Positions 1 through 64,000 of a DNA stretch of 64,000 nt are shown here, in pieces. Below the pieces are notes generated by a model. That model saw nothing but the letters and a program-made list of their open reading frames with translations. It was not told the DNA's origin and searched no databases. Origin of the DNA: Octopus vulgaris (taxonomy: Eukaryota); contig OX597830.1 of NCBI GenBank assembly GCA_951406725.2, forward strand, positions 47,988,001 through 48,052,000, in the 5' to 3' direction. Made by a program: the position numbers and the translations under genes. Every line of letters starts with the position of its first letter. Positions within the stretch are counted from its first letter, which is position 1.

Positions 1-242
1 AGATCATATTTTGTACATTTCCAGATTTTTTTAAATTTTATTAAGAACACGGTTTAATAATTATCGTGACATCGTAAGTCACACATAAGTCCCTTTTCGT
101 TTTAAAATGCCATACAATGTACAATATATAGTGATTCCAATAATTTTGAGCAACAATGCTATTCCCATACATTTAAAGGTTTATCATAATATTCTGTAAC
201 CCTTTTGAACGAGCGAATTTTTCAATTTTAGTATACGAATAA

Positions 243-842
243 GGCGGCGAGCCGGCAGATTCGTTAGCACGCCAGGCGAAATGCATAGCTGTATTTCGTC
301 TGCCGTAACGTTCTGAGTTCAAATTTCACCGAGGTCGACTTTGCCTTTCATCCTTTTGGGGTCGATTAAATAAGTACTAGTCATGCACTGGGGTCAATAT
401 AATCGACTTAATCCATTTGCCTGTCCTTGTTTGTCCTCTCTGTGTTTAGCCCTTTGTGGGTAGTAAAGAAATAGGTATTTCGTCTGCCGTTACGCTCTGA
501 GTTCAAATTCCGCTGAGGTCGACTTTGTCTTTCATCATTTCGGGGTCGATGAATCAAGTACCAGTTACGCACTGGGGTCGATATAATCGACTTAATCCGT
601 CCGTTTGTCTGTCCTTGTCTGTCCTTTCTGTGTTTAGCCCCTTGTGGGTAGAAAAGAAATAGGTATTTCGTCTGCCGTTGGGTTCTGAGTTCAAATTCCG
701 CCGAGGTCGACTTTACCTTTCATCCTTCCCTGGTCGATAAATTAAGTCCCAGTTGCGCACTGTGGCCGATATAATGAACTGTTCCCCCCCCAACACCACC
801 ACCACAAAATTTTGGGCCTTGTTCCTAGATTAGAAAAGGATT
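243..842 (+). mobile_element. tRNA-derived SINE (family 1) expanded into a head plus 3-unit tandem array (~186-188 bp period)
   Basis: Head GGCGGCGAGCCGGCAGATTCGTTAG (A-box-like) and B-box-like GAGTTCAAATT in each unit. Units restart at GTATTTCGTCTGCCG (~290, ~476, ~664). The first two units end in ...TGTGGGTAG(T/A)AAAGAAATA; the last has a different tail (...GGGCCTTGTTCCTAGATTAGAAAAGGATT). Confidence 0.85.
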
Positions 843-1887
843 CTTGTATATGAATGTGTGTATGCACGTATGTTTGTCTGTACCTAGAGTATGTATGCGT
901 GACTGAAAAAATGAAAGCATCTGCTTCACTTCCGGTCAGGGAAACCCCATAAGATATTTGATTCAAGTTATTAATCAGAAAGAGTTAAAAGAAACAATCA
1001 AATTCAATTTGTCGCCTGCTAAAAATAATTTTATATTGAAGTATATTTAAATAGGAACAGAGGAGAAGGGAGCTGAATACGACGACTTTAATATTTTTGA
1101 TAACATGACCACCAATTAAGAACCGATTTTGGATAAATATCTTGGTCTTCTATAATAATTCCATTCAAATTTCGGGCCCTCTAAATGAATGTTAAAGTGA
1201 ATTCGAGGAAGAATGAAATAGCAAATTTGATTTGAGTGGGATATGAACTTAAGATGGGAAGGATCGTAACTAAATACTGGATGCGATTTTGTCTCTCACA
1301 TTATTGATTCTGCCTATCCTTGAACTAAATCGAACATCTTAAACTGAAACATGATTGTAAGATGAAAAGGAAAAGCCCTGCCTATTTGCGTGTTAATAAT
1401 TCATCGGCCGATCAATTTCATATTTTTGCATTCGTTCTATAGTTTAATGATTTCTAACTTTGAGCCAAGGACACGTGTTTGTAGGGAAGGTGTCCAGAAC
1501 ATAAAAAAATTCAAGCAACCAACCCACAAGGACTCAAACCACAGGCTTGTTGACAAATAGTTCTGTCAAAATCCAAACAATGAGGTTTAAAAGGTAATAA
1601 GTGAATATAAACAGGTGCATACAGGCTACACTTTCAAATAAAAACTATGATCACAAAAAATGGCTTCAAAATGTGAATAAATAAATACGAGTTTGAAACG
1701 TGACAACGCGATCGATAATGTTGTTTTTCGACACTTGGCGTTATCTGTATTATTCTGTTGTTTTATATCTAAGGGTGTAACTTAGGAACCAATTCGACAT
1801 AATCTGATAGAGATAGAAAAAGGATATTTATATTGTTCAAAAGAAAAAGTCAGACATAATGAAATAGCTGATATTAATATGATATGT

Positions 1888-4575
<2,688 letters not shown>

Positions 4576-4769
4576 TTATACGATGGGCTTCTTTTACTTT
4601 CCTTCCACCAAATCCACTCACATGGTTTATTCACCCAATAAAAATGTTTGATATGAAACGATTTTAAATTTAATATATGAAACCAGTGTATCTTGGATAA
4701 ATATCCTTATAAGAGGTTTGAATATCCTCATTGTGACTATATAATATATATATATGCATACAACCGTTT

Positions 4770-4929
4770 TCTCTTGGGTTCGTGCTGCAAATTCACTCAC
4801 AAAGTTTTGGTTGGCCCGACACTTATAATACAAGATGCTTACCCAAGGTACCACGCAGTGGTGCCGAAACAGGAATCGAAATCGAAACCATGTGGTCGGG
4901 AAGCAAATCTCTTATCTCATAGCCATACT
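4770..4929 (-). mobile_element. SINE family 2, decayed 5' part
   Basis: Reverse complement resembles the head of the 8156 copy (TGGCT.TG..GTAAG...CACATGGTT...ACCTTGGG.AAG). Confidence 0.7.
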
Positions 4930-5289
4930 AAAAAAGGAATCCTCTTATAGCCATCACTGGAATGCCTTTCTTTGGATTTAAACTGGAGTTTTGATAACAC
5001 AGTGATAACATGTTCGTAAAGGTTTCCTAATTTGACTGGCTAGAAATAGCTGCCAATTTCTTTTAATTCACACCAAAGTATCTTTAAAGAGAATATTAAA
5101 AGAGGAATGAGCAAGACTCAGATACCGGAATGTCGCCGTTTAAAATTTGTCTTCATAGAGAATCTTGATAACCTTGTTATCATTGTGTTTTCATTGCTCC
5201 GGTTCACCTCGACCGTCTACTTTATATAAAACCAATGAAAGGAGTCGATTTTTAGAGTAACATCGACATTGAGTAATCCTTTCTCCTGG

Positions 5290-5490
5290 AGGCACAACGG
5301 CTTAGATTTGTGGGGTGTGGGCTAGTCGATTACATGGACCTCAGTATTCATCTGATACTTAATTTATCGACGCGGAAGGGATGAAAGGTAAAGTCGACAT
5401 CGGTGGAATTTGAACTCAGAACGTAGCGACGGGGTAAACACCGCTACGCTTTCCGTCCGGCGGGCTAACGATTTTGCCAGCTCACCGACT
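5290..5490 (-). mobile_element. SINE family 1 monomer
   Basis: Reverse complement of head and body: AAAGTCGACATCGGTGGAATTTGAACTCAGAACG...TGCCAGCTCACCG. Confidence 0.8.
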
Positions 5491-5959
5491 TATCGTTACT
5501 AAATAACAAGAGCTCCAATGCATCAGATCTGTTGTTTACCAAGTTCACGTTTCATGATTGTTAGAGAAATAATTGATGGAATTTGATAAACATGAGTGTA
5601 TACTAACAACGGAAGAAGATATAACAACAACAACAACAATAATGATAATAATAATAATATTAATAATAACAATAATAATAAGACTAGTAATAGTTGTTGT
5701 TGTTGTTGTTGTTGATGCTGCTGCTGTCATTTTGGTCACCTTGTGTGAATGTGTGGGAGTTACAAAAAAAGAATAATAATGATCTACCACCATTATCATC
5801 ATCACTATCAACATGATCATCATCATCATCGTACCTATTTGAATCACCATCGTCTTCATAGTGATTGAGAAACCGCTGCTACTCTTACTACTACTATAAC
5901 TACCACTACAACTAGTGATGATGATGATGATGATGATGATGATGAGGTCCTACTCCCCA

Positions 5960-5999
5960 CCAATGACGCAAAACAAATATCCTTCAGACCAATATAAAA
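5960..5999 (+). promoter_or_regulatory. Candidate core promoter of PAN gene A (CCAAT, TGACGCA CRE-like site, TATAAAA)
   Basis: CCAAT at 5960 and 5989, TGACGCA 5964-5970, TATAAAA 5993-5999, about 100 bp upstream of ATG 6099. Confidence 0.5.
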
Positions 6000-6098
6000 C
6001 AGACAGCGATGTCGAGAGAATATATTTTTACAATTTCCTCTCAGGCACTCAACACTCAACGGTTCGCTCTGCAGTTTCAAGACTTTCAACGTTTCAAA

Positions 6099-6135
6099 AT
6101 GCTCAAACTATTTCGCAGGTTGTCCTCCATTTTTG
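6099..6135 (+). CDS. PAN gene A exon 1 (signal peptide N-part, MLKLFRRLSSIF)
   Basis: AAAATG start, donor G|GTAAGC at 6136, phase 1. Joins exon 2 in frame to give MLKLFRRLSSIFVLFYISLTFG-NG. Not alignable to gene B exon 1, so less certain. Confidence 0.6.
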
Positions 6136-7083
6136 GTAAGCTAAATATTCTTACATTTCTCTCCACGCATTCCCAGTTTTCTTTTAAAATCAAACTCAAT
6201 GGCAGTTTTAATGTGTTCCATAATAATATTTAGTGATTGTGTATAAATACGATGTTTTCTCTATAAAGTGATTCTGTACAAAACTAGCGCTACACGAAGG
6301 AATTTCACAATCATTTCCAAAATGATAAAATTGTTGGAATCCTGTAAGAAAACTGCAAAAATATGAAATTTCTTTGGAAATTATTTGTTCTTTTATCTTT
6401 TACTTGTTCCATTCATTAGAGTGTGGCCATGCTGGGGCATCGCCTTGAAGCATGAACTGATCGCAGTATTTATCGTTTTTCAAGCTCAATACTTATAAAT
6501 TCGGTCTCTAAACACACCAACATTGGTTGTCACACGGTGTTGAGGGGGGCGCACGCGCATGCACACGCGCGCACCCCCACTCGCACACAACCATACACAC
6601 ACGCGCACACACATACACACACGTCTAACGTAATTAATAGCAACAGAAGCTGTCTAACTACCAAAAGGTAATATTTGTCTCATACCTTAAAGTAGATGTT
6701 GTGTTAGAACACAGGATACTGAGTAACATTCCATGAGAGAACCTCTCGTAAGAGAGAGATTTATCTAAATTAACCCCAGTTTTATTGTCATTCAACGTAA
6801 ATGAAGGGGAAAATGTGACTTTAGTATTTGAAGCAAAAGGGGAAAATCGAAGCAATGCCGTCTGAGAACAATGAGCGCGTGTCGGATTGATTATGCGCCT
6901 CATAACTCACTGGATGGATGGTTGATAATATGATAATATCTAGTCCTGAAAAAGCGAGATATAATGCGTGAACATCATCATTTGGCAGTGTGTGTGATTG
7001 TTAATTTCATATACCAAGACCAAACCTGTTTATTTGCATCACTGTCTCTCTCACTGTATTATGTATGTATGTGTGCATGTGTG

Positions 7084-7740
<657 letters not shown>

Positions 7741-8155
7741 TATTATGTATGTTATCAATGTATTATGTGTGTATATATATATATATATATATGTTTTGTA
7801 TGTATGTAATGTATGTATGTATTTAAGTATGTATTTATGTATGTTACGTACGTTATATCAGGTCGCTCCTGTGTTCTACTGGTATCATGTCATCCAGTAC
7901 AACCTGTCGCATGGTGGGGCCGTCGGCGACTAAACTGGCAACCCCACCAGGCGTGCTTGGTGTGGAGGGTGTTGGACATCATGCTAGATGAAAAATAAGA
8001 CCCGTCAAATGTTGAAGGAACTCGTGAACAGTCAATTTCTTTATTCACCATATAAGGTTAAGAAAAAGAGGAGACGATACGAGGAGACAAAACAATATTT
8101 GGGGTCAGGGGATCGAATGGAACGAAACGTATGAATAGAAAATCTAAATATATAC

Positions 8156-8560
8156 GAGTGGCTGTGTGGTAAGTAGCTTGCTTACCAATCACATGGTTCC
8201 GGATTCAGTCCCACCGCATGGCACCTTGGGCAAGTGTCTTCTACTATAGCCTCGGGCCGACCAAAGCCCTGTGAGTGGATTTGGTAGACGGAAACTGAAA
8301 GAAGCCCGTCGTATATATGTATATATCTATGTGTGTGCGTGTGTGTTTGTGTGTCTGTGTTTGTCCCCCTAGCATTGCTTGACAACCGATGCTGGTGTGT
8401 TTATGTCCTCGTCACTTAGCGGTTCGGCGAAAGAGACCGACAGAATAAGTACTGGGCTTACAAAGAATAAATCCCGGGGTCGAGTTGCTCGACTAAAGGC
8501 GGTGCTCCAGCATGGCCGCAGTCAAATGACTGTAAATGACAAGTAAAAGAGTAAAAGAGT
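8156..8560 (+). mobile_element. tRNA-derived SINE family 2, near full length
   Basis: GTGGCTGTGTGGTAAG A-box-like, GGATTCAGTCCC B-box-like, central GGCACCTTGGGCAAG, internal (TG)n, tail (GTAAAAGA)2-3. Confidence 0.85.
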
Positions 8561-8579
8561 AATTAAATGAGAATGAATG

Positions 8580-10290
8580 ATTAACAAAAAATGAAGCGGA
8601 GGATGCGGTCGACACCCTCACCTTGAAGACTTTGTTTTTTCCTTTTTTTGTCCTCGCTTAAGCAGGATCTTTCACTCGCAACATACTTGCTACTGACTTC
8701 CATCTCTTACGCGACACACTTTGCAACAGGCATTTCTTTTCCAGCCTTATTTTCCTTTCCTTGTGGAAAAGGAAGCAGTTGACTAAGCCGAGGCTTGAGA
8801 CGAAAATGTCTGTCGCAATTCCTTTCACTCTCGTCTTCCATACTACCTCTTTCACAACAGCAACTACCGAGAGAAAACAAGCTCGCTCCTCCCTATTCAG
8901 ATAGGGCAGCGGAATTATCTTAATTACAGATTCGTTCGACAGTTGTACTCTTCTCGAATACGACAGTAGTTGTTCGACATAAGCCCAGAGCTCAGTCACC
9001 TTGAGGCATTGCACAATCGCGTGCAGGTCAGTTTCACTGTCCTGCTCGCATCTTGCACAAACCGGCGAAGGCGCACACCCGTGTTTAAAGAGCTTATTTC
9101 GAACCGGTAAAGCTCCTCTTTAACATTTCCAAGCCAGAGACTTTTAGTAATTATCCATAGGTCCCGGCCCGAAGGCTCTTCGGAATAGGTTGGCGAGTCG
9201 ATCTTCGTCGAAGCCTAGGATTCCCAGGAGGTCGTCACACTTGAACTCTACTAACCCTCAATAAGAAAGACGAGGTAGTACCCCTGCTTCCGGCGTTGTC
9301 CGATTGGGAGTGAAGCACGAGTGCCTGATGGCACTCTGCTTGCCACGCACCCAACCTCGTTCTACGCTTGATCCATGGGCCCAGTTCAGTAAAAGATGTG
9401 AACTATGGAAATACCAGCTTGACGAACGGAAGCTACACCTGCTCACCGTCCAGGAAAAACCAGGGGTGCCTAAGCTTCAGCGCATGTCTGCGCATTTTTA
9501 GCTACGGCATCCCGAGCCTACCCTTCAGCGGCTTTTGACAGCAGATTGAGTGCCTTACAAGAGATCTGCTGCCCCTTCACAAGAAGCGGAAGAGCATGTG
9601 TTCCATCTTGTTTAACCACGAATCGGGACATGGCACGACGGTCAGGTGGTAGGTGATTACAGAGGTAATAAACACCTCTGCAACCCTCGCCCTCCCTTTC
9701 AAGGACGGTCTCCGCTCAGACCAGGTCTGAATTAGGAGATCCACCTTGCTCGCACCTCGCTCCAATTTTTCTCCATCTGGAGATCTGGACCAAACCAGAC
9801 TCCAAGCTTTTTCACCGGCCCCTCTGTTCAACGTCCCACGACGCTGTCGGAAAGCATCGACTTGCCCCTTCAGGTGCCGATTTGCAAGCCGAACGATTTA
9901 TCCCGGTTAATTTTCGCCGCTGCCACCGCTTCGTAATCTCTTAAGGCCTCACCTATCCGCTGTAGATGCTCGATCCGGGATACGATGACAGTGGTGTCGT
10001 CCGCGTATGCCAAAGTTGACTTTCTACACCCTAGATCTTGCAGAGCCTCTAACTTCCTCAGCAATGGCTCGAGGGCCAAGACATAGAGAAGCGGAGAGAG
10101 AGAGCGCCATTGATGTATCGATCGTTCAATGCAGAGCGGCTCCGAAAAGAAACCGTTCACCCGAACTACCGATTCGATGTCGCTGTATAAAGCGGTGATC
10201 TATCCAAGGGAGGTCGGGCCGAAGCCAGCCACCGCGAGGACCGCCACCAGATATTAATGGTCTACCCTATTGAACGCTTTGGATTGGTCT
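8580..10290 (-). mobile_element. Tx1-clade LINE fragment (3' half of RT plus C-terminal zinc knuckle)
   Basis: LDQSKAFNRVD, LSPLLYVLALEPLLR, LAYADD, SLKGRARVAEVF, CARC...HAIVQC; homologous to the 18926-21508 ORFs. Confidence 0.9.
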
Positions 10291-10292
10291 AA

Positions 10293-11068
<776 letters not shown>

Positions 11069-12591
11069 TTATTATGCATAAATGAATATACCTTTGGATG
11101 TATTTCCTTTGAGAGTTTTAATTCAAATTTCATTTTCTTGCAAATATATGAATATATTTTGTATATTTTATTGGATCAGTTAATGTCTAGAGAATGTGTT
11201 GTGATACATTGTTTACTTGTGATTGTTTGCAGTGTGTGTTGTGTAAAATATAAACATTTTATTGGCCAGTGATTATATATGGAATGTGATGCATGCAGAG
11301 AATGGAACCATTTGAGATGGACGACTAAATTGAAAGTGGCTTGCGTACGATGTGAGCCGAGTTTAGTTGGATTATCTTTTGGATGGAGAATAACGTTGAC
11401 ATGGGATTTACGATTTTCTTTATATTTTTATCATACCTTGTGATTCAATTATTATTGATATCGTTTTCATATTCATACCTGCTTCCTGATCATTTTAAAT
11501 TCATGAAACCTGAACATTTGCAGTTTCTACCCCTCTCACTGGAAATGCTTCGACAACAAAATGATTGAAATATCAATCAGAGTACAGATATCATTGTTTC
11601 ATTCTTTGGCAAATTATTTTTGCACAGTTCTCCTTGATGTCTTTATCTGTCATTCCGCAGTTAATTGTGGTCGGGTCGTTATAATGGATTCTGTTTGCTG
11701 TTTTATCATTTCTTATCCGTTCTTTTCTTCAAATTGCGATCCATGGACATATATTCCTGTCTGGGAACATTATTGGTCTTGGCAAAGGAACGGATCACCG
11801 GAAAGGATGTGGTCAACTCTCTCATTATGTTTTTCGTTGTATAATCTATGTTCCGCATACAGAAGTCAGTCCTAAAAAGTTCTCCAATAAGTACGTATTA
11901 GGCTACATTTCGCTGCGGATGTCTGATAAGTCCAAAACATGTCCGGATTTAACCCCAAACCTACTAAAAATTAGATTCGTTCCCCACTGCTTACCTCTAC
12001 ATTATTTTTAATCAATTTCAATTTCAGAATTTCTCTCCCTTCCATCTCTTGACAACGGTCATCATTTAATCAGATAATTTCCCCCCTCTTCATTACATGC
12101 ATAATTTCAATTAATTAAATATTCTTCTTGGTTCACCACATTCGCTCTTTATCCCGCTCTTAATATACGTAATACTTTCACTAAAGACTCTGAAGTGTCT
12201 AGAATGTTCTCTTCCAAGAAATACTGAGGCTTCCTATCCCGTTTGAAACTAATAGAATTTTTTTTTTATTTCTTCATCTCTCCCTTTTTCTATTTTTGCT
12301 CCTCTCTCTTTTTATCTCACCCTCACTCCTCCTATCCCTCTCTCTTCTGTTCCCTCTCTTTCTATCCCTCTCCAATTTATCGCACTCCCTCATTATTTCA
12401 ATGGATAATTTCATGGTGATGTAGTGGTGATCATCGCCGTATTTGTTACTGAATTATGCTTGTAGCACTTCTCTTTCTTATTCCTTTCATCTTTATTGTT
12501 TGTAAATTAATGTTAAACGCGAATATGAAATATGAAATTTTTTTACAAAATAATATGAAATAGGAAATTTTTTACAAAATTTTCGTTGCAG

Positions 12592-12627
12592 TTCTCTTCT
12601 ACATCTCACTGACATTTGGAAATGGAC
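12592..12627 (+). CDS. PAN gene A exon 2 (36-bp microexon, signal peptide C-part LFYISLTFGNG)
   Basis: TTGCAG| acceptor, |GTAAGT donor, phase 1-1; identical copy at 43492-43527. Confidence 0.8.
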
Positions 12628-13190
12628 GTAAGTAAACTTATATCAATATATAGACCTATATCTATGAAAATTATGAAAATCACTACTCAAAACTTTAATT
12701 TATAAGTTCAGTGGAAGAAAATATTTTCCTTCTCTAAGTAAATTAGATGAAAAGAAAACTCAAGATAAATCTCGTATTATGACGAATTCAATTCTTAACA
12801 TAATTTCCATTGGTGATAATTCAGTTTTCCGTCAGTTTGTAAGCATTTTGTTAAATAAAACAAAAAGTGCTGGTATTAGGGGACATTCTTTACAACAGAC
12901 AACCGTTAAACATTATAGTATATAATATGTGAATCATTTAAAGAATAGAATTAATTAAACAACATTTAAGACTCATTCGCAGTCATTTTCATTAAACAGA
13001 TTATATATCCCAAGATGCTTTGTACCTACAATATGGTAGTAACAACTTTATTCACTTCTTCCTGGTAAAAATATCAATGCTGATCCTCACACATTTAATA
13101 TTCTCTATCTTTATTATTATTATCTATTTTCACAATGTTTTATTTTCGTCTTCGTATTTTGGTTGTTTAATTTGCCTGGCTTTGTTACAG

Positions 13191-13448
13191 TTGAATATCT
13201 GAAGTATTTTATGAAAGTACCAAAATGTGATCTGAAAGATGCCAAAATATTGATGACATTTGACGTGGATGCCTTCAACTGTTCGAAGAGTTGTTTTGAA
13301 ACTTTTGCATGTAAATCCTTCGTGAGCAGGACGATAAGTCCAAGCTGTATTTTATACGAAGAAGACTCAACAGAGAGGATGCTAATAAAAATAACTAATA
13401 CCCATTTTTATCAGTTGAGAAGATCTGTGCCGACCAAGTATAGAGACG
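13191..13448 (+). CDS. PAN gene A exon 3, PAN/Apple domain 1
   Basis: TTACAG| acceptor, |GTAAAC donor, 258 bp, phase 1-1; CSKSCFETFACKSF...SCILYEE fits the PAN core CxxxCx5CxxFx(n)CxL. Confidence 0.88.
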
Positions 13449-14057
13449 GTAAACAAATTTGAATCTTTTTGTGTTTATTTCATTCCTTGACACTTGTATT
13501 CTATGTTTTAGTCCAATGAGAAACAATACGGTTAGCATTTAAAAATTGACTGCGATTTCTCTGGTCGATGTAGATAAGCGTGAGTTGAAAAATAATTGTT
13601 TGTAGAGTTTTCATTCCGGAGAGTTAAAGTTCTAATAAAGTTTTTAGTGATGTGTTTAGCAGAAAATTTAGAAACGGATTGAGACACAAGATTACCGAGG
13701 AGGGAAGAGAAAATGTAAAGTTTTATAAGACCGTTTTGTCATGTGACTCTCAGAGAATATTCTCAATATATTTGATGAAAATAATGCATGTCTGGTGGGT
13801 AATATTTGTGTATGGATGACATCAGTTTGTGAGGGAGACGAAAAGGGATCTTATAATAAAACAGAATATGATAAGAGTTTTTAAAATTACGCACAATAAT
13901 TACACAAGATGCTTAACTGAATGTGTAAAACATATTTTGTTTTTTAAAATATAAATCGAAGAAAATGGGGAAAAAAGTAGGGTAACTTACTCACAAATGA
14001 ATGAAAACCCTCAAACTGGATCAAAACAGAATTGCCCACAATCCTGAGTAACACTCT

Positions 14058-14101
<44 letters not shown>

Positions 14102-14223
14102 ATATCACTTTTTCTATATCTCTTCTCTTTCTCTCTCTCTTTCTTTCTCTTTCTCTCTCACTCATTCATTCTCTCTCCCCTCCCCCTCTCTCTCTCTTTC
14201 TTTTCTATATCTGTCATTCATGT

Positions 14224-15290
14224 CCAGAGTGCCCCAGAAAGATTTACCCGTGTGTAAACTCTTCCTAAAGAATATCGGTTCAGGTAATATCTACATTTAA
14301 CGTAAAGATTTGCTTATGTCTTTTGTTCATGTTTCTATTGTTTCGTTCGTCTAAAACTGGTTTGCAAACAAACATGGCGTCGAAAGTAAAAACATGACCA
14401 GATTGTCGCTTTGAGAGCAGCTAGAGTGAGCAACGATGACATAACAAAACGGTTGAATGTGCGTCGTAAACAGTGTTCAATACCTGGAAACAATATATGG
14501 AGTCCACTACAACTTCTAGCAAGCCAATTCCTGGTAGGAAGCGAGCAATTGAAATGTTGAAGCTGTGAAGAAACGAATGAACGGAAATCCCCGCAGGATG
14601 CAAGAAAAGCTGCAAAAGCTCTCTTAATATTTCGAAATCGTCAATGAACAGGATTTTTAAAGTGGATTTAAAACTTGCTGCAAAAAAGAAACAATCCAAG
14701 CGGTCAATTTCAGCAACATCCAAGAAGAAACGTCTCGACAGGGGTAAAACTATGTTAGCTGAGATGAAGCGTGCCACTAACAAAGTGTTGATATGGTCTG
14801 ATGAGAAACTATTCATCGCGGAGGCAGTTTCCAATAGAATGACAGGCTTTATGCACATAATGCAGGGGACTTGCCCGATAGTAACAGGATTCATATACGC
14901 CATCAGAAGACAGCTTCTCTCATAGTGTGGGTTACAGATGCATCAGATGGGTCCAAGTCTCCATCGATCTTCATCGATTCTGGGCGTCAAGGATAACAGT
15001 CAAGTTTATTTGGAAATGTTGGATGAGATAGTGTTGCCCTGGATCACAGAAACAGTTGGTGACCGTTACACCTTCACTCTAGACAGGGCTCCGGTCCACA
15101 CATTCAATTTGATACAGAGGTGTTTTAAAGAGCATTTCAACGGTTTTGGAGATAAGAAAATATGGCCTCTCCTAAGTCTGGACGTCAATCCCATGGACTT
15201 TGCAATTTGGGGTGTCTGAGAGAGCAGTGTTTCTGCACGTTCCTATTCAAATGTGTCAGAGCTCAAGAGAGATCTTCTGTCTTTATGGGT
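14224..15290 (+). mobile_element. Decayed Tc1/mariner-superfamily transposon (possibly maT-like)
   Basis: LIWSDEKLF, FTLDRAPVHT (QQDGAPAH-like), WPLLSLDVNPMDFAIWG (WPPxSPDLNP-like); frameshifted. Confidence 0.85.
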
Positions 15291-15399
15291 CAATTTCTTA
15301 ATTGCTTTTTTTTCTCCCTTTCTGTATATATCATTATGTCTTCTTGGGTTTCTATATTTCTTAACGTATCTTGGATTTCATTCAGCCACTCCGCTTCAT

Positions 15400-15745
15400 C
15401 ACTGAATATTTACCTGATTATCATGGCCTTGCCAAGGAGGAAAACCTTTTGTTAAAGTTCTACTGTGCCCTTTTTCCGGTGTCTTTTATACCTCTCATGG
15501 TTCCTTCTGATAATGTCCCCAAGGATCCAGCAATAATTGGGACTATCTTCACCTTCTTCATTTCCCATAACCGAGGTTTTTCGTACTTAAGAGGGTTGTA
15601 TTTATTTATTTTATCGCCTTCCTTCTTGACTGTTCGTGAGTCAAAGGAGTGTGGAGCATCAACGATATAGCATATGCGGTCCACCACCACTATGTCCGGT
15701 CTGTTAGCTCTAGCACTTGATCTGTTTGGATTAAGAAATCCCACG
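15400..15745 (-). mobile_element. R4/Dong-like LINE endonuclease fragment
   Basis: NRPDIVVVD...KINKY...WEMKKVKIVPIIAGSLG (restriction-like endonuclease, PD-type motif). Confidence 0.8.
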
Positions 15746-15869
15746 TGATTTTGCTAGTCTCCGACTCCACCACTCGAACAGGATAGCCAATCTCACCCAG
15801 AAATGGGTAGAGAAGAAATTGTCCCCGAAAGCTTGGGTGGAGGTGGCGCATGCATACATAGCTTCCCTC

Positions 15870-17128
15870 ATCTATTATCACCTGACAGTAGTCCATTGCC
15901 CTGCTTTGAAACTGACCAAGCTAGAACGCTTAATATCCGGCCTTCTGTGGAAAGAACGTCTTCCCCTCGTCATACGGTTCATCTGCTATTAACAGCCACA
16001 GAGTGGAGGACCGGGCGTGCTGTGGCTAATGATGCACAGATGTGCGCTGAGGCTACAACATCTCCAGCATTTTCTTAACGGTGAACAGATGTGGTCACCG
16101 TGTGTCAAGTAGGATTTTCTGCTGCTCATCTCATTGACGGAGTTATAGTACTCAATCAAACGTAGACCCAGAAAGGACGCGTGGAACGTGGAGTGTCAGC
16201 AGCGCTCACAGCTTCCTGTCAGTCGGGCAGCGCGGTCAGAGGAAGTTCCACTGCTGAGTTCTATAGGGGATTAGTAGCGGGTAAGAATCACGTCGGCCTT
16301 GTGGAAACTGGGCGACGGAAGGGATCAACTAACTGATCTTTTCCGGAGGACTATCAGGCCGAATCGTATGGATAACTTCCAAAGTTCTATGGCCTGGCTG
16401 TGCTATCGGGGAGCTCTGCCGGCTCCAAACGATCTCTGCAGATACAAAAGTGCTGTCAATCTGGTTTGTTCGAGGTGTGCGCAGAACGACAAAACCGTCC
16501 TGCACGCACTCATTCATTGTCTGGGCATTACTGACTAGTGCAGCTTTGTCAAACGGCTGTTATCGCGTGTAGGACAGATCCGGTTATCATCTGAGTCCAT
16601 CGTGAAGATCGCCCCGATGACGCCTTCCTTTGGCCAGGAAGAAAAGACAGTTTTCCTCTGTCTGGTGGCTATGGTGAAGGCGGTGGACGAAACTGAGAGG
16701 ACTGAAGGCAAATGCTTTCCTCTTGGGCCAAACCCTCATCGACATTTTCAAGTTCCACTTAAAAAGGTAAGTGAGGGTAGAGAGGGAAGTTCTGCTCCCC
16801 AGTAAATTTGATGAAAGGTGGGTGTATGTGGTGAGGATGGTCCGAGTAAAGGGGCCTGCTCTGAACTTTCTTTTGTAAACCGGAGGGGTTGAGAAGGAGA
16901 AAGGCGCCTTCTGAGTAGCACTGGCGGTCGGAATAACCAGGTAGTGTGGGGGGTCTGCGGTTGTCTTTGTGAGGAGCTAACCCCTTTTGGGGAATTTTTA
17001 TTGTTCAATTTCTTTTTGTTATTTATTTTCTGTTACTTATTGCATACACGGCATTGTGCAACACCCCACTTGTCCCTTTGTGTTGTATTGTCCCTATTTT
17101 TATAAGAAAGGTCCGATATAAAAAAGTA
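15870..17128 (+). mobile_element. Tx1-clade LINE 3' fragment ending at (ATT)n
   Basis: YHLTVVHCP, MDNFQSSMAWLCYRGALP, CSRC...TVLHALIHC; followed by (ATT)n 17128-17192. Confidence 0.85.
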
Positions 17129-17150
17129 TTACTATTATTACTATTATTAA

Positions 17151-17184
<34 letters not shown>

Positions 17185-17277
17185 ATTATTATATGAAAAT
17201 TCACAACTTATTTTGCTAGGTATGATGGAATGTGTCAGCTGTCCACAAGCAGCGGACTAAGGTGACACATATTTACC

Positions 17278-17460
17278 GGTCATGCTTCAAGAACCCTGCG
17301 AAAAATTCTTGTAGTTCCAAGCAATGGTGAAATTTGTAGGCGTTCTACCTTCACACTTGCACCGATCTTTTTCAGCCATGTTGGTAGTTGAGTACTGATA
17401 CTTCGAACTGCATCAATTACCCTGGGTATCACGTCTACCCTCCTCATTAACCACAACATT
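17278..17460 (-). mobile_element. R4/Dong-like LINE C-terminal fragment
   Basis: LWLMRRVDVIP...LQISPLLGTTRIFRRVLEA, the typical C-terminus of these elements. Confidence 0.75.
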
Positions 17461-17480
17461 ATTATTATTATTATTGTTGC

Positions 17481-17555
<75 letters not shown>

Positions 17556-17598
17556 CATTATTATTATTCTTATATTATTATTATTATTATTATTATTA

Positions 17599-17638
<40 letters not shown>

Positions 17639-17847
17639 CTTTATCCTTATCATTATTATTGCTATTGTTATTGTTGTTGTTGTTGTCGTTGACGATGAGG
17701 TAAGACCTGTTTTGAACGCTCCGTTAGTTTGAATGTTTCTTGTGTATTTTTGAAGGTTGTTGACTGTTACGTAAGTGTTTTTGTTTTCTAAACCCCTATT
17801 GGTGTATAGAAGGAATTCTTTTCCATTAAGAGTTCTGACGGTCAGTA

Positions 17848-18587
17848 CCTATTTCTTTACCACCCACAAGGGGCTAAACACAGAGAGGAGAAACAAGGAC
17901 AGACAAACAGATTCAGTCGATCATATCAACCCCAGTGCGTAACTGGCACTCAATTTATCGACCCTGAAAGGATGAAAGGCAAAGTCGACCTCGGCAGAAT
18001 TTGAACTCAGAACGTAACCGCAGAAGAAATACTTATTTCTTTACTACCCACAAGGGGCTAAACATAGAGGGGACAAACAAGGACAGACATAGGTATTAAG
18101 TCGATTACATCGACCTCATTGCGTAACTTGTACTTAATTTATCGATCCCGAAAGAATGAAAGGCAAAGTTTACCTCGGCTGAATTTGAACCCACAACGTA
18201 ACGGCGGACGAAATACCTATTTCTTTATTACCCACAAGGGGCTAAACATAGAGGGGACAAATAAGGACAGACATAGATATTAAGTCGATTACATCGACCT
18301 CATTGCGTAACTGGTAGTCAATTTATCGACCCCGAAAAGATGAAAGGCAAAGTTTACCTCGGCGGAATTTGAACCCACAACGTAACGGCGGACGAAATAC
18401 CTATTTCTTTATTACCCGCAAGGGGCTAAACATAGAGGGGACAAACAAGGACAGACATAGGTATTAAGTCGATTACATCGACCTCAGTGCGTAACTGGTA
18501 CTCAATTTATCGACCCCGAAAGGATGAAAGGCAAAGTCGACCTCGGCGCGATTTGAACTTAGAACGAAATACGACAGACGAAATACG
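17848..18587 (-). repeat. Four-unit tandem array (184-bp period) of the SINE family 1 body with Tx1-like tail
   Basis: Units start at 17848, 18032, 18216 and 18400 (C(C/T)TATTTCTTTA...); same unit as 290-663 on the opposite strand. Confidence 0.92.
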
Positions 18588-21500
18588 AATTTCTTTATTG
18601 CCCACCGGGGGCCAAACATAGATATGGACAGTACAACTGATGGGATCAGTGAATCGATATGATTTTACATAAATGTAACTTTAAAAATAAAATACAATAC
18701 ATAAAAAATCGAATGGAATACACAGTACAAAAACAATACAAATGAAGCGATGATTAGGTTACGCTCCGATCCCTCAAGCCCCGATCTACCGCTGATACCT
18801 TTTTCCCCCCTTTTTTCCGTCTATTCACACGGTTCCTTGCACGCACAACACTCGTGCAACATGCTTCCATCTCTTTTGGAACGTACACTCCGACAGACAC
18901 CTCTTCTCCAGCCACAGTTTCCTTTTCAAATGAAAAGAAAAAAAGATCGTAAATTGTGACCAGAGATAAAGTCGCCTGTCTTAATTCCTTTTATCCTAGT
19001 CTTCCATACTGCCTCATTTGCTATTGCTACAACCGTGAGAAAACAATTCTTACCTTCGTTCGTTAGAACTCCCGGTGGGTCAATTTTTATAATTGAGTCA
19101 GTCGACAGCTGTACTCTTCCTTCGCCGGACAACAGGTGTTCAGCATAAGCCCACATTTTAGTTATCTCCGGACACTGAACAATAGCGTGAGGGACGGTTT
19201 CCCTGTCCCTCCCGCATCTTGGACAGGTCGGCGACTGACGTTTACCATGTCTTGCGAGCTTATCCCAAATGGGCAAGGCACCTCTGTAGCATTGCCAGGT
19301 TAAGGACTTTTGGAAGTTGTCCAACGTTCTCAACCCGAATGTACGATGAAACAGGCTGTCCAGTTGAATAAATCCGAGACCCAGAGTCGACCCCAGGCCA
19401 TCGTCGCATTCAGACTCTACCAACCCACTATATAAAATCCGTGTGGAACCCCTACCGCTGGCGTTGCCCGAGCGCCGGAACAGCAAGAAGGCCTTACGGC
19501 ACTCTTTATGCCACTCACTCAACCTCGGTCTACGAGAACACCAGGCTTCCTGTTCGCTAAAACTCTTGAACTCAGGAAACATTTGTCTGGCTAGCGGAGA
19601 CCACACCCGTTCACTATCCAGGAGAATCCAGAGATGCCTCAACCTCAACGCATGTCTGCGCATCATTAACCAAGGCATACCTAAACCTCCCTTTAAATGC
19701 TTTTGACAGCAGACAGAGCGTTTCACAAGTGGCGACCTGCCCTTCCACAAAAAGCGAAAGAGCTGTCTCTCCAGCCTGATCAACCACGAATCCGGACAGG
19801 GCACGACGGTCAGGCGCTAGGTAATGACCGATGCGATAAACACATTGGCCACCTCCGCCCTCCCTTTCAGGGATAGCCACCGCCAAGACCAGGTCTTGAC
19901 TACTGTAGCCACCCTGCTCAATACCTCCGTCCAGTTCTTCTTTATCTGGAGGCCTGGTCCAAACCAGACTCCCAGCAACTTAACCGGTCCCTCTGTCCAG
20001 CGCCCAACAACGCTGTCTGAAGGCGTCGACTTGCCAACCCAGGTGCCGAGCTGCAAGCCAACCAACTTTTCCCGGTTAATCTTTGCTCCTGCTACCTCCT
20101 CGTAAGCCTCAATAGTCTTACCTACTTCACGTAGGCGTGCTACTGTGGTTACACTGATAGTGATATCATCCGCGAAAGCCGTAACAAACTCCTCTAGTCC
20201 TGGTTCTCTCGGGAGGCCACTCAACCTTCGCAGTAATGGCTCGAGAGCCATCACATACAAAAGTGGTGAAAGAGGACATCCTTGACGAACCGAGCGTTTG
20301 ATGCAGAACGGCTTCGAAAGGAAAGCGTTCACCCGAACTATCGAGTCAATGAGGAAGCCAAGACCCAGGCCAAACCGCGCAAGTACAGTCGCTAGGTATC
20401 GATGGTCAACCCTATCAAAAGCTTTAGACTGGTCCAAAGGCACTAATGCCACACCTTTGCCAGATATATTACCAACCCTCTCTATGGTATAGCGAATAAG
20501 ATGGAGGGTATCCTGAATGGTTCTGCCTAGGATGGCACATGTCTGTACCTCCCGACTATACCATTCGCGACACGCGCCAACCTTTTTGCTAGAACCTTGG
20601 CCAAAATCTTCACTTCTGCGTTTAACAGAGTGATGGGCATGGAATTCTCTAGAACTTCTCCCTTGTCCGGGTCCTTTCTGACCAACGTCACTACTACCCG
20701 GCGCACAGATCTGGGGATAAACCCATTTTGTTTCCAGTTTAACGTACACGTCAGTCAGTAGTTGCCCGAACAAGTCTGGCATACATTTATATAGCTCGTA
20801 CGGAAGACCATCAAGTTCCGGCGACTTACCCGCTTTACAATCGACCAAAGCCTCCATCACCTCCTCAGGCGTGATTGGCCCTTCGCAAGACTCCGCATCC
20901 GACACCGAGAGGCACGGCAGCCCGGCAAGAAAGTCCTCGAGGGCTCTCCCGCCACCAGGACCGCCGTCACTCCCGAACAACTGGGCGAAGTGCTCCCGAA
21001 AGACATCACACATTTTCTCGGGTTCGTTTACCAAGACACCATTTTCATTCGTCAAAGACCGAATAGAGGAACTATTTTCTTGCCGAGCTTCCACCACTCG
21101 GGCCCCTCCAGCGGCCTTGATTCCTTCACTTCCCATTGCACGTAACTTAGCTCTGGCAATACTTCCCATGTGGTGGGCTTCAGGATGCTGGTTTAACTCC
21201 AGTCTTTTCACCCTCGCTTGGTCTGCATTATCAGTCCTCCAGGCTTCTTCTAGTTCCTTAACTAGACCATCTCCTATTTTTCGTGCCTTCTTAGCTAAAC
21301 TTATGCTAAACCTAATAGACTCATATTTGATGGCTCTTTTTAGGGCGTACAACCATTTGTAATTAATGATGGTACCTGTTGATGCCCTCTGTATTAACAT
21401 CTTGATCCGCTTTCTGTACTCCTCAATCGCCAAAAGGGACGTATTGAGTTTCCAGTAGCCAGATCTCTGTCTATGCAACTTAACTACCGTCAGTTTACAG

Positions 21501-23870
21501 GTAACCATCTTGTGGTCACTGTAGCTGACTAGAAAAAACTGTGGACACTCAACTATGGACTTAAAATCCTATCTAGATATGTTCTAGTAGACCCGTCACT
21601 ATTTGACCACGTCCACTGTGGAGTGTTCGGGTGCTCCAACCTATATGGATCTGCTAACTGAAATTGACTTCGCAGATCACGAAAGCCTGGGTTACATTTT
21701 CTGTTCATGTTCGAGCTCGAGCCAACACAATCTGTGTGTGCTGCACATATTGTATTAGAGTCTCCTAACAGTGAATACTAGTGAATGCGACATAGCTAGG
21801 AACTTTCCCAGGGCACGAAAATATTCAGTTTGCGGGCCAATAATGTTTGGTGCGTAAATAGCGACCAGCCTGATTGTCTTGCCACAACTAAATGTCAAGT
21901 CGAGAACGACCAACCTGCCTTCTGGGTCAGAAAAAACCAAATTTTTCTCGGCTACCCGGTTTCTTTTTAGTAGGACCAACACCCCACCCCCAACTCCCAC
22001 CCAACTCGGAGAAACGTATTTCTCGTAGCCGTTCAGGAGGGGGAGCAGATCTCTTGGCCCCTTCACCCGGGTTTCTGTTGCAACAATTACATCCAAATTT
22101 CTCGACCTGATGTCATTTAGAAAGCGTCCTTGCTTCCAGCTTGACATCAGGCAACGAACATTTATACAACCAATGTGAATAGACATGATTTACCTGTTTA
22201 ATCAGGATTGTCTACCTTTTTTTGATCCCGGGTCGGAGGTGGACGGTCTTGGGAAATAGATTTGTCAAAATCCCGTCTCACCACCGACACAGAATTATCA
22301 GGTGGAGGGAGAGTCTCCACCTTTTCCTTTTCTCATGGGATCGGGGCTGGTAATCCATGAAATATCGACTTGTTAAAATCTAATCTCAATGAAGATACTG
22401 TCTTTCTGTATTTGTTTTGTAAAATTCTATGAGTTTTATTTGAGACTTCATATATGTCGTAATTGATAAATTCCCCTGAAAGGTTATCTATTTTTTTTAC
22501 AGTCTTTATCAGTTGAATGTCTCTCATGAGCTCAGTATCTTTAGTGTATGTGGCTATTATGCCTTTTTCTTCTTTTTCTCTTCTGGCAGTCTTTTTTGTC
22601 GTTGTTCTGTAGTAGTCGCCGCTCTCAGTTGAGTTGCTGGTTGTATTTTCCTTTTGTTTGTTGTTTTTTCTCATCTGTTTCTTCTTTTTCATCTTCCTCT
22701 TTGTCTTTTTTCTCTCCTTCCTCCTCTTCCTCATTTTCCTTGCAGTTCCTTCGAATGTGGCCTAATTGACTACATAAAAAACATCGAGGTTTTCGGCTCT
22801 CAACAAACACCACGAGGTTCTCCTCCCCTACCTCAATTGTCTCGGGAATTCCTTGAATTATTTTAGGGTCCGCTTGAATGAGGAGATTAATTGTTTGACC
22901 ATCCCAGTGTGTGTTTTCGGTAGCGGTAGCCTGGAGGAGAGTAATTTTTTCTTCCTCTTTGATCAGGACTGCCGCCAACAACCACATAGGGTCCACTTCC
23001 GGTGGGACCATTGTAATTTTAATTCTGGACGTTCTCATCCCCATATATAGGAGATAAGCTCCACGTCGTTGGTTTTCAGCGTTTCTACTGTGTTCTTTTG
23101 TGCTATTTCTTTATTGGTGAACCTTACTTCCACCTTTCCGAATTTCTTGCCTCTTCTCAGATAAACTATGTCGCCCCATATTGGCTTTAAGTACTTTTCT
23201 ATTTTCTCTTCTGACATTCTTTCATTTTTTTCTTTTTTGTAACCAATATGTTTTGAAAATTAAAGTTTTTTGGTTTTTTTCTTGTAATAACTTTTCCGGA
23301 GGTTCAATTTTCACAACGTTGTCAGTTATTTTCATCATTTGGCTATATTTCATAAAGTCGCTCTTATTCATCGACAGCAGCCAGGTTCCACCCCCAGCTG
23401 CCAATGCAAAACATTTTTTCCATTTTTTGGTTCTGTCTGGATGCTAGGCACATCAATTACTCTTTTCGGCACAGTGCCTTTGTTCTCTGGCAAAGTCGGA
23501 AACTCTTCTGGTGATAGTTCTGACGAGCTTTCAGACACATCTCCAAAAAAAATCAAATATATTATCTATTCTGCTATTCTTTCTTGTAGCGAGGGAAACC
23601 CTTATTTCCCTGTCTGTAGTTGGCTCCTCGCCGGACATGTATTTCCTCCTCTCAACAGGAGAAACAAGTATTTCTGCTCCAACGGCAGGCTCTATGCTAG
23701 ACGACATTCTTCCCCCCAAAGGGGGAATGAACAACGCGTGCTACTACAAGCACTAAGTGTTTTCAAATAAAAACTCCAACAGTTAAGTTATTCAACAGTT
23801 TAAAAAGAAACAACAGTTATTAACAATATTAACACCAAGAAACAGCAATTTTTACCACGAACACATGTGT
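18588..23870 (-). mobile_element. Near full-length Tx1-clade LINE (Tx1-A, ~5.3 kb) with 15-bp TSD, inserted in a SINE
   Basis: ORF1 pieces 22333-23734 with CFLCSQLGHIRRNC knuckle; ORF2 with APE endonuclease (GCINVRCL, VATETR), RT (LDQSKAFDRVDH, SVRQGCPLSPLLY, AFADD) and CPRC...ETVPHAIVQC; AATAAA tail; TSD GACAGACGAAATACG 18573-18587 vs GACAGACTAAATACG 23871-23885. Confidence 0.93.
18926..22186 (-). pseudogene. Tx1-A ORF2 (endonuclease-reverse transcriptase), disrupted
   Basis: ORFs 21755-22186, 19817-21508 and 18926-19804, separated by stops and frameshifts. Confidence 0.9.
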
Positions 23871-23932
23871 GACAGACTAAATACGGTGACGCATTTCGCC
23901 CGGCGTGCTAACGTTTCTGCCAGCTCGCTGCC
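23871..23932 (-). mobile_element. Detached head of the SINE whose body is at 17848-18587
   Basis: Reverse complement GGCAGCGAGCTGGCAGAAACGTTAGCACGCCGGGCGAAATGCGTCACCGTATTTAGTCTGTC matches 243-304. Confidence 0.9.
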
Positions 23933-26900
23933 ATTCTGATGCCCAGTACCTCAACGATTTATCATCTGAACAGCACAAATAACAGTACCAACACCACTAA
24001 CTGCACCGGCACCACCATTAACACTGAAAAAGAAAAAAGTCAAGAAAACACCGCCAACGCCACCACCGCTGTGAACAAGAAAAACAACGAAGAAAATACA
24101 AACACAAACGCAAATGACAGATCCAATAGACACGGTTTCGCTTCTGCAGCGAAACAAACAAGAGAAACGATAAACGTCACATTAGAGGATTTAAAAAATT
24201 TCAAGGGGCTCTTAGTGAGACAAGGTAATAATGTCTCTCTAAATACCCCGAAAGAAATTGTTCTGGACACAAACAGAAGAAGCATTACGTACAAATGCAT
24301 AAACAAACAAAAAAGTCATTGGAACGAGCAACACAAGAATAACTGGAACTAATTCTGAAACCAATTTGGAAGAAGAAAACATAAGTGACACGTGGAAAAT
24401 GGTTCGGTACTGTGGAAGTGCGCTACGCAAAGGAAGAAGCAAGAAAACATTCCACAGTGCCACTATTTTCAGAAGACCTTATCGTCGTGCCGACATGTCT
24501 TGGTCGGCACGTTACCAAAATTAATATTGGCCGGGGGGGGGGGGGGAGTACCCCTGAATTAAACATATGTTGGCTGATGGCCGCTGTCTTCTATGATATA
24601 GAGGATACGGCCGCGATCCTGGAGGTGTATAAGTTGCACCGACAAAATTGGACGGGTCAGGAGTTGGAACGCTTTGTCCAAATTGAACAAGAGGACCTAA
24701 AGTTTATCCCTGACTCCTTAAACTTACCGAAGAGCACGAGACTACGCGTAGCTGTGGAGGGCAGGAGGCCGAGGTGCTACTTTCGTGGAAACAATCAGCA
24801 CCTCAACGTCGACTGCCAAAATACAAGGAGATGCGTCGAACGCTACAACCGACACCAGAAACAGGGACATCTCCAGTACAGCAGCAACAACAGCAGCAGC
24901 AGCAGCAACCGAGGTACCCCCACCACCGGCCGGGGTACCACTACCCCCAGTCGCAGTAACACCACCACCAACAACTACTGTAGCAGTAGCAGCAGTAACA
25001 AATGAATACCAACAAAACCAAAAGTCGGAGTCAATCCTCCTTCCCGACCAAAACAACTCGGACTGTTCGAGTAATGAAGTCGAGAGGAGGGGGGGGGGGG
25101 CAAACAGTTTCCCCACTCCCTCCAAAGAAAAAAAGAAAAATCTACTGAGACAGCAGAAGAAAAAGTGGGGGAGGCGCAAGGACACTGAACGTCCCAACAG
25201 CGGCAACACCCACACTCAACAGCCGATAACAACAACACCACCTCCACCAGCACTATCACCTCAAACACAAACTCCACCACAGATTCTACTAGCACCACAA
25301 ACCTCACAGCTATTGATACAGGCAATAATAGATTTAATTACGTACTCAAGAGACAATACAAACACCACCATGACAGAACTCACCACCACTACCACCACCA
25401 CGCATACAAATATTAAAAACCACACAACAAATTTACAACACCATAAAAGCAACATTTCCAGATGCTGTGGGGTGGCTCCAAAATACTTTTACAAAAAGAA
25501 TATATGAAAACCTAGGGAAACATCCACATGAAGTGTACCATCATACCAGGAGACAGTGGTAAGAGGTGCTCTTCTCCATTCTACAGTTATTTAAACTGAG
25601 TGATGCTCAGAATAGTTTTATAGAGGCCAGGGGCCTCGGGTCACCTTGGAAACAACGTCACCTTTTAAATGAGCTGAGGTCATTTACTGTAAATGTTGCA
25701 GTCATTAGTGAATCCAGATTATCCGTCCCACGGAGATTTTTCTTTCTCCGTGTCGGCCTGGGTGGTGTAATAGTAAAACTGTGGGGCTTTTCTGGAAGGG
25801 TCCGGATTTGAATATAAGGGCAGTCTTCCTGGATTCAGAAGGTAAGTTGGTGGTCCTAGATGTCAACAGCAGTGACGGCTGGGCTTTCAAACTGGTGGCT
25901 GACAGGGGCAGGGTGGTCTGATTACTTCAAGCGTCTGGAACACGTCTCGAACATTCGTACTAGTAGGGGATTAGAACGCTGTCTTAGATGGATGTTTCGA
26001 TTGCGTGGGAGTTTCTTTTAAGAGATGTGGGTTGCAAAAACCTCAAAAATCTACTCAGACGTTTTCCATTGTCTGCCGGGTACCGACTAGATTATCCGAA
26101 TGTCCCAATGTGGACTTGAACAAACCGCATCTGGTTATCTAGATCGTATCTAGATAGAGTATTGTGTAAGCCAGCGGACAGGGATATCATCGGGTGTTCA
26201 TAATTTCACATGGTCAACTACACAGACCACAAATTTGTGATCTGTACAGTCGACTTGGATAGGCTTCATAGACACGGTCCCGGTTACTGGAAGCCGAACA
26301 CGGCGTGAGGTTGACCCTCGACCAATTTTTCGACGCGAAACACGAAAGCTGCGGAAAGGGAATGATAGCGTAACGATAGGCCCGGAAGTGAAAAGTGACA
26401 ATAAAGCCACCATTCGGTCTTTGGTGGACCAGGAAGGATACATGGTGTTCGAACCGAAAGAGACGGGCCCATTAAATTGCATTGCTCGGAATCTAGTTTG
26501 GTCCAGACCAAAACTGGGACGAGGTGACGAGGAAGGTAGCCAACCTAACCCAGACATGGGCCTGTAGGGAGCTGCTTCAGAGCGGTCGAGGGGAGGAGGC
26601 GAATGTGTACATCGCATCTGTCATCGATTACCACTTGACCGTCGTCCCTTGCCCCATTTGCTGGTTGACCAAACTGGTGCGTTTACTCTTCCCTTTTCTG
26701 TGGAAGGGGCGCGTTCCACTGGTCAGGCGCTCCATCAACTGTCAACAGTCGCTGAATGAAGGGCTGGGCATGCCGTGGTTACTAATTCGCAGACATTCAT
26801 TAAGTTTGCGGCATCTCTAGCGTTTCCTTGGCGGTGAGCAGGTGTGGTCACTGTTTGTCAGCTACATTTTTCCACAGACCGTCCCTTTGACTGAGCTGCA

Positions 26901-27900
26901 AACCTGGATTAAGCGTAGACCGAAGAGGGAGTGCTTGTCACAGCCCTCCGCCAGGCGAACAATGAGGTCGGTGTAGTTTCACTCTAGCGTTCTATAGAGG
27001 GCTAGTGGAAGGATATCGCGACGACGTTCTCAGGGAAACTCTAGGCATCGATGAAGATCAACGAAATGGTCTGTTTCGGAGAACTTTCTGGCCTAGGCCT
27101 ATGAATAAGTTCGAGAAGTCCCTTGCCTGACAGTGCCACCGAGGGGCGCTGACTGTTTGAGATAAACTTTACAGGTACGGAAGTGCCGTCAGCCAGGCCT
27201 GCTCGAGGTGTGCCCAGAATGATGAAACCGTTCTACACGCCCTTGTTCAGTGACCGAATATTGCTGACCTCTGTGGGTTTATGTCGAACACCTGCTGTCA
27301 CGTGTTGGACGGATCCGCTATCAGCTGAATCCATAGTGAGGATTACCCCACCGCCCTCCTTTGGCTGGAGGAGCAGGCAATTTTTATTTGTTTCGTGGCT
27401 GTAGCGAAATCGGTAGTATGGTGGACTCGTCTGAAAGGGCTAAAGTCAGAGACTTTCCTCTTTGGCCAAGCCCTTACCAACTTTTTCAAGTTTCATTTGA
27501 AATGGAATTTGGGGGTGGAGAGGGAAGTGTTGCCTTGTAGTAATTGTGTTGAAAGGAGGATGAATGTTGGAAGAATGTCCAGTGCAAAAGACCAATTCTG
27601 AGCGTGCACCTGTAAACAATAAAAGGGATTTAAAGAAGGCCTCTTGCCCTGTTGATCAGGCACCCGTGGCCTTTGTGGGGTTTTCCACGAGGATCTTAAA
27701 GCGCCTCCCCTATTAGGTGTTTTTTTAGTTGTTTGATTTACTTGCTATATATATTGTTTACACGCCGTAAAACCCATTGTATCTTCCCGTTTTTGTCTGT
27801 TATGTTGTTGCATGTCATTCAATGTTATTTTATGTGAGTGATCATGGCTAATAAAATAATTTATTACTATTATTATTATCATTATTATTATTGTTATTGC

Positions 27901-27987
<87 letters not shown>

Positions 27988-27989
27988 CA

Positions 27990-28032
<43 letters not shown>

Positions 28033-28213
28033 CCTCACTTTTATCATCACAATATTATCACAATATTGATATTTATTAAAGAGTAGAAAATATATCTATT
28101 AATTATTTCTCATTATTCAAAAATAATAACACTATACAACGTGAAACAGTTCCACCACCATTACGAAAAACTACAAACACAACAGTGATTTATTTATTTT
28201 CTTCTTCTTACAG

Positions 28214-28444
28214 GAAGATGTCCTTTAGATTTTATTGACAAAGCTGGTATACCTTCTCACAATGATTTGGGTGACTTTAAAGACTTCAGTTACACGCAAT
28301 GTCTGCTTCATTGCGAAGCAAAAGCAAAATGCCAATCGTTTGACTATCACTATAATGACAAAAAATGCCACTTGTCATCTAAAGATCATAGAACTGTTGA
28401 ATTGTATTTTTACAAAACATACATTTACACCGAAATAAACAGAG
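28214..28444 (+). CDS. PAN gene A exon 4, PAN/Apple domain 2 (hypervariable)
   Basis: Pyrimidine tract plus TTACAG|, donor AG|GTAAGG, 231 bp, phase 1-1; QCLLHCEAKAKCQSFDY...KCHLSS. Confidence 0.9.
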
Positions 28445-28593
28445 GTAAGGGCGTCATTTTCTTGTTTTTATTTATTTATTTTGTTGGAATTATACACAGT
28501 CAGTTGGACAAGACTAAGGCACCACCTTCAAAAATGTGTTAGACTGTTATATTGAGGCCAATGTCATATAAAGGTACGGACTCAATACCAAAT

Positions 28594-28653
<60 letters not shown>

Positions 28654-28809
28654 CAGATCGATTAGATAGATAGATAGATATATAGATACATACATACATA
28701 CATACATACATACATACATACATACATACATACAGGCATACATATATAGATGCACGCATACATGCATACATACATGCACGCACACACTCATACGTCCAGA
28801 TAACTACTA

Positions 28810-29450
28810 AATAATCGATGAACAAAAGGGACAAAGATAGCATCAAACCTCCATGCTGTGATGGAAAATGTTGGCTCAGCTATACCAGTGTGGAAGATGT
28901 CACCCACATCATCAGTAGTTGTGACAAAATGCCTACGAGATTCTACCTGCCCCTGAGGCATGATATAGTTGCAAAGACTATTTACGATGCTACCCATAGG
29001 AAGGACTGCTCGGACGTATACATCGAAGCCATGTTAGAACCAGCAAGTAATCAGACATTTTGAAAGCAAGGAATACTGTTGGAACTCCCCGCAAAAACGA
29101 ACGTCAATTCGGTACAAATATAGCAGACCTGATATTGTTCTTTGGTACAGGGGAAAAATGTCATGGATTGTTGTAGGGGTCAGCTGCCCAGAGGATGTGA
29201 ATGTACAATCAAAAGTCTTAGGAAAATAGAACAATTATGGCAAACTTACAGTCCTTGTACCCTGACCATAAAGTCTCGTTTGCACCTTTCATCAGAAGTG
29301 CATTAGATTATGTAGCAACAATTTTGTACATATGCAGAAAAACCTATAAATACTCGGTTTCACAGAGAAAGAGCAAAAGAAAAACTGACACGGATTATCC
29401 AAATCCAATGTTTTAGTGGCACAGTGAAGGTTTGTAAAACATTGCCAAAC
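28810..29450 (+). mobile_element. R4/Dong-like LINE 3' fragment
   Basis: EDVTHIISSCDKM...LRHDIVAK, RPDIVLW. Confidence 0.8.
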
Positions 29451-29499
29451 TATTCCATCTGTGATTCTTATGTGAATAGATGCACACGATTGAGTGTAT

Positions 29500-30330
29500 G
29501 CATCGACAGTCCCACGATCTCAACCACACATTTGCAATCACCGGGAACTCACTCATCTCAAAAACTCTTGTCGCTTTCTTATCGACTGTATGATTATTGC
29601 AATTAGATGGCGGGAATTTTCTCCAAATCGCTTCTTGCGTTGAAAGACAATTTGAAACAGCGAAGTGTGTACAGACACAAAAGTATGCTTCAAACTGCTG
29701 ACAGACCAATTCTTTCAATAGAACCTTTCTTGAAGTTCAAGAACCAAGTCAGATGTTGTGCCTGGGGAGACGCTCTTACCTTTACGCCCCTTTCCCTTTG
29801 AATTATCATCAAAACCCAGCAGCAACCGGGGTTCATTATTGAGGAGTGGTGGAGTGAAACTATCTTGTACCAGACTTTCCTAGAGAAAGGGAATTCATCA
29901 CCTTTAAGGGACTGCATGAATCCCTCAACAGTGATGATGTTGACTGCAAAGGAAGTCATTTGGAAAGCAATTTTATATTTACTGATGTAACAATTTTCAG
30001 TGTCGATGATCCCTGCCTTTGTGTGTTTCATTTTGTTTTCGTATATTCCACCCTAGGTGGTTTTTCCCTGCTTCGATACAGTCCCGGCAACTGGCAATTG
30101 ATCAAGCCACTCCCATCCTTTCTTCTGGACAAGTGTCAGTCTTAGTATGGAAAGCTCCGTGCACTGTCAAAATGTTTCTGGTCTTGGTATTCTTCATTTC
30201 TCTCTTTTGCCATTTTATAATTCCCACTCCATACCGAAGTGATGCTATCGCCCACGTATCGACTGCTTGGATTTTATTCTATCCAGTCAATTTTTAGCGC
30301 AACACCAAACTCAGTCGTCAGACATACTAG
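29500..30330 (-). mobile_element. Decayed R4/Dong-like LINE fragment
   Basis: Minus strand reads NKIQAVDTWAIASLRYGVGIIKW...LTVHGAFHTK. Confidence 0.7.
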
Positions 30331-31840
30331 GGCCCTAGTCTGTCTATGAAGATAGCTTCCTCATAGACAGACTAGAACCCCAAATTAACAACCTGCTGCA
30401 TATTTTCAGCCAGCATATAATTCAGCTACGTCGGGATGTGTGTAAGTTCATTTCCGGTAACATGCTCAGGTATTATAAAAAAAACTACACGTACAATACA
30501 TAACTTAGAAGCAGCGCTGCGGATATGCCAACACACCCGAGCTCGAGACAGGGCCACCCTCACGCACTTCTCATGAGGAATTCCAGCAGGGACTTCGTAA
30601 GTCCACTTCAGAGACGATTCCGAAAAATAAATTCAGTAACCGTTGAGAAAAAACGATTACAGCAGTAACTCGATCAATTCCTAGCAAAATCTGAAGAAGG
30701 AATTTTTATATTCCGAAATATTATTATATCAGATTATGAGTAATTAATTTATAACAGTTATGATAGTCCACTCTGCATTGTTCTGCCATTGAAGACACGT
30801 TATATTTCGCACTGTATATATTTGCAGGCCACTAAAATAGTCACACCAGATTGTTCGGTTATAAAATTATGTGACGGAAAAAAGGAGAAGAAAAACAGAG
30901 AAAAAGAAAAAGATGTAAAATATAATAAAAAAACCCAAAGAAAATAAGGGGCAAAAACAGGAAAGAAAATTCACGGCGACTTTGCTCTTCTCAATACGTG
31001 TGACATGTCGGTTAATACAATCTGTTGATTTCCAACATGAATGGTAATCTAGGGATCATTCTTAAAAAATCTTCAGTTCAAGTGCTCCTATAACCACTGG
31101 TATTGTAACCGTCTTGAGATGCCATCTTTGCTCCTACTACTGTGTGGTATTATCATATGTTGTTTAGTTTCCACTTTTGTCTTGTACATAATATCATCAT
31201 AAATATGTGAGGGCTGGAGGTGATAGTAGGAGAAAGAGGAGTAGCTTGCAGGTGGGGTGGATATTTTTTAATTTTCCTTTGCTTTCTTTAGGTTTTTCTG
31301 TGTTTTATAGTTTTCGTAATTGTGCAGTTTGTATACATTGGCAGGTGCTTATCTCCTTAATTTTTTTCATTCGTTTAATTTGTTGCTATAAAAGGAACGT
31401 TTACATAATTGAGTAGTCAGGGTGAAAAGAAGGGTAAAATTTTCATAAAAAATTGTAGATATTAAAGTTTTAAATTTTCTCAAGATGACCGTTTGTATGT
31501 CCGGCCAGAGAAAACTGTAGCGTTCTTGCAATAAAAAGGGTGTTTATATTTTTGAATATTCAAGGAGAAGGAGAGAGATAGTATTCACAGAAGTTGTAAA
31601 TATTTTTAATGATTTTTAAAGATTTTAAAGATGATCGTCTGTGTGTTCGCCCAGAGAAAATTAAAGATATGTAAGTTTCTAGCCTTATGGGGTGGTGGTG
31701 AGATTTTAAAATACTCACAGGAGATTGTAGATGTTCCAATTACCAAAAGTTATATTTCAGTTGTTCTGCCGGGTTGTGTTAGTGTTTCTGTGTCTTCGGC
31801 TACTGACTGGTCAGTGCAGCCGCTGTCAAGGCTAGCACTC

Positions 31841-31971
<131 letters not shown>

Positions 31972-33835
31972 CACCATTATTATTATTGTTATCATTATTA
32001 TTGATTTTGGTATTTTAGAAGGATTGACGAACCTCATCACAAAGGTAAATAGACAATACGAAAAGCATTTCGTCTGGCGTGCTAACGATTCGGCCAGTCC
32101 GCCGCTTTAGCATTGCAGACAACATATTAAAATTAATTCCGATCTATTCTACACGCTTCCCTGAGCTGTTCCAGAAAAAATCATTTTTTCCAACTCCAAT
32201 GCGGACTAATTATATTTGTAAGACATATACCCCGGACTCCTTAACAAGAATCGAAACCTCGGTCTTCACGCTTGTTTATATTGTTCTCGCCATTTGTGTT
32301 TAGAATCCATTCGTTTTACCTATTTAATTTGCCACCATTTTAGATGAGACAGAGTGTAATCTTGTTAATCCATTCCGATCTATTGTCAATGGTCTGACTT
32401 GACTTTAGCACTGCAATAAATTCGAGATACCAAGAGAAAAAATGTTCTCTTTCCTTTGCAACTCCCAAACAGTTAACTATGGCACCTTCTCGCGAGCTTT
32501 GCCCCATTTACCCACCTCAAGTTAGGGTTCACTATTAACAACTGCCATGGTAATAGATTATCCATAAAAACTAACTAAATTTTGTGTTTACTTCCCATTC
32601 GTCGCACTTGCAGAACCGCGTAAGTAAAATCTACAGTAAGTGTGAAATACCTTTCAGCAGTTCTTTGCAGTGCATCCAGAAATATTATCTACGCATTGCA
32701 CAGTCTTTCGCCAACTTGTCACATCTCTACGTGTTACAAACAACTTGCTACATCGTGCCTGTTACGCCTTTCCCGTTACAATTATACCGTTATACATATA
32801 AAGACATGTTTGAAGTACATTTCGAAAGTAGCTAGGATCTTTATAAACGTCTGTCCCTTCATATCTGAGGCCTTGTGTTATTACTAGAAATAACTGATAG
32901 TAAATAAAACTCAACATATATTAAAGAAGTAATGACTTCTTATATAAAATTATCTTATATATAAATAGGTAAGTCGATTGTATTAAGGAGATTAGGATTT
33001 CTTTATTAATATTAAAGAAACCACGAAAGATATTAAGGCCATCAGAAGAATAAGAAACTATTTTTATTCCATTTCAGAACTTTGGAACGATTTCAAACAG
33101 TCAAATACACTGGACAAGATTAACTCTGTGGGATGTGGTATAATATTTATCGACTCTTATTATTTCGTTGACAGTAAGACCCTCTTTTTGTATTTTTTGT
33201 GTTTTTCGTTTCTGTTTCTGGTTTCTCATCTTTAATTCATTGATCTCTAGTTCTTGCCACAAAAAATTAAAAAATAAATAAATATCTCTTTCTTCTACAT
33301 CAAATGAGTATTTCTACTTAGAAACTTAATTCTTAATTAAATATATTAACAGTAAATTAATTATTAATATCCATTCAAAAGAATGTTGTAAAACAACCCA
33401 CAAATACATTTAAAATCTGGCAAATGGATTAATATTAATCTCCGTTGTCATTAAAATTCTCAACACGCTTCCTTACTAATCTGCAAAGAAATACCTCAAT
33501 ACATCTCGCCGGTAATACGAGAACCACTCTCCCTCCGAGACACCCAACAACATACCCCTTCTCATTCTCCCGTCATACATGCTATTTCACCAGCCAGATC
33601 CCACATCAATTATTATCCCCAGTCCTTCCTTTCTAGATTATACAAGACTCTGGAACTCACTCCCTACTCACACTAACCTAAAGATGTCCAAACGGAACAT
33701 GAATAAAATCGATCTATCGAATCAATAGGCCACATCTATTCGTTTCACTTGTACTTTGTCAGACTAGAGCAATAATTTAATTTATGCTCTTATATTTATT
33801 GTGTTTCCTCTTTCCAATTTTTCTTTCTATTGCAG

Positions 33836-34026
33836 AAAAAGAAATTAATGGCCAGACATCTTATTCAACATTTTCCTTCAAACAAAATCCAAATCTCTAC
33901 CTTATAACCGAGGCACAAATGGATGCTCACTCGGTTCTGGATTGTTCCCGTTTATGTATGATATCTTCTACATGTACTGCCTTTTCATATACTAACACTA
34001 AGTGCCTACTAAAGAAACTGATCTGA
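33836..34026 (+). CDS. PAN gene A terminal exon 5a, PAN/Apple domain 3
   Basis: TTGCAG| acceptor, phase 1; SVLDCSRLCMISSTCTAFSYTNTKCLL, TGA at 34024. Exons 1-5a total 753 nt (250 aa). Confidence 0.85.
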
Positions 34027-34601
34027 ACTTTAATTGAATTCACCCCAAAAGTACTTACTTCTCCATGAAATGTGAGCAAGACTTCAACGGATCAGGTTTG
34101 CTAACTTACTTTTGCTTACTTTTTGTGTGCTTTTTTCTTTTTATTGTATCTCATCTTTAATTTATTGATCTTCTGTCTCCAGTTCTTGTCGAAAAAATAA
34201 GAGAAATTAATGTCGCTTTCTTCTTCATCGCATTATTTTTTGTAATTAGAGTCCTAATTCTTAGTTAAATATATTAGCAGTAAATTTATAATTCCTCTCC
34301 TCGAGATACCCAGCCACATGCCCCTTCTCCTTCTCCCGTCATACATGCTATTACACCAGCCAGATCACATCCCGCATCAATTATTAATCCCAGTCCTTCC
34401 TTTCTAGATTATGCAAAACTCAGAAACTTACTCCCTACTCTCACTACCCTAAAGATGTCCAAACGGAACATTAATAAAATCGATCTATCGAATCAATAGT
34501 CCATATCCATTCGTTTCCCTTGTACCTTCCAATGAAGTGAAATAGCTTCATTTATGTTGTTATATTTCTTGTGTTTTCTCTTGCTTTTTTCACTATTGCA
34601 G

Positions 34602-34789
34602 AAAAAGAAATTAATGATTTGACAACTTATTCAACTTTTTCCTTCAAACAAAATCCACATCACAACCTTATTACCGAGGCCCAAATGCATGCTCACTCGG
34701 TTCTGGATTGTTCCCGTTTATGTTTGATATCTTCTACATGTACCGCCTTTTATACTAACACTAAGTGCCTACTAAAGAAACTGATCTGA
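34602..34789 (+). CDS. PAN gene A alternative terminal exon 5b (tandem duplicate)
   Basis: Intact TTGCAG| acceptor, open frame with one in-frame codon deletion, AATAAA at 34901. Confidence 0.7.
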
Positions 34790-35399
34790 ACTTTAATGGA
34801 ATTCACCCAAAAATTACTTCTCCATGAAATGTGAGCAAGTCTTCAACGGATCACGTTTGCTAATAATAATTATATAAGATAAAATGTGTGTTTCTTTGTG
34901 AATAAAATCAATTTAATTCAGTTATTTCTTTTGTTGATTAATTTTAATTGCTAACGTTTTTCGTTCTAAATTAGTCTTATCTTAGAACATGATTGCTAAT
35001 TTGAGTTTTAGCTCTGGTCTCTCGGAAACTATTTTAAGCTGGCTGATCTAAACTGCTTTTATTAAGGATTTTAAAGCGAAATTAAAATAAGAATCTTTTC
35101 TTTTTCTCTTTGGACGAAATTTTGTGTTTCAGCAACTTATTTGCAACTTATTAGTACAGGTTAAACGAAGAATAGGTTAAACCAAAACACGAAATCAATT
35201 ATACGGAAAACGAAATCTAATAGAAATTTGATCGTAAACTCAGAAGCCCCACGATTTCTTTCAGGTTATCGAAAAGTTAAAATAGTTTTTTGCTGTGAAA
35301 AACATAAATTGCAATGCTGACCATACATGTCGTAAAACGTTCCTTTTGTTTTCATTTGTTTAGTTTTAGATTAATATTGGATTCTTTATAGTTTCTTGA

Positions 35400-36845
35400 A
35401 GAGGAGAGGTGGCGGTGGATATTGTGTTTGCAAGTCTTTATGGATTGGTGAGATCGATACGGTTAATGCTTAGTTTGAAGATTTGTGTGTCGACATCTGT
35501 TGGGAAAATTGGATCAGGGATTGCATTTCAGGCGATTAATGTTCTGGAGCAGTGGAGACCCAATCGCTGTGTTGTAGCCCAGTCAGCATTAGATTTAAAA
35601 AAGCACGGGCAAAAATTTTAAATAAATAATAATTTGACTTTTGATTTAATAAATGAAATTTCAAGTCAACTTTTCAACGTGATTGAAAATCACAAATAAA
35701 TAAAACGTTGGCACCGTCTAATATAAGTCATGAAAATACGAACTCCTCGAAAGTGATTCTCTTTTCGTCGTTGTGTCGCAAAACGAAGGAAGATGTCTTT
35801 AAAATTTAGGTTTTCATAACACCATTTATTCATTATACTTCGGCATAAATTGTCCGGTTTATTGTCTACCACGGATCTCGCCTGATAAGAATTTATCCTC
35901 TACAGATTGAGAAAGTATTCATTCATAGACTGCCGTGTGCTTACAGGCAGTGTTACATCTTCTTGTAGCAGTTCGATCAGTCCAATCGAGGAATCTGTTG
36001 AAAGTAAATCGGTCAAATAGATCAAGATGTGTCACTTCCACCCGATGAGTCGCTTTGCAGACCACACCAGGGCGTCTAAATTTAGTTGAAATGTATCTGC
36101 TATGAATTTGAGACAAACAATGTTCAGAAACTGGAGCATTTACGGATTGAGATAAGAGGGGTTTATCATGATATCACCATTTTATGCCGAAAATTGGTGT
36201 CGGAACTCTAAGCAACTCTGGTTCAATATAGGGATGACGGTCTCACGATGAAAATTTATGAAAGTGCTCTATTAATTTTCAGCCGACTTTCAACATTCTC
36301 ACTGACCGATGAGACCCTTCTGCTGTGGAGATTTTCCTCGTAGATTAGGCATTTACTGAGTCAGTGGGTTGATCTTAATAACTTCACTGATGTGTTACTC
36401 AATCGGGGGCTACAAAACTTTCTTTTCGTTTGATATGAAGATGTTTAACTGGATAGCATTGCCGTTGCTGTAGTCACAGCAGTGAAGATTTGTAATATTT
36501 TTGCTAAAGACTTGATTCGTATTAAAACTTGTTTAGAAGAGACGAAAGCGTAAACTTTCATAGACAATCGTAATAGAAGCACGTGTCTTTAATTTGCCTC
36601 TCCCATGACTTGATAACCTCACTGAAATGAGGGAGGATATCCATAATAAAGGAAAGCTCATAATGAACAACATGGCACGGTCCCTGCTGATAGACCGATC
36701 GTGTATAGGTGAAGATTTTCTTCTCTGCTGGTTGTCCTCGTTTTTTTTCCTGTAAGCACTTGTTGTACTGAGGCAGTCTGAATCGATCCATAAACAGTTA
36801 AAGTTGCTTTTGTATGACGAAAAATTCACCGATAGCCTTTACTTT
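35400..36845 (-). mobile_element. Decayed hAT-like (ZMYM1-type) transposase remnant
   Basis: KDTCFYYDCL (TTF-finger-like); linked copies at 57370-57924 and 62840-64000 carry SYDGATVMSGGIAGVQAKL...H..NL, a hAT catalytic-region motif. Confidence 0.6.
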
Positions 36846-36849
36846 TCCT

Positions 36850-38766
36850 CTTCACTACTCGCTGGCAATGTTTAAATTGGGTCAGAAACGATGATGAAGA
36901 TATCGTCACCTATGTCGGAGAGTTTAACAGAGAGTGTGAGAAATTAAAATTGAATGGGTTGACCCCGGACGTGTTCAAGTGTTTAGTTTTTTGTTCAAAG
37001 GTTTTCTACAAACAACGATGCAGATATACGATCCCAGATATTGAAAAGTTAGAAAGCAGAAGTATATCAGAGGTTTATAAATCTACGACACAACGCAGAT
37101 AAACTTGAAGAAAGAGGTTAATCTCATGTTTAAGCGAATCTACCGGTAACAGATAAGAAAACAGAGAAAAGTATATAAAGACCGAAAACATGTTGTGGGT
37201 GATGTGGTCTACGTTTTAAAAGTAACTGTCCGTTTAAAAATATTAAATGTTTCATGTGTGGCCGAATAGGTTATAAAAAATCACACTGTAAAACAAAACG
37301 TCGTAAATGGTTCAACAGAAAAATAACGTCAACCGGTTATCGGTGACAAGACATACGAAAGTGCTCCAAAGGAAATTTTTGTACGTAAAAAGTAATAACA
37401 CAAACGTAAAGTTACACTTGGATACGGACAGCGATATCTCGATAATTAACACAGATACATGATTAAATGAAACTTCAAACATTGCCCGTGGTGTTTCATG
37501 CAAAAAATTATATTTTAAGGGCGAATTTATAAGAGACACTACGTTTCGTTAAAACACCTTAAAAGCCAAAGTTTTTGTGTTAAACAATACGACAAATTTA
37601 ATCGGAACTGACCGGGTGGAATTATTTAGCTTATGGGACCTTCTCACAGATCTTTTCTCCAAGACTGTGAGTGGGTTTTTTCCCTATAGCACAATAAGTC
37701 GTCAGACGAACTGAAAATTATTTTTTCTTAAAATTCAACGGTGGCAAGATGTTTTCTAAACTGGATCTCTCTGACACGTACCTACAAATTAGAGTAGACG
37801 ATGAATGCTCTAAATACAAAACAATTAACACACAGGAAGGACTGTATAAATACAACAGGTTACAATTTGGCTTAAAAGTCGCACCAGCGATATTTCAAGA
37901 GATTTTGGATGCAATATTAGCGGACTGTGAAGTCTTAACTCCATATCTGGATAATATAATTCTTAAAAAAACGAATCCAGGGATCAACACGTAGAACACG
38001 TAAAATATGTACTCCAAAAAATTAGATTATAACGGCCTTATTTGAATGTACCGATTAATACTTAATCCAAATATACCACCGGAAATGTCACCCGCAGAAC
38101 CGATGTTTGCTAGAAAGGTCACATCCGTCTTTGATAAGTTGATACCGAGTGAAAATTAAAAACAAAAGCGAACAACAAAATTACTTCAAAATTATTCTAC
38201 TTAGGTGACAAAGATTTACTTAAAACCTATAGATATGGTAAAAAAAAAACTGGGAAGACGGTGTAATGATTAAACAAATTGGAAAAATGTTATTTCTGGT
38301 AAAAGGAAAAAATTTCGAACATAAAAAATATATTAACCAACTTCAAGAAAGATTCACGGAAAAACTGTCACGAGAAAAGGAATCTCCATTTGAGTTTTGT
38401 ACGACACATTTGAGGTACCAGCAGCCAAACAATTTGAAACTACACGTTCTAGCATCAGAAGACGAAAAAGAACGGAAACATTGAACTTGAATCCTAAGCG
38501 TAAAAGATACTAAAAACTCTGATCGGAGAGAAGTGAAGGAGACTAATTCTTAAAAGGGGAGATGTTATGGAAAGATTCTGACCACCAACCAAGTGACTGA
38601 ATGTGGACTGACTCATTGTTATAAAATAAAGAAGTGTGAGCGATTGGCAGCTCAAGTTGGTAAGCAGTTCACTGTGAACCGTGATTGAGAGCGTTGAGTC
38701 TCAGGTTATAGTAGGGAGAAGTTGTTAAATTATATATCGAATACAAGGACATAAAATAATATTACA
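36850..38766 (+). mobile_element. Decayed Gypsy LTR retrotransposon with 3' LTR
   Basis: gag (LTPDVFKCL, Cys knuckles), protease-like LDTDSDISII, RT FSKLDLSDTYLQI...RLQFGLKVAPAIFQ...YLDNII, polypurine tract AAAAGGGGAGA 38552-38562, LTR TGTTAT...ATTACA 38563-38766. Confidence 0.88.
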
Positions 38767-39600
38767 TGCAGAGGACTCGTTGCAAATAGATCAGATTGTT
38801 TGCAGCAGCGAAGTTTCTGTCGTAGAAACTGAGCATCTGTTTCATGTGATTATAAAAGAACATGCATGAAGCATGGACCTGAGAGTGAAAGACACCTGAG
38901 AGAATGTTTGCATGGTGAACGGACACTGTCAAAGAAGATTCCTAGCGAATTTCTTGAAGAAACATGAGCAAATGACAATGGTTATCCATGCTACAGGTGA
39001 CGCCAAGGTGGGACAATACAAGTTAATAAAGTTAATAATAGGTGTGTAGTCCTCAATAGAAAGGACCAATGTCGCACTTTCAAAGCGCATGTAAATATGC
39101 AAATAGGTCCGACTACCAAGTCAATGAAATACATATTCAAGTAACTCTATAAAGGCTACAAAAACATTAAATTTAATATAAGTAAAAGGAAGATGGACGT
39201 TGAAGTTGTACATGGTTAAAATATATAACAGATCCCATACTGTAATACTCGCTGCCAGTGCAACAGCAAGAATCTGTCTTTTACAGAGAAAGTAATGAGA
39301 AAGAAGCGTTAGAGAGAGAGAAGAGCTGCCCGTCGTAACACGCCTCTACCAACATGGTTTGTCCTTAGTAAATACAAGACGCCGGTTGCATATTGGTATT
39401 CCTTATCATTATGTGTGTGACAAAGGAATGACTGTTTGGAAACGACACGAGAGATGAGAAGAGAGAATTATTTCAAGACTTTAGTTTCCAAGTCCAAAGC
39501 AAGAAGAAATATTTTATCTGAGATTGTTATTGTTACCTGTTGAAGGAACTCGCATTTTTTGACGATCTTAAAACAGCTGATGTTGTACGATAGAAGTTGG
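38767..39600 (+). mobile_element. Helitron Rep-domain remnant
   Basis: Fragments MKHGP, CMVNGHC...EFLEET.ANDNGYPCYR, FKAHVN, KSMKYIFK.LYKG, FYLRLLLLPVEG..FDDLKT match Helitron Rep motifs. Confidence 0.8.
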
Positions 39601-40134
39601 CATGAAATAACTGTCATTATTTTAATAACGCAAGTGGAAATATACTTTATAAATGAGTGCGACCCTTTAGTTTCAACTCACAGCGGGAAATGTCACATTT
39701 AAGAATTATTGGAATTTTTCAAAAAAATGAAAAACGGCAATGTCTTTAGATACGAAATTTATCAATGGTTGCTTTAATTGTTTTTGATAAAGTTGTTGGT
39801 ACACATGCAAAAGCACACACGCATACACACACGTACATGCACATACATATACACAGACCGGCAAGCACACGCACATACACACATATATATATATTTATAT
39901 GTATCATCTGGTGATCTTATGCCCTCTCAATCGTTAAGTCAATACCTTTTCACCCGGAGTATCTTTATAAAGTGTATTGAATTGATACAAACACTTCACT
40001 TGTGGAATACAATACCAGCTAATAGTGATAAATCGATACGATGATCATATAATGATTATCCTTCATTAAGAAGATAAATTCAAACAAGTAACATCTCGCT
40101 CTTCACAGCCATTTCTACCTAGAAAACAGACAGG

Positions 40135-40165
40135 ATGTTGAGGAGGAATTATCTTCAAATTATTT
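40135..40165 (+). CDS. PAN gene B exon 1 (MLRRNYLQII)
   Basis: ATG 40135, donor T|GTAAGT at 40166, phase 1; yields MLRRNYLQIIFLFYISLTFG-NG, a plausible signal peptide. Confidence 0.72.
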
Positions 40166-40329
40166 GTAAGTAAATGTTTTATTGTATAATTAATATGCTT
40201 TTAATTATTTAAGAATTTAGCCATCACGACTGATACCCCACAATAACACATTTTGTATATATATGTATATATATATATATATATTAATATATATATACAT
40301 ATATATATATATATAAATATATAAATACC

Positions 40330-40418
<89 letters not shown>

Positions 40419-40598
40419 TTCAGCAAAAATTTAGATTCACATGAATATGGTACTTAAGTTGAGGGACCAGAATTTAGTACGGTATTATCCATACAATTTC
40501 AAATTAAGGTGATTAAAATCAAAATAAGCAACAAGAATTATCAGAAGTAATGCAATTTCCTTCTCTCTCTCTCTATTGTGGTAAAACTTTGGTATATA

Positions 40599-41095
40599 AC
40601 GTAAATCCTCGAGTATAATCCGCATTTTTTCCTAAAATCTAAAGGTCAAAATACCTAGTGCGTACTATATACGAGGTTAAAAATAAAAATTATTTTCTAA
40701 GCTATGTCCGAGTTTCTATTTTCTCTCTGGCTATGTTTAATCAGACGCATTTTGTGATTTCGGGCGTGATAATACCTTAAACCTGAAAGCAATGAAGTCA
40801 TAAAAGAATCATCCATAAATTACAGTAAGCAACATTTATTACTGTTATTTCTTTATTTTCTACAAACAAAATGCACAAAAATACTACACGTTCGCACTAT
40901 GTTATATATACAATAATAATAAAGGACGTTACCATATACATTTTTACAAACCAAGGACGTTATATAGACCTCCTTGACTCAAGTTAGAGAAGGAGTGCAT
41001 ATTATACACAAGGTTTAGGTTTTTCAGAGGTACAGCCCCCCCACAAATCCCCTGCGTGTTATACTCAAAGTCGGACTATACTCGAGGATTTACGG
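40599..41095. mobile_element. ~500-bp MITE (Tc1/mariner-pogo type)
   Basis: Terminal inverted repeats (A/C)CGTAAATCCTCGAGTATA(A/G)TCCG, flanked by TA on both sides, no ORF. Confidence 0.85.
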
Positions 41096-42144
41096 TACTC
41101 CAAATATTCAAAGAAGTTTTATCCTTATGTTAAAATTTCATTCTTAATAATCTTCTTGATTAACCAAAATTTTAACTTTATAAAATAAGACAATATTGTT
41201 TGAAATGATCTTTAGAAATTACAACTAAGAAACTATAAATATCATGAAGGAAGTAACACTATGAACTTCTGAAATCTATGATATAAACTTAATTAAAAAA
41301 GAAAACATTAGTGTAAAATATAATTGTTCCATAACTTAAATTTTTTTAGCTGATACCAGATATTTGTCTTTTATTGATATTAGCTAAATAAGTAAATATA
41401 TAATTTTTAGCCTAATATAATTTGAATTATTATGTTTTTTCTAAAAATCTTTTCTATTGGTGTTAATAAGCTACATATACTTTACCATAGTATTGGTAAT
41501 TAAGTTATTTTATTCTATTTTCTATGGTGTTCTGCCCTACCTGATCATTTTATTGTATTTCTTTATTATTTTATAATTAGCCTTTATTTATAAAATTAAT
41601 TCTAATTTTTGTATCTCTATAAATTCATACTATACTGGTATATTCACTACTTATAATAAAAACCTGCTTAGATTATAATTTTCTTAATATATAATTAACA
41701 TGTTCCTTTGCCTCAATACTCCTTTATTAATACCAGTTTATACCAATTAATCAATATTTTATTCACCACTGAGTATCACAAGGAACGATTGTCATGTCAC
41801 TATATCTTAATAATGTTACATGCAGACGACCCGTTGACACAACAAGATTTCTCAAAGCAGAGAAACGTTTGCGTAACCAAATTCCTGCCAAAATGAAAGA
41901 CTGCGGTGCGTGGAAAGAATTGTAGGGTTTACCAATAAATGTGCCTTCGTATTCCTTCTTGTTACTCCAACTTATGCAATTATACATGTATGTATGTATA
42001 TATGTATGTGTGTTTTTATATGTATGCACATATATATACACATGAGTATACATATATATTAAAATGAATATACATATATGTATGTATACATACATTCATA
42101 CATACACACATACACACATACATACATACATGCATACATACATG

Positions 42145-42312
<168 letters not shown>

Positions 42313-42733
42313 AAATGGGTGAATATTAACATGACCTAAACCTTCTGAACTAGGCCTATCCCTTGTCCAGTGAGATCAAAATTAATCAGGGATCGTTGGT
42401 TGTCACTAGACTCCACGACAATCACCCTCAGTGTTCGCTGATTGTCACTCATTTCCACGACACTCCCGTTCTTGAGATATTGGCTATTTTTATGCCATCT
42501 CTATTACTTAAATCCAACAAGACTATTTTGAATCGTTGTGTAAAAATCTGCTAGTTTCGTATGGAAGAATTAGTTAATATAAATTTTATGTCGTAACTCT
42601 CTACGACAATTTTCTTTGACTTCTAAATGTACTGTAAATATTAAATGTATTTAAATAAACTAATTTAGTAAATAATTTCTCTTTCTTCATTTTCTTCAAC
42701 CTGTTAATGAGATTTATTTCTGTATCCATGAAA

Positions 42734-42985
42734 CTGTTATTATAGCGGTGACCTTTCAACATGTACGTTTCAGCGTCTTGGTGTATAATTCATCACGGTG
42801 TTTACGCAGCCTGAGTTAAGATTTATGTATAGTGATAACACTTATAGTTAAGTTATAAGTGACCGGTTTATCACTATAGATTTCTACTCAATAAACATCT
42901 ATATTTATTATCTTTTCCAAGTCAAAAACATTCTACACCAGATAATCCAACACAACCTTATATATTGGTGACAAGCCGACGTGGA
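42734..42985 (+). mobile_element. Possible LTR remnant with primer-binding site
   Basis: Starts TGTTAT, contains AATAAA, followed by TGGTGACAAG (Gypsy-type PBS-like). Confidence 0.45.
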
Positions 42986-43491
42986 CTTAGAAAAGTCTAC
43001 TCAGGACAATAATCACTCTATAAATAAGATAGAATCAACCCGTTATAAAAGTGGTGAGTCGCCTTTATAAAAAGTGGTTAATTCTACAAACAAGTTATAC
43101 GTAATACTTTCACTAAAGTCTCTGAAGTGTCTAGAATGTTCTCTTCCAAGAAATACTGATGCTTCTGATCTCGTTTGAAACAAATAACATTTCTTTTTCT
43201 TTCTTCCTCTTTTTCTATTTTTGCTCCTCTCTCTTTTTATCTCACCCCCACTCCTCCTATCCCTCTCTCTTCTGTTCCCTCTCTTTCTCTCCCTCTCCGA
43301 TTTGTTGCTCTCCCTCATTATTTCAATGGATAATTTCATGGTGATGTAGTGGTGGTCATCGCCGTATTTGTTACTGAATTATGCTTGTAGCACTTCTCTT
43401 TCTTATTCCTTTCATCTTCATTCTTTGTAAATTAATGTTAAACGTGAATATGAAATATGAAATTTTTCTCCAAAATAAATTTTCATTGCAG

Positions 43492-43527
43492 TTCTCTTCT
43501 ACATCTCACTGACATTTGGAAATGGAC
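43492..43527 (+). CDS. PAN gene B exon 2 (36-bp microexon)
   Basis: TTGCAG|...|GTAAGT, identical to 12592-12627. Confidence 0.8.
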
Positions 43528-44102
43528 GTAAGTAAAATTATATCAATATATAGACATATATCTATGAAAATTATGAAAATTACTATTCAAAAATTTTATT
43601 TATAAGTTCAGTGGAGGAAAATATTTTCCTCCTCAAAATAAATTAGTTGGAAAGAAAATTTTAAATTCTGCGTTCAATATAAAACACCCGTATGATGCCG
43701 AATTTGCTTCTTAACATAATTTCCATTGGTGATAATTCAGTTTTACGTCAGTTTGTAAGCATTTTGTTAAATAAAACAAAGTGCTGGTATTAGGGGACAT
43801 TCTTTACAACAGACAACTGTTAAACATTATAGTATATAACTTGTGAATCATTTAAATAATAGAATTAATTAAACAACTTTAAAGACTCATTCGCAGTAAT
43901 TTTCATTAAACAGATTATATATCCCAAGATGCTTTGTACCTACAATATGGTAGTAACAACTTTATTCACTTCTTCCTGGTAAAAGTATCAATGTTGATCC
44001 TCAAACATTTAATATTCTCTATCTTTATTATTATCTATTTTCACAATGTTTTTATTTTCGCCTTCGTATTTTGGTTGTTTAATTTGCCTGGCTTTGTTAC
44101 AG

Positions 44103-44360
44103 TTGAATATCTGAAGTATTTTATGAAAGTACCAAACTGTGCTCCGAAAGACGGTAAAACATTGATGACACTTGACGTGGATGCCTTTCACTGTTCGAAG
44201 AGTTGTTTTGAAACTTTTGCATGTAAATCCTTCGTGAGCAGAACGGTAAGTCCAAGCTGTATTTTATACGAAGAAGACTCAACAGAGAGGATGCTAATAA
44301 AAGAATATAATACCCATTTTTATCAGTTGAGAAGATCTGAGCCCACCAAATATAGAGACG
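44103..44360 (+). CDS. PAN gene B exon 3, PAN/Apple domain 1
   Basis: 258 bp, phase 1-1, 11 aa differences from gene A, all Cys retained. Confidence 0.88.
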
Positions 44361-44599
44361 GTAAACAAATTTGAATATTTTTGTGTTTATTTCATTCCTT
44401 GACTTGTATTCTATGTTTTAGTCCAAAGAGAGACAATACTGTCGGCATCTGAAAAGTCTCTATGGTTTCTCTGGTCAATACATTTTTAGTTTTACCCTCC
44501 CAAAATACCTTCCTGTGAATATATATTTAAGGAAAAAAACTTTTATATAGTTTCAAAATTATGAAATCCTGAGCCTTGATATGAAAAACAACAACAAAA

Positions 44600-44705
<106 letters not shown>

Positions 44706-44729
44706 ATAATAATAATAATAATAATAATG

Positions 44730-44788
<59 letters not shown>

Positions 44789-44789
<1 letters not shown>

Positions 44790-45341
44790 GCCCTGATGCA
44801 GTACCGGGCAGCAGCTCTCATGGCTTCTGATCTTAACTGATTGGAAGCGTTATCATGTACGTTGTTTTGTCTTGGTATAAAAGATGGGTTACAGCAAATA
44901 TTCTGCTCAATACCACAGATTTGCTTGTCAGTTGTTTGACCGTAACCAGTTGAGCATGTCCCTTAGTGGCTGACGATATGCACATCTCTCATCACGTGTA
45001 GAAGTATTGGGGGAGCATCATAGCCATGTGTTGAGAGGGATTCTTTGGGGTTTTAATGATTCACCTCTGGAAACATGGGTGTTTCATTCAACATCCTTAA
45101 ACAACCCGTAATCAGGGACCTTTTGAGAGGTATGTGTTACACAACCAGAAGAAAATTCTAACTAGGCCCCCACCCGCAAGGTCATGCGCTGTTTATCTTG
45201 TAATGAAATCACCGTGTCACCATGTGCTGTGATGCATGTGCCTGGTGTACCCCTATCAGACGGGTAGTCATGATGGGTATACTGGGCTTCGTATATTTGT
45301 ACCCCAGTGTCACTTTGATGGCACACGCTGCTCCCTCACTC
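44789..45341 (-). mobile_element. ~555-bp non-autonomous retroelement between (AAT)n tracts, copy 1
   Basis: Homologous along its length to 45769-46328; (AAT)n at both ends; no ORF. Strand inferred from the (ATT)n-type tail. Confidence 0.75.
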
Positions 45342-45564
45342 AATAATAATAATAATAATAATAATTATAATAATAATAATAATGACGACGACGACAACGA
45401 CGACGACGATGATGATGATGATGATGATGATGATTATGATGGTTATGATGACGAGGATGATGATGATGATTATGATGATGACGAGAAGGAGGAGGAGGAG
45501 GATGATGATTATGATGGTAATGATGTCGAGGATGATCATGATGATTATGATGATGACGAGAAGG

Positions 45565-45597
<33 letters not shown>

Positions 45598-45633
45598 ATG
45601 ATGGTAATGATGACGAGGAGGAGGAGGAGGAGG

Positions 45634-45666
<33 letters not shown>
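45342..45666. repeat. (AAT)n/(GAT)n/(GAG)n compound trinucleotide repeat
   Basis: Directly visible. Confidence 0.95.
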
Positions 45667-45667
<1 letters not shown>

Positions 45668-45768
45668 CATATATTTGCCATAAGGGCGAAGGATGAATGG
45701 GTCAATACAGAGACAGACATAAAGCATTGCGGGAGGGGCGGGGTTACTTGTAATAATGAACCGATATA

Positions 45769-46328
45769 TGCCCTGATGCAGTGTAGCAGGCAATGGCTTT
45801 CATGGCTTCTGATCTTAACTGATTAGAAGTGGTATCATGTACATTGTTTTGTCTTGGTATAAAAAGATGGGGCTACAGCAAATATTCTGCTCAATACCAC
45901 AGATTTGCTTCTCAGTTGTTTGACCGTCACCAGTTGACCATATCCCTTAGTGGCTGATGATATATGCATCTCTGGTCACGAGCAGAAGTAGTGGGGGAGC
46001 ATCATAGTCATGTGTTGAGTGGAATTCTTTGGGGTTTGGATAATTCACTTTTGGAAACATGGGTGTTTCGTTCAACATCCTTAAACCACCTTTATTCAGG
46101 GACTTCTTGAGCGGGATAGGCTACTCAACCTGAAGAAAATTCTAACTGGGCCCCACCTTCAAAGTCATGCGCTGTTTATCTTGATATGAAATCATCATGT
46201 CACGCACATATAGATGTGATGCATGTGCCTGGTATACTCTTGTCAGACGGGTAGTTACGATTGGTATATTGGGCTTCATATATTTGTACCCGAGTGTCAC
46301 TTTGATAGCATGCGCTGCTCCCTCACTC
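45769..46328 (-). mobile_element. ~560-bp non-autonomous retroelement, copy 2
   Basis: GCCCTGATGCAGT...CCCTCACTC, same ends as copy 1. Confidence 0.75.
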
Positions 46329-46337
46329 AACAACAAC

Positions 46338-46464
<127 letters not shown>

Positions 46465-46481
46465 GCAATAATAATAATAAT

Positions 46482-48674
46482 AGCAAAACCAGAAAACTAC
46501 AGACCAATAACCTGTCTCCCTACAATGTACAAGGCATTTACTGCAGTGATATCGCAAAGGTTGAACAAGCACCTGGACGAAAACAAACTGTTCCCAGAAG
46601 AGCAGAAAGGATGCCGCAAAGGCTCATATGGCTGTAAAGATCAACTAATGATTAATAAAGCCATAACTGAAGAGAGCCACAGAAAGAAGAAAGGCCTCAG
46701 TATGGCCTGGATCGATAACAAAAAGGCGTTTGATAGCAGCCCCCACACATGGATCCTCGAAACACTAGCCATTAACAAAGTAGCACCAACAATCATAAAA
46801 TTCATAGGGCACTCTATGAATAAATGGCAAACAGTGCTACAGCTCCAAACAAAAGAGGAACTCATGAAAACCAAAGACATCCCCATTAGAAGAGGAATAT
46901 TCCAGGGAGACACGCTATCTCCACTCCGTTTCTGCTTGGCACTGTCACCTCTATCTGATATGCTAAATAGAAGTGGATGCGGATATAAATGTTACGGCAA
47001 AACGATCAGCCACCTTTTATATATGGATGACCTAAAACTATACGCTGCAAATGACAAACAGCTGGAAACACTATTAAAGACAGTTCATGGATTTACCAAA
47101 TAAATAGATATGAAATTTGGATTAGAAAAATGCGCCAAAGTAACCATGAAAAGAGGAAAACTAGTTAAGAGTAGCAACATCACACTAGATAAAACCAATG
47201 AAATAAAAGAATTAGACCAAAGCCAAACTTACAAATACTTAGGAATCCATGAACTAGATAAGACACAACACGCACAAATGAAAGAGAATATAAAAAAGAA
47301 TATTATAGACGAGTCAGATCAATACTAAAAACAGAGATCAATGCTAAAAAGAAGATAATAGGTATTAACACTTTATGTGTCCCAGTTTTAAGTTACAACT
47401 ACAATATCCTTAACTGGACACTAAATGAACTGACCAAAATAGATAGGAAAACAAGAAAAATAATGACAGGATCTAGGATGCATCACCCAAAATCTGACAT
47501 AGAAAGACTATATATACGACGTGTAGAAGGTGGTAGAGGCCTTATACAACTGGAAAACTACTATAAAATAACCACTATAGAACTGCAAAAATATCTTCTT
47601 CAGAAGGAAGGAAAACTGATACAAATAGCGGCAAAACACGAGCAAAACAAAAAAATGTTCTCAGTATTTAATGAAGCTGACAAATACAAACAAGAAATCA
47701 TACCACCTAATAAATATGAAGAAGAAGAAGAAGATGAAGAAACAACAAAAGCTATAAAACAAATGAAATCCAAACTAAAAATAGAACAGCAAAGAACCAT
47801 GATAAAACGTTGGCAAGAAAAGCCCCTTCATGGTAAATACTGGACTAAACTAAACGCAAAAGAAATAGACAAAGAAAAATCCCAGCAATGGTTGAGAAGC
47901 TCAGGACTCAAAGCAGAGACAGAGGGATTTTTAATTGCAGCACAAGACGAAAGCCTCCCCACCAGAAATTACCAAAAACATATCATGAAAGGAAATATAA
48001 CAAGTAACTACAGAATATGTGGAGATGGACAAGAAACAATAAATCATATTATCTCTGGCTGCCCAGTCCTAGCTAAGAAGGAATATATTCACAGACATGA
48101 CAGAGTTGGAACCTACATACACTGGAAGCTATGCCAACATTATGGAATAACAACAGCAAAAAGATGGTATAGGCACACACCAGAAAAGGTCACAGAAAAC
48201 GAGAAAGCAACCATACTCTGGGATATGCCGTACACACAGATAGAGAAATTAAGGCCAACAGACCAGATATAGTTGTCAGAGATCATGAAGAAAAAAAATG
48301 CTTTCTAATTGATGTATCAATACCGGCAGATGACATTGTGTCTCTAAAAGAAATGGAGAAACTCTCAAAATACAAAGACTTGGAAATAGAGGTAGCCAGA
48401 ATGTGGAATCTAAAAACAGAAACAATTCCTATCATAGTAGGTGCATTAGGCATGCTAAAAAAATATTCAGACAAATACATAACAAAAACACCAGGACTTA
48501 CAAACACATATAACATACAGAAAATTGCACTACAGGGCACCGCACACATCCTACGCAGAGCACTTTCCGTACAATAACCATCAGAGCATCACAACAAATC
48601 ACAGCACATACCCAAGGCACACAGAGCTGCGCTCGGTAGTGAAGTGAAAGCACGCTATAAAAATAAAACTACTG
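46482..48674 (+). mobile_element. Young 5'-truncated R4/Dong-clade LINE inside (AAT)n
   Basis: RT RGIFQGDTLSP, HLLYMDDLKLY; ETINHIISGC...RHD; RPDIV endonuclease motif; few lesions; (AAT)n at 46330-46481 and 48675-48692. Confidence 0.93.
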
Positions 48675-48692
48675 AATAATAATAATAATAAT

Positions 48693-50580
48693 CCTCATGA
48701 ATATGAGAAAGGTAGGAAGGAGTGTGATAACTAAAGTAACACAAAAGATAAATACTGTCGTGCCATACATCCAGACGAGGATATAACACAAACAAGGAAT
48801 CTTCTCCGAGCTATTGCGCTATTGTTGAGGAGAAATTACAATTTAAGAAAACAAAAAGAACCATGGTGGAAACGACGCATTAAAAGGGACTTAATGCGGG
48901 CATGGCAAGATCTAGGAAAAATTGAGCAATGGTTAAGAAAAAAGTGGGAAAAAATGGGAAAAAGACAGACCGAGAAATATTGGAGAAGAAATATTAAATA
49001 CGGAAGAACGGGTTTGATGCAGTAATAGAGCAGTTAAAACAGAAGATCATGGCAAAAAGCCGGAAGATCAGAAGATTTGTGAACAGAAATAAGCAGTTCG
49101 AGGAGAACAGATTGTTCAAAAATAACCCGAAGCAATTCTTCCGAACGTTAGAAGGAGACAATGGAGAAAATGTTGCTCCTGATGCAAATCAAGCCAAGGA
49201 GTTCTGGAGCAGATTATGGGGAAACAGCGCGGTGCATAAAAGGGATGCAATATGGATAGGAACTATTAAGACAGAATTACAAGGAGGAAAGAAACAAAGG
49301 AATATTGTCATAAGCTCGGGTGATGTGAAAGAACAAGTGGGTAAAGTGTCTAACTGGAAAGCCCCAGGACCAGATGGGATTCATGGCTTTTGGTTGAAGA
49401 GATGCCAAGCGGTGCAGGAAAGACTAGCAGCCCAATTGAATGAGTGTGTCCAGAAAGGCACATTCCCGGGTGGATGGTGACTGGGAGGACAACACCTGTA
49501 ATGAAAGATAGAAGAAAGGTGAATATTGTGGTAAACTACCGTCTTATAGCATCCTTAAACATAGTCTGGAAGATACTCTCTGGAATATGTGCGGCAAAGA
49601 CACCCACTTTCCTGGCACAAGAGTAAATACTACCAAGTAAATACTACAGAGTTCTCAGGGTACCAGGGATCTTCTGGTCATCAATAAACAGTTTTGAGGC
49701 ATTGTGAAAAACATTATACAAACATGTCTATGGCTTGGATAGACTTTAAGAAGGCATATGATACGATGCCTCGTTCTTGGATCATGGAATGCCTACAGAT
49801 GTTTGGTGTGGCTGACAACATCACAAATTTTCTGATGCATAGCATGAAAAAGTGTGAAATCAAATTGTACTCAAGTAATGTATTCCTCGGAAAAGTTAAC
49901 ATTAAAAGGGGAATCTTCCAAAGTGACTCGTTTTCTTCGTTACTTTTTGTAATTGCACTAATATCCATAACAATGACACTTTGGAAAATTAAGATGGGTT
50001 ACTGATGTGGGAAGAAAGACCCATCATTGAACCATCTTCTGTTTATGGATGATCAAAAATTGTTTGGGAAATCTGAAAAACAGATGGATTCCTTAACCAA
50101 AACAGTCCAGAAGCGTGGGAGGGACATCGGTATGGAATTTGGGATCACCAAATACTCAGTACTTAATATGAAAAGAGGGAAAGCAGCCAGCAGGGGATTG
50201 CAGTTGCCCTCAGGAGAGACTATAGGTGAACCTGACAGTTTTGGGTATAGTATAGATATTTAAGGATTTGGGAGCTGGAAGACATTTTACACAGAGAAAT
50301 GAAGGTCAACGTCAGCGAAGATCATCAAAATAGGGTGAAGATGGTGTTGAAATCCAACCGGAATGCCAAAAATTTGATTACCGCAATGAATATCTGGGCA
50401 GTTGCGCTGGTCAGATATAGTGCATCCATCCTCAAATGGACTAAGGAGGAAATATCAACACTGGATAGAAGGACGAGAAAGTTGATGACGCTGCATGGGG
50501 TGCTACACCCTTAAGCAAACGTAAACACATTGTATATGAAAAGAAAATTGGTGGCAGAGGATTAATTAGTATAGACCAAA
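48693..50580 (+). mobile_element. Second, older R4/Dong-clade LINE fragment
   Basis: NWKAPGPDGIHGFWLK, AWIDFKKAYD, RGIFQSDSFS, NHLLFMDD. Confidence 0.9.
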
Positions 50581-51535
50581 GGTTCTCAACGGGGGCCGTT
50601 TGGAGCTCGGTGAGGGCGTTTTGGAGCAAAGGGGCACTAGGGAGGTGTTAAAAAGCTTGGAGCGCTGAAAGACCCTCACATTTGATATCTTTAATTTGAA
50701 ATTAACGAATAGCAGCCATATTTTCACATCTCTGTGGCAGACACTTCTAAAATAAAAACGTCTTTTATTTCAAATTTTCAAAAACTTAAGCACCTTTTCC
50801 ATTTAAGCGACACCAAGCAAATTCCAGATATAGTGTGTAACTGGTGTCGCTAAAGTGAAACCCCAAAACAAAAACAAAAACTAAAAGCAGATGAATAGTG
50901 ACAGACAATTAAAAGAAAAAAATATGTGTGTATTTGTGTGATTGTGTGTGTGTGCGTGTGTGTGTATGTATGTGTGTGTGAGTGTGTGTACAAATATATA
51001 AAGAATGGTGGTCAAAATTTGGAACAAACAAACTGGCTTTCGTGAGTGGCTGATAGGTATGTATTTGTGTATATTTGTGTATGTATGGGTATGTTTCTAT
51101 ATATATTGCGTGTGTTGCCATTTTGATTTTCTTTCTGCGATCGAACTTAAACTGACCCCTAGCTATTAAAGACCGAACACACACACACACGTACACACAC
51201 TTGTTTTAGATCTTGTGCCTATTTCAACTGTAACCATGCACAGGATAACATGGTAGGTCTTATGTTCTGAAATTTAAATTTTGAATTTGTTTTAATTAGA
51301 AAATTATACTCCAGCTAAAAGCTGATTTTTTTGGCTTTTTGAAAACAGAACCTTTTCTTTCTATTTCCATAGTTTTTGTTAAGTCAGAATTGTTCTGTTT
51401 TGGTCAGGATTTTCCAATTTTTTGTAAATTGGACAACCACACAGGGAGTACCTCATTGTCTCATATGTTGATATGTATAAGTCAACAAAAACTAATGGAA
51501 AATCGGACACTAGCAAACACACAGACACACACGTG

Positions 51536-51598
<63 letters not shown>

Positions 51599-51839
51599 GT
51601 ATGTATGTATGTATGTATATATATATATGTACGTACGTATGTATGTATGTATGTATGTATATATGTATGTATGTATAAAGGCGTAGGAGTGGCTGTGTGG
51701 TAAGTAGCTTGCTTCCCAACCAAATGGTTCCGGGTTAGGGGTTAGGTGTGTGTGTGTATGCGTGTGTGTGTTTGTGTTTCCTTTAAACTGTGTTTTCCTG
51801 TTTTTCTCTATGTATATGTATTAATTATTGTGATATCAC

Positions 51840-53100
51840 TGCCCGTATCCAATTGTAACTTGATATTTACATTATTCATTTTTACGGAGACAATTTTTTT
51901 TTCTGAGCCTCGCTTCTTTTTAACAATACATTCTTTCTAAAAAATTTCTTTTTGTTCGACCATTTTTTTTTGTTTCGCAATATTGTGAGGTTTTATATCC
52001 GATTTTTCCACAATCAAAGCATTTATGATTTTTAAAAGGACAGTTACTTTTAAAACGTAAACCTTCGCACCTGTAGCACGGATTTGGTCTTGACGTTCGT
52101 TTTTCCTTTTTCTTATCTATTTCAGGACGACACGCATGTATCTGAGAGCAGTCTTTTATTTCAATTTTATTTGCGCCATGTCTTAAAATTATAATCCTCT
52201 GGCATTCTTCAGCCACTGTCAGTAGAGCTAATTTTTGGTCCTGTTCTAATTTTGTTGATGTACGGAAACGTATATCAGCGTCTTTTCTTGCTGTTAACCC
52301 TTGAACATATATTAGACATTTGAACAAATCCGGGTTAATTAATTTAATCTGAATTTTTCACACTCTCTGTTAACGACCCCAGTATAGGTGACGAAATCTT
52401 CATCTTTTTTAACTAAATTTAAACATTGCCAACGAGTTTCATTGGAAAGCCGCGATAACAAAATAACTGTTTCATCGAAACAATTCTCACCTGATTTCTT
52501 CAGCAGAATGTAGTTACAGTATTTTTGTTGATCGGCAGAGGATAACTTTTTTAAAAAGTAGTCGCACTTTCCTCATCATTCCAATTTTTACGTTCTTTGA
52601 AGATTTCTTCGTATCTTCGAAAATATGAAGAGAAAGAAATACCTTCTGGGTTATAAATAAATTCTCCAATTGAATTTGTTACGCCGTCTGACGAGAACGA
52701 GCCTGAAGTATTTTCAGACTTCTTCAACAATATTTGTAGTAAGTGTTGATATTGTTGTTGTTGTAACTGCTGTTGTTGTTGTAGTTGTTGTTGTTGTTGT
52801 TGTGGTTGATGCAACTGTACCATGCGAGCCAACAAATCTTCCATGTTAAATAATTTTTTCTTTGGTTTCGTACCAAACAAAAAAATTTAAATGTCCTACG
52901 CAAGCTTCGAATATCTCGTCGCTACTTTTATATTCTGCCACAGGTTGGTAAATATAAATTATGCAGCGGAAGTTTAATCAATGTGTTCGCACGGCAGACT
53001 TCTCGAGACTACCAAAACGCTCTCTCCCGACTACTACCGACTTCTCTTCTTTATAAGAATTCGGCTTGTCCATTTTCCAATCCACCAGAGGTGTCAATGA
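51840..53100 (-). mobile_element. Gypsy gag region remnant (related to the 36850 element)
   Basis: EFIYNPEGISFSSYFRRYEEIF, FKCLIYVQGL...CYRC...CPFKNHKCFDCGKIGY; PBS-like TAGCGACGAG at ~52915-52925. Confidence 0.8.
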
Positions 53101-53176
53101 CTCTCACCACAACACATTGGGGTCACGACTATCTCCCTCCCCCACAATTTCTGGCTTTGTGCCTATAGTAGAAAGG

Positions 53177-53239
<63 letters not shown>

Positions 53240-53240
53240 G

Positions 53241-53340
<100 letters not shown>

Positions 53341-53341
53341 C

Positions 53342-53406
<65 letters not shown>

Positions 53407-53603
53407 AGCGGTGAGGTAGAAAAATCTTTAGCACGCCGGACAAAATGCTTAGATGTATTTCGTCCGTCATTATATTCAAATTTTTTATTAATTTATAATT
53501 TCTCATTAATGTAAAATAATAAAACTATTCACCTGAAAATAATCCCGTCAACCATTACGAGAACCAAACCAAAACAAAGCATTTATCTATTTTATTCTCT
53601 CAG

Positions 53604-53834
53604 GAAGATGTCCTGTGAATCTCATTTACAATGCTCACGCTCCTATTCCTACACTTTTGAAATCGGTGTCTGGTGTCAATTATGCGCAGTGTTTCAATCG
53701 TTGTGAAGCGGAACCAAATTGTCAATCGTTTCACTACGTCTTTCTTTATGAAAAATGCACAATGTCAAATTATAACTATACTTATACACCGTTTCATGTG
53801 CACAAGGGTTTCATCTACACTGACATAAACAGAG
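53604..53834 (+). CDS. PAN gene B exon 4, PAN/Apple domain 2 (hypervariable)
   Basis: CTCAG| acceptor, AG|GTAAGT donor, 231 bp, phase 1-1; QCFNRCEAEPNCQSFHY...KCTMSN. Confidence 0.9.
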
Positions 53835-54018
53835 GTAAGTGCAAATCTCTTTTATTTTTTATTTAGACAATACTGAGGTACCACCTTCAAAAGCTTTAGC
53901 TTGTTATGTCACCCTAGTAGTTCATTTTACTCTTTATCAAATGGTTGAGTCCAGCTTGTCCTTAAGGTATGTAAATTGAGGGACTAATTAAAGACCAAAC
54001 TATTGATCACTCCTATTA

Positions 54019-54051
<33 letters not shown>

Positions 54052-54665
54052 TTAAGCACATAAATGCAAAACAAGGTGGAAAGAAGTAGGACTCAAGTAC
54101 CGAAGGTAGGGTATTATGCTCTCTTTTTATTCAAGCTGCAAAAACATCACAAAAAACTGTTACCGTTTCACGTTTCCGTCGTCTAACATTTGTGATCAAG
54201 AATGGAATAAAATTGTGATGGTACATGTAATATATAATTTGATGTAATCCAATTTAAGGCATAAGCATTGGAATTTCGTTGGGTAACTTATATTCAAATT
54301 ATAAACAGTATTGTATTCGTTAACGGTTGGGCGAATTGAGGGTTATAAATTGAACAGTAAAATATATTATATGATCTATATATGTAAAAGAGAGTTTGTG
54401 AGTGTATGTGTGTGTATGTATGTGTGCGTGTATGTGTCGTGTATGTTCCTTATGTATTCGAAAGCTGTGTTGCCGATTTTGACGTGTGGGGTATCATAAG
54501 ATTCATTAATCTTTCGGCTACCAAATAAACTATATTTTTATTTCCATATTTTCGAAAATGTACACATAAATATTGTACTAAAATAAGCTACAACCAAAAA
54601 TATTTCATTAAAAGACAAACATATTTCTATATGTCAAGAGGAAATACAGTCACTCACCCTCCCTT

Positions 54666-54726
<61 letters not shown>

Positions 54727-55178
54727 TGCACACGCACTCATACATACTAAAAAGAATGTATTCATATGTATTTATGTACGTGTATATGAAAGACAATGTA
54801 TATGTGTGTGTGTGAGAGAGTGAGTTACTTAGACAGACAGGCAAAATAATACATACATGACAACACACACAAACGGTAAAACTTCTGTACGAATCATGTT
54901 ATTTCTCACTGTGTGCACGCCCAAAATTACAGCTGAACTCCACTTAAAAGGTTCTTTTACTATTCTGTAATTTGTGTTTGTGATGAAATTATATTGAAAA
55001 CCTGATCTTCGGTAAAAACTGAATATGAATTTTTCCCAGAAATTCTGTCCTTTACCTGTCGCCTCTAGCATGTCGTCTCTAGCATGACATTTGCGTCCCA
55101 CGCCTCTATTTTTCTCTAAACTTCTTCCGATTCCTACGTATTTGATAGAGTAAATTAGGATTCTCTATATTTCAATCT

Positions 55179-55211
<33 letters not shown>

Positions 55212-56170
55212 GTCTCTCTCTCTCTCTCTCCATAACTGACAGTAAATAAAACACATATATTAAAGAGGTAATGATTTCTTATATAAAATCGTCTTATATA
55301 TAAATAGGGAAGTCGATTGTATTAAAGAGATTAGGATTTCTTGATTAATATTAAAGAAATCACGAAACATATTAAGACCATCAGAAGAATAAGAAACTAT
55401 TTTTATTCCATTTCAGAACTTTGGAACGATTTCAAACAGTCAAATACACTGGACAAGATTAACTCTGTGGGATGTGGTATAAGACTTTTCGACTCTTATT
55501 ATTTCGTTGACAGTAAGACCCTCTTTTCGTTTATTTTTTGTGTTTTTCGTTTCTGTTTCTGGTTTCTCATCTTTAATTCATTGATCTCTAGTTCTTGCCA
55601 CAAAAAATTAAAAAATAAATAAATATCTCTTTCTTCTACATCACATGAGTATTTCTACTTAGAAACTTAATTCTTAATTAAATATATTAACAGTAAATTA
55701 ATGATTAATATTCATTCAAAAGGATGTTGTAAAACATCTCACAAATACATTTAAAATCTGGTAGATGGATTAATATTAATCTCCGTTGTCATTAAAATTC
55801 TCAACACGCTTCCTTACTAATCTGCAAAGAAATACCTCAATACATCTCGCCGGTAATACGAGAATCACTCTCCCTCCGAGATATCCATCTACATACCCCT
55901 TCTCATTCTCCCGTCATACATGCTATTTCACCAGCCAGATCCCACATCAATTATTATCCCCAATCCTTCCTTTCTAGATTATACAAGACTCTGGAACTCA
56001 CTCCCTACTCACACTACCCTAAAGATGTCCAAACGGAACATGAATAAAATCGATCTATCGAATCAATAGGCCACTTCTATTCGTTTCACTTGTACTTTGT
56101 CAGACTAGAGCAATAATTTAATTTATGCTCTTATATTTATTGTGTTTCCTCTTGCTATTTTTTTCTGCAG

Positions 56171-56361
56171 AAAAAGAAACTAATGATTTGACAGCTTATT
56201 CAACATTTTCCTTCAAACAAAATCCATATCACAACCTTATAACCGAGACCCAAATGGATGCTCACTCGGTTCTGGATTGTTCCCGTTTATGTATGATATC
56301 TTCTACATGTACTGCCTTTTCATATACTAACACTAAGTGTCTACTAAAGAAACTGAGCTGA
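56171..56361 (+). CDS. PAN gene B terminal exon 5, PAN/Apple domain 3
   Basis: CTGCAG| acceptor, TGA at 56359, AATAAA at 56483. Exons total 747 nt (248 aa). Confidence 0.87.
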
Positions 56362-57369
56362 ACTTTAATGGAATTCACCCCAAAATTACTTACTTCTCCA
56401 TGAAATGTGAGCAAGACTTCAACGGATCACGTTTGCTAATAATAATAATAATTGTATAAGATAAAATGTGTGTTTCTTCGTGAATAAAATAAATTTAATT
56501 CAGTTATTTCTTTTGTAAATATTTTTTTATTGCTAACGTTTTTCCTTTCAAATTAGTCTTCTCTTAGAAATCCATTCACACATTTGAAGCTTTATAAGAT
56601 TATTAAATTTACCCGAGTACCAATGAGGCAATTGGGTGTTATTTTATCGACCTTCAAAGATTGGAACACTAAGTAACCCTGGACAGCATTTTGTTTCAAA
56701 ACATAACGGGTCTTAACTAAATACCAGAAGCAGTCAACCGAATCCTTAACGCTTCTTACCCATCATCTAAATAATATATGAGATAAAATAATTGCAGTTG
56801 ATTGATTTCACTTAAAAAGTGAAATGATTTGTTATTCAAACTAAAAAACAAAAAAAAAAACAAATTGAGGAAAGTAACATTGAAAACTTTTCTGAAGAAT
56901 AGGGTAAACATTTTACGAGGATTATTGTACGTCAATTCCAAAGTAAGAAAGCACCAAAAGTCTTAGGTAACATGATTGTTAATTTTAGCTCTGGGGTGTC
57001 AGGAACTATTTAAGCCGGCTGATCTAAACTTTATTTATTAAGGATTATAAAGCGAACTTAAAATAAGAATCTTTTCTTTTTTTCTTTGGACGAAATTTTG
57101 TGTTTCAGCAACTTATACGTACAGGTTAAACGAAGAATAGGTTAAACCAAAATACGAAATCAATTATACGGAAAACGAAATCTAATAGAAATTTGATCGT
57201 AAACTCAGAAGCCCCACGATTTCTTTCAGGTTATCGAAAAGTTAAAATAGCTTTTTGCTGTGAAAAAGATAAATTGCAATGCTGACCATACATGTAAAAT
57301 GTTCTATTTGTTTTCATTTGTTTAGTTTTAGATTAATATTGGATTCTTTATTTATAGTTTCTTGAAGAG

Positions 57370-57924
57370 GAGAGGTGGTGGTGGACATTGTGTTTGCAAG
57401 TCTTTATGGATTGGTGAGATCGATACGGTTAATGCTTAGTCTGAAGATTTGTGTGTTGACATCTGTTGGGAAAATTGGTTCAGGGCTTGCATTTCAGGCG
57501 ATTACATTTCTGGAGCAGTGGAGACCCAATCGCTGTGTTGTAGCCCAGTCAGCATTAGTTTTTTAAAAGCACGGGCAAAATACGAACTCCTCGAAAGTGA
57601 TTCTCTTTTCGTTGTTGTGTCGCAAAACGAAGGAAGATGTCTTTAAAATTCAGGTTTTCATAACACCATTTATTCATTATACTTGGGCATAAATTGTCCG
57701 GTTTATTGTCTAGCACGGAAATCTTCAGATAAGACTTTATCCTCTACAGCTTGAGAAAGTATCCATTCATAGCCTGCCGTGTGCTTACAGTTATCTACAT
57801 CTAGGTTCAGTTGGTGGAAGCTGACACAAGTTGCAGATGGGGCTGCGACAAGCAATTTCGCTTGAACACCAGCGATTCCTCCGCTCATAACAGTGGCACC
57901 ATCATAACTATTTGTGAACATCAA
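57370..57924 (-). mobile_element. hAT-like remnant (internally deleted copy)
   Basis: SYDGATVMSGGIAGVQAKLL...HQLNL; shares sequence with 35400-35946. Confidence 0.7.
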
Positions 57925-57926
57925 TA

Positions 57927-59140
57927 CGAAGGGTACCCAAAAGTAAACGGAACGTTGTCTGTGGGACACACCCGCTATAGTTTAGGCTTCAACGGCTAGA
58001 AGCCACTTGATGCGTCCCTCGGGCATCCGCCTGCCGACTGGCGCCGTTGTCAAGAGTCGTACTGTCACGTGGTGCGTCTTTGTTTTTCAGTACTTCTCCC
58101 TTGTTCGTCGATTATTGCGATGGATGAAACGAATGGACAGCGTGCTTCCGAGAAATTGTGTTTTTTGCTGGGGGAAAACGGCGGCCGAAACAGTTGCCTT
58201 GCTTCGAACAGCTTACAAGGACGCCGCAATGAGCAAAACACAATTTTACGAGTAGGTTTTCACGGTTTAGGAACGGCCACTTGTCGCTTGAAGACCATCC
58301 TCGTTCTTGACCACCGTCGACCTCCTGAACGAATGAAAACATCACGAAAATTCGTGAACTGGTCTTGGAGGAACGTTGCCGAACAATTGATGAACGTGTT
58401 GATATAACTGGTGTGTTCTGGAGTTCCTGCCAATGAGTTTTGAGCGAATGAAAGTGTTGCACCAAGATCTGTGCCTCACTAGCTCACGGAAGATCAAAAT
58501 CAGTCGAGACTAAGTGCGTGTCGTAAAGTGAAAGAACAGTTGGAAGTTGATCCGACAATTTTTTTTAAGAAGGCCATCACTAGTGACGAAGGCTGGTGCT
58601 ATATCTACAACCCGGAAACGATAGGGCACTCAAGTCAATGGAAGCATTAAATATCACCACGCCCTACAAGTCAAGTGCGTCAAGTGAAGGCCAACTTCAA
58701 GACGATGCTGACATGTTTCAATTATGCGAAATGAATTGTCCGCACAATATTTGTTCCTCCTGGTCAAACTGTTGACCAGACATTTTGCTTGGCAGTTCCG
58801 AAGCATTTGCGAGACACGGCGAGACGAAAACGTCCCGACTAGTGGCAGAGTGGAGTGTGGTGGTTTCATCACGACAAAGAAATTTCGTACACCGCCTTCA
58901 GTGTGAGACAGTTTTTGACCAAATATGACATGACCTCGTTTACCTACCCTCCATATTCACCCGATCTTGCTCCCTGTAACAATTTTTTTGTTACCCCGAA
59001 GGAAAAAAGTCCTTAAAGAAAAACCTTTTGCAAATGTGAAGTATTTGAAGAAAAAAAAAACGACGGAGACGATAAAAGTCATCACGAATTGCAGGACTGC
59101 TTCGAATAGTGGAAAACACGTCTGGACCGGAGTATTAAAT
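57927..59140 (+). mobile_element. Decayed mariner transposon
   Basis: TA|CGAAGGGTACCCAAAAGTAAACGG left end; GKTAAETVALLRTAY helix-turn-helix, ITSDEGWCY, FHHD, YPPYSPDLAPC. Confidence 0.9.
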
Positions 59141-60259
59141 TCAGAAGTTACTCAATATCCAAAGAGTTCTTCACATAATATTCTCAAATACTCGGTGTAG
59201 AAGGCCTTAGAGCAGTTTAATTTTCGAAATGACTATTATTTCATGCAAAATTAATGTAAATTTTAAGAATTAGACATGTCTTAAGCTAGTAATTCTTAGA
59301 TTACTGATGCCATAATATAGAGAAACATTTTGTACGAAATATAATGTCGCGTGACACTAACGCACGGACGTAGCAGGAAATGTAGAAACTTAATCACGTG
59401 TTCATCTCTTCAAACACTTGACAGAAAACATACCATTGTAAATGAATATATTGAACAAAGGATGTATTTATACAGTCCTTTCTGTGTGTTAATTGTTATG
59501 TATTTAGAGCATTCATCGTCTACTCTAATAAAGATAATTTTTGGTTTGACACTTGCAGGCAACAATAGAAACTAACCCGAAAGGTCAACCGACCACCTCT
59601 AAGCATTTGAATTTTGAATTGAGATTTTGATAAAAAGATAGGAAAATCGAAAGTGTTGGCATTGACAACTTTCAAAATATTTGGTGTTTTCATTTGACGT
59701 AATGCACAGAGAAATCAGGCCGGCATTCAACAGTTTCGAACAATCTAGACCAAGTTCTTAGCTTCTTATAAGAAGTAGAATAATGATCCGAAACAAAAGA
59801 TTAATAGACGACTCATCAACATTCATTAAATACTACATAAAATATCCGATATCCAGCGACCATATATTCACGAATGAGAGTTTAGTTTAGGAATATTGAT
59901 TGTTAGGTATTATGTGGGGCAAAGTTAGTTAAATGAAAGCCTTGTAACTAACAACACTGTTGATCATAAAATCTCTATGAAGTGAATAATAATTAGCCTT
60001 CTTAATTGATTAATATCGTCAATAAATCAATGAATATCTGTTAATTGCTAGAAAAGAAAAACAGAGTCAATATCTGTTAATTGCAAATACAAAGACAGTC
60101 AATCCTGGGTTGATACCATACCATTGTAAAAGAATATATTGAACAGAGGACGTTTAACATTATTGATATCGCCTAAGTGTATCTCGGAGTTGTAAACAAG
60201 GTAACACCAGAACAGGATACTGCAAAACAGGTGAACACTCTTTAATATATTGTAGTAAT

Positions 60260-60482
60260 AAGGTGACGAGCTGGCAGAGTCGGTAGTGTGATGGACAAAA
60301 TACTTCGCGGTATTTCGTTCGTCTCTACGCTCTGAGTTCAAATTCCACCAAGGTCGACTTCGGCATTTATCATTTTTGGGAGTCGATAAATTAAGTCCCA
60401 GTTGAACACGGGAGTTCATGTAATCGATTTACCTCCTCCTCCTCCGAAATTGCTGGGCTTGTGCCACAATTTGAAACCAATA
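60260..60482 (+). mobile_element. SINE family 1 monomer with uninterrupted target motif
   Basis: GAGCTGGCAGAGTCGG...GCGGTATTTCGTTCGTC...GAGTTCAAATTCC, ordinary tail GGGCTTGTGCC. Confidence 0.8.
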
Positions 60483-60651
60483 TGCCTTAGAGACAATGGC
60501 AGCGAATGGATAGAAAACGATGAGTTAATGCTCGTTATCACATTCCTCTACGTCTGCATTTCAAATTTGGTCGAACTCGATTTTATCATTTATCCCAGCA
60601 GAGTCGGTAAAATAAGAATAAGTCATACAGTTCAAACGGATGTTGCCAGTT

Positions 60652-61305
60652 CATGCATGCATGCATGCATGCATGCATGCATGTATGTATGTATGTATGT
60701 ATGTATGTATGTATGTATGTATGTATGTATGTATGCATGTATGTATGTATGTATGCATGTATGTATGCATGTATATATGTATGTATGCCTGCCTGCATGT
60801 ATGTATGGATGTATGTATGGATGTATGTATGTATGTATGTGTGTATGTATGTATGTATACATGCATGTATGCATGCATGTATGTATGTATGCATGTATGT
60901 ATGCATATGTATATGTATGTATGCCTGCATCTATGTATGGATGTATGTATGTATGTATGTATGTTTGTATGTGTGTATGTATGTATGAATGCATGTATGT
61001 ATGCATGTATGTATTATGTATATATGTATGCATGCATGTATGTATGTATGAATTATGTATATATGTATGTATGTATACATGCATGCATGCATGTATGTAT
61101 ACATGCATGCATGCATGTATGTATTATGTATGCATGCATGTATGTATGTATGTATTATGTATGTATGTATGCATGTATGAATGAATGTATGTATGTATGT
61201 ATGTATGTATGTATGTATGTATGTATGCATGCATGCACGTATGTATGTATGTATGTACGTACGTACGTACGTACGTATGTATGTATGTATGTATGTATGT
61301 ATGTA
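60652..61305. repeat. Compound (ATGT)n/(ATGC)n tetranucleotide repeat
   Basis: Directly visible; source of the MYVC/HTYI ORFs. Confidence 0.97.
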
Positions 61306-61319
61306 TTGGGATAATGTAA

Positions 61320-62318
61320 ATTTGTAATCCGGATATACAAGCTAGAGGTTTCGGAGCACTTGTCCAGAGTTATCTTCTTTCTCTTTAATTTTCAAAGAGA
61401 TATTCACATCAGCAGGACGGTTGACCTCTACCTAACGGAGACCACCTCTACCTACAATGAAAACAAGGCGGCAGAGACTTTTAACATCGATCCAGACTGA
61501 CTTTGAATGTCGTACTAAAATCCCTTCAGCGACATCTTTTAACCACCAAACATTGAAGTGCATCACTTGGCCACATTTGCATACACGAGGCAGATAACAC
61601 TCTTTGTCTGATAATCTAGAATATATGTCCAAAATGTCGCACGACTCTACCACAACATATCGGCAAATGAAAGGATGAGCGTATATTAGCAGAAGATCAT
61701 GCATGGATATGTTAGCAGAAAGCTTCGGGATGATAGTAACATTGATCATAAAAGCAATCAGCCATGGACCAACGACCGGACTAAAAACTCTCACATTGAC
61801 CGCTATGCTTTTGCAATCCAAGAATAGGAAGTATCAAACAAATGCTTGATGCAAAAAGGTTCAAAGATGCGGGTAAAATACCAAAATATGATAACCGATA
61901 CAGACTTTCTGAAGTTAACACCATGCTGTCACCCACATCATAAGCAGTTGTTCGAAAATGTCATCGCGGTATTATCAACCGATGCGATATGATGTGATTA
62001 ACAAGATCCGTCGGAAGGATAACCCTGAATAACCAAAGAAATAATAATCCACAGTTTGGTAGAGGCCATAGCCACTCATAATAAGAAGGAGTTCTGATGG
62101 AATGTCCCAGTGAAAATCTCGATAAAATTTAAGTATAATCGGACTGACATAGTGATTTGGGATGGAAAAGAGAAACTGTATACAGTTGTGGAAATTAGCT
62201 GTTCAGCGGATATTAACATAAGGATCAGCGAAAAAGAGAATAACTACGCTGAATTATTGAGAAATATACTGTTACTCTACCCCGATTACAAGTTCAGATT
62301 TATATCCCTAATTATTGC
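61320..62318 (+). mobile_element. Decayed R4/Dong-like LINE fragment
   Basis: THIISSCSKM, NRTDIVIWDGKEK...VEISCSADIN...EKENNY; resembles 28810-29450. Confidence 0.8.
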
Positions 62319-62319
62319 G

Positions 62320-64000
62320 GTACCAGCTTTCTTCGCTAGTGATTGCCTTCTTAAAAAAATTTTTGGATCAAGTTCCAACTGTTTTTTCCCTTTACGACAC
62401 GCATTTAATCTCGACTGATTTTGATCTTCTGTGAGCAAGTGAGGCACAGATTTTGCTGCAACACTTTCATTCGCTCAAAACTCATTGGCAAGAACTCCAG
62501 AACACACCAGTTATATCAACACGTTCATCAATTGTTCGGCAACGATCCTCTAAGACCAGTTCATGAATTTTCGTGATGTTTTCATTCGTTCAGGAGGTCG
62601 ACGGTGGCAAAGAACGAGGTTGGTCTTCCAGCGACAAGTGACCAATAATGGACGAACAAGGGAGAAGTACTGTAAAACAAAGACGCACCACGTGACAGTA
62701 CGACTCTTGTCAACGACACCAGTCGGCAGGAGGATGCCCGAGGGACGCATCAAGTGGTTTCTAGCCGTAGAAGCCTAAACTATAGCTGGTATGTCCCACA
62801 GACAACGTTTCCGTTTACGTTTGGGTACCCTTCGCATTGATGTTTATAAATAGTTATGATGGTGCCACTGTCATGAGCGGAGGAATCGCTGGTGTTCAAG
62901 CGAAATTGCTTGTCGCAGCCCCATCTGCAACTTGTGTCAGCTTCCACCAACCGAACCTAGATGTAGATAACTTCTTAACAAAAATGTAAAGGCTATCGGT
63001 GAATTTTTCGTCATACAAAAGCAACTTTACCTGTTTATGGATCGATTCAGAGTGACTCAGTACAACAAGTGCTTACAGGAAGAAAAACGAGGACAACCAG
63101 CAGAGAAGAAAATCTTCTCCTATACACGATGGGTCTGTCAGCAGGGACCGTGCTATGTTGTTCATTATGAGCTTTCCTTTATAATGGACATCCTCCCTCA
63201 TTTCAGTGAGGTTATCAAGTCATGGGAGAGGCAAATTAAAGACACGTGCTTCTATTACGTTTGTCTATGAAAGTTTACGCTTTCGTCTCCTCTAAACAAG
63301 TTTTAATACGAATCAAGTCTTTAGCAAAAATATTACAAATCTTCACTGCTGTGACTACAGTAACGGGAATGATATCCAGTGAAACATCTTCATATCAAAC
63401 GAAAAGAAAGTTTTGTAGCCTCCGATTGAGTAACACATCAGTGAAGTTATTAAGATCAACCCACTGACTCGGTAGATACCTAATCTACGGGGAAAATCTC
63501 CACAGCAGGAGGGTCTCATCGGTCAGTGAGAATGTTGAAAGTCGGCTGAAAATTAATAGATCACCTTTCATCAATTTTCACCGTGAGACCGTCATCCCTA
63601 TATTGAACCAGATTTGCTTAGAGTTCCGACACCAATTTTCGGCATAAAATGGTGATATGATAAACCTCTCTTATATCAATCCGTAAATTCTCCCGTTTCT
63701 GAACATTGTTTGTCTCAAATTCATAGCAGATACATTTCAACTAAATTTAGACGCCCTGGTGTGGTCTGAATGTTACTCTGCAAAGCGACTAATCGGGTGG
63801 AAGTGACACATCTTGATCTATTTGACCGATTTACTTGAGATTTTGAATCTCTCTACGGATTCCTCGATTGAACTGATCGAACTGCTGCAAGAAGATGTAA
63901 CACTGCCTGTAAGCACACGGCAGTCTATGAATGAATACTTTCTCAATCTGTAGAGGATAAAATCTTATCAGGCGAGATCCGTGGTAGACAATAAACCGGA
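62320..64000 (-). repeat. Inverted duplicate of the PAN-gene 3' flank (mariner 5' part plus hAT remnant)
   Basis: 62320-62970 is the reverse complement of 57790-58598 (with an internal deletion); 62985-64000 is the reverse complement of 35853-36843. Confidence 0.9.

What the first reader, a model, noticed from the sequence alone, without database searches (positions are those of the whole stretch)
243..842. Self-targeting SINE arrays: units carry both the Tx1 target motif and a Tx1-like 3' tail
Seen: the array-unit tail TGTCCCCTCTATGTTTAGCCCCTTGTGGGTAATAAAGAAAT matches the Tx1-A 3' end TGTCCATATCTATGTTTGGCCCCCGGTGGGCAATAAAGAAAT at roughly 80% over ~42 nt. The monomer at 60260, the tail at 53130-53178 and the last unit of this array have a different tail. 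Each array has one head followed by units restarting at GTATTTCGTC. Established: SINEs often share 3' tails with the LINE that mobilises them. Inference: a tail-swapped SINE is mobilised by Tx1-A and repeatedly inserts into its own kind, building ~185-bp satellites by retrotransposition.
Basis: partly seen in the sequence, partly recalled or inferred. Interest (0 to 1): 0.8.

Follow-up and report, generated by a model that had tools for sequence, protein, structure and literature searches.

The report
SINE carrying its own mobiliser's target
A very common short jumping element, likely from an octopus, ends in the same tail as a longer jumping gene that sits at one exact spot inside the short element's own head, so the short element likely gets copied back into its own kind and stacks into small head-to-tail arrays.

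Summary
Six of the 7 array units end in a tail 79-83% like the last 42-48 nt of a 5.3-kb L1/Tx1-type LINE (three aligned; 0 of 300 shuffles as good for all six). That LINE sits at the unit boundary, inside the SINE head between its A- and B-boxes, with a 14/15-bp target-site duplication (TSD). Corrections: array B ends in the Tx1-type tail at a non-SINE site with its own TSD, so targeting is not absolute; its head is split from the units by the LINE; a second Tx1-like end matches the tail as well; the arrays have 3-4 units and are not satellites. Array B mixes two subfamilies (its last unit resembles array A), which argues against pure local duplication, though B2 and B3 look duplicated. Best reading (0.5): a Tx1-tailed SINE inserts into its own head, and cDNA annealing to the target removes the second head. 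Multimer retroposition (0.25) and DNA-level duplication (0.2) remain. Target specificity rests on one LINE insertion, since no genome was held. Closest known: crocodilian SINEU-3/Tx1-Mar and clam SINE multimers. New variant of a known kind.

The parts
243..290 (+). Array A head: 5' part of a tRNA-like Pol III promoter; A-box-like 253-263; 5' arm (275-284) of an inverted repeat that pairs with the target
   Evidence: (243-330 folds with z -2.96)
291..474 (+). Unit A1: target, B-box-like motif (1 mismatch), body, Tx1-type tail (about 410-473)
475..662 (+). Unit A2: same layout, B-box at 501
663..839 (+). Unit A3: target, B-box at 689, body, other (non-Tx1-A) tail from about 779
225..240 (+). Left copy of putative outer TSD of array A (13/16 to 840-855)
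   Evidence: 10 of 3000 random flank pairs score as high
840..855 (+). Right copy of putative outer TSD of array A
23934..23951 (-). Upstream copy of outer TSD of array B (15/18 to 17850-17833)
   Evidence: 1 of 3000 random pairs
23886..23932 (-). Array B head
23871..23885 (-). Upstream copy of the LINE's TSD, which is the SINE target (14/15 to 18587-18573)
18588..23870 (-). Tx1-A: decayed two-ORF LINE. ORF1 remnant with CCHC knuckle; ORF2 pieces with APE-type endonuclease, RT and zf-RVT; 3' UTR ending in the shared hairpin and AATAAAGAAAT
18573..18587 (-). Downstream copy of the LINE's TSD, overlapping the start of unit B1
18401..18586 (-). Unit B1 (Tx1-type tail; B1-B3 subfamily)
18217..18400 (-). 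Unit B2
18033..18216 (-). Unit B3 (94% to B2, 6 shared changes)
17851..18032 (-). Unit B4 (Tx1-type tail, array-A-like subfamily, followed by the outer TSD, not the target)
17833..17850 (-). Downstream copy of outer TSD of array B; AGGTA follows the tail in the same register as at unit junctions
10710..10882 (+). Putative 5'-truncated 3' end of a second Tx1-type family between (ATCT)n and (TATC)n; same tail motif, no ORF evidence
5277..5487 (-). Diverged monomer of the SINE with the other tail
60262..60480 (+). Diverged monomer of the SINE with a variant of the other tail
53116..53176 (+). 3' fragment with the other tail, running into (ATT)n
53407..53470 (+). Head-and-target fragment without body
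32065..32105 (-). Head-only fragment

Best explanation
A tRNA-like SINE here has two tail types branching at one point, one matching the 3' end of an L1/Tx1-type LINE that sits inserted between the SINE's A- and B-boxes, and the Tx1-tailed form is likely copied by such a LINE back into the same spot in other copies, which would build the headless tandem units. Shown: tail homology, the LINE insertion and its TSD at the unit boundary, a Tx1-tailed founder with its own TSD in the same register, and mixed subfamilies in array B. Inferred: (1) Pol III transcribes from the single head; (2) a Tx1-type ORF2 binds the tail hairpin and nicks just before GGTA in a SINE head; (3) because the RNA itself contains the target, the cDNA anneals to the upstream target and no second head is added, as shown for R2 templates that carry upstream target sequence; (4) new units go in next to the head and push the founder to the 3' end (B4, A3). 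Some later growth is likely DNA-level duplication (B2/B3), and some loci may be copied as ready-made multimers.
For: Tail match 79-83% in the three tails aligned; 0 of 300 shuffles as good for 6 of 6 Tx1-type tails and no match for 4 of 4 other tails. LINE TSD 13/14 in the script and 14/15 read directly, 1 of 3000 random pairs. All 7 Tx1-type ends in the two arrays are followed, after one base, by GGTA or a one-base variant (GGTA 5, AGTA 1, CGTA 1). Array B's outer TSD is 15/18, 1 of 3000. B4 has an array-A state at all 6 columns where B1-B3 differ from it, and is 88.6% to A2 but 84.2% to its neighbour B3. At column 185 the B1-B3 state is also that of both monomers and of a loose-end consensus in 4 of 4 runs, so B1-B3 are not simple descendants of B4. 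Units and LINE share a predicted 4-bp hairpin. Annealing precedent: PMC11331408 passages. Sequential-insertion precedent: PMC4494074.
Against: Only one LINE insertion at the target was seen, and other copies' junctions could not be read because its tables were cut. Of 6 Tx1-tailed units, 1 is not followed by the target. B2 and B3 share 6 changes and are 94% identical (bootstrap 94). A3's body groups with A1, A2 and B4 (bootstrap 77) and not with the monomers, which fits array A arriving as one multimer as well as serial insertion. The tail matches the microsatellite-flanked fragment at 10710-10882 as well as Tx1-A. Tail folding energies are not better than shuffles (z -0.85 to +0.19 for the five Tx1-A and unit tails folded). 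Tx1-A is decayed, and each array has one T4 run or more in a unit. No RNA was examined.
Confidence: 0.5

Rival explanations
1. Multimer masters. One or a few early chimeric events made a head-unit-unit source locus; Pol III reads through the units and whole multimers are retroposed, by Tx1 when the RNA is primed at a Tx1-type tail (array B) or by another LINE at the other tail (array A). Self-targeting matters only at the origin.
For: Each array lies inside one outer TSD. A1, A2, A3 and B4 form one group (bootstrap 77) and A1/A2 share no derived changes. The majority unit sequence has no T4 run.
Against: A mixed array such as B needs a mixed master, which itself needs insertion or conversion at the exact boundary. 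The LINE sits at that boundary.
Confidence: 0.25
2. DNA-level expansion. After one dimer forms at a locus, unequal crossing-over or slippage between homologous bodies adds units, as proposed for squamate SINE-derived satellites and blood-clam SINE multimers; conversion from dispersed copies explains the mosaic.
For: B2 and B3 are 94% identical with 6 shared changes; B1-B3 are 89.7-94% alike against 83-87% to array A. One head plus headless repeats is the layout described in the blood clam (PMC11481361) and in squamates (PMC10702118).
Against: B4 is not of the B1-B3 subfamily. A1 and A2 share no derived change. The same unit boundary and foreign tail recur at two loci, and the boundary is a LINE insertion site.
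Confidence: 0.2
3. Template-jump concatemers. The reverse transcriptase restarts on the same or another SINE RNA during one insertion.
For: Each array has a single outer TSD. An unchecked note from this scan reports such arrays for a carnivore SINE.
Against: Jumps would copy whole RNAs with heads or stop at varied points. Here inner units start at the target at 5 of 5 unit-to-unit junctions and none has a head.
Confidence: 0.05

Closest known systems
SINEU-3 and Tx1-Mar of crocodilians (Kojima 2015, PMC4494074; parts 1-4 of 5 read)
   Same: SINE proposed to be mobilised by target-preferring Tx1 elements; inserts into another abundant repeat; tandem copies attributed to sequential insertion.
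   Different: The target is a Mariner transposon, not the SINE itself; heads are U1/U2-derived; tandems are whole copies around a TSD; the link was made from shared targets (no LINE matching the SINEU-1 3' end was found).
Target-specific Tx1 families: Tx1 into Tx1D, Keno into U2 genes, Kibi and Koshi into microsatellites (as listed in PMC4494074)
   Same: APE-type two-ORF LINE in a multicopy target with a TSD; other Tx1-like ends in this window abut (ATT)n or (TATC)n.
   Different: None of the passages read gives a SINE head as the target; specificity here is n = 1.
Blood-clam TSD1-(SINE)n-TSD1 multimers (PMC11481361; passages)
   Same: One full head, headless inner units, last unit with a complete tail, one outer TSD: the layout of array A.
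   Different: Clam inner units have truncated tails and are discussed as recombination products. Here inner units have a complete, different LINE-type tail, and the boundary is a LINE insertion site.
SINE-derived satellites of squamates (PMC10702118; abstract, passages, Discussion)
   Same: Tandem units made of part of a SINE, including the B-box; 150-190 bp periods occur.
   Different: Up to 1000 homogenised units, attributed to duplication; here 3-4 units, mixed subfamilies and a swapped tail.
R2 'anneal' 5' junctions (PMC11331408; passages)
   Same: A template carrying upstream target sequence gives a seamless junction with no duplication of the shared part; as little as 11 bp suffices.
   Different: Different clade and endonuclease; an engineered system; not shown for Tx1.
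Octopus tRNA-derived SINEs OK, OR1, OR2 (Ohshima and Okada 1994; seen only as a reference listing; OR1 and OR2 named, OK recalled)
   Same: Probably the same organism group; this abundant SINE may be one of them.
   Different: No sequence was available, so identity is untested, and the original paper may already describe the tandem form.

Membership tests
tRNA-derived SINE | Internal type-2 Pol III promoter (A- and B-box) | tested here: met
   A-box pattern in 3 heads, degenerate by eye in both array heads; B-box pattern in 5 of 7 array units and both monomers
tRNA-derived SINE | Assignable tRNA ancestor | tested here: inconclusive
   ARAGORN found 0 genes in the window; Rfam gave no match near a gathering score in 150-900
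tRNA-derived SINE | Interspersed, high copy, TSD-flanked | tested here: met
   7 places in 64 kb; TSDs at both arrays but not at the two monomers; about 1000-fold deeper than the LINE body in 4 of 4 runs, which is not a copy number
tRNA-derived SINE | 3' tail shared with a LINE | tested here: met
   for the Tx1-type tail; no partner found for the other tail
tRNA-derived SINE | Pol III transcription | not testable with these tools
   only contigs were offered
Tx1 clade (for Tx1-A) | ORF1 with CCHC knuckle; ORF2 with APE endonuclease, RT and C-terminal zinc motif | tested here: met
   RVT_1 2e-20, zf-RVT 1e-8; zf-CCHC 5e-4 and Exo_endo_phos 3e-3 lie below the Pfam cut-offs; full-length relatives have these domains
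Tx1 clade (for Tx1-A) | RT phylogeny inside Tx1 rather than L1 | tested here: inconclusive
Tx1 clade (for Tx1-A) | Target preference (over 20% of flanks in one repeat, the criterion of PMC4494074) | tested here: inconclusive
   1 of 1 insertion at the SINE target; other copies' junctions not readable
SINEU | U1/U2 snRNA-derived head | tested here: not met
   no Rfam snRNA match; A- and B-boxes present
SINE-derived satellites (squamate type) | Long homogenised arrays (at least four middle units in that paper) | tested here: not met
   3 and 4 units in all, 83-94% identity
Clam TSD1-(SINE)n-TSD1 multimers | Single head, headless repeats, one outer TSD | tested here: met
Clam TSD1-(SINE)n-TSD1 multimers | Inner units with truncated tail, only the last complete | tested here: not met
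   inner tails are complete and of another type; array B ends in the same tail as its inner units

The most novel reading that the evidence does not exclude
A closed self-homing loop: an octopus Tx1 family uses the genome's dominant SINE as its landing site and splits its Pol III promoter, while a SINE lineage took over that LINE's tail and now homes into its own head, so that a sizeable share of octopus SINE mass is headless units made by site-specific retrotransposition.
Probability: 0.35. Interest if true: 0.7.

Novelty: new variant of a known kind. Interest (0 to 1): 0.5.

Why it matters
SINEs make up 11.6% of the Octopus vulgaris assembly and are mostly unclassified in the table of recent insertions (PMC13282606). 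If one family grows by inserting into itself, it would give an RNA route from interspersed repeat to tandem array, which the reptile and clam papers read here attribute to DNA duplication or recombination. It would also explain how many insertions could pile up without hitting new sequence, and add SINE heads to the list of Tx1 targets. The claim can be tested at once on existing octopus assemblies.

Tried and rejected
No genome was held, so the genome-wide test was not run. Pattern scans for more loci: metagenomes gave 1 hit, a chance match with no SINE around it; prokaryote genomes gave 0 twice; viral contigs gave 0; plasmids and phages gave 0. Sequencing runs: no RNA holder listed on record, only guessed ones; four runs of organisms A-D were laid on 18370-23990. 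The SINE swamped the joint and loose-end tables (1371 joints and 5970 loose ends not shown), so LINE junctions could not be counted. Two ambiguous hints were not used. First, depth at 18569-18570 (27-35 thousand in X1) is near that of the LINE 3' UTR (20-33 thousand). The octopus transcriptome supplement of PMC9115989 gave no readable sequence; 3 of its 8 held files and 2 oversized ones were not searched and may bear on multimer transcripts. One search placed the hairpin one column off and is void; one search is the corrected count. The tail of the R4/Dong-like LINE at about 48680 (label recalled) and three other Tx1-like ends were rejected as donors of either tail; the best case was 11 of 300 shuffles. 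TSD windows were chosen by eye before scoring, so the null fractions are optimistic.

Full report
Setting. The window is microsatellite-rich animal DNA. The only homologue of the LINE's C-terminal region with an animal name is an Octopus sinensis protein (58% identity; another is labelled as a bacterial MAG protein, probably host contamination), and I recall the SINE as an octopus repeat, so the genus is inferred. No genome was held. The stretch is covered in runs of four coded organisms.

Observation. TRF finds two arrays of about 185 bp. Array A is head 243-290, then A1 (291), A2 (475) and A3 (663-839). Array B, on the minus strand, is head 23932-23886, a 5.3-kb LINE (Tx1-A, 23870-18588), then B1-B4 (18586-17851). 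Six of the 7 units end in a tail that aligns to the last 42-48 nt of Tx1-A at 79-83% in the three I aligned (33/42, 38/48, 35/42). All six beat 300 of 300 shuffles; the four other tails do not match. The two tail types branch at one point after the body, and the other tail appears as a loose end at that point in 4 of 4 runs.

The target. The unit boundary lies inside the tRNA-like region: the A-box is in the head and each unit carries a B-box. The target motif is the 3' arm of an inverted repeat whose 5' arm is in the head; 243-330 folds with z -2.96. Tx1-A has RT and zf-RVT matches above the Pfam cut-offs and weaker endonuclease and knuckle matches. It is flanked by a 14/15-bp TSD that is the target itself. 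Its clade is L1-like by the best solved relative; the name Tx1 was not confirmed by a tree.

Insertion scars. Array A has a 13/16 outer TSD and array B a 15/18 outer TSD, reached by 10 and 1 of 3000 random flank pairs; the two monomers have none (0.06 and 0.45). Array B's TSD begins right after the Tx1-type tail, with GGTA in the same register as at the unit junctions and the LINE junction. So a Tx1-tailed SINE was inserted as a retroposon, and on that occasion outside a SINE. It landed antisense at the apparent ORF1 start of another Tx1-like element, whose ORF1 and endonuclease match Tx1-A by tblastx (2e-27) and which lies between two (ATT)n tracts.

Relationships of the units. B4 has an array-A state at all 6 columns where B1-B3 differ from it; it is 88.6% identical to A2 and 84.2% to its neighbour B3. 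Array B therefore has at least two sources. Against serial insertion, B2 and B3 share 6 changes and are 94% identical, and A3's body groups with A1, A2 and B4 (bootstrap 77), which suits a one-step multimer for array A equally well. Seven units at two loci cannot settle this.

Tail structure. Units and Tx1-A share a predicted 4-bp stem with a 5-nt loop. The other tails have a stem at the same place with changed pairs: 89.6% of 48 cells pair, 3 of 4 pairs change on both sides, and 0 of 500 shuffles reach the pairing score. I picked this stem from these same related sequences and folding energies are not better than shuffles, so it is a hint only. It leaves open whether the tails were swapped between two LINE partners or diverged from one.

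Mechanism. Plain serial insertion would repeat the head, and no inner head is seen at 5 of 5 unit-to-unit junctions. The simplest fix (inferred) is that the SINE RNA contains the target, so the cDNA anneals to the upstream target and the shared part is not duplicated, as shown for R2 templates (PMC11331408, passages). This predicts founders at the 3' end holding the outer TSD (B4, A3) and newcomers next to the head (B1-B3, then Tx1-A), which is the order seen. I give this 0.5, multimer masters 0.25, DNA-level duplication 0.2 and template jumping 0.05. The models can act together.

Comparison with what is known. It works like crocodilian SINEU-3 with Tx1-Mar (PMC4494074, parts 1-4 of 5) but is not a SINEU, and there the target is another transposon. 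Array A's layout is like the clam multimers (PMC11481361, passages) and short squamate SINE satellites (PMC10702118, abstract, passages and Discussion), which lack a swapped LINE tail. Ten literature searches listed no paper on a Tx1 that targets an octopus SINE or on a self-targeting SINE. Passages of PMC13282606, PMC9115989, PMC8967140, PMC4758252, PMC4824008, PMC3747384 and PMC4640811 did not describe it either. The library lacks most subscription papers, Repbase, Dfam and the 1994 octopus SINE paper, so prior description is not excluded. Unchecked notes from this scan report LINEs stacking at targets in other repeats in other genomes; these are leads, not support.

Verdict. A real and tidy anatomy that joins known parts in a way I did not find in print: the SINE holds both the landing site and the tail of the same kind of LINE. 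The key claim of self-homing rests on one LINE insertion and two arrays. New variant of a known kind; interest 0.5.

Noticed in passing
window 17458-28032: Four-level nest: (ATT)n contains a plus-strand Tx1-like element (5' UTR about 17680-17850, ORF1 from about 23939, ORF2 remnants to about 27570, end about 27861), which contains SINE array B, which contains Tx1-A.
   Followed up: partly
window 15839-17128, 26180-27861, 10710-10882: Three Tx1-like 3' ends run into (TAT)n, (ATT)n and (TATC)n, which suggests several microsatellite-preferring families of the Kibi/Koshi kind.
   Followed up: partly
window 8566-10179 (minus): Another 5'-truncated Tx1-like ORF2 remnant, 68% identical to Tx1-A; its 3' end runs into an unrelated repeat rather than the SINE target.
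   Followed up: partly
window 275-300: The SINE's anticodon-arm region is a long inverted repeat, and the Tx1 cut falls at the 3' edge of its loop. The tail-target junction also makes a 6-bp inverted repeat. DNA structure might guide the nick.
   Followed up: partly
window about 13200, 28200, 44100, 53600: Four PAN-domain exon-like ORFs, two pairs of them with similar flanks: a tandem gene cluster is the host locus.
   Followed up: no
window 46490-48680 and 48690-50560: Two LINE remnants that look like R4/Dong (label recalled); the first lies between (AAT)n tracts and is followed directly by the second.
   Followed up: no
window 32890-37460, 55232-58597, 62322-64000: Several kb of 87-95% identical duplicated sequence in both orientations, not identified.
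   Followed up: no
P0002 and P0079: A 51%-identical relative of the LINE protein is filed as a bacterial (Herbaspirillum MAG) protein on a 1.8-kb contig, probably animal contamination.
   Followed up: no
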